Shown one piece after another: positions 1 to 64,000 of a stretch of DNA of 64,000 bases. The position numbers and the translations under genes were made by a program. This DNA comes from Candidatus Azambacteria bacterium (lineage in GTDB: Bacteria > Patescibacteriota > Minisyncoccia > UBA10092). The notes under the pieces were generated by a model. It was not told the DNA's origin. It did no database searches and saw only the letters and a list, made by a program, of their open reading frames with translations. The stretch lies in contig DMPO01000006.1 of NCBI GenBank assembly GCA_003455995.1, forward strand, positions 38,397-102,396, read 5' to 3'. The stretch's first letter is position 1; the number at the start of each line of letters is the position of its first letter.

Positions 1-26
1 TATAAAACAAAAAGATTGGCCGGTAA

Positions 27-1412
27 TTGCCAAAAAAATCACCGATGTTTATTTCTGCAAATAATAAAAAAACCTTTTGGCATTGGTGGTTTTTGGCGGC
101 CGCCATTTATCTGATTTTTGCCGTGGTTGTTACTTGGCGTTATGGCATAAGTTTTCTTATGCCCATGGGCGACGATACGGGTCATCATATCCAATTAGCT
201 AAAAATTTAATTGAATATCGAACTTTTTCTTTGGACGGGCTTGATGGTGCATATTCTGTAATGCCGCCGCAGCCGACAAACTTTTTAACGCCCGGTTACG
301 CATTTTGGTTGGCGCTGATATATCTTATTTTTAAGTCCTTTACGCCGGCGATTTTTATCGGCGCGATGGTTTTTGCCTTTTCAGCGCCTTTAACTTATTT
401 TTTGGCTAAGGAAATTACCGAAAATAACAAAATCGCTTTATGGTCGGCTCTTATCTTTATGATAGAGCCGCTGTCGATTTATCATTCCGGCTTGATGTTT
501 ACCGAGCAATTGTTCGTGCCTATTTTTTTAGCGGCTTGTTATGGTTTTATAAAATACTTAAACATCGGCGACAGAAAGTTTGTTTTTGGATCTTTATTTA
601 TTTTTTCATTGTCAACTCTCATCAGGCCGATTATTTTCTATCTTTTACCCATTTTATCTTTAATAGTTTTTATTAAAGAATCTAAATTTTCCTGGCGTCG
701 CGCCGCAATTTCGGGGATATTATCTTTAATTATCGCCTTTTCATTTGCCGGTGGTTGGCTTATCAGAAACAAAATTGTTTTAAATACCTGGCAAATTTCA
801 AGCAACCAAGGGGCACTTTTGTATGGTTATCATTATGAACTTCTAATGAGAAGTTTAGGACTCAATTCGGAAAGCCCCGATACGGGCAATCTTAATATTT
901 TTTCGGTCGCATATAATAACTTAAAAGGGGAATTTGCAACAGAAAAAATTTTGCAATATCGATGGAGTTATCTAAAACTTCATTTGACCTACATACCCAT
1001 TTTTTTCTTAAATAATGGTTATAGTGAGTTTTTTAGTCGATTAACCAACGCCATTGAACTTGATAAATATTTTAGACATGATTTGGCATTTGCCTTTTTA
1101 CAAGGTAATATTCTTAAAGGTGCACTGATGATTTCCGGCGCCCCAAATGAAATTTTTGTTTTAATTGGCGGAATTTTAATTTGGTTTTTAATATTCTCAC
1201 TGTCCATAGTGGGTTTTTGCGAATTATTTATAAAATTAAAAAGTAATCAAAAAATGATTATAAATATTATTGGCATTATAGTATTGTATTTTGCCGTTAT
1301 CGTTTCGCCGGGGGTAGTGGCGCGATATCGTTTGCCAATAAATCCTTTTGTTTTTATTTTCTTTGTCAGCGGCTTTTATGCTATTAAAGAAAAAATAAAA
1401 TTATGGATATAA
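27..1412 (+). CDS. Multi-pass membrane glycosyltransferase, GT-C fold (GT39/GT83, ArnT/PMT-like)
   Basis: 461 aa with many predicted TM helices. N-terminal region resembles PMT_2/ArnT polyprenyl-phosphate-sugar-dependent transferases. It lies next to a GT2 polyprenyl-P-sugar synthase gene. Confidence 0.55.
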   Translation: MPKKSPMFISANNKKTFWHWWFLAAAIYLIFAVVVTWRYGISFLMPMGDDTGHHIQLAKNLIEYRTFSLDGLDGAYSVMPPQPTNFLTPGYAFWLALIYLIFKSFTPAIFIGAMVFAFSAPLTYFLAKEITENNKIALWSALIFMIEPLSIYHSGLMFTEQLFVPIFLAACYGFIKYLNIGDRKFVFGSLFIFSLSTLIRPIIFYLLPILSLIVFIKESKFSWRRAAISGILSLIIAFSFAGGWLIRNKIVLNTWQISSNQGALLYGYHYELLMRSLGLNSESPDTGNLNIFSVAYNNLKGEFATEKILQYRWSYLKLHLTYIPIFFLNNGYSEFFSRLTNAIELDKYFRHDLAFAFLQGNILKGALMISGAPNEIFVLIGGILIWFLIFSLSIVGFCELFIKLKSNQKMIINIIGIIVLYFAVIVSPGVVARYRLPINPFVFIFFVSGFYAIKEKIKLWI

Positions 1413-2584
1413 GCAAAAAAACATTTATTAGGTTTATTATCGGACTAATTTTTTTAAGAATAATTTTGCTTTTTTTAATGATGAACAATGTTCCTTTTAC
1501 CGATATTCAGTCGGATTGGCGGCCGAATTTTGGCGGCTCCTATTGGCCGGATGAGGAAGTTTTTTTCAATCTGGCAAAATCTATGGCTGATTTTAAGCCG
1601 ATTATGAGTATTATATATATTGGCTATGCCATATTTTTAGCGCCATTTATATATTTTGTCGGCGCTACCGGCCCGGAAATGATCGCTCAAACAATGGTGA
1701 TAGTCCAAGGCATTATTCTTTTTTCCGCCGCTCTTATATTGATTGTATTTATTGGAGAAAAATTTTTTAAAAATAAAAAACTAGCGCTGGTAAGCGCCAC
1801 CTTGTTTCTTATTTATCCTTATTTGATGTTTGCGGTCTGGAAACTTATCGGTCACAAAAATGCCATTCCGACTTTTCACTACCAGATGTGGATTGTCATT
1901 TTGTCCGACTATTTATCGGCTCTTTTGGTAGTTTTAACTTTTTGGTTGTTTATTAAATTGATAGAACAATTTGAAGCAATAAATGCTAAGATTTATCATC
2001 TTGCTATTGTAATCGGAATTTTTGCCGGAGCGGCAGCTTTGGTAAGACCGCCGAATTTAGCGATACCGGCATTTTTATTTTTTTATCTTTTATACATCAA
2101 AAAATTTAAACCAGCGATTATTCTCGGCTTTTCTTCTTTTGCCGCTTATTTGCCGCAACTTATATACAACGCCTATTTTTTTGGTTGGCCATGGGTTTAC
2201 GGGAATATCGTTCTTGATTCCGGGTTGCAGCAAGGCGGTCCATTTTTTGGTCACTGGGTAAATCCGGCGAATTTTTGGCTGAATTTTAAACATTTTTCAC
2301 CTAATCACTATTTTATTTTTTTTCTTATTGCAGCCGCTTTTATGGTATCGATTTTTGTTTTAGGTAGGAGACATTTGGTTAAAACCAACAATAAATTTAT
2401 TACCGTATTTGTTTTTTGGTTTTTGTTTTATGCGCTTTTTTATGGTCAATTTAGCGGTTCCACCAGTCAATTGCGCTATTTTTTGCCCGCCATGCCAGTT
2501 TTCATTTACTTTTTTATCGCTGCTATGTTATATTTGCGCGCAAAACTAAAATTTAAAGAAAATTTAACACAAACAAATGTATAA
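1403..2584 (+). CDS. Integral membrane protein, putative second GT-C-type glycosyltransferase
   Basis: 393 aa and highly hydrophobic. Overlaps the neighbouring genes by a few nt (translational coupling). No sharper motif recognised. Confidence 0.4.
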   Translation: MDISKKTFIRFIIGLIFLRIILLFLMMNNVPFTDIQSDWRPNFGGSYWPDEEVFFNLAKSMADFKPIMSIIYIGYAIFLAPFIYFVGATGPEMIAQTMVIVQGIILFSAALILIVFIGEKFFKNKKLALVSATLFLIYPYLMFAVWKLIGHKNAIPTFHYQMWIVILSDYLSALLVVLTFWLFIKLIEQFEAINAKIYHLAIVIGIFAGAAALVRPPNLAIPAFLFFYLLYIKKFKPAIILGFSSFAAYLPQLIYNAYFFGWPWVYGNIVLDSGLQQGGPFFGHWVNPANFWLNFKHFSPNHYFIFFLIAAAFMVSIFVLGRRHLVKTNNKFITVFVFWFLFYALFYGQFSGSTSQLRYFLPAMPVFIYFFIAAMLYLRAKLKFKENLTQTNV

Positions 2585-3314
2585 AGAAAAAACAGTTTCA
2601 ATAGTTTTTGCTACTTATCGTGAAAAAGATTCAATAAGAATGGTTATTGAAAATTTTTTTAATACTGGTTTTGTGGATGAAGTTATAGTTGTTAATAATA
2701 ATGCCGAACCGGGAACGGTTGAAGAAATACAAAAAACCAAGGCTAGAATGGTTTATGAAAAAAGACAAGGATATGGCCATGCCTTCCAACGGGGCATGGA
2801 AGAGGCGAAAGGGGACTATATTTTCCTATGCGAACCGGATGGCACTTACACCGGCAAGGATTTGGAACGGTTTCTGGTCTATGCTCAAGATGGTTTTGAA
2901 GCTGTTTTAGGTTCGCGGACCGGTCAAAGCACGAAAATATCCGGAGCTGATATGGATTTTTTAAGAAAATTTGCCAATGTTTTTGAAGCTAAAACCATTG
3001 AATATTTATTCAATACCAATTCATTATCGGATATCGGATGCACTTATAAACTTTTTACTAAAGCGGGGATTAATAAAATCGCCCCCTTGTGGCGAACCAG
3101 AAACTCTCTTTTTGCCACCGAATTGGTGCTTTTAACCGCTGCCAAGAAAATACATTTCATTGAAATTCCCGTTACATTTAAAAAGCGCGTTGGCACTTCA
3201 ACTTTTGTAAGCACTTTTGCCAAAATGGCTAAGTGGGGTTTAAGAATCTACGCTTTTATTTTTATTTTTTGGTTTCGCTGGATTTTTAGAAAAATCTTTT
3301 CAAAAAACGCATGA
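2577..3314 (+). CDS. GT2 polyprenyl-phosphate sugar synthase (dolichyl-phosphate mannose synthase/ArnC/GtrB-like)
   Basis: N-terminal motifs VSIVFATYRE..EVIVVNNNAEPGT..YGHAFQRG..FLCEPDG are typical of GT2 DPM1-like enzymes. A C-terminal TM helix is present. Confidence 0.75.
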   Translation: MYKEKTVSIVFATYREKDSIRMVIENFFNTGFVDEVIVVNNNAEPGTVEEIQKTKARMVYEKRQGYGHAFQRGMEEAKGDYIFLCEPDGTYTGKDLERFLVYAQDGFEAVLGSRTGQSTKISGADMDFLRKFANVFEAKTIEYLFNTNSLSDIGCTYKLFTKAGINKIAPLWRTRNSLFATELVLLTAAKKIHFIEIPVTFKKRVGTSTFVSTFAKMAKWGLRIYAFIFIFWFRWIFRKIFSKNA

Positions 3315-4219
3315 ATTGTCCCATTTGCGATAATAATGATAGTCGGATAGTAAGATCGTTTTTCCCGAGATTTTATTATTGTCTTAATTGTGAGGGCCAT
3401 TTTCTCAGGGAAGATTCCGCGCCGGAATATGCCGAAGATTATTACGAACTTGAAAGCCGGAACTTGCTATCTAAATCAATCACAAGAGCGATTCGCGCAT
3501 TTTTTTTGCGCGCCAGATTTAAAAAAGTTAAATCGATTTTAAAAAATATTCCAAATAGCGTTGTTCTTGATTATGGCTGCGGTCCGGGAAATTTTGTTAA
3601 GTACGCCCTTAAAAAAAACCTAAAAATATTCGGTTACGAATCTTCAAAATCGGCTGTCCGCCTTGCGAAAGAAAATTCTCTTCCAGTATACGATTCGGTT
3701 GTTATTGCGCAGGGTAAATATGATCTGATTACGTTTTGGGGCAGTTTGGAGCATGCTGATAATCCCAAAGATATCGTTATTAAATGTCGCAATTACTTAA
3801 AAGAAGGAGGTAAGCTTCTTATCGCCCTGCAGAATGCCGATAGTTTTGAGGCGCGGCTGGCTAAGGAAAAATGGTTTCATTATGATTATCCTTTTCATCG
3901 CATCCAATTTACGCCTACGGCGCTTAAGAAAATACTTGAACAAAACGGCTACGAAGTAAGCTCGTTTGACTTTTTCTTTCCTGAATATACCGTATCCGGA
4001 TTAATACAAACATTTTTAAATTTTTTATTTCCCAAGAATGCCTTTTACTACGTTGTAAGCAACAGAAGATTAAGCGCCAGCAGCGCTAAAACAATTTTTA
4101 TCAACCTTTTTTCATTATTATCGCTTCTCGTTTTTTCGCCGATTTTATTATTATTCTTTCTAGTGGCTTTAGTTTTTAAAAAAACAGGAGCCATGGTCGT
4201 CCTTGCAAAAAAGGCGTAA
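3311..4219 (+). CDS. Class I SAM-dependent methyltransferase with N-terminal Cys4 zinc ribbon and C-terminal TM segment
   Basis: CPICDN...CLNCEG zinc ribbon. LDYGCGPGNF is SAM-binding motif I. The C-terminus is hydrophobic. Confidence 0.7.
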   Translation: MNCPICDNNDSRIVRSFFPRFYYCLNCEGHFLREDSAPEYAEDYYELESRNLLSKSITRAIRAFFLRARFKKVKSILKNIPNSVVLDYGCGPGNFVKYALKKNLKIFGYESSKSAVRLAKENSLPVYDSVVIAQGKYDLITFWGSLEHADNPKDIVIKCRNYLKEGGKLLIALQNADSFEARLAKEKWFHYDYPFHRIQFTPTALKKILEQNGYEVSSFDFFFPEYTVSGLIQTFLNFLFPKNAFYYVVSNRRLSASSAKTIFINLFSLLSLLVFSPILLLFFLVALVFKKTGAMVVLAKKA

Positions 4220-4237
4220 ATATTGTAAAAACTTACC

Positions 4238-4891
4238 ATGGCTAAGGAGCTTTATAATAAATATTTTGAGACGCATTTCCCGAAAGTAGAATACCGCGAC
4301 AAAATGTGGCACCCGGTAGTTGAATATTTACAGAAGAAATATGTTCCAAAAAACAGCATAGTGCTGGATTTAGGCGCCGGTTATTGTAATTTTATAAACC
4401 ATATTGTCGCTAAAGAAAAACATGCCAGTGATATTTCGGAAATTATCAAGCAAAATGCCGAGAAAGACGTAATTTGTCATATTCAAGACTGCGCCGAATT
4501 AAGTGATATTTCCGATGAAAAATTTGATATTGTTTTTGAGAGCAACCTTTTGGAACATTTAGATTCCGACCGTATTGAGAAAACACTAAAAGAAATTTTG
4601 AGAGTTTTAAAAAAGGGCGGCCGATTTATAGCCATGCAACCGAATTATAAATACTTTTACGCACATTATTTTGACGATTACACTCATAAGACAATTCTTT
4701 CCCATGTAAGCTTTGAGAATTTATTGAAAAATTACGGATTTGAAATAGAAAATATAGAACCGAAATTTTTACCGGCGACATTCAAACAAAAATTGCCGAA
4801 AATACCATTTTTGGTTAAATTATATCTAAGATCCCCTTGGCGACCGGCAGCCAAGCAAATGCTGGCAGTGGCCAAAAAACCAAATGTATAA
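4238..4891 (+). CDS. Class I SAM-dependent methyltransferase
   Basis: VLDLGAGYCNF is motif I. Length is consistent with Methyltransf_11/12-like proteins. Confidence 0.7.
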   Translation: MAKELYNKYFETHFPKVEYRDKMWHPVVEYLQKKYVPKNSIVLDLGAGYCNFINHIVAKEKHASDISEIIKQNAEKDVICHIQDCAELSDISDEKFDIVFESNLLEHLDSDRIEKTLKEILRVLKKGGRFIAMQPNYKYFYAHYFDDYTHKTILSHVSFENLLKNYGFEIENIEPKFLPATFKQKLPKIPFLVKLYLRSPWRPAAKQMLAVAKKPNV

Positions 4892-6113
4892 AACCAATAC
4901 TCATTGCCGAATGTGCAAAAGCGAAAATTTAAAGTTGTTTTTTGATTTGGGAGAAACGGCTTTGGCCAATTCTTTCCTGAAAAAAGAAGAACTTAACAAC
5001 CCCGAATCCAAGTATCCCTTGAGGGTATTTTTTTGCGAAGATTGCGGTTTAAGCCAGCTCGTGGATGTTGTCGACCCTTCGGTTTTATTCAGAAATTATG
5101 TTTATTTTTCTTCCGAAATGCCGGTTTTACCGGAACATTTTAAAAACTATGCCGAAGAGGCGGTTAATAATTTCGTAAAATCAAAGAACGGTTTGGTTGT
5201 GGAAATCGGCAGTAATGACGGGCTTCTTTTGGGCGCTATTAAAAATTTGGGCGCCAGAGTATTAGGCGTTGACCCTGCCGAAAATATTGCCAAAATTGCT
5301 AATGAAAGAGGGGTGGAAACAATTCCGGATTTTTTCAACGAAAAACTTGCCAAAGAAATCAAAGAAAAATATGGGCCAGCAAAAGTGATGATAGGAAATA
5401 ATGTTGTTGCTCATATTGATAATCATTATGATTTAATCAGCGGCGTCTCGACTCTTCTTGCCGACGGCGGGGTCTTCATGTTTGAAGCGCCGTATCTTGT
5501 GGATATGTTTGAAAATTATACTTTTGACACCATTTATCATGAACATCTTTCTTGTCTTTCGGTTAGGCCGCTTGTGAATCTTTTCAAACAATTTGGCATG
5601 GAACTTTTTGATGTGAAATTATTCCCCGTTCAAGGAAATTCCATAAGAGGATATGCCGGAAAAACGGGACAGCATGCAATTTCAATGAGAATCGGAGAAT
5701 TACTAGAAAAAGAAAAATCAATGGGATTAAATGATATTTCAACCTATTTTAAATTAGTAGACGATGTTGATGAAATGAGAAAAAAAGTTTTGACTATTCT
5801 TAAAGATTTGAAATTGCAAGGCAAGAAGATTTCCGGTTACGGCGCACCGGCTAAGGGCAATACTTTGCTTAGTTATTATGGTATTGGCGCGGATATTTTG
5901 GATTATGTAACCGATGAAACGACAAAAATTAATTTATATACGCCGGGCACTCATATTCCGGTAATAGATATTAAAGATGCCAGGAAAAATCCGCCTGATT
6001 ATTTTTTGCTTTTAGCTTGGAACTATAAGGATGCCATTTTGAAAAAAGAGGAAGACTTTAGGAAAAATGGCGGAAAATTTATCATGCCGGTCGGTAAAGT
6101 GGAGATTTTATAA
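4884..6113 (+). CDS. NDP-hexose C-methyltransferase family protein (TylCIII/TcaB9-like; Methyltransf_13 Zn-ribbon plus Methyltransf_14 C-terminal domain)
   Basis: N-terminal HCRMC...CEDC zinc-binding segment is followed by LFFDLGETALANSF, characteristic of sugar C-/O-methyltransferases of this family. It sits immediately upstream of rfbB. Confidence 0.6.
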   Translation: MYKTNTHCRMCKSENLKLFFDLGETALANSFLKKEELNNPESKYPLRVFFCEDCGLSQLVDVVDPSVLFRNYVYFSSEMPVLPEHFKNYAEEAVNNFVKSKNGLVVEIGSNDGLLLGAIKNLGARVLGVDPAENIAKIANERGVETIPDFFNEKLAKEIKEKYGPAKVMIGNNVVAHIDNHYDLISGVSTLLADGGVFMFEAPYLVDMFENYTFDTIYHEHLSCLSVRPLVNLFKQFGMELFDVKLFPVQGNSIRGYAGKTGQHAISMRIGELLEKEKSMGLNDISTYFKLVDDVDEMRKKVLTILKDLKLQGKKISGYGAPAKGNTLLSYYGIGADILDYVTDETTKINLYTPGTHIPVIDIKDARKNPPDYFLLLAWNYKDAILKKEEDFRKNGGKFIMPVGKVEIL

Positions 6114-6114
6114 T

Positions 6115-7167
6115 ATGCAACTTTCTTTTAAAAATATTTTGGTTTGCGGCGGGAGCGGATTTATCGGTTCAAATTTCATTCGTTATATTTATAACAAATA
6201 TCCCGATTGTAAAATATTTAATTTGGACTTGTTAACCTATGCCGGCAATCCGGCAAATCTTGCCGATATTGAAGAAAAAGAAAACAAGAGGAATCCAGCC
6301 AATCAAAGATGTCATTTTTTCCGCGGCGATATTTGCGATGGCGCTTTGCTTGCGAATATTTTTGAGAAATATAATTTTGACGCTGTTATTAATTTTGCCG
6401 CCGAAAGTCATGTCGATCGTTCTTTCGTGAGTGTTTTTGATTTTATAAGAACGAATGTTGAGGGCGTCAGATCTCTTATAGAAGCTACCAGGAAATATAA
6501 AGTTTCCAGATTTGTCCAAATTTCCACGGATGAAATTTACGGATCCGTGCCAGAAGGTTTTTCAACTGAAGACGCGCCTCTTAAACCGTCTAACCCGTAT
6601 GCCGCTTCCAAGGCCGCTGCTGATTTATTGGTTCAGTCATACATAAAGACGCATCAGGTTCCGGCGCTCATTGTTCGGGGTTCCAATAATTACGGCCCGT
6701 TTCAATATCCTGAAAAATTAATTCCTCTGGCGATATCAAATATTATTGAAGGCATTAAGGTGCCGATTCACGGTTCTGGGGAACACCGGCGCACATGGAT
6801 CCATGTAAATGATTTTTGCTCTGCTATTGACACCGCGCTTCATAAGGCGCCGGATTACAGTATCTATAACGCTTCTGGAGAAGAAAAAACCAATTTGGAA
6901 ATTCTTGAAATTATAGCTCGGCATCTTAAAAATTCAGAGGATTATAAAGAGCACACCAAAGACAGGCCCGGAGCGGATTTGCGTTATGCCCCGAATTCGT
7001 CAAAATTGAAATCAGAATTGGGCTGGCTTCCGCAATATCAAATAGAAAGCAGCATCGGGGAAGTCGTAAATTGGTATTTTAATAATCAAGATTGGTGGAA
7101 AAAAATTAAAAATTCGGAAGCTTTTCAATCTCATTATCAAAAACAATCTAAAGCGGAATATTATTGA
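6115..7167 (+). CDS. rfbB: dTDP-glucose 4,6-dehydratase
   Basis: MQLSFKNILVCGGSGFIGSNF Rossmann motif, DLLTYAGN, YAASKAAAD (YxxxK). The ORF track starts at 6067, but the ATG at 6115 directly follows the upstream stop and gives a canonical N-terminus. Confidence 0.85.
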   Translation: MQLSFKNILVCGGSGFIGSNFIRYIYNKYPDCKIFNLDLLTYAGNPANLADIEEKENKRNPANQRCHFFRGDICDGALLANIFEKYNFDAVINFAAESHVDRSFVSVFDFIRTNVEGVRSLIEATRKYKVSRFVQISTDEIYGSVPEGFSTEDAPLKPSNPYAASKAAADLLVQSYIKTHQVPALIVRGSNNYGPFQYPEKLIPLAISNIIEGIKVPIHGSGEHRRTWIHVNDFCSAIDTALHKAPDYSIYNASGEEKTNLEILEIIARHLKNSEDYKEHTKDRPGADLRYAPNSSKLKSELGWLPQYQIESSIGEVVNWYFNNQDWWKKIKNSEAFQSHYQKQSKAEYY

Positions 7168-8219
7168 TTATGGATATTAAAGAAAAAATAAATAAAATTC
7201 TAGTTACTGGCGGAGCCGGATATATTGGGGCGGTTCTGGTGCCGAAATTATTGAAAAAAGGCTATAAAGTCAGGGTTTTGGATAAAATGATTTTTGGTAA
7301 CGAGCCGATTAAAGAATTCAAAAATAAAATTGAATTGGTTGTTGGCGATTCCAGGCACGCCGGGCCGGAAATAATGGATGGGATTGACGCTGTGATTCAT
7401 TTAGCCGGATTCTCAACCGATCCGACTTCGCAATACGATCCTCGCCTTACCGATACGGTAAATCATATCGCCACGGAGCACTTAGCCAAATTGGCTCGGT
7501 CTCAAGGAATTAAAAGATTCGTTTACGCCTCTAGCTGTTCGGTTTATTTTACTTTAAACACTCCTTTGGAACCTCCCCTCTATAAAGAAGAGGATCCGAT
7601 CAATCCTATTTCTGCCTATGCTTTGAGCAAACGCTGTTCGGAACAAATTTTGTATGGGATGATAAATGATGATTTCCAGCCAACAATGTTTCGTAAAGGG
7701 ACGCTTTATGGCTGGTCGCCGAGAATGCGCTATGACTTGGTTTTCAATGCGTTTGTTAAAGACGCCTTTCATAAAAAACTCTTGACCGTTGACGCCGGCG
7801 GAGAAATTTGGCGGCCAATGATAGACATCCAAGATGCGACAGATACTTACATAAATGCCATAGAACTGCCGATTGAAAAGATCGGCGGTAAAATATTTAA
7901 TGTTGCCCATCAAAATTGGAGCATCGGCAATCTTGCCCGTGAAATCCAGAAAATTTTGAAAGAGAAAAAGGGTATTGATATTGCTTTGGATGTCAAGCCG
8001 ATAAGTTTGACAAGAAATTACAAGGCGGATACCCAAGCGTTTAATGAGGCCTTTAATTTTAAGCCGAGCCGTTCGTTTGAAGAAGCGGTTTTTGAAATAT
8101 GGGACCATTTGGAAAACGACTCGAATCACGATTCTAACCATGCGCGGCACTACGGCGATAAATGGTACAAACAATATTTTGAAACCGAAGAAGGTAAGGA
8201 ATTTAGGCGGCATGCGTAA
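7164..8219 (+). CDS. NAD-dependent epimerase/dehydratase (extended SDR family), sugar-nucleotide modifying
   Basis: ILVTGGAGYIG Rossmann motif and YALSK catalytic YxxxK. Substrate not assignable from sequence. Confidence 0.7.
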   Translation: MIMDIKEKINKILVTGGAGYIGAVLVPKLLKKGYKVRVLDKMIFGNEPIKEFKNKIELVVGDSRHAGPEIMDGIDAVIHLAGFSTDPTSQYDPRLTDTVNHIATEHLAKLARSQGIKRFVYASSCSVYFTLNTPLEPPLYKEEDPINPISAYALSKRCSEQILYGMINDDFQPTMFRKGTLYGWSPRMRYDLVFNAFVKDAFHKKLLTVDAGGEIWRPMIDIQDATDTYINAIELPIEKIGGKIFNVAHQNWSIGNLAREIQKILKEKKGIDIALDVKPISLTRNYKADTQAFNEAFNFKPSRSFEEAVFEIWDHLENDSNHDSNHARHYGDKWYKQYFETEEGKEFRRHA

Positions 8220-9072
8220 AGTTTTGATTATCGGCGCCAATGGCCAGTTGGCTTTTGATTTAATTAAAATTTTTGGCGATAGTTATGAAATTATAAAATC
8301 TGTTCGCAGTGATTTTGATGTTGCCGATAAAATGGCGGCAGAAAATTTTATAAAAAATTGCGCTCCGGATGTCATAATAAATACCGCTGCCTACCACAAA
8401 ACCGAGGAATGCGAACTAAATCCCGAAAAAAGTTTTGCCGTTAACGCCATAGGCGCTTTTAATGTTGCAAAGGTGGCAAAAGAAATCGGCGCCAAGGTAA
8501 TTTTCATAAGCACGGATTATGTTTTTGACGGCACGAAAGAATATTTTGTGGAATCCGATATTCCGAATCCTCTTAATGTCTATGGAGTGTCAAAATTGGC
8601 GGGGGAAAATCTAATAAAAATAGCCAATGAGGATTATTATATTATCAGGACAAGCTGGTTGTTTGGAATTCATAAATCTGGTAAGGGCAATAATTTTGTT
8701 ACTTTAATGCTTGAAAAAGAGAAAAACGGAGAAAACATAAAAGTTGTGGATGACCAGTTCGGTTCGCCGACATATACTTATGATTTGGCGTTAAAAATAA
8801 AAGAATTGGTTGATAAAAATGTTTTACCAGGAATGTACCATATAACAAATTCCGGTTCGTGTTCCTGGCATGAATTTACCCAAAAAATATTTGAATTATC
8901 AAATCTGAAGCCGAATCTTGAACAAGTTAAATCAGCAGACGGCCCTTCAAAAATAAAAAGACCGAAGTATTCAGTTTTGATAAGTGAAAATATGAAAAAA
9001 CAGGGGATTGAAAGTTTGAGACCATGGCAGGAGGCACTGGGCGATTTTATGTTAGAATATAATAAGAAATAA
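8212..9072 (+). CDS. rfbD: dTDP-4-dehydrorhamnose reductase
   Basis: MRKVLIIGANGQLAFDL, STDYVFDG and YGVSK motifs are typical of RmlD. Start moved to the internal ATG at 8212, which overlaps the upstream stop by 8 nt. Confidence 0.8.
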   Translation: MRKVLIIGANGQLAFDLIKIFGDSYEIIKSVRSDFDVADKMAAENFIKNCAPDVIINTAAYHKTEECELNPEKSFAVNAIGAFNVAKVAKEIGAKVIFISTDYVFDGTKEYFVESDIPNPLNVYGVSKLAGENLIKIANEDYYIIRTSWLFGIHKSGKGNNFVTLMLEKEKNGENIKVVDDQFGSPTYTYDLALKIKELVDKNVLPGMYHITNSGSCSWHEFTQKIFELSNLKPNLEQVKSADGPSKIKRPKYSVLISENMKKQGIESLRPWQEALGDFMLEYNKK

Positions 9073-9074
9073 AT

Positions 9075-9464
9075 ATGCCTCAATTTTACGAATACAGAAC
9101 TCATTCTGACAACCGCCGAAGTGGTTCTTACGATATTATCCCCGGTATAGAGGGCGACTTTAATTTCACCAAGCATCCGGCCAGTATAATTCCGGAAGAA
9201 TTGCATATGCACAAAAATCAGACTGATTATTTTATCGTGGTTTCCGGTAAAGTGCTGTTTAGGCTTGTTTCCGATGATGGTGAAGAAGAAAAATTTATAA
9301 TGACAGATAAAGATAATAAAACTTTAATTATTCAACCGGGAATCTGGCATGGTTACGTGGCGCTTGAACCGTCATGCATGGCTTTTTATTTAAGCCATAA
9401 GTTTGATTCTTCCGACGAGTTCAGAAAAAAAACCGACCCGTCAGAATGGAAATTGTCAAAATGA
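9075..9464 (+). CDS. Small cupin-fold sugar-nucleotide epimerase/isomerase (RmlC/FdtA/WxcM-C-like)
   Basis: 129 aa with beta-rich cupin-like composition. HxH-containing segments (HMHKN, WHGY). Positioned between rfbD and the next transferase. Confidence 0.45.
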   Translation: MPQFYEYRTHSDNRRSGSYDIIPGIEGDFNFTKHPASIIPEELHMHKNQTDYFIVVSGKVLFRLVSDDGEEEKFIMTDKDNKTLIIQPGIWHGYVALEPSCMAFYLSHKFDSSDEFRKKTDPSEWKLSK

Positions 9465-11035
9465 TGATAGAAAAATTAAAAGAACATAAAATAGAAATTT
9501 TGTGTCTAGCCGTTATTTTATTGTTGGCTAGTTTTTTTTATTTTTATAATATCACCCAAAAAGGATTTTTTGACCATGACGAAGCTTGGTTTTCTTTGAC
9601 CGGCAATACTTACGCCGCCGCCCCAAAGATTTTAATAAACCATATTTTACATCCGCAAATAAGCGTTGAAGACCTTATTGCGCAATATATACCCGGCCAT
9701 ATCTTGTTTGGCACCTCTTTCAGACCATTTTTTATTTTTGTGAATGCGCTGGGGATATCAATTTTTGGCTACCATGATTATTCTATCTTTATACTCAATA
9801 GTATTATCGGACTTGTTTCTCTTTTGGTTTTGTATTATCTGGCGAAATCAATAACAAAAAACAACATTCAAGCGCTATTAGCCGCGTTTTTATTGGCGAT
9901 TTCAGGATATCAGATTTTTTTCGCAAGAAGCGGCCTTGCTCAAGTATTGGTTGGTTTTTTGTTAATTTTGGGCGCGATATTTTACGTCAAAACTCTGAAT
10001 GTCCCCGCTGGTTCTGGTCAGGAAAACTATAAAAATCTTTTATGGGCGGGATTTTTTTGGGGCATAATGTCCGTTTCCCACTACAGTATTATTGTAATTT
10101 TATTGTTGATTCTGGTTTTTGAAATTGCATTCACTCGCTTTTATCTTAAGCAAAAAATATCAGTTGCCGTTAAGCGGCTTTTGTGTCTCTTTTTGCCGAT
10201 AGCGCTGATGCTATTAGGGATGCAGGCAATCTCTTTTTTGCGAAATTACGCCCTTGACGAAATAGGGTATCCCGGAAAACCCATGCTTTATTTTGAAGAA
10301 TTTTTTTATCATTTTAATTCAGTAAGTGGCACGGGGTTTAGCTTTAAAAGCGTCGATTTAATTTTTTATGTTAAATTATTGCGCGACCTCAATGGCTGGC
10401 TCTACACACTGTTATTTTTAATCAGCCCGATTATTTTCTTTTATAAGAGATGGTATAAAAATCCTTCGCTGTTTTTTGTTTTTTTTATCGCTTGGGGATT
10501 TTTTTCCAGTTTCAGCATTATTGCGTTTAAAGGTACTAGAAATTTGGCCTTGATAGACGTTCTTATAAGTTTTATTTCGGCTTTGGTTTTGTATGAGTTA
10601 TTTAAATTTTATCAAACCAGATATTATCGGATTTTAATCATAGTTTTCGTTGTGGGTCTCTTAGTCAGCCAGTTGCGGATTGATTGGCAAATCATCAATT
10701 TAAAAAGCGGCTATAAAGAAGTGGCGCGATATATTACGGAAAATAATATACCGACCGAGGATGTTTACGGCGAAAATTGGCCGATACTAGCTTTTTATTT
10801 AAATAAAAAAGTCCAAATTCTTGATAGAAATCCGCGCATAGCATATTACGCATTTGATTGGCTTGTGAAAAGTGAAAAAGAAAAGGAATTTTTTTACGAC
10901 CTTCAGCGCAGGGGAAAAGTTATAGCGACGTTCGATAATCCGCCTGCGAATACATCAGCCGTGCTCGGCGAAAACGTTATTGTGCCTAAAGAAGATTTTA
11001 ACAAGATAAAGATTTATAAAGTGGTGCAATACTAA
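9446..11035 (+). CDS. Multi-pass membrane glycosyltransferase, GT-C fold (ArnT/PMT-like)
   Basis: 529 aa with about 12 TM helices. N-terminal DHDEAWF region and loop organisation resemble GT39/GT83 enzymes. Confidence 0.5.
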   Translation: MEIVKMMIEKLKEHKIEILCLAVILLLASFFYFYNITQKGFFDHDEAWFSLTGNTYAAAPKILINHILHPQISVEDLIAQYIPGHILFGTSFRPFFIFVNALGISIFGYHDYSIFILNSIIGLVSLLVLYYLAKSITKNNIQALLAAFLLAISGYQIFFARSGLAQVLVGFLLILGAIFYVKTLNVPAGSGQENYKNLLWAGFFWGIMSVSHYSIIVILLLILVFEIAFTRFYLKQKISVAVKRLLCLFLPIALMLLGMQAISFLRNYALDEIGYPGKPMLYFEEFFYHFNSVSGTGFSFKSVDLIFYVKLLRDLNGWLYTLLFLISPIIFFYKRWYKNPSLFFVFFIAWGFFSSFSIIAFKGTRNLALIDVLISFISALVLYELFKFYQTRYYRILIIVFVVGLLVSQLRIDWQIINLKSGYKEVARYITENNIPTEDVYGENWPILAFYLNKKVQILDRNPRIAYYAFDWLVKSEKEKEFFYDLQRRGKVIATFDNPPANTSAVLGENVIVPKEDFNKIKIYKVVQY

Positions 11036-11050
11036 ACAAATTCGGCAAAA

Positions 11051-12115
11051 ATGAAAATTCTCGTTATTACTCAAAAATATGACATTAATGATTCCAATCT
11101 TGGCGTTTTTATTGATTGGTGGGACCGATTGGCGGATAAAATGGAAAAAGTCTATATTTTGGCGCTTGAAAAACAATCGGAACCGACATTGTCTAATATG
11201 GAAGTTATAAGCATGGGGAAGGAAAAAGGCGCGGGATTTTTTAGAAAAGTTTGGGGTTTTTATGCCGGATTATTTAAAACTATTGGCAAAACAGATGCGA
11301 TTTTAGTCCATATGATTCCGAAATATGTCATTTTAGCGGCGCCGGTGGCATTTTTTTATAAAAAACCAATATACATGTGGTATACAGGGGTGTCGGTTCA
11401 CTGGCAGTTGCGCCTTGCGGTTATTTTCTGTAAAAAAGTTTTTACCGCCCATGAAGCGGGGATGCGCGTTAATACGAAAAAAAGAATTATTATTGGTCAT
11501 GGAATAGACACGCAGAAATTTTCAATTTCTAATTTTCAATTTTCAAATAATAAAGATGAAATTACGATTTTATCTGTGGGGAGAATCACGCCAACCAAAG
11601 GGCACGATTTTGTTATACGCGCTGTAGCGGATTTAATAAAATCCGGTTACAATCTCAAACTAAAAATAATCGGCGGGATAATCCAAAATTACCACAAAGA
11701 ATATTCGGAATCTTTAAAAACATTGGCCAAGAATTTACAGGCAGAAAAAAGCATAGAATTTTTAGGTCCAGTTTCTTACAAAGATATGCCGAGTTATTTT
11801 CAAAAAGCCGATATTTTGATTAATGCCGTAACTTTCGGCGGGTTGGATAAAGTTGTGCTGGAAGCCATGGCCTCGGGCGTCATTCCGCTGACTTCTAACA
11901 GCGCGTTTCTTACGGTATTCTCGGAAGAGACGGCGCGGGATTTTGTTTTTAAAGCCGGAGACGGGGAGGATTTAAAAATAAAATTAAGGCATATTCTTGA
12001 TGGAAAGATTTACTTTGATCAAAATCTATGCTCTGCTTTAAGAGATATAGTTGTTAAGAATCACAATCTTGATAATTTAATTGAGCGGATAGTAAAGGAG
12101 GTGGCAAATGATTGA
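11051..12115 (+). CDS. GT4 family glycosyltransferase (Glycos_transf_1)
   Basis: C-terminal ILSVGRITPTKGHDF...EAMASGVIPL signature of GT-B retaining transferases. Confidence 0.75.
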   Translation: MKILVITQKYDINDSNLGVFIDWWDRLADKMEKVYILALEKQSEPTLSNMEVISMGKEKGAGFFRKVWGFYAGLFKTIGKTDAILVHMIPKYVILAAPVAFFYKKPIYMWYTGVSVHWQLRLAVIFCKKVFTAHEAGMRVNTKKRIIIGHGIDTQKFSISNFQFSNNKDEITILSVGRITPTKGHDFVIRAVADLIKSGYNLKLKIIGGIIQNYHKEYSESLKTLAKNLQAEKSIEFLGPVSYKDMPSYFQKADILINAVTFGGLDKVVLEAMASGVIPLTSNSAFLTVFSEETARDFVFKAGDGEDLKIKLRHILDGKIYFDQNLCSALRDIVVKNHNLDNLIERIVKEVAND

Positions 12116-12704
12116 TTATTTTTCGCAAAATTACAGCGATAAAAGGCGCTGGATGAGTTATTGGCATCAGATTCGGGAGATTTTAAGTTTCAAGCCCGAA
12201 AATGTTTTGATTATCGGCAAGGGCGATGGTTTAATCGCGGAATACCTGAAACTAAAAAACATTAAAATCATTACCCTTGACATTGATGAAAATATAAAAC
12301 CGGATATTGTCGCTTCGGTTATAAAAATGCCTTTTAATGATAATGAATTTGACGCTGTCTTATGCGCGCAGGTGCTGGAGCATTTGCCTTACGAGGACTT
12401 CGGAAAGGCGACTCTCGAAATAAAAAGAGTGGCAAAAAAAGGCGCGGTTATTTCTCTGCCTCATTTCGGCCCGGCAATCAGGATTTTTTTAAAAATCCCA
12501 TTTTTGCCGGAGTTAAAATTAAGCATAAAATTGCCCTATCCGATAAAGCATCGATTCAAAGGAGAGCATTATTGGGAAATAGGCAAAAGAAATTATCCAT
12601 TGAAATTAATCAAATCGGAAATGATAAAATCGGGCTTTTCCATAAAAAAAGATTATATCGTTTTTGAAAATCCGGCGCACCATTTTTTTATTTTGAAAAA
12701 ATAA
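12108..12704 (+). CDS. Class I SAM-dependent methyltransferase
   Basis: VLIIGKGDGLIAEYL is motif I. AVLCAQVLEHL is motif II-like. Confidence 0.65.
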   Translation: MIDYFSQNYSDKRRWMSYWHQIREILSFKPENVLIIGKGDGLIAEYLKLKNIKIITLDIDENIKPDIVASVIKMPFNDNEFDAVLCAQVLEHLPYEDFGKATLEIKRVAKKGAVISLPHFGPAIRIFLKIPFLPELKLSIKLPYPIKHRFKGEHYWEIGKRNYPLKLIKSEMIKSGFSIKKDYIVFENPAHHFFILKK

Positions 12705-12705
12705 A

Positions 12706-13851
12706 ATGAAAATAATTTACATAAGCAATTCCCGAATTCCCACAGAGAAAGCCAATGGGTTTCAAATTATGAAGATGTGCGAGGCATTTTCCAACGCCGG
12801 CGCCAAAGTGGAACTCTGGATTCCTAAAAGATTCAACCGGATTAAAGAAGATCCGTTTTCCTATTACAATGTTGGGAAGATATTCGATATAAAAAAAATT
12901 TCGGTTATAGATACCATTCCTTTGGAAAAATTTTTTGGATCGATTGCCGGTTTGGCGGAATCGATATCGTTTTCAATTTTTGTTTTGTTTCATATTCTGA
13001 AAAGAGAGCAAAAAAATCTAATTTATTCTCGTGATCAATTTATTTGTTGGTTTTTAAGTTTTTTTAACGAGAAATTTGTATATGAAATTCACAGTTTCCC
13101 AAAAAATTTTAGATTATACAAAAGATTATGGAGGAAAACGCATTGCGTAGTGGCGATAACTCAAGGACTGAAAAGCCTTCTTATTGAACATGGGATAGAT
13201 TCGGGGAAAATACTGGTCGCGTCCGATGGAGTTGATTTGGAATTTTTTAATTCCGTCAATCAACCCAAAGAAGATATCAGAATCGAATTGAATCTTCCGG
13301 CGGGTGATTTTTTAGTGGGGTATGTCGGTAAATTTAAAACATTAGGCATGGAAAAAGGCATAAAAACAATGATTTCGGCCATACCTCTTTTGGGTAAAGA
13401 AATCAAAATAGTTTTTGTCGGCGCCGAAGAATCCGAGATAAAAGAATATAAAAATATGGCCAATCGCCTCAACGCGCTTTCGCAATGTCTGATTATTAAT
13501 AATCAGCCGTATTTAAAAGCCGTAAAATATATGAAAGCCATGGACGCGCTTGTCATACCGTTTCCCAACGCGCCTCATTATGCTTTTTACGCTTCACCGC
13601 TTAAACTTTTTGAATATATGGCGGCGGGGAGGCCGATTATCGCTTCCGACCTGCCCGCTCTAAGGGAGATTTTGAACGACAAAAACGCTCTCTTTTTTAA
13701 GCCGGAAGATGTGGATGATTTGGCGCGCGCCGTTAAAATGCTGAAATTAAGCCAAACTCTTTGTTATCATTTAAGTGGGCAAGCGTTTTCCGATGTCAAA
13801 AATTATACTTGGGGAGCAAGAGCCAAAAAAATTTTAAATTTTCTGCCATGA
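12706..13851 (+). CDS. GT4 family glycosyltransferase
   Basis: GYVGKFKTLGMEKGI...EYMAAGRPIIASDL is typical GT4 architecture. Confidence 0.7.
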   Translation: MKIIYISNSRIPTEKANGFQIMKMCEAFSNAGAKVELWIPKRFNRIKEDPFSYYNVGKIFDIKKISVIDTIPLEKFFGSIAGLAESISFSIFVLFHILKREQKNLIYSRDQFICWFLSFFNEKFVYEIHSFPKNFRLYKRLWRKTHCVVAITQGLKSLLIEHGIDSGKILVASDGVDLEFFNSVNQPKEDIRIELNLPAGDFLVGYVGKFKTLGMEKGIKTMISAIPLLGKEIKIVFVGAEESEIKEYKNMANRLNALSQCLIINNQPYLKAVKYMKAMDALVIPFPNAPHYAFYASPLKLFEYMAAGRPIIASDLPALREILNDKNALFFKPEDVDDLARAVKMLKLSQTLCYHLSGQAFSDVKNYTWGARAKKILNFLP

Positions 13852-14549
13852 AAAATATTATAGTTCTTCCGACATACAATGAAAAAGAGAATGTCGCTCT
13901 CTTGGTGAAAGAAATATTCTTATCGCTTCCCGATATCGATATAATGGTGGTCGATGACAATTCGCCCGATGGCACCGCGGCAGAAGTTGAGAACTTGATG
14001 ATTCAATATGCCAATCTTTCTATTTTGAAACGGCCGATAAAAGACGGTTTGGGCAGAGCATATATTGACGGCTTTAAAAAATTGCTTGTTCGTGAAGATA
14101 TAGAAAATGTTATTACAATGGACTCGGATTTTTCTCATAATCCTAAATATTTACCCCAAATGCTTGAAGAAGCAAAAAGTCATGATTTGGTTGTTGGCTC
14201 CAGGTATATTAAAGGCGGGGGGATAACCAATTGGGAATTATGGCGCCGGTTTTTAAGCAAAGGAGGCAATTTTTATGTTGGAATGCTGCTCGGGAAAAAA
14301 ATCAACGACTGGTCATCGGGTTTTAATTGTATAAGAATTTCCGCTTTAAGAAAAATTAATCTGGATGGAATTGAATTTTACGGATACGCTTTTCTTAGCT
14401 GTCTCAAGTATTTTTTAGTAAAAGCGGGTGCACAAGCCAAGGAAATCCCGATAATTTTTGAAGAAAGAAGAAAAGGCAAGTCGAAAATGTCGGGAAGTAT
14501 AATCCGTGAAGGACTTATAGCGCCATGGAAAATATTATTTACAAAATAA
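13848..14549 (+). CDS. GT2 polyprenyl-phosphate sugar synthase (DPM synthase-like)
   Basis: MKNIIVLPTYNEKENV..DIMVVDDNSPDGT..DSDFSHNP motifs. Start set to the ATG at 13848, which overlaps the upstream stop as ATGA. The ORF-track start at 13761 lies inside the upstream gene. Confidence 0.75.
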   Translation: MKNIIVLPTYNEKENVALLVKEIFLSLPDIDIMVVDDNSPDGTAAEVENLMIQYANLSILKRPIKDGLGRAYIDGFKKLLVREDIENVITMDSDFSHNPKYLPQMLEEAKSHDLVVGSRYIKGGGITNWELWRRFLSKGGNFYVGMLLGKKINDWSSGFNCIRISALRKINLDGIEFYGYAFLSCLKYFLVKAGAQAKEIPIIFEERRKGKSKMSGSIIREGLIAPWKILFTK

Positions 14550-16213
14550 AACATCATTGGGTGGCAATCAGCGTTGCGATTATTCTTGGCGTCACGATGA
14601 TTGCCCCAATTTTTTATTTTCAAGCAAAACTCAACGAAAATTTTAGAGGAATCCCACCGAAAGTTGTAAATGATGTAGATTTTTATTACGCGCGCATCAA
14701 AGATGTTGTCGATGGGCATTCATTTTTAAGCAATGCTTATTTATTTGAACATAAAAACGGCCTGCCCCAACAAGTATTTTTCGCGGAATGGCTTTTAGCT
14801 CAACCGATAAAAATATTTAATCTGAATATCAACATCGTCCATCTTATCTATAATTTTTTATTGCCGGCGGTTGCTTTCATTCTAACTTATTTAGCGCTGT
14901 TTCTGATTTCAAAATCGCGATTTTGGTCAACAAGTTTATCCGTTTTTTTGTTTTTCGGACTATATTTATTATCTTTTATCCGGCCGGTAAGCCCGCAATT
15001 TAATTTTATTTTTTGGTTGACGCAGTTTATATTTCTTTGGCTGCTCATAATGGAGCAGAAAAAAAGGTGGGTTTGGTTCTCGGCGATTAATTTTGGTCTG
15101 CTTTTTTACATTTATCCTTACTATTGGACTTTTTATCTGATTTTTTTCGGTATTTTAACGGCTGTTTATTTTTGGAAAAACAAGGAACTTGCTCTCAGGA
15201 TTGCCATCATTGCCGCTGGCGGGCTTATCTTGGCTATCCCGTATTTTTATTTTAATTACTTATCGGCGCGATTGCCTTATTATACCGAAACATTGACGCG
15301 CCTGGGAATGATTTATTCCCATTTCCCGTCAGGATTCAGGATAATATTTTGGAGCGCGTTAGGTTTTGTGGTTTTTGGCTGGTTTTTATGGCGCAAAATT
15401 ATTACTTGGGACGCTAAAACACAATTTTTTATTTCAGGCATTATGGCGAGTATTATCGCAGTAAATCAGCATATTATAACCGGAAAAAATTTTGAATTTT
15501 CCAGCCATTATGATATGTCGGCCATGTTTTTTTTGATATTTGTCGCAGCTTATTTGATAAGCCAGTATAGTGCCAATTTAAAAATAATCTTAGGTATTGT
15601 CGTTTTTGTTTTTTCTATTTTAGGCATTAAAAATTATTCTGAGAGAGTTTTTGTCATTGATAAAAATGTCGTTTACCGGCAAAATTATGTGCCAATTTTT
15701 GATTGGCTTAGTAAAAACACCGAAAAAGACTCCGTAGTATACGCTAATATTGATATATCGGGACTAATTTCGGTTTATACTGCCAATAATATTTTTTATG
15801 TGCGTGAGGCTAATCTCTTTTTTATCTCCGACGCGGAAGTTTTGGACAGGTTTATTCTGAATAGTTTTTTCGAAAAATTTAATGAGGATTTCATCATTAA
15901 TAATGACAGGTCAATTTACGGCGTCAGATATATCGATGCGTTTGGGCATACGGTTCAAGCCAATAAATTACTCCGCCTTTTGGGCTTAAAATTAAAACCG
16001 GAAGTATATTTGCCGGAAGAAGCGATTGAAAAAGTTATAACGCGAGCCAAAGAGCTTCAAAAAAACGATTTCATAGATGAATTGAAAAAATTCCGTGTTG
16101 ATTACTTGATTTGGGATAAAAACAAAAATCCAAATTGGAAAATCAATGCTAAAAATTTTAAGCCCGTTTTTAAAAGCGACAATCTGATTATTTTTAAATT
16201 TTTAAGTTCATGA
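14525..16213 (+). CDS. Large polytopic membrane protein, putative GT-C-type transferase
   Basis: 562 aa with many TM helices. Directly follows a GT2 lipid-sugar synthase gene. No specific motif recognised. Confidence 0.45.
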   Translation: MENIIYKIKHHWVAISVAIILGVTMIAPIFYFQAKLNENFRGIPPKVVNDVDFYYARIKDVVDGHSFLSNAYLFEHKNGLPQQVFFAEWLLAQPIKIFNLNINIVHLIYNFLLPAVAFILTYLALFLISKSRFWSTSLSVFLFFGLYLLSFIRPVSPQFNFIFWLTQFIFLWLLIMEQKKRWVWFSAINFGLLFYIYPYYWTFYLIFFGILTAVYFWKNKELALRIAIIAAGGLILAIPYFYFNYLSARLPYYTETLTRLGMIYSHFPSGFRIIFWSALGFVVFGWFLWRKIITWDAKTQFFISGIMASIIAVNQHIITGKNFEFSSHYDMSAMFFLIFVAAYLISQYSANLKIILGIVVFVFSILGIKNYSERVFVIDKNVVYRQNYVPIFDWLSKNTEKDSVVYANIDISGLISVYTANNIFYVREANLFFISDAEVLDRFILNSFFEKFNEDFIINNDRSIYGVRYIDAFGHTVQANKLLRLLGLKLKPEVYLPEEAIEKVITRAKELQKNDFIDELKKFRVDYLIWDKNKNPNWKINAKNFKPVFKSDNLIIFKFLSS

Positions 16214-17580
16214 ATAAAAATAAACGGATTATTTTAATTTTTTTTATCGCCGTTTTGTCGGGGATTTTTTGGAATCAAAAAATGTTCGGTCAGTCGATTA
16301 GTTCCGATCAGCTAGGCTACGACGGTATTGCCATGGATATATTGAACAATGGGCAATTTACTGATTATGGGCAGCAAACATTCAGAGAACCTGGTTATTC
16401 TTTGTTTTTAGCTTTAATTTACAAAATTTTTGGTCACAATTATGATGCCGTCAGATTTATCCAGATTATTCTTTTTGGATTATTAGCCGTTATTATTTAT
16501 CTTCTGGCCAAAGATGTCTTTGGCCAGAAGATTGCGATTTTTTCAAGTTTAGGCACAGCGCTTTTTTACGGCCTTGCCAATCAGGCCGGTTTAATTATGA
16601 CCGAACTTTTATTCGCATTTCTAATTTGTCTTTTCATATTTTTCGCTTATAAGACATCCGCGGAGAACGGCAATAAATGGCTGATGTTTTCCGCGCTGGT
16701 TTTAGGGGTCGCGACTCTGGTTCGGGGCGTGGCCGAGTTTTTCTTCTTTTTTGCGATAGTTAATTTTTTCATCATTTTTAGAAGAAAAATTTCATATAAA
16801 AAGATTTTTGCCAAAATTATAATTTTCACGGTTTGTTTTTTTGTCGTTTTAACGCCATGGCTCGTCAAAAATAAATTTCGGAACGGCATTTCCGTTTCGC
16901 CGCTGATCGGCCATTTTCTGCTGCTGCAGACCGAACGAATGAAGGCGCTATACCCCCGCTACGCCGGCCATTTTGCGGGGTATTTACTAGGTTATTATAC
17001 CGCGGAACAATTGGGAATTTACGGTGGCTCGATCGACGATAAATATATTTCCCATTTTGAAGAGCCGATTCAGTTAAGAACTGAAGAATTTATTGCCGCC
17101 GGTTATGATTATGAAGATATCAGTAATATTTTTACCAAAGAAGCTTTGCCTAAAATCGCCAGGCATCCGATACAATTTTTATCCGTGTCGGTATTGAATT
17201 TCGTCAATTTTAATAGTCCGATTTTAATGCGCGGTCCGCTGTGGCAGAACGCGGCCGATCTTTATCCCCAATTCGCCGACGGCCGCCATCCGGAGATCCC
17301 CAGTTATCTTAAATTGATCATTGTTTTAACTCCGCGCCTGTTGTGGTTTTTATTATTCTTTTTCGTGATAAAGGCGGTAATAAAAAACATTTGCAATTGG
17401 AATAAAATTAGCTGGATCATTTTGATAATAGCTTATTTCAATATTATGTACGGCGTTTCTTCCGGCCTTAATCGTTACGCCTTGCCGATTTATCCTTTTT
17501 ATGTTATTCTGGCGGTTATTGGAATTTCAATCTTGTGGCAAAAAATCAAAGAAAAAAAATCGCTTTTATCACGGGAATAA
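16210..17580 (+). CDS. Membrane glycosyltransferase, GT-C fold (ArnT/GT83 or GT39-like)
   Basis: The segment [36 protein letters not shown] is characteristic of ArnT/PMT_2 family N-termini. Confidence 0.6.
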
Positions 17581-18518
17581 CCGGCCAAGACGGCTCGTAT
17601 TTAGCTGAACTTTTGTTGAAAAAAAAATATGAAGTTCACGGTTTAATCCGCCGTTCCAGCGTTTTTAACGCACAGAGAATAAATCATCTTGAATTATTCC
17701 TGCACTACGGCGATCTGGCGGATTCAGGTTCCTTGGAGGCCGTTTTATCCAAAGTTAAGCCGGATGAAATTTATAATTTAGCCGCTCAATCTCATGTTCA
17801 AATCAGTTTTGAAATTCCCGAGTATACCGCCGATGTTACGGGACTTGGGGTTTTGAGATTGCTTGAAGCGATGCGGAGGCACTGTCCAAGAGCCAAATTT
17901 TATCAAGCGTCATCGTCGGAAATGTTTGGCGCCGTTAAAGAAACGCCGCAAAATGAAAACACGCCTTTTAACGCCCAAAGCCCGTATGGCATTGCCAAGG
18001 TTTTCGCCCATGAGTCGGTTGGCTGCTACCGCGACGCCTACGGTTTGTTTGCCTGCTGCGGGGTTTCATTTAACCACGAAAGTCCGCGGCGTGGAGAGAA
18101 TTTTGTGACGCGAAAAATCACTAAAAGCATCGCCGGAATAAAAGCTGGGATTCAAGATGAAATTTTTTTGGGGAACTTGGATGCCAAACGCGACTGGGGT
18201 TTCGCGCCCGAATTCGCGGAAGCGATGTGGCTGATGCTCCAGCAGGAAAAACCGGATGATTTTGTTATCGCTACCGGCGAAGTCCATACAGTCAGAGAGT
18301 TTGTTAAAGCCGCTTTTAACTGCGCCGGAATCAAGAATTGGAAAAAATATATTGAAATAGATCCGCGGTTTTATCGTCCGAACGAAGTTAATGTCTTACA
18401 GGGGGACGCCTCAAAAGCCAGAAAAATTTTGGGCTGGAAGCCGCGAGTTACTTTTAAAGAATTGGTCGAAATAATGATGAAGGAAGAATTAAAAAATGAA
18501 AATCTGTTATCTGGTTGA
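17535..18518 (+). CDS. gmd: GDP-mannose 4,6-dehydratase
   Basis: [20 protein letters not shown] and the downstream SDR motifs are diagnostic of GMD. It overlaps the upstream gene by 46 nt across an A-rich tract. Confidence 0.85.
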
Positions 18519-19515
18519 TAACATGGAGCCCAAGCATGGCGGGGGAAGATATGCCGGCGATTTGATCGCCGCAGTTAAAGAAAGGGGTTATGATGCCGGC
18601 ATTTTAGAGGTAAATTCAATTTTAGACGCCGTTAAAGTCAGAAAATATTGCAAGAATTGCGATATTATCCACGCTATAGACGGCTATCCCTATGGAGTTG
18701 TCGCCGCGCTGGCCAATTTCGGATTGAACAAAAAAATTGTCATTACGGTCCAAGGCACTTACGCGGTGGCGCCGCTATACAGGTTCGGCAAAGCGGCGTT
18801 TGTCAAATGGGCGTATAGAAAAGCCGATAAGATTATTGCCATAAGCCGATATACCAAAAGAGAAATTTTAAAAAAAATTAATATCCAAAATATTGAAGTT
18901 ATTAACCACGGAGTTTATTTTAATGAATTTTATAAAGAGCCCATGGAATCGGAAGAAAAATTTATTTTAAGCGTCGGAGGTTTGAAGTATCGCAAGGGGT
19001 ATCATATTTCCATTCCGGCTTTTGCGCTGGCCAAAAAAGAAATTCCGGATTTAAAATATAAAATAATCAGCGGCTACAAAGACGAAGCGTATTTTGATGA
19101 ATTAAAAAAAATAGCGATGCGATGCGGAGTTGAGAAGGATATTGAATTTTTAAGCGGTTTAAGCGACGAATCGAGGAATAATTTATATAGGAAGGCAAAA
19201 CTTTTTATTTTAACCTCGGTAAACGAAAATCATCATTTTGAAGGGTTCGGCCTGGTATTTCTGGAAGCGGCCGCGGCGGGATTGCCGGTTATTGGGACGC
19301 TTGAAAACGGCATTGAAGACGCCGTAAAAAATAATTTTAACGGCACTTTAGTTTCTCAAAACGATATTAAAGCGACGGCCGAGGCGCTGTTAAAGATATT
19401 AAAAGATGAACAATGGCGCAAAGAATTGTCGCTTAATTCATTTTCCTGGGCGAAAGACAACGATTGGAGCCGAGTATGGCCCAAATATATCGAAATATAT
19501 CGAAATTTCGCCTAA
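18496..19515 (+). CDS. GT4 family glycosyltransferase
   Basis: [13 protein letters not shown]...[20 protein letters not shown] signature. Confidence 0.7.
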
Positions 19516-19519
19516 TTTT

Positions 19520-20185
19520 ATGTCAAAAAATTTTGCAAAATATTTTCAAAAAATAAAATGGGATGTATTGGCAAGAATTAAACCCAATTATTTTATTTAC
19601 TCCGATATAAAAAACAACGACGAAAGCAAATATATAAACAGCGGGCGAGAAGATGTCCAGAGGTTGATAATCAATGACGATATCTTGAAATCAAAAATTA
19701 ATTTCAGCAACTCTTCCATATTGGAAATAGGATGCGGCAACGGCAGAATGTCTCAATTTCTCAGCGAAAATTTTAAAAAAGTATATGCGGTTGACATTTC
19801 TCCCCGCATGATTGGTTTGGCGCGGCAGAGATTAGAAAGTTTTGAAAATATAGAATTTTTAACCACCAATGGCAGCAAGCTGCCCATCCAAAACAACGCC
19901 GTTGATTTTGTTTTTTCGTATATTGTTTTTCAGCACTTTCCGAATCTTTGGATGGTTGAAAGAAACCTTAGAGAAATAAAAAGAGTTTTAAAAGACGATG
20001 GGATAGCCAAAATACAATTTCGCGGAAAAATTTCCTCGGGAGGAATATTTAGAATGTTCAAATGGTATTATGGCGTATTTTTTTCCGAAAAAGAACTAAA
20101 CAATATCTTAGTGAGAAATGAGTTGAGGCCGTTAAAAATTTACAAGGGAAACGAAAAAGAATTGTGGGCGATATTCGGGAAATAG
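19520..20185 (+). CDS. Class I SAM-dependent methyltransferase
   Basis: ILEIGCGNGRMSQFL is motif I. Start moved to the ATG at 19520, just after the upstream stop. Confidence 0.65.
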   Translation: MSKNFAKYFQKIKWDVLARIKPNYFIYSDIKNNDESKYINSGREDVQRLIINDDILKSKINFSNSSILEIGCGNGRMSQFLSENFKKVYAVDISPRMIGLARQRLESFENIEFLTTNGSKLPIQNNAVDFVFSYIVFQHFPNLWMVERNLREIKRVLKDDGIAKIQFRGKISSGGIFRMFKWYYGVFFSEKELNNILVRNELRPLKIYKGNEKELWAIFGK

Positions 20186-20207
20186 AAACTGCCCGTTTTG
20201 AAAAGTA

Positions 20208-20281
20208 TTGACTATCATCATGGATTGTTATAGCATGATCGAAATCTAAAAAGTTGTTTAACATTTTTTAAAGGAGGGGAG
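20208..20281 (+). promoter_or_regulatory. Candidate promoter (TTGACT, -10-like element) plus strong Shine-Dalgarno (AAAGGAGGGG) ahead of the cytidylyltransferase gene
   Basis: This is the only sizable intergenic gap in the upstream plus-strand gene string. TTGACT at about 20208 is followed by a degenerate -10. GGAGGGGAG lies 6 nt before the ATG at 20282. Confidence 0.35.
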
Positions 20282-20737
20282 TTGATGAAGTTGATGAAAA
20301 AGAAAGCAAATGAAAGCGTAATAGGGTATGCCTATGTTTGCGCCGATTTATTGCATGCCGGTCACCTTGATCATTTGGAGTTCTGTAAAAAATTTTGCGA
20401 TAAATTGATAGTGGGGGTTCTTACCGATAATGCGGTAATGGAAAAAAAGCCAAGACCAATTTTTGGTTTTGAAGAACGATTGCGGCTGGTTCAGGCCTTG
20501 AAGTGCGTGGATATTGCCGTACCTCAAGAAACCTACTCGCCGCTTAATAACGCGCCCGTTATGGCGGATATTTTATTTGAAAGCGCCGATCATGGAGAAG
20601 GGGCGCTTGAAGAAGCGAAACGGGTTATGAGGGATATAGGCAAAAAGGTAATTGTTGACATATTTCGCCCTCGTCACAATAGACGACCGTCAAGCACCGC
20701 GATTAAGACCAAAATCAAAAAAGAGTGGCAAAAATAA
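20282..20737 (+). CDS. Cytidylyltransferase-like nucleotidyltransferase (glycerol-3-phosphate cytidylyltransferase TagD / RfaE domain II family)
   Basis: GYAYVCADLLHAGHLDHL carries the (T/H)xGH nucleotidyltransferase motif. 151 aa is the typical size. Confidence 0.65.
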   Translation: MMKLMKKKANESVIGYAYVCADLLHAGHLDHLEFCKKFCDKLIVGVLTDNAVMEKKPRPIFGFEERLRLVQALKCVDIAVPQETYSPLNNAPVMADILFESADHGEGALEEAKRVMRDIGKKVIVDIFRPRHNRRPSSTAIKTKIKKEWQK

Positions 20738-20756
20738 ATAATGGAGGTTTTGTTAG

Positions 20757-21992
20757 ATGGGGACAAGCATGCAAAAGTGGCAGAAAAGGATTTTATTTAT
20801 TTCGTGGATTACCTATGCCAGTTTTTATTTGTTAAGAGTTAACATTGCCGTGGCGATTCCCGGAATTTTGAGTGAATTTGGCATTTCAAAGACCGCCATG
20901 GGCGGAGTATTGACGGCCTTATTCGCGGCTTATGCCTTCGGGCAATTTGTAAACGGTACCATGGGGGATAAATTTGGAGCCAGGAGGATGGTAACAATTG
21001 GTTTACTGTCATCTGCTATTCTGAATATTGTCTTTGGGTTTACCCAGGGTTTTCTAATTGCGATGGTGGCTGTTTGGGGATTAAATGGTTTTTTCCAAGC
21101 CATGGGCTGGGGTCCGATTGTGAAAACAGTGGCTTGTTGGTTTCCGCCTCAAAAGAGGGGAATGGCCTCGGGTATTTTGGGGACTTCCTACATTCTGGGC
21201 AGTTCCATTTCTTTGCTTTTGGCCGGTTTTATCGCGGGTCATTTTGGCTGGCGCTGGGTTTTTTGGTTTCCCGCCATCATTACTATTATCGGCGCGCTTC
21301 ATTGGGCGCTAAGAATCAGAAATGGTTGTGAGAACGAAGGATTTGAGACCGTCGAGAGAATTGACGCGGCGTTAAAATATGCGGGCATTAAACATTCTCT
21401 CGGCATAATTCTTAAAGATAAAAAAGTATGGTTTGCTAGTTTATGTTTATTTGGTCTTAATATCGTGCGTTATGGTTTTTTAGATTGGGCTCCGACTTAT
21501 TTTTTCGAGGTTCAAAAAGCGAGTATTTCCATAGCCGCTTACAAAACCTTGATTTTTCCCATAGCGGGCGCGGTCGGCGCTTTAAGTTCCGGTTGGCTTG
21601 CCGAAAAAGTGTTTAAACAAAAAAAGGCGATAGTAGCCGCTATTATGTTGCTGATGTTGGCGGCAGCGATTTGGTTTTTTGTTAAAATTCCCGTCGGGAA
21701 TTGGGTTTTGAGCCTTGTTGTTTTAGCTATTATCGGTTTTTTGACTTTCGGTCCCCACATGATGATAGTGACTATTTTGCCGATGGATTTAGGCACAAAA
21801 GAGCGGGCATCATCCGTTGCCGGGTTCATAGACGGCTGGGGGTATATTGGCGCCGCCTTGACGGGCGTGGGGACGGGATTTTTGTTGGATCATTTTGGCT
21901 GGCATACCGCTTTTTATTTTTGGATATCGGGCGCGATTATTGCCGCCGCGTCGGTGGGGTATGTAATGGCGAGTTTAAAGAAAAAAATTTGA
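20757..21992 (+). CDS. MFS transporter, organophosphate:Pi antiporter (GlpT/UhpC-like) family
   Basis: 12 TM helices. The N-terminal YASFYLLRVNIAVAIP resembles GlpT/UhpC family N-termini. Confidence 0.55.
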   Translation: MGTSMQKWQKRILFISWITYASFYLLRVNIAVAIPGILSEFGISKTAMGGVLTALFAAYAFGQFVNGTMGDKFGARRMVTIGLLSSAILNIVFGFTQGFLIAMVAVWGLNGFFQAMGWGPIVKTVACWFPPQKRGMASGILGTSYILGSSISLLLAGFIAGHFGWRWVFWFPAIITIIGALHWALRIRNGCENEGFETVERIDAALKYAGIKHSLGIILKDKKVWFASLCLFGLNIVRYGFLDWAPTYFFEVQKASISIAAYKTLIFPIAGAVGALSSGWLAEKVFKQKKAIVAAIMLLMLAAAIWFFVKIPVGNWVLSLVVLAIIGFLTFGPHMMIVTILPMDLGTKERASSVAGFIDGWGYIGAALTGVGTGFLLDHFGWHTAFYFWISGAIIAAASVGYVMASLKKKI

Positions 21993-22005
21993 TTGATTTA
22001 TTCAG

Positions 22006-22040
22006 AAACCTCGATATCAATATCGAGGTTTTATTTTTTT
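22006..22040 (+). terminator. Rho-independent terminator
   Basis: AAACCTCGATA-TCAA-TATCGAGGTTT hairpin followed by a T8 run, directly after the MFS gene stop. Confidence 0.8.
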
Positions 22041-22043
22041 AGG

Positions 22044-22072
22044 TTGATTTTTAGAAAAAATAGATATATAAC
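22044..22072 (+). promoter_or_regulatory. Candidate sigma70-type promoter (TTGATT-N17-TATAAC)
   Basis: -35 TTGATT at 22044-22049, 17-nt spacer, -10 TATAAC at 22067-22072. The ATG at 22085 has no SD, which suggests a very short or leaderless transcript. Confidence 0.45.
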
Positions 22073-22084
22073 AATGTAAACTCC

Positions 22085-23395
22085 ATGCATGAGAATAAAC
22101 AAATTATCATAGACGGCTGGCGCGTTTATGATTTGCCGGTTGAATATAGCGACGCCGATTATGAAGAAGCGCGGGTTGAAATAACCAATCAAGTCCGCAA
22201 TACCCCGGGGCTTATCGCCTTGTTTGAATATGGCTGTATTCCTTTTCCCGGAATATCGGATATGGATTTTTGGGCGGTATTTTCGGATGATGCGGGAAAA
22301 ATGGGGCTTCCTTTACAACCTGCGCTTTCCGAAAAAACCAAATATTTAATGAGCCACCAAATCACGCTTTTTGCGGAAAAACATTATCGAAAAATGCTTT
22401 ACTTTGATCCTTGGACGACTTATGCCTGGCCCAATGGCCAAAGATTATTATATAAATCGGATGGTATTGAAAGGGATTTAAATTTTGAAAATATAAAATT
22501 TACCAAAGAGGAAAGAGATATTTTGAGCTTAGTTCTTGTTGAAGAATACTTGGGGTCGATAAATTCAACAATTTCCTTTTACGCCAAAAAAAAGTTGCCT
22601 GTGAGGCATATTCTGGAAACAATTAAAACCTGCGTTTATATCATTGAAGAAATCAATCTTATTACCGACAGAAAAATCAATTCTACTTTTCCGGAAGAAC
22701 TCAAAGATTTGAGATCCAAATGGTTTAAGATTGACCGGCAAGAAGCCGTAAAAAAACTAATAAAATTATTTTACGACGGATTACTTATCAGTTTTGAAGC
22801 CGCTTTTTCTTTGAGCAATTGGGCCAGTCGGCGTTCCGAATGGCTTCGTATTTCGGACTTGGGGGTGGAAAGAATAAATTTTTTAAACCATTTTTGTTTA
22901 GATAAAAAAGCCAAAAATATTTATCTTAACATTTTTAACGACTGGCGGGTTTTTACCGATTTCGCGCGCACTCCAGCGCAAGCATTGGAATTATCGATTA
23001 ATTCCTGCCGGGAAGTTGAAATAAAATTAGGACGATACTCCAAAGTGATTGATTTTTGCGTCGTTTTTCAACCGCTGGAATTGGCCGCTATTTATTTGGG
23101 TTTTATTTCCGAAAAAGGCTTATTGAGCGATAATTTGAGAAAAAACACTTTCAGCAATTTAGAAGAAGCACCGGTCTTCCGGCCCAAAATATTTCAGGAA
23201 AAAATAAAAATGATAAATGAGATCATTGAAATTTATAATAATAAACGGGTTGCGGATACAAGCGGGAAAGGATGGCATTTCGGAAACGGCAGTTTCCAAA
23301 ATTCTTTTGAACATAAAACGATTAAAAAGAAAATTTTGGTTTTTTGGCTTAAACAAAAATTTTGGCGCGCCATAAACGCGGCGATAAAAATTTAA
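22085..23395 (+). CDS. Hypothetical protein (possible minimal nucleotidyltransferase-fold N-terminus)
   Basis: 436 aa with no confident family assignment. The segment YGCIPFPGISDMDFWAVF loosely resembles a Pol-beta-type G[GS]...D.D motif. Confidence 0.35.
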   Translation: MHENKQIIIDGWRVYDLPVEYSDADYEEARVEITNQVRNTPGLIALFEYGCIPFPGISDMDFWAVFSDDAGKMGLPLQPALSEKTKYLMSHQITLFAEKHYRKMLYFDPWTTYAWPNGQRLLYKSDGIERDLNFENIKFTKEERDILSLVLVEEYLGSINSTISFYAKKKLPVRHILETIKTCVYIIEEINLITDRKINSTFPEELKDLRSKWFKIDRQEAVKKLIKLFYDGLLISFEAAFSLSNWASRRSEWLRISDLGVERINFLNHFCLDKKAKNIYLNIFNDWRVFTDFARTPAQALELSINSCREVEIKLGRYSKVIDFCVVFQPLELAAIYLGFISEKGLLSDNLRKNTFSNLEEAPVFRPKIFQEKIKMINEIIEIYNNKRVADTSGKGWHFGNGSFQNSFEHKTIKKKILVFWLKQKFWRAINAAIKI

Positions 23396-23398
23396 ATT

Positions 23399-24142
23399 AT
23401 GAAAAAAATTTTTGTAACCACAAGCTGGGATGACGGGCATAAGCTGGATTTAAAGGTGTCTGAACTTCTTACAAAATACGGCCTTACCGGAACTTTTTAT
23501 GTCGCGACAAATCAGGTTAATCGTCTTAACGATGATGATATTAGAGAAATTTCAAAAAGACATGAGATCGGAGCTCATACCGTGAATCATCCGCGCTTGA
23601 GCGCTATCAGCATTGATAAGGCCGCGGAGGAAATTAAAAATTCCAAAACAATTTTAGAAAATATTGTTGGCAAGCCGGTTGAGATGTTCGCTTATCCCTT
23701 CGGGGACTATAATGAGGAAGTTAAGTGCATTGTCGGTTCTTGTGGTTTTCGCGGCGCGCGAACAACCAAAGATTGGTCTTGGGATTTGCCGGAAGATGCT
23801 TTTGAAATGCCAACTTCTTTACATGTTTATCCTCATCCTTTAAGGCCGGGCGTTTCAAGCTTAAGAGCGCGGCTAAAACCGTTGTTCTATAATTTTCCTA
23901 AAATTATCCACCACCGGTTGCGGCCGGCGGCGATATTTTCTTGGCGAAATCTCGCCTTAGCAATGTTTGACCGCGCTTATGCCGAAGGCAGCGTCTTTCA
24001 TATTTGGGGCCATTCATGGGAAATTGAGAAATATGGGATGTGGAATGATTTTGAGGATTTACTTAAATATATTTCCTCGCATGTTGGTATAGTATATTCA
24101 ACAAATAGAGATATAATAAGGGCAAGTCTTGATAAAAAATAA
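23399..24142 (+). CDS. Polysaccharide deacetylase (CE4, NodB homology domain)
   Basis: TSWDDGH (TFDDG-like) and HTVNHPRLS His-His motifs. Confidence 0.7.
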   Translation: MKKIFVTTSWDDGHKLDLKVSELLTKYGLTGTFYVATNQVNRLNDDDIREISKRHEIGAHTVNHPRLSAISIDKAAEEIKNSKTILENIVGKPVEMFAYPFGDYNEEVKCIVGSCGFRGARTTKDWSWDLPEDAFEMPTSLHVYPHPLRPGVSSLRARLKPLFYNFPKIIHHRLRPAAIFSWRNLALAMFDRAYAEGSVFHIWGHSWEIEKYGMWNDFEDLLKYISSHVGIVYSTNRDIIRASLDKK

Positions 24143-24145
24143 ATA

Positions 24146-24796
24146 ATGCAATTCAAATCAATAAAATTAAAAAATACGCGCGAAGTTCTTAATCATACGC
24201 TTCATCACATTGGGGGCAAGGTTTTAGATTTAGGAGCTGGCGGCGCAAAATATAAAGGATTAATTTTGAAAAGAGCTGAGGAATATCGAGCTTGTGATGC
24301 CATAAAAAATGAAAGCATTGATGATATTTGCGATGTTCTGAATCTTAAATATCCTGAAGAGCATTTTGACACGATTGTTTCCACTCAAGTTATTGAGCAC
24401 ATACCCAATCCCTATCGTATGGTTTCTCAGATTAGAAAAGTTTTGAAAGTTGGCGGCAAAGCAATATTAACGGCGCCATTTTTGGTTCCAATGCATTCCG
24501 ATCCGGACGATTATTTCCGGTTTACGAAAGATGGTCTGTCAGAAATTTTTAAACAAGCGGGGTTTGAAATTTTAGAATCTGGCCATTATGGCGGATTTTT
24601 TATTGTTATGTCCGAAATGATTCATTTTTCCTGGTTTAATCCCTATAAATACCACAAGACAAGGATTAGTCGGTGGGGGGCCGGAGGGGGGCGGATTATG
24701 AAGTTAATTGAAAAAATAGCTACTTTTTTCGATAGATTTATTCCAACAAAATCGATTTTTGCAGGATCATATATTGTGGTAAGGAAATTAAAATAA
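24146..24796 (+). CDS. Class I SAM-dependent methyltransferase
   Basis: VLDLGAGGAKYKG is motif I. VIEHIPNP is the motif II region. Confidence 0.65.
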   Translation: MQFKSIKLKNTREVLNHTLHHIGGKVLDLGAGGAKYKGLILKRAEEYRACDAIKNESIDDICDVLNLKYPEEHFDTIVSTQVIEHIPNPYRMVSQIRKVLKVGGKAILTAPFLVPMHSDPDDYFRFTKDGLSEIFKQAGFEILESGHYGGFFIVMSEMIHFSWFNPYKYHKTRISRWGAGGGRIMKLIEKIATFFDRFIPTKSIFAGSYIVVRKLK

Positions 24797-24798
24797 TT

Positions 24799-26043
24799 AT
24801 GATGAAAATCATCATCTTGTCGGATTATTTTGATAATCGCGGAGGAGCCGTCAGTATCGCTAAAACAATGGCTTACGGCTTCAAACAAATGGGCCATAAT
24901 GTCGGCGTGATTACTACAGTCCAAGACAAGGCGCTCGCGGGCCAAAAAATAATTGATGGAGTTAAAATATGGTCTGTTTATTCCAATTATAATCTTTTTT
25001 GGCGCGCTTATCGCAGTTTATACAATCCCCAGACCGTAAAACATATCGCGAAAATTATTGAAGAAATAAAACCGGATGTGGTTCACGCCAATAATATCCA
25101 TGTCCACCTTTCATACCACGCCCTGAAAATTGCCCAAAAAAGCGGGGCCAGAGTATTTTTGACCGCTCACGATGTCATGCCTTTTCATTATGGTAAATTG
25201 ACAGAATTTATAAACCCGAATAATTTATCCTGTCCCGAAAAATTCAATTACAAAATCAGCGTTTGGCGGCAAATAAAAAGAGCGGGCAAAACCTATAACC
25301 CTTTTCGTAATTTAATCATTAGATATTATCTTGAATATGTCGATAAAATTTTTGCCGTTAGCGGCGCGTTGAAAAACGCGCTTAATGACAATGGAATAAA
25401 AAATGTTGAAGTAATTCATAACGGCATTGATGTTTCGGCATGGGCAGTAAACGAAGCGGCCATAGAAGTTTTCAAAGAGAAGCATAATATTCGAAACAAA
25501 AAGGTTGTTTTGTTTGGCGGACGCCTTGGTTGGCTGAAAGGAGGGCGTGAAATTTGCTTGGCGATGAAAAAGGTGATTGAAACAATACCCAACGCGGTTC
25601 TTTTGCTTGCCGGAAAAATAGACGAAGAAGTTAAAGAAATTCTTGATTTTGCCGACAAACTGGGAATTAACAAAAATATTATTGCCGCCGGCTGGCTTTC
25701 GGGTGGCGAGCTTAAAGCCGCCTATAATGTCGCGGATATCGTGACGGCGCCGTCGATTTGTTTCGATTCTTTTCCGACCGTAAATTTGGAAGCGATGGCT
25801 TGCAAAAAGCCGGTTATCGCCACCTGTTTTGGCGGAAGCCGCGAAGCGGTAATAGACGGCGAAACCGGCTATATCGTAAATCCGTTTAACATAGATAAGT
25901 TAGCAGATAAAATAATATATCTATTAAAAAATTCTGAAGTTGCCAGAAAATTCGGCGAAGCGGGGTATGAGAGGGTGAAAAAAGAATTCAGTTCGGAAAA
26001 AATGATCGGTGATTATTTAAATTGGTACGGAAAAATTTTTTAA
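24799..26043 (+). CDS. GT4 family glycosyltransferase
   Basis: VVLFGGRLGWLKGG...NLEAMACKKPVIATCFGG signature. Confidence 0.7.
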   Translation: MMKIIILSDYFDNRGGAVSIAKTMAYGFKQMGHNVGVITTVQDKALAGQKIIDGVKIWSVYSNYNLFWRAYRSLYNPQTVKHIAKIIEEIKPDVVHANNIHVHLSYHALKIAQKSGARVFLTAHDVMPFHYGKLTEFINPNNLSCPEKFNYKISVWRQIKRAGKTYNPFRNLIIRYYLEYVDKIFAVSGALKNALNDNGIKNVEVIHNGIDVSAWAVNEAAIEVFKEKHNIRNKKVVLFGGRLGWLKGGREICLAMKKVIETIPNAVLLLAGKIDEEVKEILDFADKLGINKNIIAAGWLSGGELKAAYNVADIVTAPSICFDSFPTVNLEAMACKKPVIATCFGGSREAVIDGETGYIVNPFNIDKLADKIIYLLKNSEVARKFGEAGYERVKKEFSSEKMIGDYLNWYGKIF

Positions 26044-27416
26044 TGAAAACTATTTTTATTACCGCTTATCATCCTTTTATCTCCAAAAACATTCTTAATA
26101 CGAATGTGTTTGGCATTTTGAAACAAAGAAAAAATTTAAGAATCATTCTTTTAGTTCCGGTTATTTTGAAAGATTTTTTTGAAAACAATTACCGTTTCGA
26201 CAATGTAGTGATTGAGAGTATCGATCTGGCGCCATTCTCAAAATCCCGCCTCAGCAATTTTTTTTCAAGAGCCGCTTTCTTTTTTACTTACAATCACTGG
26301 ATTAGATATAAAAGGATGGAATATTTAAATGCCCATTGGAGTTTTTATAACCTCGTGAAATTTCGTGTTTTTATGGTATTAACGCGAATTTTATCTGGGC
26401 ATAAAATTTTAAATAAAATTTTCAGATTTTTTGACTGGCGTTATTCGCCCAATAATTTTTATAAAGATTATTTTGAAAAATACAAACCCGATATTGTTTT
26501 TTCAACCGATGTTTATGACGATTTTGACCAGGCGCTGATTAAAGAAGCGAAAATAAGAAAGATCTTTGTTATCGGCATGATCCGCTCCTGGGATAATAAT
26601 ATCAGTAAAGGACTAATGAGATGCTTTCCGGATAAATTAATTGTTAATAATGAGGTAATTAAGAAAGAGGCGATAAAACTTCATAATTATCCAGAAGGAA
26701 ATATTTTCATCGGCGGCCTGCCGCAGTTTGACGATTATCTTAAGGCGCCTTTCAAAAGCCGAGAAGAGTTTTTCGAGTCGGCGGGCGGAGATCCCGAAAA
26801 AAGAACGGTTTTATTTTCACCCGGCAGCCGGGGAATTTCCGCGGATGCCAATATTATTATTTGCGAAGCGTTTAAAGCCGCAAAGGAAAGTGGTGATTTG
26901 CCCAAAGATATTCAATTTTTTATCAGAAACCATCCCACCAGGCCAGATAGGGCGCTGGAAAAATTCAAAAATGATTCCGATTTTATTATCGAAATGCCAG
27001 GAAAAATTAAAAATAGCGGGAAATTTCTCGAATTTTCACTTCAAGACAATCGCCATCTTATAGATACCATATATTATTCCGATGTTGTCGTCTGGATTGT
27101 AACCTCGATAGGACTGGACTCTTTAGTTTTTGATAAGCCGCAAATCGTAGTTGATTTTGACGGCCTTGAAAATAAGTCATACTGGTTAAGCGTCAAGCGG
27201 TTCAATGACGAAGAACACATGCTTTTATTCTTTGAAACAGGAGCCGTAAAAATAGCCGATAATTTGGAAAATTTAATTGTTTATATTAAAGAATATCTTG
27301 AAAATCCCTCCATTGATCGCGAAGGAAGAAAAAAAGCCGCTTTGCAACAGCTTTGGAAGGCGGATGGAAAATCAAGCGAAAGAATCGCAAATTTCATTTT
27401 ATCATTCCTTTTTTAA
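26043..27416 (+). CDS. Putative CDP-glycerol glycerophosphotransferase-like protein (TagB/TagF family), uncertain
   Basis: 458 aa soluble protein. The C-terminal half has a FFIRNHPTRPD segment reminiscent of the Glyphos_transf conserved His-Pro region. Context includes a cytidylyltransferase and an OPA transporter. Start placed at the TAATG overlap at 26043. Confidence 0.35.
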   Translation: MKTIFITAYHPFISKNILNTNVFGILKQRKNLRIILLVPVILKDFFENNYRFDNVVIESIDLAPFSKSRLSNFFSRAAFFFTYNHWIRYKRMEYLNAHWSFYNLVKFRVFMVLTRILSGHKILNKIFRFFDWRYSPNNFYKDYFEKYKPDIVFSTDVYDDFDQALIKEAKIRKIFVIGMIRSWDNNISKGLMRCFPDKLIVNNEVIKKEAIKLHNYPEGNIFIGGLPQFDDYLKAPFKSREEFFESAGGDPEKRTVLFSPGSRGISADANIIICEAFKAAKESGDLPKDIQFFIRNHPTRPDRALEKFKNDSDFIIEMPGKIKNSGKFLEFSLQDNRHLIDTIYYSDVVVWIVTSIGLDSLVFDKPQIVVDFDGLENKSYWLSVKRFNDEEHMLLFFETGAVKIADNLENLIVYIKEYLENPSIDREGRKKAALQQLWKADGKSSERIANFILSFLF

Positions 27417-28131
27417 GCTGGCGGAATTTATTTTCCATTTTCTCCCAGTCGGAAGGAATGTTGATGTCTTCATCGTAAAAATCGCTGACAATATAGGGCT
27501 CTTGCTTCTCGCCGCCGAAATAGCAGGGATTTTTTCCGTACAAAATTTTTGGCTTCAAAACAAAAACCAGATCATTTTTGACATAATATTTTGGCAGGAG
27601 CTGGCGGCGCGCCGGAGCGTATTTTACATTCTGGCCTATGGCGTTTAACAGTTCATAACTGTTGCCCCTTTTTACAGGCTGGACAATCCAATAAGGATGA
27701 TGATGGGCGGCCGATAATTCGGAAAGAGGGATCACCACATCTGGGTCTTTTTTCAAAAACAGTTCTATCGCCTCGTCAACCTGTTTAACGTTTCTTAAAG
27801 AATTGGGAGGCATCAGCAAGACGATGGCGTCGGTTTTATAATTTTCATATTTTTTCAGCCATTCTATGGCGTGCCTTAACACCGGCTCCATTTGCGTCGC
27901 GCTCCCGGCTAATTTTTTGGGGCGCAAAAAGGGCGTTTCGGCGCCGTATTTTTTTGCCACTTTGGCTATTTCGGGGCTATCGGTGGAAACAATGGTCCGG
28001 TTTATAAGAGGGCTTTTCAGAGCCGTCTCAATAGCCCAGGCAATCAACGGTTTACCGCAGAAATTTCTTATATTTTTTCCGGGAACCCCTTTTGAATCGC
28101 CCCGGGCAGGCACAATCGCCACGATTTTCAT
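27394..28131 (-). CDS. Acylneuraminate-type cytidylyltransferase (CMP-nonulosonic acid synthetase, NeuA/PseF/LegF family)
   Basis: MKIVAIVPARGDSKGVPGKNIRNFCGKPLIAWAIETA is the canonical CTP_transf_3 N-terminus. Confidence 0.8.
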   Translation of the reverse strand: MKIVAIVPARGDSKGVPGKNIRNFCGKPLIAWAIETALKSPLINRTIVSTDSPEIAKVAKKYGAETPFLRPKKLAGSATQMEPVLRHAIEWLKKYENYKTDAIVLLMPPNSLRNVKQVDEAIELFLKKDPDVVIPLSELSAAHHHPYWIVQPVKRGNSYELLNAIGQNVKYAPARRQLLPKYYVKNDLVFVLKPKILYGKNPCYFGGEKQEPYIVSDFYDEDINIPSDWEKMENKFRQLKKGMIK

Positions 28132-28158
28132 AATTTATGAAATAACATAAAATTAAAA

Positions 28159-28187
28159 ATCCCGCAACGAACGCGGGATTGTTTTTT
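28159..28187 (-). terminator. Hairpin terminator between B12-rSAM gene and CMP-sugar synthetase gene
   Basis: ATCCCGC-AACGAAC-GCGGGAT stem-loop flanked by A/T runs on both strands. Confidence 0.6.
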
Positions 28188-29847
28188 ACATTTCCAAAAT
28201 TTTATATATGTCGCCAGAATCAATGTATCCTCTGGCCTTGACGAAAATATCATCCGGCATGTCGCTGTAATTCAGCGGCTCGCCGGTCTTGGAATTGCGC
28301 AAAACCTTTGTGGCGTCATCCAGCTCCAAAATATACCGGCGCAGGTTTTCATCGCAAACCGGCTCGCCGACAAAATCAAAAGTAATTCCGAAAACTTCAC
28401 GCAGAATTTTTTGAACCTTGGATTGGTGGCCCATTTCCGTTCCCGGATACCAGGTGGCGGTGAACATTTTCTTGTTTACCGAGTCGGCGGACTTGCCGCG
28501 CGTACCATAAAATATCTCTTGCCACTCGATAAAAGCGACGCTCATTTTTAGGTCCTCAAGGGTCTCGGTTGGGTATCCCATTATCCAGGTGCAATTAGCG
28601 TGAATGCCGGCATTTTCGCAATCTATAACGCCCTCTATCATAGAGCTGGGGAATTCGCAAAATTTTCCATTGGCAATAATACCCTTAATCCCTTTTTTGA
28701 GAATAAATCCGCCTTTATTCATCGCTTTCAGGACTTTCGGCGAGGCGCTTTCGGCGCCGAAGCCGATATAAATGCATCCGGCTTCCGCCATTAAATTAAA
28801 TCCCTTTGATTCATCGAGGCGCGCGTGCGTCCCCCAGCGGATATTTAGCGGCTTAAGAAGGGGGACTAAATCAATGATTCTTTTATGGTCGATGGCGAAA
28901 TTATCGTCCACCATCCCAATGAAATCAACTCCATATTTTTCAATATGCATTCTGAATTCCTTGGCAAGATTTTGCGCTGATCGCGCGCCGTAATTTTTTT
29001 CGCCTTGCGCGCCGCGATAGCAGAAAGCGCAATTATACGGACAGCCCCGCGAAGAAACAAAGTTCGTGCTCCGATTCATCGTGAATGAAGCCGCTGAACT
29101 GTTGTTGGCGGAAGCGCCCCAAATTGGATTGCAGATATAGTATTCCAGAATCTTATTGCCAAAAACATCTTCTTTTAGAAAATCCAAATCGGCGAAAGGA
29201 ATGCAGTCCAAATCCCGCGGTCGGTCGCCTTCGTAAACGAAGCGATGCCGGCCGAATATTTCTCCTTTGCCGACTATCGAACCCAAATAATAGGGTTCCA
29301 ATTTTCCGGAATTAATCGCCCGCAAAAAACCCGTTTTTTTGAGAATTCTCGCGTCGTGGGCGGCTTTGACGATTACATCGTCGCCTTCGGAACGGACTAT
29401 GCCGTCCAGGTCGGGGATGTAATTGAAAAGCCCCGCTCTCAATTCGGTGGCGAGGCCGCCGCCGGAAACAAGAAAAACGATCGGCGCCAATTTGCGAACC
29501 ATTTTAGCGACTTTTTCCTGCCAGCGCAATGTGGTGATCATTCCCGAAAGGCCGACCAGATCCGGCTCGCCATGAACTTCAAAATGTTTTTTTATCAGTT
29601 CAAAAACTTCCTGTTCGGTAAGGTGCCGGCCGTTTATTCGATAGCCGTTCAAATCAACTATCGAAACATTAACCTCATAGTTATCGCGCAAATTAGTTGC
29701 CAGAAGCAGGGGGCCTTGGGGCGTGTTGTTTGGCGCCGCCGCTTCTCTTAAAGGCATATTGATAAAAACAACATTTAAGCCGCGCAGATCGGCCGGTTTG
29801 ATATCTTTGATGATATCCGCCGGGTGAATATAATCGCAACTTTTCAT
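28186..29847 (-). CDS. B12-binding domain radical SAM enzyme (class B rSAM, putative methyltransferase)
   Basis: CPYNCAFCY is the CxxxCxxC radical SAM cluster motif. The N-terminal ~150 aa has the cobalamin-binding Rossmann-like layout. The GGAGGAG SD is visible on the minus strand. Confidence 0.8.
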   Translation of the reverse strand: MKSCDYIHPADIIKDIKPADLRGLNVVFINMPLREAAAPNNTPQGPLLLATNLRDNYEVNVSIVDLNGYRINGRHLTEQEVFELIKKHFEVHGEPDLVGLSGMITTLRWQEKVAKMVRKLAPIVFLVSGGGLATELRAGLFNYIPDLDGIVRSEGDDVIVKAAHDARILKKTGFLRAINSGKLEPYYLGSIVGKGEIFGRHRFVYEGDRPRDLDCIPFADLDFLKEDVFGNKILEYYICNPIWGASANNSSAASFTMNRSTNFVSSRGCPYNCAFCYRGAQGEKNYGARSAQNLAKEFRMHIEKYGVDFIGMVDDNFAIDHKRIIDLVPLLKPLNIRWGTHARLDESKGFNLMAEAGCIYIGFGAESASPKVLKAMNKGGFILKKGIKGIIANGKFCEFPSSMIEGVIDCENAGIHANCTWIMGYPTETLEDLKMSVAFIEWQEIFYGTRGKSADSVNKKMFTATWYPGTEMGHQSKVQKILREVFGITFDFVGEPVCDENLRRYILELDDATKVLRNSKTGEPLNYSDMPDDIFVKARGYIDSGDIYKILEM

Positions 29848-29983
29848 AACTCTCCTCCGTTTTATTGTTAGATGTCAAAGACCGCTTTAATTGACGGAAA
29901 CGGTATCATAAAATTAAATCTTTGACAAGGCGATTATTTTATGGTAATTTTCAGTGTCAAAATTTCCCGAACTTTAACAACAA

Positions 29984-30014
29984 CCACCCTTCGGGTGGCC
30001 ACCCGTAGGGGTGG
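29984..30014 (+). promoter_or_regulatory. Twin stem-loop 5' leader element (CCACCC-UUCG-GGUGG then CCACCC-GUAG-GGGUGG) immediately upstream of the SD
   Basis: Two consecutive near-identical hairpins, one with a UUCG tetraloop, end 6 nt before AGGAGG (30021-30026) and the ATG at 30033. Confidence 0.4.
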
Positions 30015-30032
30015 AAAATTAGGAGGTTAAAA

Positions 30033-30911
30033 ATGAAAAAAATTGGATTCATTGGGTTGGGGACTATGGGTTTGCGGATGGTGCAGAGATTGCTTTCCGC
30101 CGGGTATAAGCTGACGGTATATAACCGGACGGCGGAAAAAGCGAACGCGCTGGTGGATAACGGCGCGCGATTTGCCGTCAATCCGAGGCAACTCGCGGAG
30201 CGTTCCGATGTAATTATTACAATGGTCAGTGATGGTCGGGCTGTTCGCGATGTTGCCGAGGGCGTATGGGGGGCATTTTCAGTAGCACAGCGGGGAACGG
30301 TTTTTATTGACTGCAGTACCATTTCGGTCGGGACAACCAAATATCTCGCTTTGAGAGCGGAAAATTTGGGATGCTATTGGCTGGACGCGCCGGCGCTTGG
30401 AGGCCCAGCGGCGGCTGAAGCCGGAGAATTGTCGTTCGTCGTTGGCGGGCCAAAAAATATTCTAGATGAAAATATAGAGATTTTTAACGCCCTCGGCAGA
30501 GTTACTTGGATGGGGGAGTGCGGCATGGGCCAGGCGGCCAAAATTGTCCATAATATGGCCTGCGGCATATCGTTAGCGGCATTCAGCGAAGCGATTATTC
30601 TGGGCGAAAAACTTGGTCTGGAAAGAAAACAAACGATAGAGACGCTATTAAACGGCGCGGTTGGAAGTCCTTTATTAAAGGTGAAGGCGCCTAAATTTGA
30701 AGAAAATGATTTTGAACCCGCTTTTGCGTTAACTATGATGTTAAAGGATTTAACCTTGGCGGAAGACGCCGCCAAAGAATCGGAACTGTTTCTCCCGGCG
30801 CTTTCGGCGGTCAAAAAGCTCTACAATTTAGCGAGAATACGCGGATTTGGCGACGAGGACTCGTCGGCCGTTATTAAAGCGTTTCAATTTTTGACGGAGG
30901 TGAAGCGATGA
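30033..30911 (+). CDS. NAD(P)-dependent beta-hydroxyacid dehydrogenase (HIBADH/tartronate-semialdehyde reductase/6PGDH-like family)
   Basis: MKKIGFIGLGTMGLRMVQRLLSAGYKLTVYNRT is the classic dinucleotide-binding N-terminus of this family. Confidence 0.75.
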   Translation: MKKIGFIGLGTMGLRMVQRLLSAGYKLTVYNRTAEKANALVDNGARFAVNPRQLAERSDVIITMVSDGRAVRDVAEGVWGAFSVAQRGTVFIDCSTISVGTTKYLALRAENLGCYWLDAPALGGPAAAEAGELSFVVGGPKNILDENIEIFNALGRVTWMGECGMGQAAKIVHNMACGISLAAFSEAIILGEKLGLERKQTIETLLNGAVGSPLLKVKAPKFEENDFEPAFALTMMLKDLTLAEDAAKESELFLPALSAVKKLYNLARIRGFGDEDSSAVIKAFQFLTEVKR

Positions 30912-32836
30912 ATGGCGCGGTGATAAAGATTATCCCCCAGTCGGAATTTGTCCGCGTTTGGCAAACAGGCGCAAATTTTTACGCTACGCTCTCTTTGATT
31001 GCCGACATGTGCCGCCTGAACGCGCTTTCGGCGGTTAAACGCGCCGGTTCCGGCCATCTTGGTTCCAGTTTCAGCGCGATGGATATTGTAACATATCTTT
31101 ATTGGTGGGAGATGAATACGATTCGGAAGGGCTTTGATAATCCGAATCGCGATATCTATTTTTCGTCAAAGGGACACGATGTTCCGGGGTTATACGCCGC
31201 GCTTTTTTCGCTTGGTATAATTTCGGAGGAACTTTTTCTGAAACTGCGCCGTCTCGGCGGCCTTCACGGCCATCCGGATATAAACAATTTAGGTATTGAG
31301 GCCAATTCTGGGTCGTTGGGAATGGGAATTTCCAAGGGCCGCGGAATGGCTTGGGCTAAAGAATATTTGGGATTGTCCGGACGAGTTTTCGTGATGACCG
31401 GCGATGGTGAGTTCCAGGAAGGGCAGAATTACGAGGCGCTTCAGGGAGCGGCGCAGTTAATGCAGGATCGCTTAATTGTGGTTATGGACCACAACAAGGT
31501 CCAAAGCGATAAATTGGTCAAAGAAATAGTTGACTTGGGCGATCTTGAAGCGAAGTTCTCGTCATTCGGTTGGTATGTTGAGCGTTGCAACGGCCATGAT
31601 TTTAAGGCGCTTGAAAAAACTTTCGCCAGAATCGATAAAATTACACAAAAACCAAAAATAATAATTGCCAACACAATCAAGGGCAAGGGCGTTTCTTTTA
31701 TGGAACACCCATATGCTCTTAAAGAAAATGGCATATATAAATGGCACGCCGGAGCGCCGGATGACGATTCTTACAAGGTAGCGTTTAAAGAATTGTTTGA
31801 AAAAATTAACACGCGGCTTGCAAAACTATTTTTGGATTCAATCACTACCAAAGAGGTGTGTGATGAAAAAGAGCCGGTCAATCAGAAAAAAGTATCCGGC
31901 GAATATATTGCCGATTCTTACGGCAAGGCGCTTGTGGCATTGGCCGCCGAGCGGGACGATTTCGTGGTATTGGACGCCGATTTGGCGGCGGATTGCCGAT
32001 TGCGCGATTTTGAAAAACAATTTCCGGAACGGTTTATCGAATGCGGCATCGCCGAGCAGGATATGGTGTCCATGGCCGGCGGCTTGGCGCGGCAGGGGAT
32101 TCTCCCGATTGTAAATTCCTTTGGAGCGTTTCTGTCATCGCGCGCCAATGAGCAAATTTACACCAACGCTTGCGAACGGTCCAAGATTATCTATGTTTGC
32201 CATTATGCCGGCCTCATTCCGGCCGGACCGGGAAAATCGCATCAGTGTCTTCGGGATGTCTCATTGTTCGGCGCGTTGCCGGATATGACTATCATTCAGC
32301 CATGCAATGCATGGGAGACGCGGCAGGCGCTTAATTATTGCGTCAATTTTACGGCCAACAGTTCTATGTTGCGTCTCAATATTGGTCCTTCTCCGCGCGT
32401 AATTGAGTTGCTGGCAGAATATGCTTTCACAAAAGGCATAGGCGCTGAACTGACAAAAGGGGAAGACGCGATTCTTTTCGCGTATGGGCCGGTGATGCTC
32501 AATGAAGCGCTTGCCGCTTCGGAGATATTGGCGAAAAAAGGATTTGGATTAAAAGTTGTCAATATGCCGTGGCTGAATTCAGTGGATGTTGAATGGTTAA
32601 GAGCGGTTTTAGGTCCGACTAAAAAAATATTCGTACTGGAAGACCACAATATAATCGGCGGTTTAGGAGATTTTCTGTTAAATCAATTTGTCACCAATAA
32701 ACTTTTGGAAGGGAAGACGTTCCGAAAATTCGGGATAACCGGATTGCCGGCCTGCGGCCGACCTGATGAAGTATTGAAATTTCACGGCCTTGATGGCGCA
32801 ACGTTTGCGAAAAAATCCAACAATAAGGAGGAATGA
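30908..32836 (+). CDS. Transketolase-family ThDP enzyme, fused N- and C-terminal halves
   Basis: GSGHLGSSFSAMDIV, GHPD...NSGSLGMGISKGRGMAWA and TGDGEFQEGQNYEAL in the N-terminal half. FIECGIAEQDMVSMAGGLA in the C-terminal half. An insertion of about 50 aa lies between the halves. Confidence 0.75.
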   Translation: MNGAVIKIIPQSEFVRVWQTGANFYATLSLIADMCRLNALSAVKRAGSGHLGSSFSAMDIVTYLYWWEMNTIRKGFDNPNRDIYFSSKGHDVPGLYAALFSLGIISEELFLKLRRLGGLHGHPDINNLGIEANSGSLGMGISKGRGMAWAKEYLGLSGRVFVMTGDGEFQEGQNYEALQGAAQLMQDRLIVVMDHNKVQSDKLVKEIVDLGDLEAKFSSFGWYVERCNGHDFKALEKTFARIDKITQKPKIIIANTIKGKGVSFMEHPYALKENGIYKWHAGAPDDDSYKVAFKELFEKINTRLAKLFLDSITTKEVCDEKEPVNQKKVSGEYIADSYGKALVALAAERDDFVVLDADLAADCRLRDFEKQFPERFIECGIAEQDMVSMAGGLARQGILPIVNSFGAFLSSRANEQIYTNACERSKIIYVCHYAGLIPAGPGKSHQCLRDVSLFGALPDMTIIQPCNAWETRQALNYCVNFTANSSMLRLNIGPSPRVIELLAEYAFTKGIGAELTKGEDAILFAYGPVMLNEALAASEILAKKGFGLKVVNMPWLNSVDVEWLRAVLGPTKKIFVLEDHNIIGGLGDFLLNQFVTNKLLEGKTFRKFGITGLPACGRPDEVLKFHGLDGATFAKKSNNKEE

Positions 32837-32840
32837 AGAT

Positions 32841-33347
32841 ATGGATTTTGAGTTGCTTGAAAAATTGCGAAAAATAAAACTTTTGGTGCTTGATTGCGAC
32901 GGCGTTCTGACTGACAGCTATGTCTATGTGAACAATGATGGCAATGAATTTTGTCGGTTTAGCCATCGCGATGGCAAGGGGATTCAACTGATTCGGGAAG
33001 CGGGGATTGAAGTGGCGATAATAACAAGCCAGAAAAGCCCCTATGTTAAAAAAAGATGCGATAAGATGGGCGTTGAATTTCACCAAGCCATTACGAACAA
33101 ACTAAGAAATCTTGGTGATATGCTTGAAGACAAAAAGATGCGTTTTCAAGAAGTTTGTTTTGTCGGCGACGATGTTAGCGACATCGCGGTAATGAATAAT
33201 GTCGGTTTGCCCATAGCGGTAGCCGATGCCGAAGAAGAAGTAAAAAAAATCACCGCATATATTACTAAAAGAAAAGGCGGCGAGCACGCCGTTCGCGAAG
33301 TTTGCAATCTGATTTTGGAAGCAAGAAGGTGTCGTAATGAATTCTGA
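32841..33347 (+). CDS. HAD-superfamily phosphatase, KdsC family (KDO-8-P / nonulosonate-9-P phosphatase type)
   Basis: LVLDCDGVLTD (DxDGV motif I) and FVGDDVSDIAVM (motif IV), about 170 aa. AAGGAGG SD before the ATG at 32841. Confidence 0.75.
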   Translation: MDFELLEKLRKIKLLVLDCDGVLTDSYVYVNNDGNEFCRFSHRDGKGIQLIREAGIEVAIITSQKSPYVKKRCDKMGVEFHQAITNKLRNLGDMLEDKKMRFQEVCFVGDDVSDIAVMNNVGLPIAVADAEEEVKKITAYITKRKGGEHAVREVCNLILEARRCRNEF

Positions 33348-34155
33348 AGCGTATAAAATGTTCTCGGTAGAGAACAAAGTGATTGTCATTACCGGCGGCG
33401 CCGGATTTCTTGGGATGCAATTTGCCAAAGCGTTAGGTTTGGCCGGCGCCCAGATTGTGATTTGGGACAATTGTGATTTCAGTTTTCTGCAATCGCAAGC
33501 CGTCTTGTTGAGGCAAAAAAATATCAAGTGCATTGCCCAAGATGTTGATTTAACGGATATGGTAGTAGTTAACAAAATGGCAAATTCGGTTATTGAAAAA
33601 TTTGACCGCATTGATGTTCTTATCAACAACGCCGCGCTCAATCCGGCTGTTGACAGCGCCGAAGCCGAGCAAATGTTCTCGCCTTACGAAAAATATCCCG
33701 TTGATCTGTTCAAGAAGGAGGTAGAAGTGGATTTGATTGGAACGCATCTTTGCATTCAGGCGGCGGCGCCGCAAATGATAAAGCGAAGATCGGGGGTGAT
33801 TTTAAATATCTCCTCCGAATACGCCAATATTGCCGCCGACAATCGAATCTACGGCGAAGGTCAGTTCAAGTCCATCGCCTATATTGCCGCCAAAAGTGGA
33901 GTTCTCGGACTCACTCGAGGCTGGGCGTCTTATCTGGGAGAGTATGGCGTTCGCGTTAACGCTTTTACTCCCGGTGGCATGCCCAAGCCGGAAGTGTCGG
34001 AAGAATTCCGACGAAAATATTCTTCACTAAATATGCTGGGGCGGACGGCAAATCCCGGAGAATATGACGGCGCGATTTTGTTCTTGTGTTCCGACGCTTC
34101 CTCATTTATGACCGGCAATCAGCTTGTCATGGATGGCGGCAAAAGCGCATGGTGA
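33337..34155 (+). CDS. Short-chain dehydrogenase/reductase (classical SDR)
   Basis: VIVITGGAGFLG Rossmann motif, NNAA, YIAAK catalytic YxxxK. The exact start is uncertain between 33337 and 33358. Confidence 0.7.
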   Translation: MNSEAYKMFSVENKVIVITGGAGFLGMQFAKALGLAGAQIVIWDNCDFSFLQSQAVLLRQKNIKCIAQDVDLTDMVVVNKMANSVIEKFDRIDVLINNAALNPAVDSAEAEQMFSPYEKYPVDLFKKEVEVDLIGTHLCIQAAAPQMIKRRSGVILNISSEYANIAADNRIYGEGQFKSIAYIAAKSGVLGLTRGWASYLGEYGVRVNAFTPGGMPKPEVSEEFRRKYSSLNMLGRTANPGEYDGAILFLCSDASSFMTGNQLVMDGGKSAW

Positions 34156-34169
34156 GAGAAGGAGGGCAT

Positions 34170-35042
34170 ATGGTAAAAATAGAAAACATATTTGTCGGAG
34201 ACGACCACCCATGTTTTATAGTCGCCGAAATCGGAATCAATCATAATGGCAGTTTGGAAATTGCCAAAAAGATGATTGATTTGGCGGCCGAATCCGGCTG
34301 CGATGCCGTGAAATTTCAAAAACGGACGCCGGATTTATGCGTTCCCGACGAACAGAAAAATATGATGTACGAAACCCCTTGGGGGTTGATACCGTATATC
34401 GAATACCGGCATAAGATTGAATTCGGGCAGAAGGGATATGAACAAATTGATGATTATTGCCGGAGGAAAGGAATCATGTGGTTCGCTTCCTGTTGGGACG
34501 AAGATAGCGTCGATTTTATCGAAAAGTTCGATCCTCCTTGCTACAAAATCGGCTCGGCGTCTTTAACCGACAGAAATCTTTTGCTCCATACTCGGTTTAA
34601 AAACAAGCCCGTTATTCTTTCAACGGGGATGAGCACGATGGAGCAGGTTTATGGCGCAGTTGATACTTTGGGGAGAGAGGACTTAATCCTCTTGCACTGT
34701 GTCGGGACTTATCCCGTGCCCGATCATGAAAATAATTTGAGGGTTATCAATACCCTGCGGGAAACATTTCCGGAAGTGCCGATTGGATACAGCGGGCATT
34801 GCCGCGGCACCACTTTGGGCGTTTGCGCCGTCGCCTTGGGCGCTTGCGTAGTAGAGAGGCACATCACGCTTGACCGCGAAATGTGGGGGTCCAATCAGGC
34901 GGCAAGCTTGGGGCCGGAGGGACTTAAGCTGATGGTCGGCAACATCCGCCGGCTGGAACTCGCTTTAGGCGACGGAGTCAAGAGAGTTTTAGAATCGGAG
35001 GTTCCTCTGATTATGAAGCTCCGCCGAAAAGTTGATTTTTGA
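34170..35042 (+). CDS. N-acylneuraminate/nonulosonate synthase family protein (NeuB-like TIM barrel), lacking C-terminal SAF domain
   Basis: MVKIENIFVGDDHPCFIVAEIGINHNGSLEIAKKMIDLAAESGCDAVKFQKR is the hallmark NeuB N-terminus. GAAGGAGGG SD before the ATG at 34170. 291 aa, shorter than typical ~340-aa NeuB. Confidence 0.75.
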   Translation: MVKIENIFVGDDHPCFIVAEIGINHNGSLEIAKKMIDLAAESGCDAVKFQKRTPDLCVPDEQKNMMYETPWGLIPYIEYRHKIEFGQKGYEQIDDYCRRKGIMWFASCWDEDSVDFIEKFDPPCYKIGSASLTDRNLLLHTRFKNKPVILSTGMSTMEQVYGAVDTLGREDLILLHCVGTYPVPDHENNLRVINTLRETFPEVPIGYSGHCRGTTLGVCAVALGACVVERHITLDREMWGSNQAASLGPEGLKLMVGNIRRLELALGDGVKRVLESEVPLIMKLRRKVDF

Positions 35043-35084
35043 CTATGTTACCAAAAATTGCTGTAGCAATTTTTGGTAACATAG
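35043..35084. other. 42-nt perfect palindrome (19-bp stem, 4-nt loop) directly after the NeuB-like gene stop
   Basis: CTATGTTACCAAAAATTGC-TGTA-GCAATTTTTGGTAACATAG. Unusually long and perfect for a terminator stem. Confidence 0.6.
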
Positions 35085-35091
35085 TAATTAC

Positions 35092-35115
35092 GCCCCGTTA
35101 ACTAACGGGGCTTTT
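35092..35115 (+). terminator. Rho-independent terminator (shared convergent-gene region)
   Basis: GCCCCGTTA-loop-TAACGGGGC followed by TTTT. Overlaps the stop codon of the minus-strand flippase gene. Confidence 0.65.
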
Positions 35116-36360
35116 GAATTTCCAAAGCGCGATGCTTATAAAAAATATGATGATATAATAAATCACCTGCGCCAGAACTAATCCCAAAATGCCGCCCCAA
35201 ATGCCGAGCGCCACATACAAAATTATTTTGACAATACTGGAAGAGATACTGCTTGACGCGATGGCTCCGAACATTTTTTGGGAGTTGATGGCCGTTCCGA
35301 TATAGCCCACCGGAGCGATGAAAATAAAAGATAATGCCAAAATTTGAGAATAGAAAATTGAGTCAATATATTTGGGCAATAAATATTTAAATACTAAAGG
35401 CGATACTAAAATATATCCGACGGCGAGAAGCGCTCCCAAACCGATTGCCTGAAATATTCTTTTGTAAAAAACTTCGTCTATCTCCTCGGTATTTTTAACG
35501 GCAAGCTTGGGCAGTCCGAGATTTATGATGCTTTTTATAAACGGCCCGACTTTATCCGGAATTGCTCGCGCCAGAGAATACACCGCCAATGGCGCCGGAC
35601 CCCAAAAATGAACAAGAACGATGCTATCGGTTTGCGCCACAATCGGGCCGATGAATCCCAAAAGCGTCAGCCGGCGGCCGTATTTGACGACATCTCCGGC
35701 CGGCGCCAACGGCGGATTAAAAATCTGCAGTGTTTTCCAATAAAAAAATATATTGGCAATCAGAGTAGTTAAAGCGTAGGCGATAATAAGCGGCAATATT
35801 TCCTTGCTTAACAGCGTTGCCAGCAACATTCCGGCGGCGTATATGGCGGTTGAAAAAATACTGAATAAATTATTGATTTTAAATTGTTTTTTGCCGTCAA
35901 GATACGCGCCGTAGGTATTGAACGCGAAAGTCAGGGGTGTAAATATGCCAAAAATAAGGAAAGAAATCGCAAGAATTTGATTATCGTTTAGAAAATAATA
36001 ACCTCCCAATCCCCACATAGCGATTGCCATCATAACATTCCATTTCAACTGGTATCTGACGGAAGTTCTTAACGCCCCTTCATTGCCGGTGGCCGTGGCT
36101 TGGCTGACCGCCGCGTTCATTCCGGTCATGGTAAAAACATTGAATATGCCCGCCAAAGACAAAATATAGCGGTAAAATCCGTAGGTTTCTTTCGGAAGCA
36201 AATTCGCGAAAGCGATTATCAAAAGGAAGGAAATCGAGCTATTCATTCCTTGTCCGAAAGCCGTCCAAAAACCGCCGCCGGCGAAATATTTTAAATCCAA
36301 GCCAAAAAATTCGGTGCCATAGTTTATGAATTTATGGTAAATTTCTTTTTTACTTTCCAT
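35098..36360 (-). CDS. Polysaccharide/O-antigen flippase (Wzx-like, MOP superfamily)
   Basis: 420 aa with about 12 TM helices. N-terminal pattern typical of Polysacc_synt proteins. Upstream of the initiating sugar transferase. Confidence 0.6.
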   Translation of the reverse strand: MESKKEIYHKFINYGTEFFGLDLKYFAGGGFWTAFGQGMNSSISFLLIIAFANLLPKETYGFYRYILSLAGIFNVFTMTGMNAAVSQATATGNEGALRTSVRYQLKWNVMMAIAMWGLGGYYFLNDNQILAISFLIFGIFTPLTFAFNTYGAYLDGKKQFKINNLFSIFSTAIYAAGMLLATLLSKEILPLIIAYALTTLIANIFFYWKTLQIFNPPLAPAGDVVKYGRRLTLLGFIGPIVAQTDSIVLVHFWGPAPLAVYSLARAIPDKVGPFIKSIINLGLPKLAVKNTEEIDEVFYKRIFQAIGLGALLAVGYILVSPLVFKYLLPKYIDSIFYSQILALSFIFIAPVGYIGTAINSQKMFGAIASSSISSSIVKIILYVALGIWGGILGLVLAQVIYYIIIFFISIALWKFKSPVS

Positions 36361-37690
36361 TGCCGGATAGTAAAATCTTGATGGTTTTTAGAATAATCGA
36401 AAAATCCAGAAATATTGAGCGATTTTTGAGATAATACAGATCATATTGAAGTTTCTCCATTGTTTCTTTGAAGGTTGGGCCGGCCTTAGGATTATGTAAT
36501 TGCGCCCAGCCGGCAATTCCCGGTTTTATCAAATGGCGCATTTCGTAGAAGGGGATTTCTTCCGATAGTTTTTCAACAAGTTCCGGCTTTTCGGGCCGAG
36601 GTCCGATAAATGACATCTGTCCCAATAAAATATTCCAGACCTGCGGCAGTTCATCTATGTGTGTTTTTCGCAAAAATCTGCCGACAAAAGTCATTTCTTC
36701 TTTCAAGGGCTTGCGCATTTCGTATTTGCCGCTCTTATCGCTGGATAGCGATCTGAATTTAGTTAGTGTAAATATCTTTCCGTTTTTTCCTACGCGGTGG
36801 CGTCTGAAAAAAATCGGTCCCGGATTGGAGATTTCTATGGCCAAAACAGCAAAAGGGAATATCAACAGCGCGATGGTTCCTAAAATAATTGAGCCGATAA
36901 TATCTATGATTCTCTTTACGATTTCGTAAAGATTTTTTTTGGATTGCCCGATATTTTCCAAAAACCACGCCTCCTGAATGATTGAAATTGGCACTCGGTC
37001 TGTTGTAAGTTCGTAAAACTTATCAAGGTCGTTAATAGCGGCGCCTTGCTTAAAATATCTGAAAAGCAAATAGGACAGTTTTTTTGAATGATCGAATTGT
37101 TCGGCCGAAATAATCAGTGAGAATCTTTTATCTCGCCAAAGGTTTTCCAGTTCGGAGGAATTATCAGGCGCCAAAATTCCGGCCACTCGATAGCCCAATT
37201 GCGGATTGTTGTTCAAAAATTCTTTCAACTCCAATATTTCCGGACTGGCGCCGATAAATACGACGCCGATCTTTAGCGCTTTTGTGGCCCACTTGTTAAA
37301 ATATTGCCTCCAATAATAAAGAATGGCCACGGTCAAAACTAGATCGATAAACAGATTTATTTTGGGCGTGATTATGAAATATGGTATAAAGTAGAAGAAG
37401 GAAATGGCGATTGCCGCGTTAACGCCGAATGTGATGATGAGATTTTTATAGAAGAATTCTTCATTCTTGAGTTTCAACAGATCATAGAGGCCGGCAGTCC
37501 AAAAAATAATTAGCCAAAAAGCGAATATTATGCTAAAAGGAACAAGATGAAGAGGGACAGAATTCAATAGCGTTGAAAAATCGCGTTCGATAACCGCATA
37601 TCGTATCAGAAGAGTCAACCCCAAGGCGACATAGAATATCACAAAGTCGCTAACAACAAGCAAAAATATCTTTAACCGTTTTCGCCACAT
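36350..37690 (-). CDS. Polyprenyl-phosphate sugar-1-phosphate transferase (WbaP/WcaJ-type initiating phosphoglycosyltransferase, Bac_transf domain)
   Basis: C-terminal PGPIFFRRHRVGKNGKIF...DELPQVWNILLGQMSFIGPRPE is diagnostic. N-terminal TM helices plus a central domain as in large PGTs. Confidence 0.8.
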   Translation of the reverse strand: MWRKRLKIFLLVVSDFVIFYVALGLTLLIRYAVIERDFSTLLNSVPLHLVPFSIIFAFWLIIFWTAGLYDLLKLKNEEFFYKNLIITFGVNAAIAISFFYFIPYFIITPKINLFIDLVLTVAILYYWRQYFNKWATKALKIGVVFIGASPEILELKEFLNNNPQLGYRVAGILAPDNSSELENLWRDKRFSLIISAEQFDHSKKLSYLLFRYFKQGAAINDLDKFYELTTDRVPISIIQEAWFLENIGQSKKNLYEIVKRIIDIIGSIILGTIALLIFPFAVLAIEISNPGPIFFRRHRVGKNGKIFTLTKFRSLSSDKSGKYEMRKPLKEEMTFVGRFLRKTHIDELPQVWNILLGQMSFIGPRPEKPELVEKLSEEIPFYEMRHLIKPGIAGWAQLHNPKAGPTFKETMEKLQYDLYYLKNRSIFLDFSIILKTIKILLSGNGK

Positions 37691-37718
37691 GGTTTAAGTG
37701 TAAAACTTAAAGCGAAAA

Positions 37719-39920
<2,202 letters not shown>

Positions 39921-39921
39921 T

Positions 39922-40779
39922 ATGGCAAATATGAAGTTTAGAATTGTTTTCGGTCTTATTCTGCTCATTCTGGTTTTTATCGGCTTTTTTGTCGGTCTGC
40001 CTTATTTTCTCCGGAAAATTCAGTTGAGCCCGATTTTTGAATTTCCCAAATTCACATTTATGTCCGCGCCCGCGCTATCTACATCCACGCCAGGATTTTG
40101 GAATTTTTTTAGTCCGGCGCAAGTTCAATCGCGGCGCCAATCCATTGTCCAATCCGGCAATTCGATATTTCAAAATAAAATCAATATCGCCGGCGTTTCC
40201 AAATACGGCAGAGAGAGCGTTAATTTGAGCAACGCTTCCCCCTCCCTGGTTAATATTACCGGATGGAGAATCAAGAGCAGAAACAGAGGGGAATTTGTTA
40301 TTGGCAAGGGGCTGGCGCTTCCCAATTTCAGCTCAGATCTTTCCGATGTTTGGCTTTCTGCGGGCGAATCGGCCGAAATCATAGCCGATATCAGCCCTTT
40401 GGCGAACAATTTCAGAATCAATAGTTGTTTCGGAGGTATAAGCGAATTATACAATTTGGGATATGGATTTAGTTGCCCGGCCATCGCGCCGATGGATTTC
40501 GCCGGCATGGACAGCGCCTGCCAGGATTTGATAATGCGCAGTTCGTCCTGCCGCGCGCCAAGCGACAATATATTGAACCAACAATCTTCAAAATGCCGGA
40601 CATGGTTTGAAAAAAATGTGAATTATCCAGCCTGCGTTTCCAAACATATCAACGACAGGAATTTCTATGGAGGATGGAAAATTTTTACCGGCAACAAAAT
40701 GCAAATTTTCGACCCGCTTCACGACAAAATCGAACTTCGCGATCGCGCGGGACTGGCGGTCGACTCTTATGAGTATTGA
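39922..40779 (+). CDS. Hypothetical signal-anchored protein, possible lamin-tail-like beta domain
   Basis: N-terminal TM helix. The segment NLSNASPSLVNITGWRIKSRNRGEFVIGKG weakly resembles LTD domains. Several Cys in the C-terminal half. Confidence 0.35.
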   Translation: MANMKFRIVFGLILLILVFIGFFVGLPYFLRKIQLSPIFEFPKFTFMSAPALSTSTPGFWNFFSPAQVQSRRQSIVQSGNSIFQNKINIAGVSKYGRESVNLSNASPSLVNITGWRIKSRNRGEFVIGKGLALPNFSSDLSDVWLSAGESAEIIADISPLANNFRINSCFGGISELYNLGYGFSCPAIAPMDFAGMDSACQDLIMRSSSCRAPSDNILNQQSSKCRTWFEKNVNYPACVSKHINDRNFYGGWKIFTGNKMQIFDPLHDKIELRDRAGLAVDSYEY

Positions 40780-40787
40780 ACGATTTT

Positions 40788-41399
40788 TTATTTTTTGGCG
40801 GTTATCCAAATATTCATGCCGCACTCAAAATAACCGGATCGCAAGTTTTCTTTGGCAAACGGGATTTTTCCAAATATTTTTTTAATTTCTAAAGGCGTAT
40901 AAGCATATTTATGCTCCGCGAGTTCCGTAGAACTCACCAAGCGCATTTTAGCCATTATTTTCAGCGGCAACACCGCCCATGTCGATGGAGTGGTTAAAAC
41001 GCATATTCCTTCGGGTTTTAATATTCTATAAATTTCGCCCACAATGGCGAGCGTTTTTTTTGGTTCAATATGTTCAAAAACCGCAAGAATGGTAATCGCG
41101 TCAAAAAAATTATTTTGATAGGGCAGATTGCTTTGACATTCAATATCGTATTCCAAAAAAGAAATCCCATTTTTTTTGAGAATATCTTTTTGGTTGTTGC
41201 CGATTTTATCCAAACCGTATTTTTCGGCAAAATCAACGCCGACAAGAAAAAGCGGAAAACTGCCGCAGCCGATATCGAGAATGCGCCCTTTTCTGCAATT
41301 TAAAGGAATCAGGTTATCGGCCATTTTGCTTCTTTTTTTAGCCAGAAATTTTTCAAGAAGACCGTATCCTCTGGTCACGGTCTGGTTAAAAGGGCTCAT
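40788..41399 (-). CDS. Class I SAM-dependent methyltransferase
   Basis: ILDIGCGSFPLF is motif I. ILAVFEHI is motif II. Confidence 0.65.
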   Translation of the reverse strand: MSPFNQTVTRGYGLLEKFLAKKRSKMADNLIPLNCRKGRILDIGCGSFPLFLVGVDFAEKYGLDKIGNNQKDILKKNGISFLEYDIECQSNLPYQNNFFDAITILAVFEHIEPKKTLAIVGEIYRILKPEGICVLTTPSTWAVLPLKIMAKMRLVSSTELAEHKYAYTPLEIKKIFGKIPFAKENLRSGYFECGMNIWITAKK

Positions 41400-42532
41400 T
41401 TAAGAAAGAGTTGAATAAAATAATCGATGTTAATCATGGGCAAAATATATTTATCCATCGAGAAATTCGCCAAAATGTAAATTATAAAAAACGGGGCGAA
41501 ATAATAAATTCGCGACTCATATTTTTTTAAGAAAATACACGATATTAAAATTACAAAAGGAATCGTAATAAAAAATATCCTTTGAATTATCCCCGGCCAT
41601 AGAAATATGGGCATGATGGAAAAAAACATGGCGGCAATAAAAATCCACCGCTCTTGATTGAATATTTTGACGCCCCGTTTTATTAAAACGCCAATTCCGC
41701 CGATAAATAAGAACCAGCCGAAAGTAAAAAGGGAACCGAAGACCTTGGCGTATGAAAGGAAGTCGAATGATGAATCTTTCATTAAATGTTTGTTAAAAAT
41801 AAGCCAGTCAAAATAACTGTAATGATAATTAACATATATCGAAGCGTGAACCAAAATGGCGGGCAAAACGGCCAAAGCGCCCAGCGGCAATAAATATTTT
41901 ATTAAGTTTTTGAAATTATATCCGCAATAAAATAACAAAGACAAAAAAATGGGAATAAATCCAAAATATCCATATTCTTTAAAAAGCCCGCCCAGTCCCG
42001 TCGCAAGCGCTCCCCATATTAAATATTTTACTTCCCACGTCTTTAAAAAGCGGAAAACAAGAAAAAAGGCGATAATATAAAACATCCAGCCGCCCATATC
42101 CATCAAATAAGCCGGCCCGAAAGTTATCATGGCGTAGTTGGCGGCCAAAAGAAGCATTCCGCAGAAGGCGACTTTTCGGCTTTCAAAAAATTCTTCCAAA
42201 AGCTTGTAAAAAAACAAATTCGCGATTATGTAAAAAACGATATTCATAAACAGCCAGGCATTCAATATATCGCCGAAAATATAGGAAAGAAAAATAACGG
42301 TTTGGAGGCCGGCAAAAGTCGTGAGAATCCTGTTAGGAACAAAATCCAAGGGAATTTTTCCGGTTTTTAAAACATCCACGCTTTTCAAATATGAAATGCT
42401 GTCGCCGAAAAGATGCGGCGGAATAATTATGAAAGAAACGCCGACCAGCGCCAAAAGGAAAATTGAGATGTACAAATAATGGAAACGGCCAATCATGATA
42501 ATAAATATAGCGGTTGTTTGCTTTTTTTTCAA
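41396..42532 (-). CDS. Polytopic membrane protein, putative GT-C-type transferase
   Basis: 378 aa and strongly hydrophobic. Divergent from a GT2 lipid-sugar synthase gene. Confidence 0.4.
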   Translation of the reverse strand: MKKKQTTAIFIIMIGRFHYLYISIFLLALVGVSFIIIPPHLFGDSISYLKSVDVLKTGKIPLDFVPNRILTTFAGLQTVIFLSYIFGDILNAWLFMNIVFYIIANLFFYKLLEEFFESRKVAFCGMLLLAANYAMITFGPAYLMDMGGWMFYIIAFFLVFRFLKTWEVKYLIWGALATGLGGLFKEYGYFGFIPIFLSLLFYCGYNFKNLIKYLLPLGALAVLPAILVHASIYVNYHYSYFDWLIFNKHLMKDSSFDFLSYAKVFGSLFTFGWFLFIGGIGVLIKRGVKIFNQERWIFIAAMFFSIMPIFLWPGIIQRIFFITIPFVILISCIFLKKYESRIYYFAPFFIIYILANFSMDKYILPMINIDYFIQLFLK

Positions 42533-42563
42533 TTTTGTTTACTATAAACATATTGCGATTACC

Positions 42564-43280
42564 ATGGATCATTCTAAACAATTCAAAAAACTTTCTATAA
42601 TTATTCCGGCTTACAATGAAGCCCGGACGCTACGGGAAATTATTCGCCGCGTTCAAGCGGTTCAGCTAACTGGCCTTGAAAAAGAGGTCATTGTCGTTGA
42701 CAATGGTTCAATTGACGACACTCCCCTGATTTTAAAGTCGCTTTCAGGAATTCGCGTTCTTACCTTAAACCCCAACCGAGGAAAAGGCGGGGCGGTTAAG
42801 GCCGGTTTTACCGCGGCAACCGGCGACATCCTGATTATTCAAGACGCCGATCTTGAGTACGAACCAAATGATTATCCGGCGGTTATTCGGCCGATTTTGG
42901 AAGGAAAGACCGAAGTAACCGTCGGCATAAGAATAAATCCGAGCATGGAAAGCCGCAGCAATAAATCGTTATACTGGTTAAGCTGGTTTGGCAATAAAAT
43001 GATTACCTGGACAACGAATCTGCTTTATGGAAACAAGGCGGGAGAATATGAGGGATGCTACAAAGCGTTTACCAAAGAACTCATAAGCCAAATTACGGTG
43101 CGCACCGACGATTTTGATTTTGATAATGAATTGATCTGCAAGATTTTGAAAAAGGGCTATAAAACCGTTGATGTCCCGATTCACTATTACCCTCGCAGCT
43201 ATCAAGAAGGAAAAAAAATAAACTGGAAGCACGGTTTTAAAATTCTTTGGACGATTATCAAATACCGTTTTATCAACTAA
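42564..43280 (+). CDS. GT2 polyprenyl-phosphate sugar synthase (DPM synthase-like)
   Basis: LSIIIPAYNEARTL..EVIVVDNGSIDDT..IIQDADLEYEP motifs. Start moved to the ATG at 42564, because the ORF-track start would lie in the divergent gene. Confidence 0.7.
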   Translation: MDHSKQFKKLSIIIPAYNEARTLREIIRRVQAVQLTGLEKEVIVVDNGSIDDTPLILKSLSGIRVLTLNPNRGKGGAVKAGFTAATGDILIIQDADLEYEPNDYPAVIRPILEGKTEVTVGIRINPSMESRSNKSLYWLSWFGNKMITWTTNLLYGNKAGEYEGCYKAFTKELISQITVRTDDFDFDNELICKILKKGYKTVDVPIHYYPRSYQEGKKINWKHGFKILWTIIKYRFIN

Positions 43281-43281
43281 A

Positions 43282-44172
43282 ATGAGATTATCGATAAAAA
43301 AATTAGTTATTCCGCTTGCCGGTTTTGGCATGCGGTTTTTGCCGGTCTCTAAAAACTATCCGAAGGAGATGATCAACTTGGTTGACAGGCCGATCGTACA
43401 ATACTTGGTTCAGGAGGCATGCGAAAGCGGCATTCGCGAAGTTATTTTTGTGGTGAATGGCGGTAAAGATATTATCAAACAATATTTTTCGTCCTACCAA
43501 TACTCGCGCCAGAAAAAGGCCTGCCGGGTCTCGCCAATCGCTTGCGAGAATTTAAAAGAACTTGAGAGCTTGCTTCGCGTTATACGTTTTAGGATCATCA
43601 AAAAAAATATGACGCTCGGCGACGGCCATTCAATTCTATGCGCGGAATCGTATCTTGTCCGCGAAAAGGCGTTCGCGGTTACTATGGGAGATCTGCTCGG
43701 CCTTGGTCCAAAGCCGTTCTTAAGCCAGCTTGCCGAACAATACGCTTTAACCGGCGCGCCGATGGTCTCCGTTGAAAGAGTGCCGAAAGAGGCCGTTTCG
43801 CGCTTTGGGATTATCGCGCCCGCCGAATCGCGCGCCGGATTGCATCGCGTGCTCGATGTGGTGGAGAAACCAAGGCCGGAAATCGCTCCCAGCAATTTGG
43901 CGCTCACCGGAAAATATATTCTGACTCCGGCAATCTTTCCCTATCTCAAGCGCGCCTATCGGGAAAAAACCGATAATGAAGTCCGTCTGGCCACGGCCTT
44001 GAAATTTTACGCCGCCGATTACCCGCTCTTCGCCTACGAATGCGAGGGAAAAATCCAAGACACCGGAAACAAATTGGATTTGCTGAAAGCGACGGTAAAT
44101 TTCGGTCTGACCCACAAAAATTTCGGCGCCGAATTTAAAAAATTTTTAAAATCTCTCCCGCTGGAGAATTAG
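43282..44172 (+). CDS. galU: UTP--glucose-1-phosphate uridylyltransferase
   Basis: KLVIPLAGFGMRFLPVSKNYPKEM..VDRPIVQYLVQEA and VVEKPRPEIAPSNLALTGKYIL match GalU family signatures. Confidence 0.8.
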   Translation: MRLSIKKLVIPLAGFGMRFLPVSKNYPKEMINLVDRPIVQYLVQEACESGIREVIFVVNGGKDIIKQYFSSYQYSRQKKACRVSPIACENLKELESLLRVIRFRIIKKNMTLGDGHSILCAESYLVREKAFAVTMGDLLGLGPKPFLSQLAEQYALTGAPMVSVERVPKEAVSRFGIIAPAESRAGLHRVLDVVEKPRPEIAPSNLALTGKYILTPAIFPYLKRAYREKTDNEVRLATALKFYAADYPLFAYECEGKIQDTGNKLDLLKATVNFGLTHKNFGAEFKKFLKSLPLEN

Positions 44173-44174
44173 CC

Positions 44175-44786
44175 ATGAAAGGACAACTTATTAAGATCAC
44201 GCCGATCTCAAAAAAATTCCATAATGTTTTTCGTTTCTCCCGGAGAACTGCCGAGGTTGCCTTGCGTGGCGGGAAAAAATATAGATTTGACCGGCATGTT
44301 TTTGAAACCGGTCCGGCAGTGAGCGTTTTGCCCTATTTTTTTGATGAACAAAAAAAAGAGTGGATGGTTGTTCTTGTCCGCCAATACCGTCCCGCAGTTG
44401 ACGCTCTTTGCCTTGAGGCCCCGGGCGGGCTTTTAGAAAAAGGAGTGAATCCGCGACTTGAGATGACTCGCGAGCTCTTTGAAGAGGCGGGGATTCGCGT
44501 TTCTTCTCAAAAAATTAAATACATGGGGTATCAGCATCTTGCCAGCTCTTTTTGCGATCAGGTCGTCCATTTAGGGAGCGCTCACCTTTCTGATGTGAAA
44601 AGCGCCGCTAATCTTTTAGCGAGTTTACGAATACACAATGGTTTAATGAGCGAGCATGAATTTACCGAGGTGGTAGTGGTTCCGCTTTTGGACGCTCTTC
44701 GGAAACCAAGGCTTGTAACATACACCTTGGCCAAATATCAAATTCTTCAGCTTGCCGATGAACTGAAAATTTCTTGGCATAAATAA
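44175..44786 (+). CDS. NUDIX hydrolase
   Basis: GGLLEKGVNPRLEMTRELFEEAGI matches the Nudix box GX5EX7REUXEEXGU. Confidence 0.65.
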   Translation: MKGQLIKITPISKKFHNVFRFSRRTAEVALRGGKKYRFDRHVFETGPAVSVLPYFFDEQKKEWMVVLVRQYRPAVDALCLEAPGGLLEKGVNPRLEMTRELFEEAGIRVSSQKIKYMGYQHLASSFCDQVVHLGSAHLSDVKSAANLLASLRIHNGLMSEHEFTEVVVVPLLDALRKPRLVTYTLAKYQILQLADELKISWHK

Positions 44787-44803
44787 AAACCTAGGCGGAA
44801 GGC

Positions 44804-46333
44804 CTAGGTCGGAACAGTTGAACGAAGAATATAAGGAGGGATTTTGCCTTTTGAAGCGTCGAAGGCGTTTTCGGGAACATCGGTTTGATATGGCTGGCCG
44901 AGCTTTTCCCTCAGTTCTCGTTCTGTGTCGTTTCGGAGGCGCCGCAAGTCGTCGGCCGAAAGCGTTTCGGTAAATGCGGAAACCTTTCCCAAACCCTTCC
45001 GGTCTCCCCGGTCGCCTTTGTAAAACATGAAGTCCGAAAAGTAGTCCGTCTCTCCGGAATAAAGCTTGTCGCCGGTTTTAGGCGCGCGATAAACCCAAAC
45101 ATCCTTACGGCCGAGGACGGGTTCGGCTTCATCGTAGTATGGCGTTCCGGGATAGACCGTGATTCGGGTAAGGTCAAACGATTCCGGTCGAACTTGCAGA
45201 ATAAAATCTTTTGTTTCTTTGATTGTTTTTTCGGTTTCTCCGGGATGGCCGATTGACATCAGGGCCTTAACGCGCAGGCCGTTTCGCCGGGCGGTTTCCG
45301 CGCATCTGTAATTGTCTTCAAGCGTTGCGCGCTTGTTGATGTTGCGAAGAATTCGCGGCGATCCCGATTCAAAACCGGTCAGAATTTCCCGGAAACCAGC
45401 TTCATACATCGCTGTGGCTTGGCGGTCATTAAATAACTCCGCCTTAATGAAGCCGCGCAGCCGCCACTTAATGTCCAATTCTTTGCCAAGGGATATGATG
45501 GCATTCATTAATCGGACCAAATTATCGCCGCCGATATTCAGTTCGTCATCGTAGAACATCGCGCCGCACTCTTGGGCCACTTTTTCTTTATAGGCCGTCT
45601 GCATAAACCGATATACTTCCCGCAGTTCGGCAATAACATTATCCGCGCTTCGGAAACGAAGCGTTCGGAGAAACGCCGTATTCCGCCCGCCGCAAAAACC
45701 GCATCCGAAAGGGCACCCCAGCTGGGCAATGACGCTCGTTGTCGGGGCCCCGTCAATTAAGTAGCGGTAACTGCCGAGATCAATTAAATCCCGCGCCGGA
45801 AAAGGCAAATTCTCTAATTCTTCTCGTTTCAGAAAAAGGCTGGAATTTCGATTGTCGGCGTCAATAATTTGGCCATGCTTCGCTTGAAAAATATCAAAAA
45901 CAGCTCGTTCTCCATCTCCTGCGACTAAAACATCAAAATAATCGAAGATGCGCCGCAATGCTCGGGTTGCCCTTCCGGCAATTTTCTTTTCGCGCTCCCG
46001 GCGATAAGCGGCGTTCACGAGCGTGCCGTGCGGTCCGCCCAAAACCAGCTTGGCCGATGGCCGCATGCGTCTGATGGTCTCGGCAATGAAGCCGCTTGCC
46101 GGAAGCTGGGGGCTTGTCGCCGTAATCCCAAAAATATCCGTATTGTTTTCTTGGCAGTATTGTCCAACAACTTCCAAGTAGCGAGCCACTCCGGATAAGT
46201 CAAGCAGGTCAACATCGATTTGATTTCTTCGCAGCATAGCCGCGACCTTTAAAATACCTAAATGCGGGATCATCCGATCGTCGGAAAGGATGAGCGATGA
46301 AGGAATAACCAGGCACATTTTCATTGAGTCCAC
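44804..46333 (-). CDS. B12-binding domain radical SAM enzyme (class B rSAM)
   Basis: QLGCPFGCGFCGG is the CxxxCxxC motif. N-terminal cobalamin-binding-like domain. Visibly GC-rich relative to flanking genes. Confidence 0.8.
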   Translation of the reverse strand: MDSMKMCLVIPSSLILSDDRMIPHLGILKVAAMLRRNQIDVDLLDLSGVARYLEVVGQYCQENNTDIFGITATSPQLPASGFIAETIRRMRPSAKLVLGGPHGTLVNAAYRREREKKIAGRATRALRRIFDYFDVLVAGDGERAVFDIFQAKHGQIIDADNRNSSLFLKREELENLPFPARDLIDLGSYRYLIDGAPTTSVIAQLGCPFGCGFCGGRNTAFLRTLRFRSADNVIAELREVYRFMQTAYKEKVAQECGAMFYDDELNIGGDNLVRLMNAIISLGKELDIKWRLRGFIKAELFNDRQATAMYEAGFREILTGFESGSPRILRNINKRATLEDNYRCAETARRNGLRVKALMSIGHPGETEKTIKETKDFILQVRPESFDLTRITVYPGTPYYDEAEPVLGRKDVWVYRAPKTGDKLYSGETDYFSDFMFYKGDRGDRKGLGKVSAFTETLSADDLRRLRNDTERELREKLGQPYQTDVPENAFDASKGKIPPYILRSTVPT

Positions 46334-46390
46334 CTCCGTTAAATATTTTTTAGTGTTAAAGTTCTACCGTTAAGTTATCCACAGATTTAA

Positions 46391-46418
46391 TGGACAATCA
46401 AGTTTTATGTTCTATAAT
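46391..46418 (+). promoter_or_regulatory. Candidate sigma70 promoter TGGACA-N16-TATAAT
   Basis: -35 at 46391-46396 and a perfect -10 at 46413-46418, upstream of the signal-peptide start at 46482. Confidence 0.4.
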
Positions 46419-46481
46419 AAACAACGAGCGCGTGAAAACGCAAGTAAGAATTTTATAATTAATTTAATTAAAATAAATACA

Positions 46482-48395
46482 ATGTTACGAAAACATTTGG
46501 TAATTGTCGGGCTATTTTTGGCTGTAGGTGTTTTGTTTTTTAATGTTTCATCCGCCAATGCCATTATCAGAAGTTGGAACGGCGCGGGCGATGGAATGAC
46601 TTGGACAGATCCTCTAAACTGGGGCGGCGTGTCAAATGCCAATTATCCCGGTGAACTTGCTCCCGATGATGCGGTAATCGCATCCAGCACATCTGCGCTT
46701 GGTCCGCTTGGAGTCAATGCCACTTCCACAATTCCTTTTGGCGTTAACACACTGCAGATTAAAAACGGCTGGACTCTTTACATCGGCGGCACTCTGGGAG
46801 CGTCAAGCACGGTTTCTGTTTTGGGCACCAGCACCTTGAAACTCGCTACCAGCACTTACGGCTCCGGCACTCTGAATCTTGGCCAAACCGATCCTGGAGC
46901 TCCTTTATCTATAGCGACTGCCAATGCTACCTTTACTGCGGCAACTGGCACAGTTGCTTATATCGGTGGTGGCACTGCTAGTATTATTGTTGCTACAACC
47001 ACATTTTATAATTTAAGCTTAACCCCAACCTCTACTACCGCCACGGCGGCGATTCGCACTTATATATTTGGATCACCTACCGCAGCTCAAGTGCGGCAGG
47101 TAGCTACTACGACGGTATCCAATGTTTTTACTGTTAGTAGTGGCGCGAAAGCGGATTTTAATGGCCTGACCGATCTTTTGCTTTCCGGTTCCGGAACAGC
47201 GTTTTCCAAAGCCAATGGCGACTTTATACAAAGTTCCAAAATTGTTTATTCTTCGGCTTCAGCCACCAATATCGCCACGGGCACTTATGCCAATCTTGAA
47301 TTGACCGGCGCGGCGACAAAAACGCTTTTAGGCAATACTACCGCGACCAGCACGGTGACGATTCCGGCTAGCGGCACTTTGGCCATCAGCACCTATACAT
47401 TTACCGCCACCGGCGCTACTTGGACTAATAGCGGCACCGTAACGGAAAACACGGGCGGTAAAATTACGCTCGCCGCCGCCGGCGTACTCTCCAATTCCGC
47501 GGGCGGTTCGGCCGTAACGGCTTTCGGCAATGCCGATACTCTTCCGGTGATTCATATACAGATTACGGATACCAGTTTGAATCTTTTGGCGGCATCGGCC
47601 GAAACCCAAACGGCCACGGTAACTGGGACGAGCGGTATCACCGATTCCGAAACGGTTACTTTGACTGAAACGGGAATTGCCACGGGCATCTTCAGAGGCA
47701 GTCTTTCTTTCCAGCTTTCTGGCACCGATGTTAGTGGAGCCGTGGATTTCCAAGGAGGCGGCACCCTTAGCTATGCTTACACCGATTCGCAGGACTCAAG
47801 CGACACTCAATCCGGTTCAGCGTCATTTACCGGTACCGCGCCCGGAAGCGGCAGTGGTAGCGTGATCGTCTCGGTCACTCCGACTACTCCAGCGACACCA
47901 GCGGTGCCAGCTACCCCGGCTGTTTCGGGAGAATCTCCTGCCACTCCAGCAACGCCTGCGACTCCGGCTGCGCCTTCTCTTGAAAGCGTTCAAACCAAGA
48001 TCGCGAGCGTGATTGCTAAAATGGCAACTTTATCGGCGAGTCCCTCCGCCTCCGAGTTAACCGATGTTCAGGCGCAGATTGCGGCGATTTTGGCGGACAT
48101 TCAGGCCATTCAGACAACGGCGGCTCCTCAAGGCGCGGCTCTCGGTTATAATTTTGTTCGACCGCTCGCTTTGGGCATTAGGCATGGCGATGTAACAAAT
48201 CTTCAAAAGGCTCTAAAAACCGATTCGTCCATTTATCCTGAAGGAAAAGTAACGGGATACTTTGGTCCGGCGACGCTATCGGCAGTTAAGAAGTTTCAGG
48301 AGAAATACGGAATCGCTTCCAAAGGCCAGTCGGGATATGGCGTGGTTGGTCCGAAGACCAGAACGAAACTAAACGAACTTTACGGCGCGAAATAA
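46482..48395 (+). CDS. Secreted repeat-rich surface protein with C-terminal peptidoglycan-binding domain (PG_binding_1)
   Basis: Signal peptide MLRKHLVIVGLFLAVGVLFFNVSSANA. Long Thr/Ser/Gly/Ala-rich beta-repeat region. PATPAVPATPA proline linker. The C-terminal segment LALGIRHGDVTNLQKALK...GYFGPATLSAVKKFQEKYG is typical PG_binding_1. The ORF-track start at 46407 is probably too far upstream. Confidence 0.6.
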   Translation: MLRKHLVIVGLFLAVGVLFFNVSSANAIIRSWNGAGDGMTWTDPLNWGGVSNANYPGELAPDDAVIASSTSALGPLGVNATSTIPFGVNTLQIKNGWTLYIGGTLGASSTVSVLGTSTLKLATSTYGSGTLNLGQTDPGAPLSIATANATFTAATGTVAYIGGGTASIIVATTTFYNLSLTPTSTTATAAIRTYIFGSPTAAQVRQVATTTVSNVFTVSSGAKADFNGLTDLLLSGSGTAFSKANGDFIQSSKIVYSSASATNIATGTYANLELTGAATKTLLGNTTATSTVTIPASGTLAISTYTFTATGATWTNSGTVTENTGGKITLAAAGVLSNSAGGSAVTAFGNADTLPVIHIQITDTSLNLLAASAETQTATVTGTSGITDSETVTLTETGIATGIFRGSLSFQLSGTDVSGAVDFQGGGTLSYAYTDSQDSSDTQSGSASFTGTAPGSGSGSVIVSVTPTTPATPAVPATPAVSGESPATPATPATPAAPSLESVQTKIASVIAKMATLSASPSASELTDVQAQIAAILADIQAIQTTAAPQGAALGYNFVRPLALGIRHGDVTNLQKALKTDSSIYPEGKVTGYFGPATLSAVKKFQEKYGIASKGQSGYGVVGPKTRTKLNELYGAK

Positions 48396-48416
48396 TACGG
48401 AAAGCAAGTAATAAAA

Positions 48417-48447
48417 ACTTCCCCCGCTTGCGGGGGAAGTTTTTATT
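48417..48447 (+). terminator. Rho-independent terminator
   Basis: ACTTCCCCCG-CTTG-CGGGGGAAGT 10-bp stem followed by TTTTATT. Confidence 0.85.
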
Positions 48448-48478
48448 GTGATAACATAGAGAAATAATTAATAAAAAT

Positions 48479-49162
48479 ATGGAAGAACAAAATAAATTTT
48501 TGATACCGGCAGCAATTGTTTTTGCCGGCATTGTCATCGCGGTGGCGGTGGTCTATTCAACCAATGATAAATCGCGAAATGCCAATACGGATAATACGAA
48601 AATAGCGGCGCTGACGGCATTGCCGGCAATTTCTTCAAGCGATTTCGTTTTAGGCGAACAAAATGCGCCGGTAACGGTGATAGAATACGGCGATTTTCAA
48701 TGTCCGTTTTGCGGCAAGTTTTTTAGAGATACCGAATCGGTATTGCGGGAAAAATATATCAAAACCGGCAAAGTGAGATTTATTTATCGCGATTTTGCCT
48801 TTTTGGGGCAAGAATCAACTTGGGCGTCCAACGCCGCGCGATGCGCCGGAGAACAGAATAAATTCTGGCAATATCACGATTATCTCTATAATAACCAACA
48901 GGGGGAAAATCAAGGCGCTTTCGGCAAGGAAAATTTAAAAAAGTTCGCGTCGGCTTTGGGACTCGATAGAAGTAAATTCGACACTTGTCTCGATTCGGAA
49001 AAATATAATGATTTGATCCAGAAAGAAACCAAAGAAGGCGGCGAAGCCGGAGTGCAGGGGACGCCGGCAAATTTTGTGAATGGCGCGCTTTATGCGGGCG
49101 CTTTGCCGGTCGCTTCATTTACTAAAATTATTGACGACGAATTGAGCAAATTGGGAAAATAA
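48479..49162 (+). CDS. DsbA-like thiol:disulfide oxidoreductase (thioredoxin fold), membrane-anchored
   Basis: N-terminal TM helix. FQCPFCGKF is the CxxC active site. The rest is DsbA/Thioredoxin_4-like. Confidence 0.7.
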   Translation: MEEQNKFLIPAAIVFAGIVIAVAVVYSTNDKSRNANTDNTKIAALTALPAISSSDFVLGEQNAPVTVIEYGDFQCPFCGKFFRDTESVLREKYIKTGKVRFIYRDFAFLGQESTWASNAARCAGEQNKFWQYHDYLYNNQQGENQGAFGKENLKKFASALGLDRSKFDTCLDSEKYNDLIQKETKEGGEAGVQGTPANFVNGALYAGALPVASFTKIIDDELSKLGK

Positions 49163-49166
49163 AATT

Positions 49167-49403
49167 ATGCCGAAAATTAGGATATACACAACGCCCGAGT
49201 GCGTTTACTGCAGAATGGCAAAGGAATTTTTTGAAAAAAACAACATTTCTTATGAAGAAAAAGATGTTTCAGTTGATGATGAGGCGCGCGAAGAAATGAT
49301 TGAAAAATCCGGCCAGATGGGCGCGCCGGTTATGGATATTGACGGTAAGATTATCATCGGGTTTGATGAAGAGGAGTTATCAAAAATTTTAGCCGTAAAA
49401 TAA
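49167..49403 (+). CDS. Glutaredoxin-like protein (NrdH/YruB type)
   Basis: 78 aa. YTTPECVYCRMAKEFF is the CxxC motif. Glutaredoxin fold length. Confidence 0.7.
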   Translation: MPKIRIYTTPECVYCRMAKEFFEKNNISYEEKDVSVDDEAREEMIEKSGQMGAPVMDIDGKIIIGFDEEELSKILAVK

Positions 49404-49404
49404 C

Positions 49405-50328
49405 ATGTACGATTTGATTATTATCGGCGGCGGCCCCGCCGGGGCCGCCGCCGGAATATACGCGGCGCGGAAAAAATTAAAAACCTTAATGATCGCCGCC
49501 GATTTCGGCGGACAAGCGCTGGCTTCCGGCAATATCGAGAATTGGATTGGCGTTGAAAAAATGACGGGTCTTGAATTTGCCAAAATGCTCGAAAAACATG
49601 TTCGAGCGCAAGAAAGCATTGAAATAAAAATTTCGGAGAAAGTTGTTACCGTTGAAAAAATATCGGACGGGTTCGATATTGTAACCGACAAAAATAATAA
49701 TTATCAGGCCAAGGTCTTAATTATCGCTTCCGGAGGCCATCGCCGCCGCTTGGATGTTCCAGGCGGCGCCCAATTTGAAGGCAAGGGCGTTTCTTATTGC
49801 GCTACCTGCGACGCGCCGGTTTTTAAAAACAAGCGGGTGGCGGTTATCGGCGGCGGCAATGCCGGCTTGGAGACGGCAATCGACCTAATGCCGTATGCCG
49901 AAAAAATTTACCTGATAAACAGAAAGAATTTTTTTACCGGGGATGATGCGTTGCGGGAAAAAATAAAGCGGTTTAGTAAAATAAGCGCCATAATGAATGC
50001 GGATGTTCAGAAAATTTCTGGCGAAAAATTTGTTTCGGGTATAGAATATCTGGATGGAGGCGATAATTTGGTTAAAAAGTTGGAAGTGGAAGGAGTGTTT
50101 GTTGAGATTGGTTCGGTTCCGAATTCCGAGTTTGTAAAACATCTTGTGGAAACAAATCCAAAGGGGGAGGTTATTGTTAACCATAAAACGGGAGCCGCAA
50201 GTTGTCCCGGAGTATTTGCGGCCGGCGATGTTACCGACGCGATTTACAAGCAAAATAATGTTTCCGCCGGGGACGCCATTAAAGCCGTTCTCTCGGCGCA
50301 TAATTATTTACTCAACATTAAAATATGA
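49405..50328 (+). CDS. trxB: Thioredoxin-disulfide reductase
   Basis: IIGGGPAGAAAGIYAAR is the FAD motif. CATCDAPVF is the redox-active disulfide. GGGNAGLETA is the NADPH motif. Confidence 0.85.
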   Translation: MYDLIIIGGGPAGAAAGIYAARKKLKTLMIAADFGGQALASGNIENWIGVEKMTGLEFAKMLEKHVRAQESIEIKISEKVVTVEKISDGFDIVTDKNNNYQAKVLIIASGGHRRRLDVPGGAQFEGKGVSYCATCDAPVFKNKRVAVIGGGNAGLETAIDLMPYAEKIYLINRKNFFTGDDALREKIKRFSKISAIMNADVQKISGEKFVSGIEYLDGGDNLVKKLEVEGVFVEIGSVPNSEFVKHLVETNPKGEVIVNHKTGAASCPGVFAAGDVTDAIYKQNNVSAGDAIKAVLSAHNYLLNIKI

Positions 50329-51383
50329 CTCGAATAGCAATTAACGGTTTTGGGCGGATCGGAAGGGTCTTTTTTCGTTGCGCTTTTGGCCAATCGGATA
50401 TAGAAATTGTCGCCATAAATGATTTGGGCGCCGCCGAAAATATGGCGTATCTTTTGAAATATGACTCGGTTTACGGCCCTTATGAAAAATCGGTAGAGTC
50501 CGGTCCGGAAGTTCTGATTGTTGACGGCAAAGAAATTAAAATGATGCGGCAAAAAGATCCCGCTCTATTGCCATGGGGCGATTTGAATATCGATATCGTC
50601 ATCGAATCGACCGGGGTTTTTGAAACGTATGAAAAATCGGCGGCGCATTTAACCGCCGGCGCCAAGCGCGTGATTATTGCCGCGCCCGCCAAAGATGACG
50701 CTACCCCTACGGCTACTCCGAATGTCGGGGAAGAATTTTTGAAATTGAATAAAATAACTTCGGCCGCTTCTTGCACCACTAACGCGGCGACTCCGATAAT
50801 GTCTGCGCTGTCAAAAAATCCCGGCATTAAAAAAGCCGTTTTGAATACCGTCCATGCCTATACGGCGTCCCAAAAGGTAATTGATGGTTCCGATAATAAT
50901 AATGATTACAGAAAAAACAGAGCGGCGGCGCAAAATATTATTCCTTCGACAACCGGCGCCGCGCTTACGGCTACAAAGGTCTTTCCGCCGCTAGAAGGAA
51001 AATTTGATGGCGTCTCTTTAAGGGTGCCGGTAATTTGCGGTTCCATTATTGATTTTACTTTTGTAGCCGAAAGACCGACTTCCGTTGAAGAAATAAACAA
51101 TATTTTGAAAAAAGCCGCGCAAGAAAAACAATGGCAGGAAATTCTGGCGGTTACCGAAGAACAGCTGGTTTCCAGCGACATTCTTAAAAATCCCAATGGT
51201 TCCATCGTCGATCTCAATATGACCAAGGTCGTTGACGGCGATTTGGTTAAAATTTTATCATGGTATGACAATGAATGGGGGTATGCAAACCGTTTAGTAG
51301 AACAGGTAATTAGAGTAGGAAGAACACTAGAAGGTGGAATAGCTCCAACTGACCCATTAACTCTAAGTCATACAAATGGATAA
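50325..51383 (+). CDS. gap: Glyceraldehyde-3-phosphate dehydrogenase (type I)
   Basis: INGFGRIGR, ASCTTN (catalytic Cys), WYDNEWGY C-terminal motif. The last ~25 codons form an unusual C-terminal extension written in a different codon style. Confidence 0.85.
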   Translation: MTRIAINGFGRIGRVFFRCAFGQSDIEIVAINDLGAAENMAYLLKYDSVYGPYEKSVESGPEVLIVDGKEIKMMRQKDPALLPWGDLNIDIVIESTGVFETYEKSAAHLTAGAKRVIIAAPAKDDATPTATPNVGEEFLKLNKITSAASCTTNAATPIMSALSKNPGIKKAVLNTVHAYTASQKVIDGSDNNNDYRKNRAAAQNIIPSTTGAALTATKVFPPLEGKFDGVSLRVPVICGSIIDFTFVAERPTSVEEINNILKKAAQEKQWQEILAVTEEQLVSSDILKNPNGSIVDLNMTKVVDGDLVKILSWYDNEWGYANRLVEQVIRVGRTLEGGIAPTDPLTLSHTNG

Positions 51384-51996
51384 ATCTAAAAATAAAAAAA
51401 AGATAAAACAAATTAGTTATTTTGGTTTTGCAGATGCAGCTCCTAATGATCCACTTTATAAAGAAGCTTTTGAAGTTGCCAAATATATGGCCGAAAAAGG
51501 TTTTGTTGCAATAAATGGAGGAGGACCTGGAACAATGAGAGCAGTTTCAGAAGGAGCCAAAGCTGGTAAAGGAACCGCAGTTGGGGTTACTTTTTATCCT
51601 AAAGATATTACAAATTTTGAAGGAAGAGATCCTGAAAATCCAATGGATATGGAAATAAAATGTCCTAATTATCTTGAAAGAACTTTAAAACTTTTAGAAT
51701 TAGGTGATGCATATGTCTTTTTTAGAGGAGGGACAGGAACAATTTCTGAATTTGGTATGGCATGGGGCTTAGCTAGACTTTATTTTGGCCATCACAAGCC
51801 TCTAATTTTATTTGGAGATTATTGGAACAATATTATTAAAAGTTTTATAGATAATATGAGAATAAGATCGGAAGACTTGAAAGTATATAAAGTTGTTAAT
51901 AGTCCAGAAGAAATTATTGACGCTATTGAATACTTTGATAGGGTGTTAACTGAAAACAAAGTTATTCATAATGATGAGAAGGCTTTTCAGATATAA
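51376..51996 (+). CDS. LOG family protein (TIGR00730 Rossmann-fold nucleotide-binding / cytokinin riboside 5'-monophosphate phosphoribohydrolase-like)
   Basis: INGGGPGTMRAVSEGA and FRGGTGTISEF are the two conserved LOG motifs. Confidence 0.7.
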   Translation: MDKSKNKKKIKQISYFGFADAAPNDPLYKEAFEVAKYMAEKGFVAINGGGPGTMRAVSEGAKAGKGTAVGVTFYPKDITNFEGRDPENPMDMEIKCPNYLERTLKLLELGDAYVFFRGGTGTISEFGMAWGLARLYFGHHKPLILFGDYWNNIIKSFIDNMRIRSEDLKVYKVVNSPEEIIDAIEYFDRVLTENKVIHNDEKAFQI

Positions 51997-52025
51997 ATTT
52001 TAGTTTATTTTTATATTTAATATTC

Positions 52026-52874
52026 ATGAAATACACAATTGAAGATCTGGAGAAAATTGCTATAGAGGTAAGAGAGGATATTGTCAAAATGATTTTAAAA
52101 GCAGGTGCAGGACATCCTGCAGGATCTTTAGGTATGGTTGAAGTCTTTGTGGCACTTTACTATGCCATTTTAAATCATGATCCTAAAAATCCCAATTGGG
52201 AAGATAGGGATAGATTAATTCTTTCAAATGGCCATATTTGTCCCGCTCGTTATGCAGTAATGAGTCATGTAGGTTATTTTGAACATAAAGAACTTTTAAA
52301 ATTTGGTGGATTTGGCAGAATTTTGCAAGGTCATCCGGACAAAAGATTTTTACCTTCTCTTGAAACAACTTCGGGGCCATTAGGCTGTGGACTTGCTCAA
52401 GGATGTGGTATTGCCATAGGGGCTAAGATGGATAAAAAAAGGTTTAGAACTTTTGTAATAACTTCAGATGGGGAACATGATGAAGGAAATCATTGGGAGG
52501 CTGTTGCCTTTGCTGGGAAAAACAATTTAAGTAATTTAACTTTAATTGTTGATAGAAATAATATTCAGATTGATGGATTTACTGAAAATGTGATGCCACT
52601 TGAACCTTTAGCTTCTAAATACCAAGCTTTTGGTTGGTCTACTATAGAAATTGATGGTCATAATTTTTCTGAAATTGTTAATGCAGCAAATAAAGCTCGT
52701 GCAATTTATGAAAACCCAACAGTAATTATTGCAAAAACAATTCCAGGTAAAGGAGTTCCTTTTATGGAGGGAAATCCTAATTGGCATGCAAAGGCACCAA
52801 GTTCAGATGAAGCAAAACAGGCAATTATTGATATCAGAACAATGCAGGGGAAAATCAAAACTTATGGGGAATAA
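52026..52874 (+). CDS. Transketolase, N-terminal (ThDP-binding) subunit
   Basis: GHPAGSLGMVEV, DRLILSNGHICPARYAV, GHPD...TSGPLGCGLAQGCGIAIG and SDGEHDEGNHWEA are split-transketolase signatures. Confidence 0.85.
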   Translation: MKYTIEDLEKIAIEVREDIVKMILKAGAGHPAGSLGMVEVFVALYYAILNHDPKNPNWEDRDRLILSNGHICPARYAVMSHVGYFEHKELLKFGGFGRILQGHPDKRFLPSLETTSGPLGCGLAQGCGIAIGAKMDKKRFRTFVITSDGEHDEGNHWEAVAFAGKNNLSNLTLIVDRNNIQIDGFTENVMPLEPLASKYQAFGWSTIEIDGHNFSEIVNAANKARAIYENPTVIIAKTIPGKGVPFMEGNPNWHAKAPSSDEAKQAIIDIRTMQGKIKTYGE

Positions 52875-52886
52875 ATAAAAATTATT

Positions 52887-53882
52887 ATGGTTAACAATAA
52901 ATTAAACTTATCAGATCAATTATTTAAAAAAGATATAGAAAAAAAATTCATGAGAGACGGATTTGGTGAGGGACTTTTAACGGCAGGTGAAAAGGATGAA
53001 AGAATTGTTGTTTTAACAGCTGATTTAAAAGAATCAACAAGGGTTAATCTTTTTGCAGATTCCTTTCCAGAAAGATTTATTGAAGTTGGAGTTTCCGAAC
53101 AAGCGATGGTAACAATTGCATCAGGTCTTGCTAATTACGGAAAAATTCCATTTTGCAGTTCATATGCTGTCTTTAGCCCGGGAAGAAATTGGGAACAGAT
53201 TAGAACAACAATTGGAATAGATAATTATCCTGTAAAAATAATTGGAGCGCAATCAGGACTTAATATTGGTCATTATGGAGTAACACATCAAGGCCTGGAA
53301 GACATTGCTCTTGCCCGTGTTATTCCAAACATGAATGCTATCGTTCCAAGTGATTATATTGAGGCAAAAAAAGCGACTTTAGAGATTGCAAAGAGTGATA
53401 AACCTTACTATATGAGACTACCTAGAATTGATAGTCCTGTCTATACCACAGATAAAACTCCATTTAAAATTGGAAAGGCCAATATTTTAACTGAAAGTAA
53501 AATTCCAGAAGTAGCAATTATTGCAACTGGTTTATTGGTTTATAAAGCGCTTTTAGCATATAAAGAACTAGAAAAAAATGGAATAGAAACAATTGTAGTA
53601 AATATGCATACAATAAAACCTTTAGATGAAGAAACAGTTATAAGAAGTGCAAAATTAACAGGAGCTGTTGTTACAGTTGAAGAACATCAGATAATTGGTG
53701 GATTGGGATCCGCGATATCAGAAAGTTTATCTAAAAATTTTCCTGTACCAATGGAAATATTGGGAGTAAAAGATAGGTTTGGACAATCAGGAACTCCAAA
53801 AGAGTTATTTGAAGAATATAATTTGACTAAGGAAGACATTATTAAAGCCGTTAAAAAAGTTATAAGCAGGAAAAATTCTTAA
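52887..53882 (+). CDS. Transketolase, C-terminal (pyrimidine-binding) subunit
   Basis: FIEVGVSEQAMVTIASGLA and the downstream TK_C-like domain. Follows the N-terminal subunit after a 12-nt gap. Confidence 0.85.
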   Translation: MVNNKLNLSDQLFKKDIEKKFMRDGFGEGLLTAGEKDERIVVLTADLKESTRVNLFADSFPERFIEVGVSEQAMVTIASGLANYGKIPFCSSYAVFSPGRNWEQIRTTIGIDNYPVKIIGAQSGLNIGHYGVTHQGLEDIALARVIPNMNAIVPSDYIEAKKATLEIAKSDKPYYMRLPRIDSPVYTTDKTPFKIGKANILTESKIPEVAIIATGLLVYKALLAYKELEKNGIETIVVNMHTIKPLDEETVIRSAKLTGAVVTVEEHQIIGGLGSAISESLSKNFPVPMEILGVKDRFGQSGTPKELFEEYNLTKEDIIKAVKKVISRKNS

Positions 53883-53884
53883 AA

Positions 53885-54163
53885 TTAATAAGCTCCACCT
53901 TTAAAATCGGGGTAATTCAATTTATACCAATTCATTGCTTCTTTACTACAATCATTCTTTACTGTCTCAATTGTAGGCATACAATCTATCCAGCCACCTT
54001 CAGGACAAGAATATGATGATACTTTAGGTTTATTGGTTGGAAGTATTTTGACTATTTTATTTTTTGGGTATACGAAAAAGAGAGCAACTAAGGTAGAAAG
54101 TAAAACTAAGATGGAGAGTAAAATGATCAAAAATTTTTTATCACCACTAGAGTTTTTACTCAT
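53885..54163 (-). CDS. Small signal-anchored Cys-containing protein (hypothetical)
   Basis: 92 aa. N-terminal KKFLIILLSILVLLSTLVALFF anchor resembles the anchors of the two PBP-associated paralogs. Confidence 0.35.
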   Translation of the reverse strand: MSKNSSGDKKFLIILLSILVLLSTLVALFFVYPKNKIVKILPTNKPKVSSYSCPEGGWIDCMPTIETVKNDCSKEAMNWYKLNYPDFKGGAY

Positions 54164-54186
54164 AATGTCATTATAATGTATATCAT

Positions 54187-55149
54187 ATGCAAGAAACTGT
54201 CCAGAAAATTTTAACGTCTAATAGAGGTATTTTAGCTGCAGATGAATCAACAAATACAATTACAAAAAGATTTTTATCATTAGGTTTAACTTCAACCCCA
54301 GAACTTAATAAAAAATACAGAGAAGTGCTTTTTTCAACTCCAGATCTCGAAAAATACATAAGTGGAGTGATTTTATTTGATGAAACAATTAGGCAAGGAT
54401 TAGGTCAAATGTTAAATCAAAAGGGAATATTAATTGGTATTAAAGTTGATGGGGGTTTAGAAAACTTTAATAATACGGAAGAACAAGTCACAAAAGGATT
54501 AGATGGTTTGTCAATTAGACTTGATGAATATAAAAAAATGGGTGCAACTTTTACTAAATGGAGGGGAGTAATTAAAATTTCAGATATTTTTCCAACAGAT
54601 CAATTTTTAGATGAAACTTTAGGAGGAATGGTCAAGTATGCAAAATTAGTTCAGGAAAAGGAAATGATTCCAATAGTTGAACCTGAAATACTTTTAGATG
54701 GAAATCACACAACAACAAGATGTGGAGAGATAACTGGGAAAACATTAAAAAGATTATTTGAATTACTTTTAAAAGAAGGAGTTGACTTGACTAAAGTAAT
54801 TTTAAAGACAAATATGGTTTTACCTGGAAAAGATAGTGGAGTTACAGCAGCCCCATTAGAAGTTGCTGGTGCAACCTTAAGGATATTAAATTTATCTGTT
54901 CCTAAAGAAATTCCAGGAATTGTTTTTCTTTCTGGTGGGCAAACTCCTGATCAAGCAACAAATAATTTAAATGAGATAGTTAAAACCAAAGGAGATTCTC
55001 CTTGGGATATTTCATTTTCATATGGTAGGGCTTTACAAGAAGAAGCAATGAAGACATGGGGTGGAAAAGATGAAAATAAACTTAATGCTCAAGAAGTTTT
55101 TACAAAAAGACTTCAAATTGTTTCTAAGGCTAGGATGGGAGAACTTTAG
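54187..55149 (+). CDS. Fructose-bisphosphate aldolase, class I
   Basis: GILAADESTNTITKRF is the hallmark of class I (Schiff-base) aldolases. Confidence 0.8.
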   Translation: MQETVQKILTSNRGILAADESTNTITKRFLSLGLTSTPELNKKYREVLFSTPDLEKYISGVILFDETIRQGLGQMLNQKGILIGIKVDGGLENFNNTEEQVTKGLDGLSIRLDEYKKMGATFTKWRGVIKISDIFPTDQFLDETLGGMVKYAKLVQEKEMIPIVEPEILLDGNHTTTRCGEITGKTLKRLFELLLKEGVDLTKVILKTNMVLPGKDSGVTAAPLEVAGATLRILNLSVPKEIPGIVFLSGGQTPDQATNNLNEIVKTKGDSPWDISFSYGRALQEEAMKTWGGKDENKLNAQEVFTKRLQIVSKARMGEL

Positions 55150-55151
55150 AT

Positions 55152-56144
55152 ATGAGTAATCTTGATTTACTTTCTGTAGGAGATGCTAATTTAGATGCAT
55201 TTATTACACCTTCTGAATCAGAATCTCTTTGTGACATTAATACTAAGGAGTGTCTAATTGCTTTTTCGTATGCAGATAAAATTCCTGTTAAAAATTTAGA
55301 ATTTTCTGTTGGTGGAAATGCTGCAAATAATTTAGTTGGAACTAAAAGATTAGGAGTTAATTCTGGTGCAGTACTAACCTTGGGGGATGATAGTACAGGA
55401 GTCCAAATTATTGAAAAATTAAGGCAGGAGAGTGTTGACTTAACCTATGTTATTCAACAACCATCGACGCTTTCAAACTTTAATATGGTAATTTCATATA
55501 CAGGGGAGCGAACAATTTTTACATATCATGCCCCAAGATCATATGAATTTCCAGTAAATCTACCTAAAGTTCCTTGGATGTATTTAACTTCGATGGGAGA
55601 ATCTTTTAAACCTTTCTATAATCATATAACTGAGTGGTTAGTTAAAAATCCAGAAACTAAGCTTTCCTTTAATCCAGGAACTTGGCAATTAAGAGGTGGA
55701 ATTGATGCAATTGAAAATGTATTTAAACTTTCTACTTTGGTTTTTGTAAATAAACAAGAAGCAGAGAAACTAACAGGATTTGAAGCTAAAGATAAAGTTA
55801 CTAAAGAACTTCTAATGGCCCTTTCAGGATTGGGACCAAAAATAGCAGTTATTACTGATGGTGGAAACGGATCATTTGTTTTTGATGGTAATAGATTTTT
55901 ACACTGTGGAATACTTCCGGTTGATGCATATGAAAGAACTGGAGCAGGAGATGCTTTTGGATCAGGATTTTTGTCAGCTGTAATCAAAGGCAAAACTTTA
56001 GAAGAAGCTTTAATTTGGGGAACAGTTAATTCAGCTTCAGTTATTGGTTATACAGGAGCACAAAGAGGATTATTAACAGAAGATGATATGAGTACATGGG
56101 TTGACAGGGCAAAATCTTCGGGAGTTATGGTTGAGGAGATGTAG
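55152..56144 (+). CDS. PfkB-family carbohydrate kinase (ribokinase/fructokinase/phosphofructokinase-like)
   Basis: GGNAAN N-terminal motif and ERTGAGDAFGSGFL C-terminal PfkB signature. Confidence 0.75.
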   Translation: MSNLDLLSVGDANLDAFITPSESESLCDINTKECLIAFSYADKIPVKNLEFSVGGNAANNLVGTKRLGVNSGAVLTLGDDSTGVQIIEKLRQESVDLTYVIQQPSTLSNFNMVISYTGERTIFTYHAPRSYEFPVNLPKVPWMYLTSMGESFKPFYNHITEWLVKNPETKLSFNPGTWQLRGGIDAIENVFKLSTLVFVNKQEAEKLTGFEAKDKVTKELLMALSGLGPKIAVITDGGNGSFVFDGNRFLHCGILPVDAYERTGAGDAFGSGFLSAVIKGKTLEEALIWGTVNSASVIGYTGAQRGLLTEDDMSTWVDRAKSSGVMVEEM

Positions 56145-56850
56145 TTGGTTCGGATTCAATAAACTTAATAGTAGATAGAATTTGATCAAAAACTTGAAAA
56201 AGATTTGGATCCTCTGTGCCTAGTTGGAAATAGTATCGTATTCCATTATGGTCAAGCAAAACAAAAATTAGGTTTGGTCCTTTAAGGATTATTGATTTTT
56301 CCCCACCAAGTTCTGACTCAAATTTTTCTGTTCCAGGTTCTGCTCCAGGTTGGTTTAGTCTGTATGTTGCGTCTTGATCGAGTGATTTTTCTGGATTTTC
56401 ATAAGAAAAAAGATAGAGGGTGGCAATCAAACCCTCTACCTCAACACTTTGGGAGCTGGGGTTGTCTACTGGGTAAGATATCCACGATCCATATCCACCA
56501 TCGGGGGACCCTAATACTTCTTTGTGTGTATACCATTTTTCGGGTAATGCAATCGAGAGCCCTATTTTTGAGAAAATATGGACTTTCCAATCTGTAGTTG
56601 GATCTGTTGTTGGTATTGGTTCAGTCGATGTAATCGGAGTAGGGATAACCTGTAATTTTGTAATTTCTTTAACTAAATTTTGTGTTTGATATGCAAAAAA
56701 ACCTGCAATTAAAACAGAAATGATAAGTAAAATTGAAAGTAAAATTACTAAAAAGCTACTATTTTTTTTAGGTTCAGCTGTTTCCATTTTTTGTGCTGGT
56801 TCTATTTGTGGTGTTGGTGTTTGTGTATTTGTGGTTATATTTTGTTCCAT
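56125..56850 (-). CDS. Hypothetical signal-anchored extracytoplasmic protein (paralog of 61711-62424)
   Basis: Pro/Thr-rich N-terminus, then anchor KKNSSFLVILLSILLIISVLIAGFFAYQTQNLVKEITKLQ that is shared with the paralog. Beta-rich C-terminal domain. Confidence 0.45.
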   Translation of the reverse strand: MEQNITTNTQTPTPQIEPAQKMETAEPKKNSSFLVILLSILLIISVLIAGFFAYQTQNLVKEITKLQVIPTPITSTEPIPTTDPTTDWKVHIFSKIGLSIALPEKWYTHKEVLGSPDGGYGSWISYPVDNPSSQSVEVEGLIATLYLFSYENPEKSLDQDATYRLNQPGAEPGTEKFESELGGEKSIILKGPNLIFVLLDHNGIRYYFQLGTEDPNLFQVFDQILSTIKFIESEPTTSPQP

Positions 56851-56887
56851 GCTTTAATAATAACATAGGAAATGTTAAATTTAATGT

Positions 56888-57874
56888 ATGAAAGTCTTTG
56901 TAACCAGAAAAATTCCTGGAGAATCTCTTGAAGAACTTAAAAAAAATAATTTTGAAGTTACTGTCTCAGAATTTGATAGACCATTAACTTCTGAGGAACT
57001 TTTAGAAAAATCAAAAGGAGTTGATGCACTTCTCTGTCTTTTAACAGACAAAATTGATGGTGATTTAATGGATGCAATTGGACCACAACTTAAAATTATT
57101 AGTAACTATGCAGTTGGTTTTGACAATATAAACATTGCTGACGCAACTGATCGTGGAATTGTTGTTACTAATACCTCATGTGTAGAAGTAGATGAAGCAG
57201 TAGCTGAACACACTTGGGCTTTAATTGCATCACTTACTAGAAGAATAGTTGAGGCAGATGAAACAACCAGAAGGGGAGCATTTAAGGGTTGGGAACCAAA
57301 TATATTTTTAGGAGTTTCTTTAATTGGAAAAACCTTAGGAATTATTGGTTTAGGAGGAATTGGGACCATGGTAGCAAGACGAGCAATAGGCTACAAGATG
57401 AATGTTATTTATAACAAAAGGAAAAGAGACGAAGAAGCAGAAAAAAATCTAGGAGTTAGATATTCCGACTTAGATACACTCTTTAAAGAAAGTGATGTTG
57501 TCACACTTCATGTTCCATTAACAGATGAAACTAGGCACATGATTAATAAAGAAACTCTTAATAAAATGAAAAAAGGAAGTTTTTTGGTTAATACTGCAAG
57601 AGGACCTATTGTTGATGAACATTCCTTAGTTGAAAGTTTAAAAGATGGACATTTAACTGGTGCTGCACTAGATGTATTTGATAACGAACCAAATATAGAC
57701 CCAGAACTTATTGGTATGCCAAATGTTATTACAACCCCACACATTGCATCTGCAACACATGAAGCAAGGGAAGCAATGGGAAAATTGGCAGTTTCAGCAA
57801 TTTTAGAAACTTTTTCTTCTAAGGAACCTATTAATATTGTTAATAAAGAGGTTTGGGAAAAAAGGAGAAAATGA
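56888..57874 (+). CDS. D-isomer-specific 2-hydroxyacid dehydrogenase (glyoxylate/hydroxypyruvate reductase / D-glycerate dehydrogenase-like)
   Basis: GIIGLGGIGTMVARRA is the NAD motif. Catalytic-domain signatures of the D-2-HDH family. Confidence 0.8.
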   Translation: MKVFVTRKIPGESLEELKKNNFEVTVSEFDRPLTSEELLEKSKGVDALLCLLTDKIDGDLMDAIGPQLKIISNYAVGFDNINIADATDRGIVVTNTSCVEVDEAVAEHTWALIASLTRRIVEADETTRRGAFKGWEPNIFLGVSLIGKTLGIIGLGGIGTMVARRAIGYKMNVIYNKRKRDEEAEKNLGVRYSDLDTLFKESDVVTLHVPLTDETRHMINKETLNKMKKGSFLVNTARGPIVDEHSLVESLKDGHLTGAALDVFDNEPNIDPELIGMPNVITTPHIASATHEAREAMGKLAVSAILETFSSKEPINIVNKEVWEKRRK

Positions 57875-58866
57875 TATTTTCAAGAGGAAAGGATGCTGAT
57901 TTTGAAGATGAAGTTGAGGAAGAAGAGATTCCTAAGAGAAAATTTAGAGATTTAAGACCAGAAAACCGTAGAGCTCGTAAAGAACCTCCAAAGCCGTGGG
58001 GTAAAAAAGAAAGATTAATTGTTTTAATAATACTTTTAGTTACAGTATTAACTTCAGGAATATTAGCTTTAACTGCAAGAAATTTTAAATTACCAAATTT
58101 TCCCAAAATTGGCATTCCGAATCTTTCTAATTTTAATATTTTTAAAGAACAGGTAATAATTGTGGGGAATAAGGGGACAAAGGTAAACTTAGCTAAAATT
58201 GAAAACACCAAAAAACAATTTAAAAGTTTAACTGATGATTATTCAGGAATTTATGCATTTTATATCTATGATCTAAATGGAAATTATTTTTATGGAGAAA
58301 ATTATCAAGAAAAAATGCAAGCAGCATCATTAATTAAACTGCCTGTAATTTACTTAACATACCTAGAAAGTCAAAAAGGAAACCTTGATATAAATGAATA
58401 TAGGTCTTACTTAGAAGCAATGGGTAAAAGATCAGATAATCAAGCTTTTATAAAAATGGTTTCTATTTTAGGCAAAGAAAATATTAATAAAGCAATAATT
58501 AATCTTGGAATGAGTAAAACCTCTTTAGAGGAAAATATTACAACACCTGAAGATATCGGTTTGTTTTTTAAGAAACTAAAAAATTATGAAATTTTAAATA
58601 AAGAAAATACAGATGAATTTTTAGAATTTTTAACTGATACTTCTTTTGAAAAATGGCTAAGACCAGGAATACCATCTGAAATTAGACTTGCCCATAAATA
58701 TGGTAGAGAAGTACATGCAGTAAATGATGCTGGGATAGTTTTTAGTGATAAACCTTTTGTTCTTGTAATAATGACTGATGGAGTAGTAGAAAGTGAAGCT
58801 GATAAAATATTTCCAGAACTTAGTAAATTATTGTATAATGATCAAATAAATGAAAAAACCAATTGA
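57871..58866 (+). CDS. Membrane-anchored serine hydrolase with class A beta-lactamase/penicillin-binding fold
   Basis: ASLIK (SxxK), RSDN (SDN) and a HKYG (KTG-like) motif. N-terminal TM helix. Start set to the ATG at 57871, which overlaps the upstream stop as ATGA and has an AAAGGAGA SD. Confidence 0.5.
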   Translation: MIFSRGKDADFEDEVEEEEIPKRKFRDLRPENRRARKEPPKPWGKKERLIVLIILLVTVLTSGILALTARNFKLPNFPKIGIPNLSNFNIFKEQVIIVGNKGTKVNLAKIENTKKQFKSLTDDYSGIYAFYIYDLNGNYFYGENYQEKMQAASLIKLPVIYLTYLESQKGNLDINEYRSYLEAMGKRSDNQAFIKMVSILGKENINKAIINLGMSKTSLEENITTPEDIGLFFKKLKNYEILNKENTDEFLEFLTDTSFEKWLRPGIPSEIRLAHKYGREVHAVNDAGIVFSDKPFVLVIMTDGVVESEADKIFPELSKLLYNDQINEKTN

Positions 58867-59515
58867 GTACATAAAGGAATCTTGGACTATCTACACTAAA
58901 AGAGAAAATTTTCTATTTTTCTCAAAAGTCATGGCTATCCTTGTAATTGTTTCCACAGGTTTAAGTTATCTAATTAATTACCTTTATCCAATTAATGTCT
59001 GGAAAGATTTTAAGTTTGATAATACTCCAATGTTAGTTGGTTTTACTTTTTTAATGTTACTTTCAATCGTAATTGGATTCTGGGTTAAAACGGTAACCTA
59101 TTTGGCTATCTTAACTAAACCTACTGATGATATAAAAACTTTCTTTAAAAAAGGATTAAAAAGTATTTGGAAGTTTTACTTAATTTCTCTAGTAATTGGA
59201 ATATTGATATTTTTAGGAAGTTTACTATTAATTATTCCAGGGATTATTTTCGCGGTTTGGTTTTCCTTCTCAATCTTTTTAATTTTAGATAAAAATTTAA
59301 AAATTAAAGACTCTTTATTAAAAAGTAAGTCGTTAGTTAAAGGAAAGTTTTTAAAAATCTTTGGAAGATTTATTGTATTTGGTTTTGTGATCTTAATAAT
59401 CCAAACCATATTAGGCTTAATTCCATATATGGGGACAATATTAGTAAGTTTTCTGGCTCCTCTTTTTATACTTCCTTTCTATTTACTTTATAGAGATCTA
59501 CTCGTTAGTAGTTGA
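58850..59515 (+). CDS. Hypothetical polytopic membrane protein
   Basis: 221 aa with 5-6 predicted TM helices. No recognisable motif. Confidence 0.4.
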   Translation: MKKPIEYIKESWTIYTKRENFLFFSKVMAILVIVSTGLSYLINYLYPINVWKDFKFDNTPMLVGFTFLMLLSIVIGFWVKTVTYLAILTKPTDDIKTFFKKGLKSIWKFYLISLVIGILIFLGSLLLIIPGIIFAVWFSFSIFLILDKNLKIKDSLLKSKSLVKGKFLKIFGRFIVFGFVILIIQTILGLIPYMGTILVSFLAPLFILPFYLLYRDLLVSS

Positions 59516-61672
59516 GGGGGCTGGTTCTAAAATTTTAGGGCAAGACAGTTGTTTTTCTTCTAAAAACCATTCCATTCTACTAAAACATTCTTTTTTTATT
59601 AATCCTTCTGGTGGAATCCAATTAACAGAATCTTTGTTATTAAGTAGGCTTCTTGTAATTTTATTCCAAATTGGTGCAGCTCCTGTTATTCCTGAGGCAA
59701 TTCTACTCATTGGTGTTCCATCATTATTTCCTACCCAAACAGCAACTAAATAATCTTTATTAAATCCAATTGTTAAATTGTCTTTTAAGTCATTACTGGT
59801 TCCAGTCTTAACTGCAACTTCAGGATGGTTTGGAATAACCAACATAGAATTTAATCCAAACGATGGAGATCTTGCTATATTATCTTTAAGTACATCTATT
59901 AACAAAAATGCAACTCTTGGATCAAGAACTTTTAAATCTTCAACATTAAATCTACTCTCCTTTTGAGATAAGAGATTCTCTTTATAATTTTTAACTTCAG
60001 TAATTACTTTAATTTCATTTTTAACTCCCATATTTGCAATAACAGAATAAACTTGTGCTAAATCTACTAATTTTACTTCTCCTCCACCCAGTGTTAATGA
60101 AAGGCCAAATCTAGATCTATCGGTCCAGGTAGTAATTCCCATTTTTTCACCCAGATCAATCATCTTACTAACCCCGTAGGAAGCCAATATTTTAACTGCT
60201 GGAATATTTCTAGATTCAGCTAGAGCTGATCTTACTGAAATCTTACCTCTATAAGTTCCATCATAGTTTTTGGGAGTGTAAGGAGGAAGTCCAGAAACTG
60301 AAAAAGTTATTGGAGAATCATCAATAGTTGAGGCAAGTGTTAAACTATTTGACAAGCTTAAAGCATAGTTTATTACTTTTATTGAAGAGCCAGGTTGTCT
60401 TAATCTTGTTGTAACATTTACATTTCCTCCGTTTTTTGTATCAAAATAATCTTTACTTCCAACCATGGCTAATACCTCACCATTTTTAGGATCAACTACT
60501 AAAACAGCTGCATTTCCTACGTTTAAATTTTTAAGTTTTTCTAACTCTTCTTTAACTACTTTTTCAGCCATTTCCTGGATTTTAAGATCAAGAGTAGTTG
60601 TAACAATTAAACCTCCTTTTAAAACCATTTCTTCACCATATTCATCAATAAGTTTTTCTCTAACATACATTACAAAATGGGGGGCTTTGATGTCAGTTTT
60701 ATTAGGAGCAAAAGTAATTCTTTCTGATAAAAAAACCTCTTCTTCTTCGGAAGTTATAAACTTGTTAACTCTCATTAGGTGTAAAACTTCTCTTTGTCTT
60801 GAAAAAGTTAGATCAGGATTTGGTCCAAAAGGGGAATATCTGGTAGGACTTTGGGGAAGCCCTGCTAATAGTGCTGACTCTGAAAGAGTTAGACTCCCAA
60901 CATCTTTTCCAAAATAAAGTCTGGCTGCTTCTTGTATTCCATATGCAGTACCTCCATAAGAAACTTCATTTAGGTACATTTCCAGTATTTGGTCTTTAGA
61001 AAAATTTAATTCAACACCGATTGATAAAATTAATTCTCTTAATTTTCTAACATATGTTTTCTCAGATGATAAAAGTGCGTTTTTAACAAGCTGTTGGGTT
61101 ATGGTTGAGCCACCATTAAGTTTTCCTTCCTTAAGATTTTTAATTGAAGCTCGAATTATTCCTCTAATTGAAAAGCCGGGATGTTGATAAAATTCAGCAT
61201 CTTCTGCGGCTAAAGTTGCAAGTCGTGTATTTTCTGGTATTTGGGATAGAGTTACTGGAGTCCTGTTTTTATCTTTGTAGATGGTATATAAAAGTTCACC
61301 GTTTCTATCATATATTTTTGTAGAAACTGATTGTTCTCTGGTAATTAAGTCTCTAGGGGAGGGAAGGCCTTTTAAAACTAAAAAGTAGAAGGTAAAAGAA
61401 AAAACTAATAGAAAAATAAAAGGCAATAATAATCTTTTTTTAATTTTAAATTTTGGTAATTTAACACTAACTTTAGGAATAGAAATTTTAATAGGTTTTA
61501 ATTTTATTTTAAAAGTTAAATTAATAATTCGTCCTATTGCATAGAAAATAAAGATAGTAGCTATTAAAATATGGGTTAGGCAAAAATAAAAAGGTTTACC
61601 TACAACAATTAAGATTTTAGTAAGTAAACTAAAGGCAGTGGTGGTTTTTTTAATTTTTCCAGCCACAGGCAT
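59498..61672 (-). CDS. Class A penicillin-binding protein 1A (bifunctional glycosyltransferase GT51 / transpeptidase)
   Basis: AEDAEFYQHPGFS, GGSTITQQLVK (GT51). PGSSIKVINYA (SxxK), SRN, KTGTSND (transpeptidase). Confidence 0.85.
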   Translation of the reverse strand: MPVAGKIKKTTTAFSLLTKILIVVGKPFYFCLTHILIATIFIFYAIGRIINLTFKIKLKPIKISIPKVSVKLPKFKIKKRLLLPFIFLLVFSFTFYFLVLKGLPSPRDLITREQSVSTKIYDRNGELLYTIYKDKNRTPVTLSQIPENTRLATLAAEDAEFYQHPGFSIRGIIRASIKNLKEGKLNGGSTITQQLVKNALLSSEKTYVRKLRELILSIGVELNFSKDQILEMYLNEVSYGGTAYGIQEAARLYFGKDVGSLTLSESALLAGLPQSPTRYSPFGPNPDLTFSRQREVLHLMRVNKFITSEEEEVFLSERITFAPNKTDIKAPHFVMYVREKLIDEYGEEMVLKGGLIVTTTLDLKIQEMAEKVVKEELEKLKNLNVGNAAVLVVDPKNGEVLAMVGSKDYFDTKNGGNVNVTTRLRQPGSSIKVINYALSLSNSLTLASTIDDSPITFSVSGLPPYTPKNYDGTYRGKISVRSALAESRNIPAVKILASYGVSKMIDLGEKMGITTWTDRSRFGLSLTLGGGEVKLVDLAQVYSVIANMGVKNEIKVITEVKNYKENLLSQKESRFNVEDLKVLDPRVAFLLIDVLKDNIARSPSFGLNSMLVIPNHPEVAVKTGTSNDLKDNLTIGFNKDYLVAVWVGNNDGTPMSRIASGITGAAPIWNKITRSLLNNKDSVNWIPPEGLIKKECFSRMEWFLEEKQLSCPKILEPAPSTTNE

Positions 61673-61710
61673 ATTATATCAAATTATGGGATAAAGTGGA
61701 TATGAGAAAG

Positions 61711-62424
61711 TTAATCTGTTAATTTAAAAGTTGAGAGGATTTGGTTTATTAAAGATTCCTGTGGCTCATTTGATGTAAAATCTGAAGTATTAAAATTAAT
61801 AACGTAGTTTTTATTTGTGGTAATTAAATAGTTACTTAAGCCAGTACTTTGTAATTTAAAATAAACAGGATCTTGAGATGCCCAAACAAAATTGTTATTT
61901 TTAATATTAAGATTAACAAAACTTACGTATTTACTAATACTTTGTGGATCTTGAGGGTCAATCTGTCTCAAAAAGTAATCTTTAGTAGGATATTTGTCAC
62001 CATTATATCCAATAATAACTGTGATAGCTTTGTTTTGATCGATTAAAGTAAACGTTGTGTTAGTAGTATCTCCTAGAATTTTAGTGTTATTTGGGTAACG
62101 AAATGAGAAACCATATTTATCACTTGTATACATCTTTGTATTTATATTTGGTTCAGGAGTTGTGTTTGGTGTAATTGTAGGTTCAATTTGGACAACTGGA
62201 GTCGGAGTTGAAGTACCTACTGTTTTTAATTCTGTTAGTTCCTTTGTTAATTTCTGTGTTTGAAATATTAGAAAACCTATTATAGTTATAGAAACAAACA
62301 AAAGAATTGATAATAAAATAGTTAGAAAATTACTTTTTTTGGGTTTTTCTGGTGTTACCATCTGTTGGTTATCAACTACAGGTATTGTTGATGTTGCTGG
62401 TATTGTAGATATTTGATTTTCCAT
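61711..62424 (-). CDS. Hypothetical signal-anchored extracytoplasmic protein (paralog of 56125-56850)
   Basis: Anchor KKSNFLTILLSILLFVSITIIGFLIFQTQKLTKELTELK is shared with the paralog. Asn/Thr-rich beta domain. Confidence 0.45.
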   Translation of the reverse strand: MENQISTIPATSTIPVVDNQQMVTPEKPKKSNFLTILLSILLFVSITIIGFLIFQTQKLTKELTELKTVGTSTPTPVVQIEPTITPNTTPEPNINTKMYTSDKYGFSFRYPNNTKILGDTTNTTFTLIDQNKAITVIIGYNGDKYPTKDYFLRQIDPQDPQSISKYVSFVNLNIKNNNFVWASQDPVYFKLQSTGLSNYLITTNKNYVINFNTSDFTSNEPQESLINQILSTFKLTD

Positions 62425-62448
62425 ACTTTTTTAAATTATATATTTAAT

Positions 62449-64000
62449 TTATTTTAACGGATATCTGATCATTGCGCTAGAGGAAGCAATTGGACAGTTC
62501 ATACAATATATCGTTTTTAATGGATCTGTGTATGTTGGTCTATTTTGGGTTTCAATGTTTTCTGGAGGAGTATCTTTTCCTGAAATCTGTCCTGTTGTTT
62601 TATCCAACTGTAAATCTAATGGAACAATATTTGAAGTTGTTGGCACGGTTCCTTCTATAAAATATTCAAATCTTAAAGGACATCCTGCCTGGGCAGGGTC
62701 AGTTGAAAGTGGTGCTCCTCCAGTGTCTGCACAAATATTAGCTCCAACTACACCACTTGGCTGTAATGGCCAAGAGTGTCCATCATCCTCTGAATCGTAA
62801 GTTCCTTTTTCTGATCTATCAAGTGTAAATTTCATAATTTTATTCCAGATAGGAGACGCTCCTGATACTCCAGAAACTGCTCCACCCATCGGGGTGTTGT
62901 TATTATTTCCAACCCAAACAACAACAACTGCTTGTTTGGTGTAACCAACTGTCCAATTGTCTTTTCTATCATTAGTGGTACCTGTTTTAACAGATACCTC
63001 GGGATGATTCTTAACAACTAAATATGAGTTTTCTCCAAAAGCTTGGCTTCTGGCGTTATTATCGTAAAGGATGTGAGAAATTAGAAAAGTTACGGTTGAA
63101 TCAATTATCCTTTCTCCTGTTAATTTGTTATTTGAGACTTTATATTCTTCTAAAACTTTTCCTCTCCAATCGGCTACTTTAGTTATTGCAACAAGTTCTT
63201 GTTTGATTCCATCATTTGCAAAAACACCAAAAGCACTTGCCATATCGTATGGTCTTACTTCTCCACCACCTAAAGTTAACGATAGACCGTAATTTTCAGG
63301 ATCAATAAAAGTTGTTAAACCCATTTTATTTGCAAATTCAACAAAGTTTTCAAGTCCATTTAAGGCTAGTGTTCTTACGGCTGGAATATTATATGAATTA
63401 CCTAGTGCAAAACGGGTTTGAGTAAGTCCGTGATATGTTCCATCATAGTTTCTGGGGCAATAAAGAGATTGACCAGCAACTGAAAAACAAGTTGGTACAT
63501 CAGTAAAAGTTGTAGCAGCAGTAATTTTTTTATCTTTCAAAGCTAGTGCGTAGTTAATAGGTTTTATAGAAGAACCTGGTTGTCTTTTGGAAAGAATGAC
63601 ATTTACTTTTCCATCTTCATCTTCTGCAAAATAGTCTTTACTTCCAACCATTGCCAAGATTTCTCCTGTTGATGGATGAACGACAATTGCAGCACCATTT
63701 CCAACTTTTTGTTTTTTTAATTTAGCAACCTCTGTAGCTACCTGATCCTGGGCAAATTCTTGTAGGTCTAAATCAAGAGTGGTTGTGACACGAAGTCCAC
63801 CCTGTTCAACCATTCTCTCTCCATATTTTTCAACTAATTGATCTTTTACCCAAAGTGCAAAATGGGGGGCTTTGGGCGTCTCTATTTTTGCATATTTTAA
63901 TTCTTCCTTAGCTGCATTATCTGCTTCTTCTTGTGTTAAGTATTTATTATCCACCATTTGTTTTAGAACTTGGGCTTGTCTTTCCTTCGCCAGTTCTGGA
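62449..64000 (-). CDS. Second class A PBP1A paralog, 5'-truncated by the window end (transpeptidase domain and part of linker present)
   Basis: PGSSIKPINYA (SxxK), SYN, KTGTTND. The reading frame stays open upstream of the annotated Met through position 64000 (…PELAKERQAQVLKQMVDNKYL…), so the GT51 domain must lie beyond the window. Confidence 0.75.
   Translation of the reverse strand, partial: PELAKERQAQVLKQMVDNKYLTQEEADNAAKEELKYAKIETPKAPHFALWVKDQLVEKYGERMVEQGGLRVTTTLDLDLQEFAQDQVATEVAKLKKQKVGNGAAIVVHPSTGEILAMVGSKDYFAEDEDGKVNVILSKRQPGSSIKPINYALALKDKKITAATTFTDVPTCFSVAGQSLYCPRNYDGTYHGLTQTRFALGNSYNIPAVRTLALNGLENFVEFANKMGLTTFIDPENYGLSLTLGGGEVRPYDMASAFGVFANDGIKQELVAITKVADWRGKVLEEYKVSNNKLTGERIIDSTVTFLISHILYDNNARSQAFGENSYLVVKNHPEVSVKTGTTNDRKDNWTVGYTKQAVVVVWVGNNNNTPMGGAVSGVSGASPIWNKIMKFTLDRSEKGTYDSEDDGHSWPLQPSGVVGANICADTGGAPLSTDPAQAGCPLRFEYFIEGTVPTTSNIVPLDLQLDKTTGQISGKDTPPENIETQNRPTYTDPLKTIYCMNCPIASSSAMIRYPLK

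What the first reader, a model, noticed from the sequence alone, without database searches (positions are those of the whole stretch)
27394..35042. Atypical nonulosonic-acid-like pathway island with transketolase, HIBADH-family dehydrogenase, SDR and B12-radical SAM
Seen in sequence: a NeuB-family synthase (34170-35042), a KdsC-family HAD phosphatase (32841-33347) and a NeuA-family CMP-sugar synthetase (27394-28131). These sit with a fused transketolase, a HIBADH-type dehydrogenase, a classical SDR and a B12-rSAM. Established knowledge: NeuB homolog plus KdsC-type phosphatase plus CMP-synthetase is the phosphorylated-intermediate (Neu5Ac-9-P/KDN-9-P-type) route known from animals and from Bacteroides KDN biosynthesis. 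The usual sugar-supplying enzymes of canonical sialic/pseudaminic/legionaminic pathways (NeuC-type 2-epimerase, PseB/PseC dehydratase/aminotransferase) are absent here. Inference: a ThDP enzyme and two dehydrogenases may build an unusual phosphosugar acceptor, possibly chain-extended or rearranged by ketol transfer. It would then be condensed with PEP, dephosphorylated, possibly C-methylated by the B12-rSAM, and CMP-activated. I am not aware of this enzyme combination in a characterised ulosonic-acid pathway. The whole block is GC-richer than its surroundings and carries strong AGGAGG SDs.
Basis: partly seen in the sequence, partly recalled or inferred. Interest (0 to 1): 0.85.

Follow-up and report, generated by a model that had tools for sequence, protein, structure and literature searches.

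The report
Sialic-acid-like sugar pathway with dedicated transketolase
A tiny groundwater bacterium carries an imported seven-gene cassette for a CMP-activated sialic-acid-like sugar, and it includes a special transketolase that has lost its phosphate-binding residues and probably edits the sugar's carbon chain, which has not been described for this class of sugars.

Summary
All seven genes sit at the stated coordinates with the stated domains. The block is GC-richer than the rest of the window (0.469 against 0.383), and five of the seven genes have GGAGG ribosome-binding sites.

The window comes from Parcubacteria GW2011_GWC1_43_61. The cassette lies inside a Wzx/Wzy-type surface-polysaccharide locus.

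Comparison with about 165 related loci shows the enzyme combination is not accidental. The fused transketolase belongs to a large, conserved subfamily. It sits next to NeuB, SDR and CMP-transferase genes in 19 of 25 loci that have enough flanking sequence.

The subfamily keeps every catalytic residue but has replaced all canonical sugar-phosphate ligands: R318 to A/V, S345 to D, R474 to I, D424 to P. The genome's ordinary pentose-phosphate transketolase lies elsewhere, at 52026-53882.

In 27 of 31 loci with both the transketolase and NeuB, the module carries exactly one aldehyde-processing enzyme: an aldehyde dehydrogenase, a class-III aminotransferase, or (as here) a HIBADH-type reductase.

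My best reading is as follows. NeuB and the phosphatase make a 3-deoxy-ulosonic acid. The SDR then oxidises its tail. The transketolase cuts or transfers a two-carbon ketol. The resulting aldehyde is reduced, a radical SAM enzyme adds a further modification, and CMP activation follows.

No description of this pathway was found in the searched literature.

The parts
26022..27416 (+). TagF-like Glyphos_transf protein (464 aa). Candidate transferase that uses the CMP-sugar.
   Evidence: Pfam PF04464, 45.5 bits. Homologues directly follow the special transketolase or lie in the module in 12 of 82 TK-anchored loci, and also occur in L167 and L169. The role is inferred.
27394..28131 (-). CMP-ulosonate cytidylyltransferase (CTP_transf_3, 245 aa)
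   Evidence: PF02348, 85 bits. TIGR03584 PseF, 137 bits, below the 205.7 cut-off. Homologues lie immediately upstream of the special TK in most loci. In L082 a CTP_transf_3 domain is fused to a transketolase N-domain.
28186..29847 (-). Radical SAM enzyme with an N-terminal B12-binding-like Rossmann domain (553 aa)
   Evidence: PF04055, 61.9 bits. PF02310, 29.9 bits, below GA. The CxxxCxxC motif is C269-C273-C276. The AF2 model has pLDDT 87.5. Its full-length fold matches TsrM, OxsB, AprD4, TokK and CysS. The family is confined to CPR/DPANN and sits next to NeuB/SDR/HAD/CMP genes even without a TK.
29848..30032 (.). Divergent promoter and leader region between the two transcription units, with a GC-rich hairpin pair (29983-30014) just before the HIBADH ribosome-binding site
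   Evidence: Sequence. CCACCCnnnnGGGTGG motif: 2 hits against 0.03 expected. RNA fold -27.9 kcal/mol, z = -2.2. Function not established.
30033..30911 (+). HIBADH / tartronate-semialdehyde-reductase-type NAD(P) oxidoreductase (292 aa). Proposed reductase of the sugar aldehyde.
   Evidence: PF03446, 151 bits, and PF14833, 91.5 bits. Best NCBIfam hits are TSR (211 bits) and HIBADH (198 bits), all below equivalog cut-offs. Its stop codon overlaps the TK start by 4 bp. The same HIBADH-TK pair is found in L086 and L088.
30908..32836 (+). Fused transketolase-family ThDP enzyme (642 aa) of a subfamily that lacks the sugar-phosphate ligands
   Evidence: PF00456, PF02779 and PF02780 all hit. NF004559 scores 397 bits, below the 488 cut-off. 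The closest solved structure is human TKT, at 29% identity. H37, H77, H110, H258, E366, D155 and N185 are kept. R318 becomes A, S345 becomes D, D424 becomes P, E432 becomes R and R474 becomes I, and these changes hold across 62 family members.
32841..33347 (+). KdsC/YrbI-type capless (C0) HAD phosphatase (168 aa)
   Evidence: TIGR01670, 154 bits, above the 107 cut-off. KdsC equivalog 161 bits (cut-off 208) and KDN-9-P phosphatase equivalog 117 bits (cut-off 180) are both missed. The DCDGVLTD and GDDVSD motifs are visible in the translation.
33337..34155 (+). Classical SDR (272 aa). A core member of the wider module and the proposed tail oxidase.
   Evidence: PF13561, 131 bits, and PF00106, 116 bits. 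The best NCBIfam hit is the gluconate 5-dehydrogenase subfamily, 148 bits, below cut-off. Homologues at 35-43% identity lie next to the short NeuB in 54 of 78 loci in my ORF clustering, and in 29 of 31 loci with both TK and NeuB.
34170..35042 (+). NeuB-family PEP-condensing synthase, TIM-barrel only (290 aa, no SAF domain)
   Evidence: PF03102, 258 bits. NeuB_NnaB scores 256 bits (cut-off 400) and PseI scores 211 bits (cut-off 340). Alignment to N. meningitidis NeuB shows E25, K53, Q55, K129, S132, H215, E234 and H236 conserved, and E134 replaced by Ser. Relatives at 55-67% identity occur in Chloroflexi, Ignavibacteria, Bacteroidota, Streptomyces and CPR.
35098..39920 (.). Context genes: Wzx-type flippase (35098-36360, -), polyprenyl-phosphate glycosyl-phosphotransferase (36350-37690, -), and a Wzy_C/TPR polymerase or ligase (37719-39920, +)
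   Evidence: Pfam PF01943, PF02397 and PF04932. TIGR03025 scores 306 bits, above cut-off. The arrangement is syntenic in L086.

Best explanation
The block is a horizontally acquired cassette inside a Wzx/Wzy surface-polysaccharide locus. It makes a CMP-activated 3-deoxy-2-ulosonic acid whose tail has been edited.

What the sequence and comparisons show:
- The seven gene identities.
- The organisation into two divergent units: rSAM-CMP-transferase on one strand, and HIBADH-TK-HAD-SDR-NeuB on the other.
- The recurrence of NeuB, SDR, CMP-transferase and this transketolase subfamily together across phyla.
- The subfamily's intact catalytic machinery combined with loss of its phosphate-binding residues.

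What is inferred, in proposed order:
1. NeuB condenses PEP with an aldose phosphate. Mannose-6-P is the obvious candidate, as in the Kdn route.
2. The KdsC-type phosphatase removes the terminal phosphate.
3. The SDR oxidises the penultimate hydroxyl of the tail. This creates a terminal -CHOH-CO-CH2OH ketol, the motif a transketolase accepts as donor.
4. The transketolase cleaves off the two terminal carbons as ThDP-bound glycolaldehyde and passes them to an acceptor. This leaves an ulosonic acid two carbons shorter, ending in an aldehyde.
5. The HIBADH-type enzyme reduces that aldehyde to a primary alcohol.
6. The radical SAM enzyme adds a further modification, either C-methylation or diol dehydration.
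7. The cytidylyltransferase activates the product, and a TagF-like transferase installs it.

In sister cassettes the same aldehyde would instead be oxidised to an ulosaric acid (aldehyde dehydrogenase variant) or transaminated (class-III aminotransferase variant).
For: - Domain calls and operon structure.
- Core co-occurrence of the short NeuB with HAD, SDR and CMP-transferase in 80 genome loci.
- The TK subfamily is highly conserved, at 60-78% identity across Parcubacteria, Anaerolineae, Marinimicrobia and Deltaproteobacteria.
- Its neighbourhoods. L084 and L085: NeuB-HAD-SDR-ALDH-CMPtr-TK. L086: syntenic with the window.
- 82 further TK-anchored loci. Of 25 with at least 6.5 kb upstream, 19 have NeuB and 19 have a CMP-transferase. 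Of 31 with both TK and NeuB, 29 have the SDR and 27 have exactly one of ALDH, AT3 or HIBADH.
- A Rosetta-stone fusion of CTP_transf_3 with a transketolase N-domain in L082 (and L060).
- Active-site analysis. Catalytic His/Glu and ThDP motifs are kept. R318, S345 and R474 are replaced and D424 becomes Pro in all 62 members. These positions are active-site residues of human TK (PMC8016368).
- The signature is the same in loci with and without the phosphatase.
- The housekeeping split TK in the same window keeps R318, S345 and R474, has host-like GC3 and sits next to GAPDH.
- Partner enzymes point to an aldehyde on a 2-keto-3-deoxy acid. The ALDH's best match is alpha-ketoglutaric-semialdehyde dehydrogenase (433 bits). 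The AT3's best match is glutamate-1-semialdehyde aminomutase-like or GntE. The HIBADH's best match is tartronate-semialdehyde reductase.
- The SDR's best matches include gluconate 5-dehydrogenase and KduD-type enzymes, which oxidise the penultimate OH of sugar acids.
- The polysaccharide context.
Against: - No substrate or product is known; every chemical step is inferred.
- All best-hit names for the SDR, ALDH, AT3 and HIBADH are below the curated cut-offs, and the SDR's PDB matches are generic FabG-like.
- A transketolase needs an acceptor for the C2 unit, and none is evident.
- Two new invariant arginines (R366 and R449, window numbering) could bind a phosphate at a new site, so use of a phosphosugar is not excluded.
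- Some subfamily members have no NeuB nearby: L112, L116, L117, L119-L121 and L124.
- In Bacteroidota and Ignavibacteria loci the transketolase is optional.
- The radical SAM enzyme could itself generate the aldehyde by diol dehydration, since the fold match to AprD4 has TM 0.70. That would leave the transketolase with a different job in this variant.
- Making a seven-carbon acid by trimming a nine-carbon one looks roundabout compared with condensing a tetrose phosphate directly.
Confidence: 0.45

Rival explanations
1. The transketolase, the HIBADH-type enzyme and the SDR act before condensation and build an unusual aldose phosphate by ketol transfer and redox steps. NeuB then condenses this with PEP. 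The phosphatase, the radical SAM enzyme and the CMP-transferase follow.
For: - HIBADH and TK are the first genes of the operon.
- No NeuC-, PseB/C- or DegT-type supplier is present in the window.
- A KdsC-type phosphatase implies a phosphorylated intermediate.
- New invariant Arg residues in the TK might bind phosphate at a different position.
Against: - All three canonical phosphate ligands are lost, and S345 is replaced by Asp.
- The TK signature is identical in loci that lack the phosphatase.
- Transketolase products are ketoses, NeuB needs an aldose, and the cassette has no isomerase.
- The commonest partner is an aldehyde dehydrogenase, which would destroy an aldose acceptor.
- The SDR is conserved with NeuB, HAD and the CMP-transferase where no TK exists.
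- The cytidylyltransferase-TK fusion links the TK to the late part of the pathway.
Confidence: 0.2
2. Chain extension. The SDR oxidises the terminal CH2OH of the dephosphorylated ulosonic acid to an aldehyde. The transketolase adds a two-carbon ketol from a non-phosphorylated donor such as hydroxypyruvate. The HIBADH-type enzyme reduces the new ketone or supplies the donor. The result is a higher-carbon (C10-C11) ulosonic acid.
For: - The TK has lost its phosphate ligands, which is compatible with non-phosphorylated donors and acceptors.
- HIBADH/TSR-type enzymes and aminotransferases can make hydroxypyruvate or tartronate semialdehyde from glycerate or serine (family knowledge).
- CMP-activated ulosonic acids with an extended backbone exist in Magnetospirillum, and their genes are unknown (bioRxiv 10.64898/2026.04.20.719630).
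- Terminal oxidation followed by transamination is known for Kdo8N (from memory).
Against: - The dominant variant pairs the TK with an aldehyde dehydrogenase (33 loci). That enzyme has no substrate after extension and would compete with the TK for the aldehyde.
- Classical SDRs mostly act on secondary alcohols.
- The C10 species reported differ by one carbon, not two.
Confidence: 0.12
3. The transketolase and its partner make a small C2 substituent rather than editing the sugar backbone. Glycolaldehyde would be converted to glycolate, ethanolamine or glycol and then attached to the ulosonic acid or polymer.
For: - The three partner enzyme classes would convert glycolaldehyde to an acid, an amine or an alcohol.
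- Transketolase-like enzymes that donate C2 units to natural-product pathways are known (from memory).
Against: - No ligase, acyltransferase or carrier protein is conserved with the module.
- This model does not explain the constant SDR.
- The ALDH's best match is to dehydrogenases of long keto-acid semialdehydes, not to glycolaldehyde dehydrogenase.
Confidence: 0.06
4. The transketolase and dehydrogenases are ordinary central-metabolism genes that happen to lie beside a Kdn-type pathway.
For: They belong to families best known from central metabolism.
Against: - A separate canonical split TK lies next to GAPDH in the same window, with host-like composition.
- The island TK is only 30% identical to it.
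- The island TK fails the NCBIfam transketolase cut-off.
- 76% of informative orthologous loci carry NeuB.
- The HIBADH stop and TK start overlap by 4 bp, indicating translational coupling.
Confidence: 0.03

Closest known systems
Kdn (3-deoxy-D-glycero-D-galacto-nonulosonic acid) pathway of Bacteroides thetaiotaomicron (BT1714 synthase, BT1713 phosphatase, CMP-Kdn synthetase) and Prymnesium parvum. Also the Kdn teichulosonic acid of Streptomyces.
   Same: Both have a NeuB-family synthase, a C0 KdsC-type HAD phosphatase and a CTP_transf_3 cytidylyltransferase, which implies a terminally phosphorylated intermediate (PMC6200933). Streptomyces, whose walls contain Kdn (PMC11481543), carries short NeuB homologues 56-58% identical to the window's, next to a CMP-transferase::HAD fusion.
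   Different: The Kdn route needs no SDR, transketolase, HIBADH or radical SAM enzyme, and the Streptomyces loci lack the SDR. The window's phosphatase misses the KDN-9-P phosphatase equivalog cut-off (117 against 180). I could not compare the synthase directly with BT1714.
Kdo8N pathway of Shewanella (KdnB oxidase and KdnA aminotransferase). Recalled from memory, not tested here.
   Same: An already-formed ulosonic acid is edited at its tail by oxidation to a carbonyl followed by a carbonyl-processing enzyme. The aminotransferase variants of this module look analogous.
   Different: The enzyme families differ: Fe-alcohol-dehydrogenase-type KdnB against a classical SDR. Kdo8N involves no ThDP enzyme and no change of chain length.
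Canonical transketolase (EC 2.2.1.1): human TKT, split-chain TK of Carboxydothermus
   Same: Same three-domain fold. The ThDP/metal motif, the cofactor-activating Glu and all four catalytic histidines are conserved.
   Different: 29% identity. The phosphate ligands R318, S345 and R474 and the hydroxyl-binding D424 are replaced in every member. E432 becomes Arg. The protein scores below the NCBIfam equivalog cut-off. Its genomic context is CMP-ulosonate biosynthesis, not the pentose-phosphate pathway.
Gluconate 5-dehydrogenase and KduD (2-keto-3-deoxygluconate 5-dehydrogenase)
   Same: These are classical SDRs that oxidise the penultimate hydroxyl of a sugar acid, giving a terminal ketol. They are among the best-scoring named families for the module's SDRs.
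   Different: Scores are below cut-off, and FabG-like enzymes score similarly. The resemblance is a lead, not an assignment.
Cobalamin-type radical SAM enzymes acting on sugars or CMP-linked substrates: AprD4 diol dehydratase, and GenK- or Fom3-type methylases. The chemistry is recalled from memory.
   Same: A two-domain Rossmann plus radical SAM fold over the full length. Foldseek E values are 1e-13 to 1e-15 against TsrM, OxsB, AprD4 and TokK. The gene is adjacent to a cytidylyltransferase.
   Different: Only 13-17% identity to any solved member. The family is restricted to CPR/DPANN. Cobalamin binding and the reaction type are unknown.
YerE/YerF of yersiniose biosynthesis: ThDP-dependent two-carbon chemistry on a keto-sugar nucleotide. 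Recalled from memory.
   Same: A ThDP enzyme plus a reductase act on a keto intermediate of an activated sugar. One related locus (L002) has an acetolactate-synthase-type ThDP enzyme plus a GFO reductase with NeuB, HAD and SDR.
   Different: YerE belongs to the acetolactate-synthase family and adds a branch. Here the enzyme is of the transketolase family, and the sugar is an ulosonic acid.

Membership tests
NeuB / sialic acid synthase family | NeuB TIM-barrel domain (PF03102) | tested here: met
   258 bits, covering profile positions 1-241 of 241.
NeuB / sialic acid synthase family | Metal and PEP ligands of N. meningitidis NeuB (E25, K53, Q55, K129, S132, H215, E234, H236) | tested here: met
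   Alignment to 1xuu/2wqp gives E20, K48, Q50, K126, S129, H210, E229 and H231. The residue roles are from memory.
NeuB / sialic acid synthase family | C-terminal SAF/antifreeze-like domain, and Glu134 | tested here: not met
   The protein ends at profile position 278 of 329 and has no PF08666 hit. E134 aligns with Ser131.
Neu5Ac synthase or pseudaminic acid synthase (exact function) | NCBIfam equivalog cut-off | tested here: not met
   NeuB_NnaB 256.5 against 399.65. PseI 211.4 against 340.25.
Phosphorylated-intermediate ulosonate route (Kdn-9-P / Neu5Ac-9-P type) | Synthase, C0 HAD phosphatase and CMP-synthetase encoded together | tested here: met
   All three are present in the window and co-occur in most related loci.
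Phosphorylated-intermediate ulosonate route (Kdn-9-P / Neu5Ac-9-P type) | The synthase uses a sugar phosphate (for example Man-6-P) and the phosphatase acts on the product | not testable with these tools
   Requires enzyme assays.
KdsC/YrbI C0-type HAD phosphatase | Subfamily model, HAD motifs, and no cap domain | tested here: met
   TIGR01670 154.1 against 106.95. The DxDGxxTD and GDDxxD motifs are present, and at 168 aa there is no room for a cap.
KdsC (Kdo-8-P) or KDN-9-P phosphatase (exact function) | NCBIfam equivalog cut-offs | tested here: not met
   KdsC 161.2 against 208. KDN-9-P phosphatase 116.9 against 180.
CMP-ulosonate cytidylyltransferase (CTP_transf_3) | Pfam domain | tested here: met
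   PF02348, 85 bits. The PseF equivalog is missed, at 136.9 against 205.7.
Transketolase (EC 2.2.1.1) | Three domains, GDG...N ThDP/metal motif, cofactor Glu, four catalytic His | tested here: met
Transketolase (EC 2.2.1.1) | Substrate-phosphate ligands (human R318, S345, R474; H416) and D424 | tested here: not met
   These positions are A, D, I, Y (preceded by H) and P respectively, and the pattern holds across the 62-member family. The residues are listed as active-site residues in PMC8016368. Their phosphate-binding role is from memory.
Transketolase (EC 2.2.1.1) | NCBIfam equivalog cut-off | tested here: not met
   NF004559 396.7 against 488. The DXS model scores 175 against 466.
HIBADH / beta-hydroxyacid dehydrogenase | NAD_binding_2 and NAD_binding_11 domains | tested here: met
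   150.9 and 91.5 bits. No equivalog cut-off is reached.
Cobalamin-dependent (class B) radical SAM | Radical SAM core with CxxxCxxC | tested here: met
   PF04055, 61.9 bits. The motif is C269, C273, C276.
Cobalamin-dependent (class B) radical SAM | N-terminal cobalamin-binding Rossmann domain | tested here: inconclusive
   PF02310 29.9 bits against GA 32.1. The full-length fold matches TsrM, OxsB and TokK, but equally AprD4, which from memory has this domain without cobalamin.
Cobalamin-dependent (class B) radical SAM | Methyl transfer to an unactivated carbon | not testable with these tools
   Reaction type unknown.
Classical SDR | adh_short / adh_short_C2 domain | tested here: met
   116 and 131 bits.

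The most novel reading that the evidence does not exclude
A dedicated, phosphate-independent transketolase subfamily edits the carbon backbone of ulosonic acids after they are made. An SDR creates a ketol at the tail. The transketolase removes (or adds) two carbons. Interchangeable aldehyde-processing enzymes then set the end group to alcohol, acid or amine. This would be a modular system for making non-C9 sialic-acid-like sugars. The aldehyde-dehydrogenase variant would give a route to 3-deoxy-heptulosaric acids of the Dha type, whose biosynthetic enzymes are still unknown. In CPR and DPANN organisms a radical SAM enzyme would add a further layer of modification.
Probability: 0.4. Interest if true: 0.88.

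Novelty: new variant of a known kind. Interest (0 to 1): 0.78.

Why it matters
Ulosonic acids (sialic acids, Kdo, Kdn, pseudaminic and legionaminic acids) cap many microbial surfaces and govern recognition by hosts, phages and partner cells. All known routes fix the carbon skeleton at the PEP-condensation step.

A ThDP-dependent step that changes chain length afterwards would be new sugar enzymology. It would also account for a conserved gene module found in hundreds of loci from at least eight phyla.

It would make two open questions testable. The first is where heptulosaric acids such as Dha come from: the genes are listed as unknown in a 2025 review (PMC12168206), and Dha occurs in Acinetobacter LPS (PMC4019464). 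The second is what makes the unassigned CMP-ulosonic acids with abnormal backbone length seen by mass spectrometry (bioRxiv 10.64898/2026.04.20.719630).

For CPR bacteria, which live attached to host cells, it points to an acquired and chemically unusual surface sugar. The transketolase subfamily may also be useful as a biocatalyst for non-phosphorylated acidic substrates.

Tried and rejected
- **Ordinary pentose-phosphate transketolase.** Rejected. A canonical split TK lies elsewhere in the window, and the island TK has a different active site and a different context.
- **DXP synthase**, the name some databases give to homologues. Rejected. The DXS model scores 175 against a 466 cut-off, and the TK-type histidines are present.
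- **Phosphonate pathway (Fom3/PhpK-like rSAM plus cytidylyltransferase).** Considered, but no PEP mutase or phosphonopyruvate decarboxylase is present, and the rSAM hits to PhpK are weak at 70 bits.
- **2-oxo-acid decarboxylation of the ulosonic acid by the TK.** Rejected for this subfamily. CMP activation needs the intact keto-acid head, and the histidines that bind a donor C1-hydroxyl are kept. It stays open for the divergent split 'TK' of Bacteroidota, which has Phe at both positions.
- **PDB sequence matches of the SDR** were generic FabG-like and gave no specificity information.
- **Rfam and tRNA scans of the window** found nothing, so no RNA landmark or tRNA-linked island boundary was seen.
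- **Ten literature searches** combining transketolase with NeuB, nonulosonic, ulosonic or polysaccharide cluster terms, and CPR with nonulosonic, found no description of this module. The library lacks most subscription journals, so absence is not proof.
- **Direct comparison of the synthase with BT1714** could not be done, because its sequence was not obtainable with the tools.

Full report
**1. Source and observation**

The NeuB and radical SAM proteins are 100% identical to proteins of Parcubacteria group bacterium GW2011_GWC1_43_61, a CPR/Patescibacteria genome.
- CTP_transf_3 cytidylyltransferase, 27394-28131(-).
- Radical SAM protein with a B12-binding-like N-terminus, 28186-29847(-).
- HIBADH / tartronate-semialdehyde-reductase-type oxidoreductase, 30033-30911(+).
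- Single-chain transketolase, 30908-32836(+).
- YrbI/KdsC capless HAD phosphatase, 32841-33347(+).
- Classical SDR, 33337-34155(+).
- NeuB-domain synthase, 34170-35042(+).

The five plus-strand genes overlap or are separated by at most 14 bp. The two minus-strand genes diverge from them across a 185-bp region.

The block has GC 0.469, against 0.383 for the rest of the window. Its GC3 is about 0.5, against 0.17-0.19 for the housekeeping transketolase. GGAGG precedes five of the seven genes but none of the flanking genes. This fits horizontal acquisition, although a second block at 43-51 kb is equally GC-rich.

The flanks encode a Wzx flippase, an initiating phosphoglycosyl transferase, a Wzy_C/TPR protein, many glycosyltransferases, deoxysugar enzymes and methyltransferases. 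The cassette therefore feeds a surface polysaccharide.

No NeuC-, DegT- or class-III-aminotransferase homologue exists in the window.

**2. The core is a widespread ulosonic-acid module**

The synthase is only the TIM-barrel part of NeuB: 290 aa with no SAF domain. It keeps the metal and PEP ligands of N. meningitidis NeuB but has Ser in place of E134. It misses the NeuB and PseI equivalog cut-offs.

Proteins 55-67% identical occur in Chloroflexi, Ignavibacteria, Chlorobi, Bacteroidota, Planctomycetes, Deltaproteobacteria, Streptomyces and CPR. In 80 genome loci I clustered the neighbouring ORFs and annotated cluster representatives. Three architectures recur:
- **Ignavibacteria and Bacteroidota:** a GT-B-like unknown, CMP-transferase, an optional split transketolase, class-III aminotransferase, SDR, HAD, NeuB, then a fatty-acid-hydroxylase-family protein.
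- **Chloroflexi:** a GFO oxidoreductase, SDR, a CMP-transferase::HAD fusion, NeuB, a KpsC/KpsS-like transferase, and sulfation genes.
- **Streptomyces:** a CMP-transferase::HAD fusion and NeuB, with no SDR.

Streptomyces walls contain Kdn teichulosonic acid (PMC11481543). The Kdn route through Kdn-9-P with a C0 HAD phosphatase is established in Bacteroides thetaiotaomicron and Prymnesium parvum (PMC6200933).

The actual sugar phosphate remains untested.

**3. The transketolase belongs to the pathway**

Its homologues form a tight family, 60-78% identical across Parcubacteria, Azambacteria, Anaerolineae, Marinimicrobia and Deltaproteobacteria.
- In a Marinimicrobia locus and an Anaerolineae locus the order is NeuB(+SAF)-HAD-SDR-aldehyde dehydrogenase-CMP-transferase-TK.
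- A second Parcubacteria locus is syntenic with the window, including the radical SAM gene and HIBADH.

A metagenome scan with family-specific motifs returned at least 569 relatives. I analysed 80 loci from it, one of which is the window itself, plus three loci fetched earlier, giving 82 loci other than the window.
- Of 25 loci with at least 6.5 kb upstream of the TK, 19 carry NeuB, 19 a CMP-transferase and 17 the SDR.
- Of 31 loci with both TK and NeuB, 29 have the SDR and 26 the CMP-transferase.
- Of those 31, 27 have exactly one of aldehyde dehydrogenase (23), class-III aminotransferase (4) or HIBADH (2, plus the window).

In two Chitinophagales-type loci a cytidylyltransferase is fused to a transketolase N-terminal domain.

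The same window holds a separate split transketolase beside GAPDH, with host-like composition. A minority of family members (for example L112, L117, L121, L124) have no such neighbours.

**4. The transketolase active site**

I aligned the family to human TKT, its closest solved structure.
- Conserved: the ThDP/metal motif, the cofactor-activating Glu366 and the catalytic His37, His77, His110 and His258.
- Replaced in all 62 fused members: R318 becomes A/V/T/I (one member has K), S345 becomes D, R474 becomes I/S (one N), D424 becomes P.
- E432 becomes R in all but two members.

PMC8016368 lists R318, S345, H416, D424 and R474 among the residues around the X5P-ThDP adduct. That they hold the substrate phosphate and a substrate hydroxyl is textbook knowledge that I recall, not something I tested.

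The housekeeping split TK of the same genome keeps R318, S345 and R474. The island enzyme is only about 30% identical to it.

The signature is the same in loci with and without the HAD phosphatase. This suggests the TK sees a substrate at a stage where both kinds of route have converged, that is, after dephosphorylation.

The enzyme also fails the NCBIfam transketolase and DXS cut-offs. I conclude it is a catalytically competent transketolase-type enzyme with a non-canonical, probably non-phosphorylated, substrate.

**5. What the partners suggest**

The three mutually exclusive partners are the classic semialdehyde-processing families.
- The aldehyde dehydrogenase scores best against alpha-ketoglutaric-semialdehyde dehydrogenase, whose substrate is a 2-keto-3-deoxy acid with a terminal aldehyde.
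- The aminotransferase scores best against glutamate-1-semialdehyde aminomutase-like and GntE-type enzymes.
- The window's HIBADH scores best against tartronate-semialdehyde reductase.

All of these scores are below cut-off, so they are leads only. The SDRs score best against gluconate 5-dehydrogenase, and also match KduD, both of which oxidise the penultimate hydroxyl of sugar acids.

The simplest scheme that uses all of these enzymes runs as follows:
1. NeuB and HAD make the ulosonic acid.
2. The SDR makes an (omega-1)-keto tail, which is a ketol.
3. The TK cleaves the ketol, leaving an aldehyde two carbons shorter.
4. The aldehyde is reduced (here), oxidised, or transaminated.
5. CMP activation follows, and a TagF-like protein is a candidate transferase. 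That protein is adjacent in the window and follows the TK, or lies in the module, in 12 other loci.

The SDR is conserved with NeuB, HAD and the CMP-transferase even without a TK. In those loci it sits with GFO reductases, aminotransferases, SIS or xylose-isomerase-like proteins, or an acetolactate-synthase-type ThDP enzyme. That fits a general theme of a keto intermediate that different enzymes diversify.

**6. The radical SAM enzyme**

Its family (837 homologues at E ≤ 1e-20) is almost confined to CPR and DPANN. It lies next to NeuB, SDR, HAD and CMP-transferase genes in Yanofskybacteria and Nanoarchaeota loci that have no TK. It is therefore tied to the core rather than to the TK.

An AF2 model (pLDDT 87.5) matches the full two-domain fold of TsrM, OxsB, TokK and CysS. 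It matches the sugar 1,2-diol dehydratase AprD4 equally well, with the highest target-normalised TM of 0.70.

If it is a dehydratase it could itself produce a carbonyl, which weakens the assignment of roles in this particular variant.

**7. Comparison with known systems and novelty**

The core works like the Kdn/Neu5Ac-9-P route, and I file it there at the level of 'kind'. Exact-function membership tests fail or cannot be run (see the membership table).

Tail oxidation followed by transamination has a precedent in Kdo8N (from memory). ThDP chemistry on keto-sugars has a precedent in yersiniose (from memory). I found no report of a transketolase in any ulosonic-acid pathway, and none of nonulosonic acids in CPR.

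Two published gaps make the idea relevant:
- Dha (3-deoxy-lyxo-heptulosaric acid) occurs in plant RG-II and in Acinetobacter LPS, and its biosynthetic enzymes are listed as unknown.
- CMP-ulosonic acids with a non-C9 backbone were recently detected in Magnetospirillum without assigned genes.

I rate the finding as a new variant of a known kind.
- The integration of the TK, SDR and HIBADH into the pathway is well supported, at about 0.8.
- The specific trimming chemistry is a hypothesis, at about 0.4.
- The overall confidence of 0.45 refers to the full statement, including that chemistry.

**8. Limits**

Everything about substrates, order of steps and products is inference from sequence, context and family knowledge. 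Best-hit names are below curated thresholds. Contig ends limit the neighbourhood statistics. The ORF clustering used simple ORF calls and single-linkage BLAST. The literature library omits most subscription journals.

Noticed in passing
window 44804-46333 (-), with 42495-44786 (+): A second B12-binding radical SAM protein (509 aa; B12-binding 45.7 bits) lies in a second GC-rich block next to a GT2, an NTP_transferase and a NUDIX protein. A homologous 507-aa rSAM sits beside the TagF-like gene in L086 and beside CMP-transferase-SDR-split TK in L141.
   Followed up: partly
window 52026-52874 and 52887-53882 (+): The housekeeping split transketolase next to GAPDH (50325-51383) keeps the phosphate ligands. 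It has Gln and Tyr where canonical enzymes have H416 and D424. Its GC3 is only 0.17-0.19.
   Followed up: partly
window 29983-30014: Two adjacent GC-rich hairpins (CCACCCTTCGGGTGG and CCACCCGTAGGGGTGG) lie in the leader just upstream of the HIBADH ribosome-binding site. A similar motif with one mismatch occurs at 62882-62897. The fold z-score is modest (-2.2) and there is no Rfam match.
   Followed up: partly
L028, L051, L069, L070, L077; L082 4019-5797 and L060: Bacteroidota and Ignavibacteria loci carry a split transketolase-like pair with Phe in place of both donor-hydroxyl histidines (H37, H258). In two loci its N-terminal half is fused to the cytidylyltransferase. The same cluster type exists without any TK (for example Ignavibacterium album, L001) and with the window-type fused TK (L110, L118, L132).
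   Followed up: partly
L004-L066 (Chloroflexi loci, e.g. L012, L066): Anaerolineae loci combine a CMP-transferase::HAD fusion, the short NeuB, a KpsC/KpsS-like Capsule_synth protein, ATP sulfurylase/APS kinase and several sulfotransferases. This suggests sulfated ulosonic-acid polymers. Some loci (L005, L027, L047) have two NeuB copies plus SIS_2 and xylose-isomerase-like genes.
   Followed up: partly
L168 11152-12555: In a Sungiibacteriota genome, a reverse transcriptase (RVT_1) and a bAvd gene lie immediately next to the rSAM homologue. These are the hallmarks of a diversity-generating retroelement.
   Followed up: no
window 22085-23395 (+) and 14525-16213 (+): Two large ORFs (436 and 562 aa) inside the polysaccharide locus have no Pfam match. 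The first also has no NCBIfam match.
   Followed up: no
window 4884-6113, 17535-18518: The locus also encodes an NDP-hexose C-methyltransferase (Methyltransf_14/13) and a GDP-mannose 4,6-dehydratase (438 bits). The organism therefore handles mannose nucleotides, which is compatible with a supply of Man-6-P.
   Followed up: no
window 27394-27416: The 3' ends of the TagF-like gene and the cytidylyltransferase gene overlap convergently by 23 bp.
   Followed up: no

What the first reader, a model, noticed from the sequence alone, without database searches (positions are those of the whole stretch)
27394..35042. Atypical nonulosonic-acid-like pathway island with transketolase, HIBADH-family dehydrogenase, SDR and B12-radical SAM
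Seen in sequence: a NeuB-family synthase (34170-35042), a KdsC-family HAD phosphatase (32841-33347) and a NeuA-family CMP-sugar synthetase (27394-28131). These sit with a fused transketolase, a HIBADH-type dehydrogenase, a classical SDR and a B12-rSAM. Established knowledge: NeuB homolog plus KdsC-type phosphatase plus CMP-synthetase is the phosphorylated-intermediate (Neu5Ac-9-P/KDN-9-P-type) route known from animals and from Bacteroides KDN biosynthesis. The usual sugar-supplying enzymes of canonical sialic/pseudaminic/legionaminic pathways (NeuC-type 2-epimerase, PseB/PseC dehydratase/aminotransferase) are absent here. Inference: a ThDP enzyme and two dehydrogenases may build an unusual phosphosugar acceptor, possibly chain-extended or rearranged by ketol transfer. 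It would then be condensed with PEP, dephosphorylated, possibly C-methylated by the B12-rSAM, and CMP-activated. I am not aware of this enzyme combination in a characterised ulosonic-acid pathway. The whole block is GC-richer than its surroundings and carries strong AGGAGG SDs.
Basis: partly seen in the sequence, partly recalled or inferred. Interest (0 to 1): 0.85.

Follow-up and report, generated by a model that had tools for sequence, protein, structure and literature searches.

The report
Transketolase-containing ulosonic acid sugar pathway
A tiny groundwater bacterium carries a gene set for an activated sialic-acid-like sugar that includes a dedicated transketolase; the same uncharacterised set recurs across more than fifteen phyla and probably trims the sugar chain by two carbons.

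Summary
All seven genes lie at the stated coordinates: NeuB-family synthase (no SAF domain), KdsC-subfamily phosphatase, CTP_transf_3 cytidylyltransferase, fused transketolase (TK), HIBADH-family dehydrogenase, SDR and a class-B-type radical SAM enzyme. The block is GC-richer than its flanks and carries GGAGG ribosome-binding sites.

The TK is not a pentose-phosphate enzyme. This 576-kb genome has a separate split TK beside glycolytic genes. Relatives of the fused TK were found in at least 582 species genomes. In 32 of 46 well-flanked loci they sit with NeuB and usually SDR, phosphatase and cytidylyltransferase. The remaining conserved slot holds an aldehyde dehydrogenase (commonest), a class-III aminotransferase (Bacteroidota, Ignavibacteria) or, as here, a HIBADH enzyme. 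All three act on aldehydes.

The TK keeps its cofactor and donor-binding residues but lacks a phosphate-clamp arginine in 76 of 76 members.

My inference, about 40% likely: NeuB and the phosphatase make a free ulosonic acid, the SDR oxidises the penultimate hydroxyl, the TK removes two carbons, and the new aldehyde is reduced here (oxidised or aminated elsewhere) before CMP activation. This mirrors the known gluconate to tartrate route. I found no paper describing it. Chain length, the TK acceptor and the radical SAM chemistry remain open.

The parts
26022..27416 (+). TagF-like (Glyphos_transf) GT-B protein; candidate transferase or polymerase for the pathway product or for glycerol phosphate
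   Evidence: Pfam PF04464, 45.5 bits. It is 77% identical to the syntenic gene in L001. TagF-like genes flank the TK in 15 of 46 well-flanked loci. The TTG start is uncertain.
27394..28131 (-). CMP-ulosonate synthetase (CTP_transf_3 family)
   Evidence: PF02348, 85 bits. PseF model 137 bits, below its cut-off; KdsB models much weaker. Conserved next to the TK in 28 of 46 loci.
28186..29847 (-). Radical SAM enzyme with class-B (B12-domain) architecture; chemistry unresolved (C-methylation or AprD4-like deoxygenation)
   Evidence: Pfam and NCBIfam. Invariant C269/C273/C276. AlphaFold2 model pLDDT 84. Foldseek top hits AprD4, TsrM, OxsB, MgmA, TokK, CysS. The family is restricted to CPR and DPANN and sits with NeuB-SDR-HAD-CMP even where no TK is present.
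29848..30032 (.). Divergent intergenic region between the rSAM-CMP operon and the HIBADH-to-NeuB operon
   Evidence: Promoter-like site on the minus strand at 29960-29933, 11 of 12 matches. A TTGACA hexamer is conserved in the syntenic spacers of L001, L106 and L107. No Rfam family matches.
30033..30911 (+). HIBADH-family (beta-hydroxyacid / 2-hydroxy-aldehyde) dehydrogenase; proposed reductase of the TK-generated aldehyde
   Evidence: PF03446 plus PF14833. Best NCBIfam models are tartronate-semialdehyde reductase (211 bits), HIBADH (198) and sulfolactaldehyde reductase (153), all below their cut-offs. About 40 ortholog clusters at 51-87% identity, then a gap to 44%. Also found next to the TK in L001, L106, L107 and L108.
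30908..32836 (+). Dedicated fused transketolase-like ThDP enzyme lacking the canonical phosphate clamp
   Evidence: Three TK Pfam domains. TK equivalog NF004559 scores 397 bits against a cut-off of 488. Nearest solved structure is human TK, 232 bits. Cofactor and donor residues are invariant; the E. coli R520 position is Ile and the E477 position is Arg. At least 582 species genomes carry relatives.
32841..33347 (+). KdsC-subfamily HAD phosphatase (ulosonate omega-phosphate phosphatase)
   Evidence: TIGR01670, 154 bits, above its 107 cut-off. KdsC equivalog 161 bits (cut-off 208); KDN-9-P phosphatase model 117 bits (cut-off 180). Nearest PDB entries are KdsC (125 bits), ahead of the B. thetaiotaomicron KDN-9-P phosphatase entries (82 bits). 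AAGGAGG site before 32841.
33337..34155 (+). Cassette-specific classical SDR; proposed (omega-1)-hydroxyl dehydrogenase that makes a ketol terminus
   Evidence: PF13561 and PF00106. Top NCBIfam model is gluconate 5-dehydrogenase; the orthologs in L003 and L011 rank gluconate-5-DH, mannonate oxidoreductase, GolD/DthD and KduD above FabG, by small margins. All cassette SDRs form one clade with 100/100 support.
34170..35042 (+). NeuB-family PEP-condensing ulosonate synthase without SAF domain
   Evidence: PF03102, 258 bits. NeuB and PseI equivalog cut-offs are not reached. Nearest PDB entries are SpsE, PseI and a 290-aa SAF-less NeuB, 6ncs. It is the only NeuB in the genome.
35092..35111 (+). Terminator-like hairpin that closes the HIBADH-to-NeuB operon and faces the convergent flippase gene
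   Evidence: Eight-pair stem with six G-C pairs, followed by a T-run.
35098..37690 (-). Wzx-type flippase (35098-36360) and polyprenyl-phosphate glycosylphosphotransferase (36350-37690): assembly context
   Evidence: Polysacc_synt 77 bits; Bac_transf 188 bits; TIGR03025 306 bits, above its cut-off. Syntenic in L001 and L107.

Best explanation
The block is a dedicated pathway to a CMP-activated 3-deoxy-2-ulosonic acid for a Wzx/Wzy-type surface glycan. It is built round a widely conserved, uncharacterised cassette that contains its own transketolase.

Shown:
- The seven genes form two divergent operons.
- The fused TK is additional to a housekeeping split TK in the same genome.
- TK, NeuB, cassette SDR, KdsC-type phosphatase and CMP-transferase travel together across many phyla.
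- The remaining conserved slot is filled by an aldehyde dehydrogenase, a class-III aminotransferase or a HIBADH enzyme.
- The TK keeps its ThDP and donor residues but lacks a phosphate-clamp arginine.

Inferred order:
1. NeuB condenses PEP with an aldose omega-phosphate.
2. The KdsC-type phosphatase frees the terminal hydroxyl.
3. The SDR oxidises the penultimate hydroxyl, giving a HOCH2-CO- ketol end.
4. The TK takes this ketol as donor and cuts off two carbons, leaving a 2-hydroxy-aldehyde at the new chain end.
5. In this organism the HIBADH enzyme reduces that aldehyde to an alcohol, giving an ulosonic acid two carbons shorter. Elsewhere the aldehyde is oxidised to a diacid (an ulosaric acid) or transaminated to an omega-amino sugar.
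6. The cytidylyltransferase makes the CMP-sugar.
7. A TagF-like or KpsC/S-like transferase installs it.

The radical SAM enzyme adds a CPR/DPANN-specific change, either C-methylation or deoxygenation. The starting aldose, and so the chain length (C9 to C7 or C8 to C6), and the TK's C2 acceptor are unknown.
For: Gene families.

Synteny in CPR relatives.

Conservation across phyla: the order NeuB(+SAF)-HAD-SDR-ALDH-CMP-TK occurs in Marinimicrobia, Chloroflexota, Deltaproteobacteria, Acidobacteriota, Gemmatimonadota, Actinomycetota, Melainabacteria, Proteobacteria and others. Of 46 loci with at least 8 kb on both sides of the TK, 32 have NeuB, 28 ALDH, 4 the aminotransferase, 28 SDR and 28 CMP-transferase.

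Unlinked cases: five of five genomes where the TK stands alone carry the rest of the cassette elsewhere.

Co-occurrence: in 301 Chloroflexota genomes the ALDH ortholog is in 6 and the TK in 8. All 6 ALDH-positive genomes have the TK within about 3 kb.

Aminotransferase variant: CMP-TK-AT3-SDR-HAD-NeuB.

ALDH: the best model is alpha-ketoglutarate-semialdehyde (2,5-dioxovalerate) dehydrogenase, which acts on the omega-aldehyde of a 2-keto-3-deoxy acid (below cut-off).

SDR: the top models are enzymes that oxidise the penultimate carbon of sugar acids or polyols.

TK residues: H26, H66, H100, H261, H473, D155, N185 and E411 (E. coli numbering) are invariant. R520 is Ile or Ser in 76 of 76. The H461 column is never His. 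E477 is Arg in 73 of 76. The same genome's split TK keeps R520 and the R358 equivalent.

Precedent: gluconate-5-DH, then TK, then semialdehyde DH converts gluconate via 5-ketogluconate to tartrate (PMC7970118, PMC13527115). An E. coli TktA engineered for 5-ketogluconate carries R358I/H461S/R520Q, the same positions (PMC12016104).

Stereochemistry (my derivation from Fischer projections): the 8-keto form of a Man- or Glc-derived nonulosonate and the 7-keto form of Kdo both have the D-threo configuration that TK donors need.
Against: - No step has been tested biochemically.
- The SDR's similarity to gluconate-5-DH and KduD exceeds that to FabG by only 10-40 bits, and a tree does not place it with E. 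coli KduD or IdnO.
- Some Chloroflexota loci have NeuB-ALDH-CMP-TK with no SDR or phosphatase within 10 kb.
- HIBADH orthologs also occur with NeuB, SDR and CMP-transferase but no TK within 8 kb (L109).
- TK-less CPR and DPANN cassettes still keep an SDR, so the SDR may serve the rSAM instead.
- The C2 acceptor is unidentified, and a TK without a phosphate clamp would bind the usual phosphosugar acceptors poorly.
- The E. coli R358 column aligns differently in two alignments.
- Neither arabinose-5-P isomerase nor a clear phosphomannose isomerase was found in the 94%-complete genome, so the NeuB substrate is unknown.
- No shortened ulosonic acid of this kind is known to me from bacterial glycans.
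Confidence: 0.42

Rival explanations
1. The TK, HIBADH and SDR act before NeuB and build an unusual aldose phosphate by ketol transfer and redox steps. NeuB then condenses it with PEP, and the product is dephosphorylated, perhaps methylated, and CMP-activated.
For: The window has no NeuC, PseB/C or aminotransferase genes. The 94%-complete genome has no hit for arabinose-5-P isomerase or type-I phosphomannose isomerase, so some supply route is needed. TK reactions are reversible.
Against: The TK family lacks the phosphate-clamp Arg that the same genome's housekeeping TK keeps. The synthetic product of a TK is a ketose, and the cassette holds no isomerase. Orthologous NeuB-SDR-HAD-rSAM-CMP modules work without a TK nearby in other CPR and DPANN genomes. 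An ALDH or aminotransferase in the same slot would destroy the aldehyde that NeuB needs.
Confidence: 0.2
2. Chain extension or branching. The SDR makes an aldehyde or ketone on the free or CMP-bound ulosonate. The TK then adds a two-carbon ketol from a ketose or hydroxypyruvate, giving a C10-C11 or branched ulosonic acid. The HIBADH enzyme or the aminotransferase then modifies the new ketone.
For: The donor-binding histidines for a dihydroxyethyl-ThDP intermediate are all conserved. ThDP enzymes are known to add C2 branches to keto-sugars (established knowledge, for example YerE). CMP-activated ulosonic acids with backbones longer than C9 have been detected with no known route (bioRxiv 10.64898/2026.04.20.719630).
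Against: The commonest partner is an aldehyde dehydrogenase (28 of 46 loci), which has no substrate after a ketol addition. The SDR's nearest models oxidise penultimate, not terminal, carbons. If the SDR made the terminal aldehyde directly, a HIBADH-type reduction would be futile.
Confidence: 0.15
3. Chain shortening before NeuB. The SDR and TK convert an aldonic acid (5-ketogluconate-like) into a four-carbon aldehyde-acid such as tartaric semialdehyde. NeuB condenses it with PEP and gives a 3-deoxy-heptulosaric (Dha-like) diacid directly.
For: This is the same SDR-then-TK precedent as the tartrate route (PMC7970118, PMC13527115, PMC12016104), and the TK's active-site changes match it. PEP plus a C4 aldehyde-acid gives the C7 diacid skeleton.
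Against: It leaves the conserved KdsC-type phosphatase without a role. ALDH, aminotransferase and HIBADH would compete with NeuB for the same aldehyde.
Confidence: 0.1
4. The TK is an ordinary pentose-phosphate or DXS-type enzyme that lies in the glycan locus by chance or as a general supply of sugar phosphates.
For: MAG annotators label homologs as transketolase or DXP synthase. Pfam shows a weak DXP_synthase_N overlap.
Against: A housekeeping split TK lies elsewhere beside glycolytic genes. Neighbourhood conservation spans many phyla. In 301 Chloroflexota genomes all 6 ALDH-positive genomes have the TK adjacent, with only 8 TK-positive genomes in total. The DXS equivalog scores 175 bits against a cut-off of 466, and the TK equivalogs are also below cut-off.
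Confidence: 0.03

Closest known systems
KDN pathway of Bacteroides thetaiotaomicron and the animal Neu5Ac-9-P route (synthase, HAD phosphatase, CMP-synthetase)
   Same: A NeuB-family synthase, a KdsC/HAD-IIIA C0-type phosphatase and a CTP_transf_3 cytidylyltransferase are encoded together. This implies a phosphorylated ulosonate intermediate.
   Different: None of the equivalog cut-offs is reached (NeuB, KDN-9-P phosphatase, PseF, KdsB). The NeuB has no SAF domain. The cassette adds a TK, an SDR and an aldehyde-processing enzyme, and here also a radical SAM enzyme. No phosphomannose isomerase was found in the genome.
Gluconate to 5-ketogluconate to tartaric semialdehyde to tartrate route (gluconate-5-dehydrogenase, transketolase, semialdehyde dehydrogenase)
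   Same: The same enzyme triad and logic: oxidise the penultimate carbon of a sugar acid, remove C2 with a TK, then oxidise the new aldehyde. The engineered 5-ketogluconate-active TktA (R358I/H461S/R520Q) changes the same positions that are naturally non-canonical in this family (PMC12016104, PMC13527115).
   Different: That route relies on promiscuous housekeeping or engineered TKs acting on an aldonic acid. Here a dedicated, conserved TK clade is built into a nucleotide-sugar operon, the presumed substrate is a 3-deoxy-2-ulosonic acid, and the product is CMP-activated.
Kdo8N biosynthesis in Shewanella (KdnB oxidase and KdnA aminotransferase acting on Kdo before CMP activation; established knowledge)
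   Same: The terminal carbon of a free ulosonic acid is tailored through an aldehyde that is then transaminated. This resembles the Bacteroidota/Ignavibacteria aminotransferase variant of the cassette.
   Different: Kdo8N involves no TK and no chain shortening, uses an iron-type alcohol oxidase rather than an SDR, and starts from KdsA-made Kdo rather than a NeuB product. I could not compare sequences with KdnA or KdnB here.
Class B (cobalamin-domain) radical SAM enzymes: TsrM, TokK, CysS, OxsB and the cobalamin-free AprD4
   Same: An N-terminal Rossmann-like domain joined to a radical SAM core. The CxxxCxxC motif is present. These are the top fold matches.
   Different: Only 13-17% identity to any solved member. 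The B12-binding Pfam hit is below cut-off. The family is confined to CPR and DPANN ulosonate clusters. The substrate and reaction are unknown.

Membership tests
NeuB family (PEP-condensing ulosonate synthases) | NeuB TIM-barrel domain (PF03102) above the gathering score | tested here: met
   258 bits against a cut-off of 22.1. Nearest PDB entries are SpsE, PseI and NeuB.
N-acetylneuraminate synthase or pseudaminate synthase (equivalogs) | Score above the TIGR03569 or TIGR03586 cut-off, and a C-terminal SAF domain | tested here: not met
   256.5 bits against 399.65, and 211.4 against 340.25. No SAF hit; the protein is 290 aa.
KdsC / YrbI subfamily of HAD-IIIA phosphatases | Score above the TIGR01670 subfamily cut-off | tested here: met
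   154.1 bits against 106.95. The top PDB hits are KdsC enzymes.
Kdo-8-P phosphatase or KDN-9-P phosphatase (equivalogs) | Score above the NF007019 or NF058599 cut-off | tested here: not met
   161.2 bits against 208, and 116.9 against 180.
CMP-ulosonate synthetases (CTP_transf_3) | PF02348 above cut-off; equivalog assignment to PseF, NeuA or KdsB | tested here: inconclusive
   The family is met (85 bits against 22.6). PseF scores 137 against 205.7 and the KdsB models score 54 bits or less, so none is met. The sugar specificity is unknown.
Transketolase (EC 2.2.1.1) | Three TK domains, the ThDP/Mg motif and activating Glu, and the donor-binding histidines | tested here: met
   PF00456, PF02779 and PF02780 all hit. 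H26, H66, H100, H261, H473, D155, N185 and E411 (E. coli numbering) are invariant in 76 of 76.
Transketolase (EC 2.2.1.1) | Phosphate-binding clamp for sugar-phosphate substrates (E. coli R358, H461, R520), and an equivalog score | tested here: not met
   R520 is Ile or Ser in 76 of 76. The H461 column is never His. The R358 equivalent is Ala, Val, Ile or Thr in 26 of 26, although that linker aligns less reliably. NF004559 scores 397 bits against 488.
1-deoxy-D-xylulose-5-phosphate synthase | Score above the TIGR00204 cut-off | tested here: not met
   175 bits against 466.
HIBADH / beta-hydroxyacid dehydrogenase family | NAD_binding_2 plus NAD_binding_11 domains; equivalog for tartronate-semialdehyde reductase or HIBADH | tested here: inconclusive
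   Both domains are met (151 and 91.5 bits). The equivalogs are not met (211 bits against 341; 198 against 292).
Class B cobalamin-dependent radical SAM methyltransferases | Radical SAM core with CxxxCxxC, and an N-terminal cobalamin-binding domain | tested here: inconclusive
   The core and motif are met. B12-binding scores 29.9 bits against 32.1. The fold matches both cobalamin enzymes and cobalamin-free AprD4. Cobalamin binding cannot be tested with these tools.
Canonical Neu5Ac, legionaminic or pseudaminic acid pathways | NeuC-type 2-epimerase or PseB/LegB dehydratase, PseC/LegC aminotransferase and an N-acetyltransferase | tested here: not met
   Pfam scans of essentially all window ORFs of 120 aa or more found none of these.

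The most novel reading that the evidence does not exclude
A dedicated transketolase clade performs a two-carbon truncation of free 3-deoxy-2-ulosonic acids. This would create a previously unrecognised family of CMP-activated sugars: ulosaric diacids, omega-amino forms and shortened ulosonic acids. Bacteria of more than fifteen phyla would use them in surface glycans. In CPR and DPANN organisms a lineage-specific class-B-type radical SAM enzyme would modify the sugar further.
Probability: 0.4. Interest if true: 0.85.

Novelty: new variant of a known kind. Interest (0 to 1): 0.72.

Why it matters
Ulosonic acids (sialic acids, Kdo, pseudaminic and legionaminic acids) shape how bacterial surfaces are recognised by hosts, phages and immune systems. 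Every known route tailors the sugar before the NeuB or KdsA condensation, or by acylation. None uses a ThDP enzyme.

A conserved cassette with a transketolase, found in hundreds of mostly uncultured species, would add a new reaction type to nucleotide-sugar biosynthesis: carbon-carbon cleavage of a finished ulosonic acid. It would also predict new acidic or amino sugars in environmental glycans.

It would give a natural transketolase already adapted to non-phosphorylated sugar acids, which is what engineers have been building for tartrate production.

In the host organism about 48 kb of a 576-kb genome encodes glycan synthesis. Surface sugars therefore appear to matter greatly to these episymbiotic bacteria.

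Tried and rejected
- Literature searches for a TK in ulosonic acid clusters, for heptulosaric or ulosaric acids in bacteria, and for nonulosonic acids in CPR bacteria found nothing describing this cassette. The library is limited, so this is not proof of absence.
- An Rfam scan of 25.5-38.5 kb found no TPP or cobalamin riboswitch and no other family above threshold.
- Two tetraloop hairpins upstream of the HIBADH gene are not conserved in relatives.
- An SDR tree with E. coli KduD, IdnO and FabG did not resolve which of them is closest. It showed only that the cassette SDRs form their own clade.
- The E. coli S385 and D469 equivalents in the TK were examined and dropped as arguments. The mapping between long and short TKs is ambiguous, and the housekeeping split TK also lacks the Asp.
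- The E. coli R358 column moved between two alignments, so it is used only with a caveat.
- Sequencing-run search: the DNA is held by groundwater and soil metagenome runs, and no RNA holder is listed.
- Genome searches for the NeuB substrate supply (KdsD/KpsF, phosphomannose isomerase types I and II) found nothing above threshold, so chain length could not be inferred.
- I did not use complex prediction, because no binding claim is made.

Full report
**1. The observation**

| Coordinates | Assignment | Key scores |
|---|---|---|
| 27394-28131(-) | CTP_transf_3 cytidylyltransferase | 85 bits (cut-off 22.6); nearest model PseF, 137 bits, below cut-off |
| 28186-29847(-) | Radical SAM enzyme with weak N-terminal B12-binding domain | Radical_SAM 61.9 bits; B12-binding 29.9 bits (cut-off 32.1) |
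| 30033-30911(+) | HIBADH-family dehydrogenase | NAD_binding_2 and NAD_binding_11 |
| 30908-32836(+) | Transketolase, 642 aa, all three TK domains in one chain | nearest TK equivalog 397 bits (cut-off 488) |
| 32841-33347(+) | KdsC-subfamily HAD phosphatase | TIGR01670 154 bits (cut-off 107) |
| 33337-34155(+) | Classical SDR | adh_short_C2 131 bits |
| 34170-35042(+) | NeuB-family synthase, no SAF domain | 258 bits |

GC is 0.43-0.48 over the block, against 0.38 upstream. A terminator-like hairpin at 35092-35111 closes the plus-strand operon. The two operons diverge from a 185-bp spacer. No Rfam family, and so no TPP or cobalamin riboswitch, is present.

**2. Context**

The window is 11% of a 576-kb, 94%-complete genome. 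Its closest named homologs are Candidatus Azambacteria and Parcubacteria, so this is a CPR bacterium. The DNA is found in groundwater and soil metagenome runs.

Roughly positions 1-48,000 form one large glycan region. It holds glycosyltransferases, methyltransferases, deoxy-sugar and C-methyl-sugar genes, a TagD-like cytidylyltransferase, Wzx, a Wzy/ligase-like protein and a priming phosphotransferase. No NeuC-type epimerase and no PseB/C-type or DegT enzymes occur in the window.

A second, split transketolase at 52026-53882 lies among GAPDH, class-I aldolase and a PfkB kinase. That is the housekeeping enzyme.

**3. The cassette is real and widespread**

The fused TK has thousands of close relatives at 60-78% identity. 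They span Chloroflexota, Desulfobacterota, Bacteroidota, Ignavibacteriota, Acidobacteriota, Gemmatimonadota, Actinomycetota, Proteobacteria, Cyanobacteria/Melainabacteria, Marinimicrobia, CPR and others.

Neighbourhoods show a recurrent order: NeuB(+SAF), HAD phosphatase, SDR, aldehyde dehydrogenase, CMP-transferase, TK.

Among 46 loci with at least 8 kb on both sides of the TK:

| Neighbour | Loci |
|---|---|
| NeuB | 32 |
| ALDH | 28 |
| SDR | 28 |
| CMP-transferase | 28 |
| Phosphatase | 20 |
| TagF-like gene | 15 |
| 570-aa protein with a weak KpsC/KpsS (Capsule_synth) hit | 11 |

In five genomes where the TK stood alone, the rest of the cassette was present elsewhere in the genome in all five.

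In a sample of 301 Chloroflexota genomes the cassette ALDH ortholog occurred in 6 and the TK in 8. All 6 ALDH-positive genomes had the TK within about 3 kb.

The CPR form seen in the window is TagF-like, CMP-transferase(-), rSAM(-), HIBADH, TK, phosphatase, SDR, NeuB, then flippase. It is syntenic in three further assemblies.

**4. Three variants of one slot**

Besides the ALDH type there are two others.
- Bacteroidota and Ignavibacteriota carry CMP-transferase, TK, class-III aminotransferase, SDR, phosphatase and SAF-less NeuB.
- CPR bacteria and one other lineage carry a HIBADH enzyme.

The SDRs of all three types form one clade with 100/100 support, apart from E. coli KduD, IdnO and FabG. 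The cassette is therefore one evolving unit in which a single position is exchanged among three enzymes that all take an aldehyde: to an acid, an amine or an alcohol.

The ALDH's best-scoring models are 2,5-dioxovalerate (alpha-ketoglutarate semialdehyde) dehydrogenases, which act on the terminal aldehyde of a 2-keto-3-deoxy acid (below cut-off). The HIBADH's best models, tartronate-semialdehyde and sulfolactaldehyde reductases, reduce 2-hydroxy-aldehydes that carry an anionic tail.

**5. The transketolase active site**

I aligned 76 family members with E. coli TktA and with the same genome's split TK.

| E. coli position | Role | Family | Same-genome split TK |
|---|---|---|---|
| H26, H66, H100, H261, H473, D155, N185, E411 | ThDP/Mg binding and donor binding | invariant | conserved |
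| R520 | phosphate clamp | Ile (60) or Ser (16) | Arg |
| H461 | phosphate clamp | never His (an adjacent His in 58) | Gly |
| R358 (human R318; split-TK R305) | phosphate clamp | Ala/Val/Ile/Thr in a 26-sequence alignment | Arg |
| E477 | acidic in canonical TKs | Arg in 73 of 76 | Glu |

The R358 linker aligns less reliably than the other columns.

A published E. coli TktA variant with raised activity on the non-phosphorylated sugar acid 5-ketogluconate carries exactly R358I/H461S/R520Q (PMC12016104). The family looks like a natural transketolase for a non-phosphorylated, probably carboxylate-bearing, ketol substrate.

**6. Proposed mechanism (inference)**

The SDR's top-ranking models oxidise the penultimate carbon of sugar acids or polyols and give a HOCH2-CO- end: gluconate 5-dehydrogenase, SDR-type mannonate oxidoreductase, GolD/DthD, KduD and sorbitol-6-P dehydrogenase. 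Their margins over FabG are small. A HOCH2-CO- end is the donor motif of transketolase.

The sequence gluconate-5-dehydrogenase, transketolase, semialdehyde dehydrogenase is the proposed route from gluconate to tartrate. It has now been demonstrated in extracts and engineered yeast (PMC7970118, PMC13527115).

Mapped onto the cassette, the steps are:
1. NeuB and PEP with an aldose omega-phosphate give an ulosonate omega-phosphate.
2. The phosphatase frees the terminal hydroxyl. This must come first, because the ketol needs a free hydroxyl.
3. The SDR makes the (omega-1)-ketone.
4. The TK removes two carbons.
5. The new 2-hydroxy-aldehyde is reduced by HIBADH here, and oxidised or aminated in the other variants.
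6. CMP activation follows.
7. A TagF-like or KpsC/S-like enzyme transfers the sugar.

From Fischer projections, the 8-keto derivative of a mannose- or glucose-derived nonulosonate and the 7-keto derivative of Kdo both have the D-threo configuration that TK donors require. Either C9 to C7 or C8 to C6 is stereochemically plausible.

This is the only order I found that gives every conserved enzyme a role and explains all three variants.
- Direct oxidation of the terminal carbon would make the HIBADH step futile.
- Chain extension would leave the ALDH without a substrate.
- An upstream role for the TK would set the slot enzymes against NeuB for the same aldehyde.

**7. Weaknesses**

- Nothing has been tested biochemically.
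- Some Chloroflexota loci lack a nearby SDR and phosphatase.
- One HIBADH ortholog sits with NeuB, SDR and CMP-transferase but has no TK within 8 kb.
- TK-less CPR and DPANN modules keep an SDR.
- The acceptor for the C2 unit is unknown.
- The genome shows no arabinose-5-P isomerase and no clear phosphomannose isomerase, so the NeuB substrate is unknown.
- The phosphatase is nearer KdsC than the KDN-9-P phosphatase, while the cytidylyltransferase is nearer PseF/NeuA than KdsB. These hints on chain length conflict.

I put the specific mechanism at about 0.4. The more general claim, a dedicated and conserved TK-containing ulosonate pathway, I put at about 0.9.

**8. The radical SAM enzyme**

Its family is confined to CPR and DPANN organisms. 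It accompanies NeuB-SDR-phosphatase-CMP modules even where no TK is present: Yanofskybacteria in L092 and Nanoarchaeota in L093. It therefore belongs to a lineage-specific base module, and TK plus HIBADH look like an added unit.

The AlphaFold2 model (pLDDT 84) matches AprD4, TsrM, OxsB, MgmA, TokK and CysS with TM-scores around 0.5-0.58. That supports a class-B architecture. The best match, AprD4, is a cobalamin-free sugar diol dehydratase that works with a reductase.

**9. Comparison with known systems, and novelty**

At family level the block has the synthase, phosphatase and CMP-synthetase trio of the KDN and Neu5Ac-9-P routes. It fails every equivalog cut-off, lacks the SAF domain, and adds four enzymes those routes do not have.

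The SDR-TK-ALDH logic has a precedent only in tartrate formation by promiscuous or engineered transketolases. The aminotransferase variant recalls Kdo8N tailoring.

I found no description of the cassette in the searchable literature. SAF-less environmental NeuBs have been noted without an assigned function (PMC8208679). CMP-ulosonic acids with unexplained backbones have been reported.

I rate this a new variant of a known kind (CMP-ulosonic acid biosynthesis). It has a probably new reaction step and a directly testable mechanism.

Noticed in passing
window 52026-52874 and 52887-53882 (+): A split (N- and C-subunit) housekeeping transketolase in a low-GC central-carbon cluster with GAPDH (50325-51383), class-I fructose-bisphosphate aldolase (54187-55149) and a PfkB kinase (55152-56144). 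A further TK N-subunit lies on contig 9 of the genome.
   Followed up: partly
window 1-48000: About 48 kb of a 576-kb genome is one continuous glycan-biosynthesis region. It holds many GT2/GT4 glycosyltransferases, at least seven SAM methyltransferases, four PMT_2/ArnT-like membrane transferases, a polysaccharide deacetylase, a TagD-like cytidylyltransferase (20282-20737), an MFS transporter and a Wzy_C-TPR protein (37719-39920).
   Followed up: partly
window 4884-9464 (+): A separate deoxy-sugar pathway: a TylCIII-type sugar C-methyltransferase (Methyltransf_13/14, 4884-6113), an NDP-hexose 4,6-dehydratase (6067-7167), an epimerase/reductase (7164-8219), an RmlD-like reductase (8044-9072) and an FdtA-like isomerase (9075-9464). 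This suggests a branched (C-methyl) 6-deoxyhexose.
   Followed up: no
window 42495-46333: A second GC-rich block (0.46-0.50): GT2, NTP_transferase and NUDIX genes on the plus strand, and a second B12-binding radical SAM enzyme (44804-46333, minus strand; B12-binding 45.7 bits, above cut-off). A 662-aa protein with a PG_binding_1 domain follows (46407-48395).
   Followed up: no
window 29983-30014 (+): Two adjacent hairpins (CCACCC-UUCG-GGUGG and CCACCC-GUAG-GGGUGG) lie just upstream of the HIBADH ribosome-binding site. The fold z-score is only -2, and the hairpins are not conserved in the syntenic spacers of L001, L106 and L107.
   Followed up: yes
L094:9152-10555 (Candidatus Sungiibacteriota, CP066690.1): A reverse transcriptase (RVT_1) and a bAvd accessory gene, the marks of a diversity-generating retroelement, lie directly beside the rSAM homolog and near SDR, AP_endonuc_2, aminotransferase and CTP_transf_3 genes.
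   Followed up: no
L093:4056-5693 and L109:3790-5910: Two gene fusions in related ulosonate clusters: CTP_transf_3 fused to a TylF-type O-methyltransferase (Nanoarchaeota), and NeuB-SAF fused to an AP_endonuc_2 (xylose-isomerase-like TIM barrel) domain, 706 aa.
   Followed up: no
L040, L052, L053, L014, L080 (cluster c16, e.g. L052:805-2469): An enolase-superfamily (MR_MLE) protein of about 554 aa recurs next to the cassette TK in Actinomycetota and some other loci. Such enzymes need a carboxylate with an alpha-proton. That would fit a distal carboxylate made by the ALDH, but I did not examine this further.
   Followed up: no
L106:2055-4014 and L107:2055-4021: CPR relatives carry an extra pair, a 414-aa radical SAM enzyme and a 225-aa SDR, between the GT4 and TagF-like genes. 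The window lacks this pair.
   Followed up: no
whole genome G000: No match to KdsD/KpsF (TIGR00393) or type-I phosphomannose isomerase, and only a sub-threshold cupin hit for the type-II enzyme, although the window encodes a GDP-mannose 4,6-dehydratase (17535-18518). The source of mannose and of the NeuB substrate is unclear; it may be the host.
   Followed up: partly

What the first reader, a model, noticed from the sequence alone, without database searches (positions are those of the whole stretch)
28186..29847. B12-binding radical SAM enzyme embedded in the nonulosonate-like island
Class B rSAM enzymes typically catalyse C-methylation at unactivated carbons, for example GenK and Fom3 in sugar and phosphonate pathways. 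Here one lies divergently transcribed from the dehydrogenase-transketolase-phosphatase-SDR-NeuB operon and next to the CMP-sugar synthetase. This points to a radical-methylated sugar acid. A cobalamin-dependent enzyme is notable if the host is a reduced-genome organism lacking B12 synthesis, which is an inference.
Basis: partly seen in the sequence, partly recalled or inferred. Interest (0 to 1): 0.65.

Follow-up and report, generated by a model that had tools for sequence, protein, structure and literature searches.

The report
Radical SAM enzyme in sialic-acid-like pathway
The gene is real and belongs to an unstudied, highly conserved family of B12-type radical enzymes that almost always sits beside the genes that make and activate sialic-acid-like sugar acids, so it probably adds an undescribed radical step to that pathway, though which reaction is not yet known.

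Summary
ORF 28186-29847 (-) encodes a 553-aa protein with an invariant CxxxCxxC motif (C269/C273/C276), a Pfam Radical_SAM match, and an N-terminal five-strand Rossmann domain. That domain matches the B12-binding model just below threshold (29.9 vs 32.1 bits). The predicted fold matches, over its full length, only class B radical SAM enzymes: AprD4, TsrM, CysS, MgmA, TokK and OxsB.

An identical protein is on record from a Parcubacteria (CPR) genome. The family has more than 1000 sequences, fits no curated subfamily, and carries only generic names.

The link to the sugar-acid genes holds widely. In 32 of 33 non-redundant ortholog loci with wide flanks, a NeuB-like synthase and/or a CMP-ulosonate cytidylyltransferase lies within 10 kb. 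The cytidylyltransferase is usually the next gene downstream. The family also occurs in DPANN archaea and in free-living bacteria, including cultured Roseibium.

The chemistry is unresolved. C-methylation is the single most likely reaction (about 0.4). An AprD4-like diol dehydration and other radical reactions remain open. Two positions that are hydrophobic in the radical methylases TokK and CysS are Thr and Arg/Lys here. Cobalamin binding and B12 supply could not be tested.

I found no paper linking radical SAM enzymes to ulosonic acid biosynthesis.

The parts
28186..29847 (-). Class-B-architecture radical SAM enzyme, 553 aa (the finding)
   Evidence: ORF. Pfam Radical_SAM 61.9 bits and B12-binding 29.9 bits. 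AF2 model pLDDT 86.5. Full-length fold matches only to class B rSAMs.
29335..29778 (-). N-terminal Rossmann-like (B12-binding-type) domain, residues about 24-171, five strands and five helices. Invariant loops: NMPLRE (30-35), DLNGYRI (65-71), SGMITTLRWQ (101-110), VSGGGLAT (127-134), SEGDD (153-157).
   Evidence: Secondary structure of the model. Invariant columns. PF02310 matched in 25 of 26 members at E<=0.01. The N-domain profile's only real PDB sequence hit is the TokK cobalamin domain, E 9e-6.
29020..29043 (-). Radical SAM cluster motif C269-x3-C273-x2-C276 (RGCPYNCAFC)
   Evidence: Sequence. Invariant in 26 of 26. An intein sits immediately before the third Cys in homolog P0077.
28528..29073 (-). 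Radical SAM barrel core, residues about 259-440, including DDNF (314-317), WGTHARLDE (338-346) and GFGAESA (362-368). GFGAESA is read as the SAM-binding 'GGE'-type motif (inference).
   Evidence: Pfam match 265-439. Invariant columns.
28189..28527 (-). C-terminal mostly helical domain, residues 441-553, with invariant VNxxMFTATWYPGT and LDDATK motifs
   Evidence: Model and alignment.
27394..28131 (-). CMP-ulosonate-type cytidylyltransferase (CTP_transf_3), the next gene downstream of the rSAM
   Evidence: Pfam 85 bits. PseF model 137 bits, below its 206 cutoff. Homolog within 10 kb in 40 of 50 non-redundant ortholog loci, same strand and downstream in 27.
28158..28180 (.). GC-rich hairpin between the rSAM stop and the cytidylyltransferase start; possible attenuator or terminator
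   Evidence: Consensus scan only.
29848..30032 (.). Divergent intergenic region with a promoter-like site for the rSAM gene; no riboswitch detected
30033..30911 (+). HIBADH / tartronate-semialdehyde-reductase-like dehydrogenase (variable substrate-supply module)
   Evidence: Found with the rSAM in only 1 of 54 other loci.
30908..32836 (+). Fused transketolase-like enzyme, a second copy beside the split housekeeping transketolase at 52026-53882
   Evidence: Found in 3 of 54 loci.
32790..33347 (+). KdsC/YrbI-family ulosonate-phosphate phosphatase
   Evidence: TIGR01670 154 bits, above its 107 cutoff. Found in 29 of 54 loci.
33337..34155 (+). Short-chain dehydrogenase/reductase
   Evidence: Found in 28 of 54 loci. 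All 16 loci with an AP_endonuc_2 gene also have an SDR, and Roseibium has none.
34086..35042 (+). NeuB-like PEP-condensing ulosonate synthase, short form with no SAF domain match. The true start is probably an ATG about 60-85 nt inside the listed ORF (inference).
   Evidence: Pfam NeuB 258 bits. NeuB and PseI equivalog models both below cutoff. Found in 28 of 33 wide-flank loci.
26022..27416 (+). TagB/TagF-like transferase, candidate ulosonate transferase, convergent with the cytidylyltransferase gene
   Evidence: Glyphos_transf 45.5 bits. Weak BFO_1060-family match, 49 bits against a cutoff of 200. BFO_1060 is an ortholog of the Tannerella Pse/Leg transferase (PMC5420450). Homologs in 19 CPR loci.
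35098..39920 (.). Glycan assembly genes next to the module: flippase (35098-36360, -), polyprenyl glycosylphosphotransferase (36350-37690, -), Wzy_C/O-antigen-ligase-like protein (37719-39920, +)

Best explanation
The gene encodes a tailoring enzyme of a CMP-activated ulosonic acid (sialic-acid-like or Kdo/KDN-like) pathway.

Inferred pathway, from the families present:
1. The NeuB-like synthase condenses PEP with a sugar phosphate.
2. The KdsC-type phosphatase removes the terminal phosphate.
3. The radical SAM enzyme modifies an unactivated carbon of the sugar acid.
4. The co-located dedicated cytidylyltransferase activates the modified sugar.
5. A TagB-like transferase and the flippase/Wzy machinery place it on a surface glycan.

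Proposed mechanism of the radical SAM step, entirely inferred. The [4Fe-4S] cluster on C269/C273/C276 cleaves SAM to a 5'-deoxyadenosyl radical. That radical abstracts a hydrogen from the sugar. Methylcobalamin held by the N-terminal Rossmann domain then delivers a methyl group. This gives a C-methylated or chain-extended ulosonic acid, by analogy with Fom3 on a CMP-linked substrate and GenK/GenD1 on sugars.

Confidence by level:
- About 0.85 that it is a class-B-fold radical SAM enzyme working in this pathway.
- About 0.55-0.6 that it binds cobalamin.
- About 0.4 that the reaction is C-methylation.
For: Fold and motifs:
- Radical_SAM domain and invariant CxxxCxxC.
- Confident model with a 5-strand/5-helix Rossmann domain plus barrel.

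Cobalamin domain:
- PF02310 matched in 25 of 26 members at E<=0.01.
- A 39%-identical homolog that shares the signature motifs scores 56 bits, above the cutoff.
- The N-domain profile's only real PDB sequence hit is the TokK cobalamin domain, and it does not hit AprD4.
- Many invariant residues lie in the conserved motifs that follow the predicted strands. That is where cobalamin binds in this fold (general knowledge).

Pathway link:
- NeuB and/or cytidylyltransferase within 10 kb in 32 of 33 wide-flank loci, across CPR, DPANN and five other phyla.
- The cytidylyltransferase is within 250 bp in 17 loci.
- Polyangiaceae and Opitutia carry an isolated rSAM + cytidylyltransferase pair among housekeeping genes.
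- Roseibium has a minimal cluster: NeuB, phosphatase, two methyltransferases, rSAM, cytidylyltransferase. No SDR or aminotransferase was found near it.

Precedents:
- Fom3 methylates a hydroxymethyl carbon of a CMP-linked substrate (PMC8158854).
- GenK and GenD1 C-methylate sugars (PMC5461906).
- CMP-linked C10 ulosonic acids in a +14 Da series exist in Magnetospirillum with no gene assigned (bioRxiv 10.64898/2026.04.20.719630).
Against: - No curated methylase family is approached: PhpK 70 bits vs 600, KedN5 42 vs 700, rSAM_ocin_1 50.5 vs 282.
- TokK W76 (lower axial) aligns to invariant T105. TokK W215 and CysS W206 (between cobalamin and the cluster) align to R/K278, and OxsB has Arg there. 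The review PMC12931638 associates hydrophobic residues at these positions with radical methylation.
- The target's own B12-binding score is below Pfam's cutoff.
- No cobalamin uptake or salvage gene and no cobalamin riboswitch occurs in the 64 kb.
- No ortholog from Magnetospirillum appeared among the named top hits.
- The more distant homolog at 39% identity sits in an unrelated context.
Confidence: 0.4

Rival explanations
1. It is an AprD4-like, cobalamin-independent radical SAM 1,2-diol dehydratase. It would abstract a hydrogen next to a vicinal diol of the ulosonic acid side chain and eliminate water to give a keto-deoxy intermediate. A neighbouring SDR would reduce that intermediate, or an aminotransferase would aminate it. 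The product would be a deoxy or amino-deoxy ulosonic acid, for example a 9-deoxy terminus like that of pseudaminic and legionaminic acids.
For: - An SDR lies in the divergent operon here and in 28 of 54 loci. A class III aminotransferase lies 38 bp from the ortholog in L006 and occurs in 6 of 54 loci.
- The 'AGC' Cys358 before the GxGxES motif is shared with AprD4 in the pairwise alignment.
- Independence from cobalamin would suit hosts with tiny genomes (inference).
Against: - The AprD4 family model scores 27.9 bits against a cutoff of 500.
- The N-terminal domain is far more conserved than a vestigial domain should be. At sequence level it matches PF02310 and the TokK cobalamin domain, not AprD4.
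- All 16 loci with an AP_endonuc_2 gene also have an SDR, which fits an upstream role in substrate supply. Neither SDR nor aminotransferase was found in Roseibium, nor by similarity to the window's genes in the two-gene modules.
Confidence: 0.22
2. It is a class B radical SAM enzyme doing other chemistry on the ulosonic acid. Candidates are epimerisation at an unactivated carbon with a conserved Cys as hydrogen donor, oxidation to a ketone, or an OxsB-like skeletal rearrangement in which cobalamin acts as an electron sink rather than a methyl carrier.
For: - Polar or basic residues (T105, R/K278) sit where the radical methylases TokK and CysS have Trp, and OxsB has Arg at the second position (PMC12931638).
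- Two extra conserved cysteines on barrel strands (C358, C419) are also kept in the 39% homolog. They could donate a hydrogen atom (inference).
- OxsB and AprD4 show that this fold is not restricted to methyl transfer.
- Clusters often carry separate class I and TylF-type methyltransferases.
Against: - There is no positive evidence for any particular one of these reactions.
- Most characterised class B enzymes are methylases (general knowledge; PMC8158854).
- The residue arguments rest on alignments at 15-19% identity.
Confidence: 0.28
3. The gene only happens to lie in glycan islands and acts on something else, such as a lipid, a peptide or a nucleotide.
For: - One ortholog (L018, Planctomycetota) has neither NeuB nor a cytidylyltransferase within 10 kb.
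- The 39% homolog L052 sits among rho, prfA and prmC next to an FAD oxidoreductase.
- The window as a whole is a mosaic of glycan genes.
Against: - 32 of 33 wide-flank loci from very distant lineages keep the link. It persists when everything else in the neighbourhood changes, down to an isolated rSAM + cytidylyltransferase pair.
- NeuB and CTP_transf_3 genes are few per genome, so chance cannot give this (inference).
Confidence: 0.07

Closest known systems
Fom3 (class B radical SAM methyltransferase, fosfomycin pathway)
   Same: B12-domain plus radical SAM architecture class. Fom3 acts on a CMP-linked substrate made by a pathway cytidylyltransferase and methylates an sp3 hydroxymethyl carbon (PMC8158854). 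Here the gene is paired with a cytidylyltransferase in most loci.
   Different: The substrate class would be an ulosonic acid, not a phosphonate. No PEP mutase or other phosphonate gene is among the annotated ORFs of the window. The order of cytidylylation and radical chemistry is unknown.
GenK / GenD1 (class B radical SAM sugar C-methyltransferases, gentamicin)
   Same: Class B enzymes that C-methylate unactivated carbons of sugars (PMC5461906).
   Different: They act on aminoglycoside pseudo-oligosaccharides in actinomycete secondary metabolism. No family model was available to test membership. This family belongs to surface-glycan clusters of CPR, DPANN and several other phyla.
AprD4 (radical SAM 1,2-diol dehydratase, PDB 6FD2) with its reductase AprD3
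   Different: 18% identity. The AprD4 family model scores 27.9 bits against 500. AprD4 does not bind cobalamin and its Rossmann-like domain is only remotely related (PMC12931638). Here the N-domain is highly conserved and resembles PF02310 and TokK.
TokK / CysS / TsrM / MgmA(QCMT) / OxsB (structurally solved class I B12-radical SAM enzymes)
   Different: 14-20% identity. TokK W76 aligns to Thr, and TokK W215 / CysS W206 align to Arg/Lys. Substrates and pathways are unrelated.
KDN / Neu5Ac-9-P type ulosonate pathways (NeuB-family synthase + HAD phosphatase + CMP synthetase, e.g. Bacteroides KDN)
   Same: NeuB domain, YrbI/KdsC-family phosphatase (passes TIGR01670) and CTP_transf_3 cytidylyltransferase are all present.
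   Different: None of the equivalog models (NeuB, PseI, PseF, KdsC, KDN-9-P phosphatase) reaches its cutoff. The NeuB-like protein has no SAF domain match. As far as I know, and as far as the literature searches show, known pathways of this type contain no radical SAM enzyme.

Membership tests
Radical SAM superfamily | CxxxCxxC motif that ligates the [4Fe-4S] cluster | tested here: met
   C269, C273 and C276 are invariant in 26 of 26 homologs.
Radical SAM superfamily | Match to PF04055 above the gathering score, and a partial TIM-barrel fold | tested here: met
   61.9 bits against 29.5. The barrel aligns to biotin synthase, HydE, PylB and others.
Radical SAM superfamily | Reductive cleavage of SAM to 5'-deoxyadenosine | not testable with these tools
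   Needs an anaerobic enzyme assay.
Class B (cobalamin-dependent) radical SAM enzymes, structural class I | N-terminal Rossmann-type domain of five strands and five helices before the radical SAM barrel | tested here: met
   Model elements E24-29, H43-56, E59-64, H77-91, E96-100, H103-119, E124-128, H131-142, E148-151, H155-171. Definition taken from PMC12931638.
Class B (cobalamin-dependent) radical SAM enzymes, structural class I | Match to the Pfam B12-binding domain PF02310 at the gathering score | tested here: inconclusive
   The target scores 29.9 bits against 32.1. 25 of 26 members match at E<=0.01. A 39% homolog with the same motifs scores 56.2 bits.
Class B (cobalamin-dependent) radical SAM enzymes, structural class I | Full-length structural similarity to solved members | tested here: met
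Class B (cobalamin-dependent) radical SAM enzymes, structural class I | Actual binding of cobalamin (base-off) | not testable with these tools
   No conserved ligand residue exists in this class (PMC12931638). AprD4 shows the fold can lack cobalamin. Spectroscopy or a co-folded or solved structure is needed.
Class B radical C-methyltransferases (TokK/CysS/GenK/Fom3 type) | Membership of a curated methylase family model | tested here: not met
   Bits against cutoff: PhpK 69.8 vs 600; Sden_1168 64.5 vs 575; rSAM_ocin_1 50.5 vs 282; KedN5 42 vs 700; MCR glutamine methylase 23 vs 360.
Class B radical C-methyltransferases (TokK/CysS/GenK/Fom3 type) | Hydrophobic residue under the corrin (TokK W76) and between the corrin and the cluster (TokK W215) | tested here: not met
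   HMMER alignments place invariant T105 and R/K278 at these positions. The alignments are at low identity, and the rule rests on few structures (PMC12931638).
Class B radical C-methyltransferases (TokK/CysS/GenK/Fom3 type) | Methyl transfer with SAH formed alongside 5'-deoxyadenosine | not testable with these tools
   Needs an enzyme assay.
AprD4-family radical SAM diol dehydratases | Match to NF033070 at its cutoff | tested here: not met
   27.9 bits against 500.
AprD4-family radical SAM diol dehydratases | Dedicated reductase partner encoded with the enzyme | tested here: inconclusive
   An SDR is present here and in 28 of 54 loci. It was not found in Roseibium, nor by similarity to the window's SDR in the two-gene modules. 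All 16 AP_endonuc_2 loci also carry an SDR.
Nonulosonic / ulosonic acid biosynthesis cluster | NeuB-family PEP-condensing synthase | tested here: met
   PF03102 258 bits. The NeuB_NnaB (256 vs 400) and PseI (211 vs 340) equivalogs are not met, and there is no SAF domain match.
Nonulosonic / ulosonic acid biosynthesis cluster | CMP-ulosonate cytidylyltransferase (NeuA/KdsB/PseF type) | tested here: met
   PF02348 85 bits. The PseF equivalog (137 vs 206) is not met.
Nonulosonic / ulosonic acid biosynthesis cluster | Ulosonate-phosphate phosphatase (for the sugar-phosphate route) | tested here: met
   TIGR01670 YrbI family, 154 bits against 107.
Nonulosonic / ulosonic acid biosynthesis cluster | Identity of the sugar acid produced | not testable with these tools
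   The substrate-supply genes differ between loci: transketolase + HIBADH, AP_endonuc_2 + SDR, or SIS. Carbon number and substituents cannot be deduced.

The most novel reading that the evidence does not exclude
This family is a missing enzyme that builds extended or branched carbon skeletons in sialic-acid-like sugars. In this reading a B12-dependent radical methylation of the terminal hydroxymethyl (or another unactivated carbon) of a Kdo/KDN-type acid yields 9-deoxy-nonulosonate-like or C10 'higher-carbon' CMP-ulosonic acids. CPR bacteria and DPANN archaea would then have a short route, independent of UDP-GlcNAc, to sialic-acid-like surface sugars that depends on cobalamin scavenged from hosts or neighbours.
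Probability: 0.25. Interest if true: 0.8.

Novelty: new variant of a known kind. Interest (0 to 1): 0.62.

Why it matters
Ulosonic acids (sialic, pseudaminic and legionaminic acids, Kdo, KDN) are key surface sugars for recognition, immune evasion, phage and host attachment. As far as I know, and as far as the literature searches here show, their described biosynthesis contains no radical SAM step.

A family with more than 1000 sequences is locked to these genes across CPR bacteria, DPANN archaea and several free-living phyla. This predicts a new tailoring reaction and therefore new sugar structures. It would also put a specific name on proteins now annotated only as 'radical SAM protein'.

The family occurs in cultured Roseibium strains, so the prediction can be tested directly by knockout plus CMP-sugar profiling and by in vitro assay. 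If the enzyme is truly cobalamin-dependent, it would also mark a specific vitamin dependence of episymbiotic ultra-small microbes for building their surface glycans.

Tried and rejected
- Subfamily assignment: NCBIfam gave only weak partial hits for the target, for nine more distant class B relatives from the profile search (four of them partial matches at 260-360 bits), and for the second rSAM in the window. No subfamily could be assigned.
- The JGI name 'YgiQ (UPF0313)' attached to homologs is a generic COG label. No YgiQ model matched, so I rejected it.
- Foldseek against afdb50 was not available.
- A cobalamin or SAM riboswitch upstream would have been telling. Rfam found nothing in the window or in the intergenic region.
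- Literature searches linking radical SAM with nonulosonic acid, NeuB or flagellin glycosylation found no relevant paper.
- Magnetospirillum, which makes C10 CMP-ulosonates, did not appear among the named top hits when I searched with the alphaproteobacterial ortholog. That link stays an untested lead.
- I considered the SDR as a dedicated AprD3-like partner of the rSAM. I rejected it as a universal partner: every AP_endonuc_2 locus also has an SDR, and Roseibium has none.
- I considered the second B12-rSAM of the window (44804-46333) as a conserved partner. The second rSAMs near orthologs in other loci are only 21-27% identical to it, so they are not orthologs.
- The taxonomy look-up of the source organism failed on the name format.
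- Model coordinates are not exposed, so I could not inspect the cobalamin pocket directly.
Full report
OBSERVATION

The ORF reported at 28186-29847 exists exactly as stated, on the minus strand, and encodes 553 residues. It starts at ATG 29847, preceded by GGAGGAG 5 nt upstream. A promoter-like TTGACA-16-AATAAT lies at 29960..29933 in the 185-bp divergent intergenic region.

Pfam finds a Radical_SAM domain (61.9 bits, cutoff 29.5, residues 265-439). It also finds a B12-binding domain (29.9 bits, cutoff 32.1, residues 48-160), which is just below threshold. The cluster motif is C269-x3-C273-x2-C276 (RGCPYNCAFC).

- A CTP_transf_3 cytidylyltransferase (27394-28131) lies 54 bp downstream on the same strand.
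- A divergent plus-strand operon encodes an HIBADH-like dehydrogenase, a fused transketolase-like enzyme, a KdsC/YrbI-family phosphatase (passes TIGR01670), an SDR and a NeuB-like synthase (30033-35042).

An identical protein is on record as a hypothetical protein of Parcubacteria group bacterium GW2011_GWC1_43_61.

WHAT THE PROTEIN IS

No curated NCBIfam family is approached. The best scores are about 70 bits against cutoffs of 575-750, and they cover only the radical SAM core.

I aligned the target with 25 homologs and predicted its structure with AlphaFold2. The model is confident: pLDDT 86.5, pTM 0.88. It shows three parts:
- an N-terminal domain of five strands and five helices (residues about 24-171);
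- the radical SAM barrel;
- a helical C-terminal domain.

IS THE N-TERMINAL DOMAIN A COBALAMIN DOMAIN?

Alignment of 'binding residues' cannot settle this. These enzymes bind cobalamin base-off with no protein ligand. AprD4 has a related domain but binds no cobalamin (PMC12931638).

Evidence in favour:
- PF02310 is matched in 25 of 26 family members at E<=0.01.
- A 39%-identical homolog (L052) shares the signature motifs and scores 56 bits, above the cutoff.
- A profile of the N-domain alone has one real sequence hit in the PDB, the cobalamin domain of TokK (E 9e-6), and does not hit AprD4.
- The domain is extremely conserved. Its invariant motifs follow the predicted strands: NMPLRE, DLNGYRI, SGMITTLRWQ, VSGGGLAT, SEGDD.

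Evidence against or neutral:
- The target's own score is sub-threshold.
- The window contains no cobalamin uptake or salvage gene and no riboswitch.

I put cobalamin binding at about 0.55-0.6.

THE FAMILY

More than 1000 homologs exist. They stay at 50-80% identity across Azambacteria, Yanofskybacteria, Sungiibacteriota and other CPR groups, and a Nanoarchaeota (DPANN) genome.

A profile search of 1.84 billion representative proteins finds only 84 representatives at E<=1e-30. Of these, roughly two dozen (including fragments) score above 300 bits. Below them come a handful of 430-475-aa partial matches (260-360 bits), and the scores then fall into generic class B proteins. The family is therefore compact and well separated.

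It is not confined to reduced genomes. Orthologs at 48-55% identity occur in:
- Roseibium, including the cultured R. hamelinense ATCC BAA-252, R. litorale and strain TrichSKD4;
- genomes labelled Polyangiaceae, Planctomycetota, Nitrospirae, Opitutia and Sphingomonadales, and Acidobacteriota and Deltaproteobacteria.

All source names are generic.

Six look-ups of encoding contigs all showed NeuB, CTP_transf_3 and an SDR around the gene.

I then fetched 79 loci from species-representative genomes. I searched their flanks with the window's proteins and a few proteins from related loci. Among 50 non-redundant ortholog loci:
- a cytidylyltransferase homolog is present in 40, and a NeuB homolog in 35;
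- among the 33 loci with wide flanks on both sides, 29 have the cytidylyltransferase, 28 have NeuB, and 32 have at least one;
- the cytidylyltransferase lies on the same strand downstream in 27 of the 40, and within 250 bp in 17.

The KdsC-like phosphatase occurs in 29 of 54 loci. The remaining genes vary in blocks:
- transketolase in 3 loci and the HIBADH-like gene in 1, as in the window;
- AP_endonuc_2 in 16 loci, each of which also has an SDR;
- SIS isomerase in 10.

These look like alternative substrate-supply modules (inference).

Roseibium has a minimal cluster: NeuB, HAD phosphatase, class I methyltransferase, TylF-type methyltransferase, rSAM, cytidylyltransferase, then a TPR protein. 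No SDR or aminotransferase was found near it. In a Polyangiaceae genome and an Opitutia genome, the rSAM and a cytidylyltransferase form an isolated two-gene unit among housekeeping genes.

There are exceptions. A Planctomycetota ortholog stands alone next to a hemC-hemD fusion. The more distant 39% homolog L052 lies among rho, prfA and prmC.

In the window and in 19 CPR loci, a TagB-like transferase follows, convergently. It matches weakly the BFO_1060 family, whose Tannerella members transfer pseudaminic and legionaminic acid derivatives (PMC5420450). It is a plausible ulosonate transferase (inference).

HOW IT MOST LIKELY WORKS

Shown here:
- radical SAM motif and fold;
- class B architecture;
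- conserved pairing with ulosonate synthesis and activation genes.

Inferred pathway:
1. The NeuB-like enzyme condenses PEP with a sugar phosphate.
2. The phosphatase removes the terminal phosphate.
3. The rSAM modifies an unactivated carbon.
4. The paired cytidylyltransferase activates the modified acid. A dedicated cytidylyltransferase next to the rSAM, even in Gram-negative genomes that should already have KdsB, suggests the rSAM acts before activation. The Fom3-like order, acting on the CMP ester, is equally possible.

The reaction itself is open.

Points favouring C-methylation:
- Methyl transfer dominates among characterised class B enzymes.
- Fom3 methylates a hydroxymethyl carbon of a CMP-linked substrate (PMC8158854).
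- GenK and GenD1 methylate sugars (PMC5461906).
- The minimal clusters lack a reductase.
- CMP-linked C10 ulosonic acids in a +14 Da series have been reported in Magnetospirillum with no gene assigned (bioRxiv 10.64898/2026.04.20.719630).

Points against C-methylation:
- The residue under the corrin in TokK (W76) aligns to invariant T105.
- The Trp between corrin and cluster in TokK and CysS aligns to R/K278, as in OxsB. The review associates hydrophobic residues at these sites with radical methylation.

Other radical chemistry (epimerisation, oxidation, OxsB-like rearrangement) cannot be excluded. Two further cysteines (C358, C419) are conserved even in the 39% homolog.

My weights:
- C-methylation about 0.4
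- other class B chemistry about 0.28
- dehydration about 0.22
- unrelated to the pathway about 0.07

COMPARISON WITH KNOWN SYSTEMS AND NOVELTY

The protein works like, and folds like, a class B radical SAM enzyme. It is not a member of any curated subfamily: every one tested fell far below its cutoff.

The surrounding genes resemble the KDN / Neu5Ac-9-phosphate type of ulosonate pathway. None of the equivalog models is met, however, and the NeuB-like protein has no SAF domain match.

Three full-text searches found no paper connecting radical SAM enzymes with nonulosonic or ulosonic acid biosynthesis.

I therefore rate it a new variant of a known kind: a known enzyme architecture recruited to a pathway where no radical step has been described.

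- B12 supply cannot be judged from this window.
- One survey lists cobalamin among the few vitamin pathways not missing from most Patescibacteria MAGs (PMC8672522).
- The family also occurs in large free-living genomes.

Cultured Roseibium carriers make the prediction directly testable.

Noticed in passing
window 44804-46333 (-): A second B12-binding radical SAM ORF (509 aa): B12-binding 45.7 bits, above the cutoff, and Radical_SAM 63.1 bits. It follows an NTP_transferase and a NUDIX gene. It is only 23% identical to the target and fits no curated family. Several ortholog loci also carry a second, non-orthologous class B rSAM close by (L003, L007, L023, L025, L030).
   Followed up: partly
proteins P0077 (913 aa) and P0103 (919 aa), homologs of the target: Both homologs carry a LAGLIDADG-type intein domain. 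In P0077 the intein is inserted immediately before the third cysteine of the CxxxCxxC cluster motif, so the radical SAM site is completed only after protein splicing. The P0103 insertion point was not checked.
   Followed up: partly
window 26022-27416 (+): A TagB/TagF-like transferase with a weak match to the BFO_1060 family, whose Tannerella members transfer Pse/Leg derivatives. It is convergent with the cytidylyltransferase gene. Homologs lie near the rSAM in 19 CPR loci. It is a candidate ulosonate transferase.
   Followed up: partly
window 30908-32836 versus 52026-53882: There are two transketolases: a fused 642-aa copy inside the ulosonate module, and a split housekeeping pair next to GAPDH and aldolase. 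GC content is uneven: the ulosonate module is 42-50% and the second rSAM 51%, against 31-36% for the split transketolase, aldolase and PBP genes (window mean 39%). This may reflect lateral acquisition of the modules.
   Followed up: partly
window 34086-35042 (+): The NeuB-like synthase is a short form. Only the NeuB domain is matched, with no SAF/antifreeze-like C-terminal domain, and both the NeuB and PseI equivalog models fall below cutoff. Homologs in related loci are mostly 291-295 aa.
   Followed up: partly
window 4884-9072 (+): A separate deoxy-sugar module: an NDP-hexose C-methyltransferase (Methyltransf_13/14 domains), a 4,6-dehydratase-like protein, an epimerase-like protein and an RmlD-like reductase. 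The window thus also encodes a conventional SAM-dependent sugar C-methylation route.
   Followed up: no
L001 10152-11555 (Sungiibacteriota CP066690.1): A reverse transcriptase (RVT_1) and a bAvd accessory gene, the hallmarks of a diversity-generating retroelement, lie directly downstream of the rSAM ortholog.
   Followed up: no
L016 (Polyangiaceae) 9704-12532; L031 (Opitutia) 9995-12453: The rSAM ortholog and a CTP_transf_3 gene form an isolated two-gene unit among housekeeping genes (RF3, fatty acid desaturase, DHFR, ornithine/DAP decarboxylase). No NeuB lies within 10 kb.
   Followed up: partly
L018 5252-11664 (Planctomycetota): A solitary rSAM ortholog with no ulosonate genes nearby. It lies downstream of a fused porphobilinogen deaminase / uroporphyrinogen-III synthase (tetrapyrrole precursor genes) and a PAS histidine kinase.
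   Followed up: no
L003 5056-11731 (Nanoarchaeota): The cytidylyltransferase is fused to a TylF-type O-methyltransferase (545 aa). The rSAM ortholog is followed directly by a 669-aa second B12-type radical SAM protein.
   Followed up: no
L042 12503-14371 (Roseibium): A 622-aa protein rich in TPR repeats lies next to the cytidylyltransferase. TPR-bearing FlmG-type enzymes glycosylate flagellins with ulosonic acids in Alphaproteobacteria (from the abstract of bioRxiv 10.1101/2022.03.25.485807, listed). The Roseibium sugar may therefore decorate flagellin (speculative).
   Followed up: no
window 1403-2584, 14525-16213, 22085-23395, 56125-56850, 58850-59515: Five sizeable ORFs (221-562 aa) have no Pfam match. 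Three of them lie inside the glycan island.
   Followed up: no
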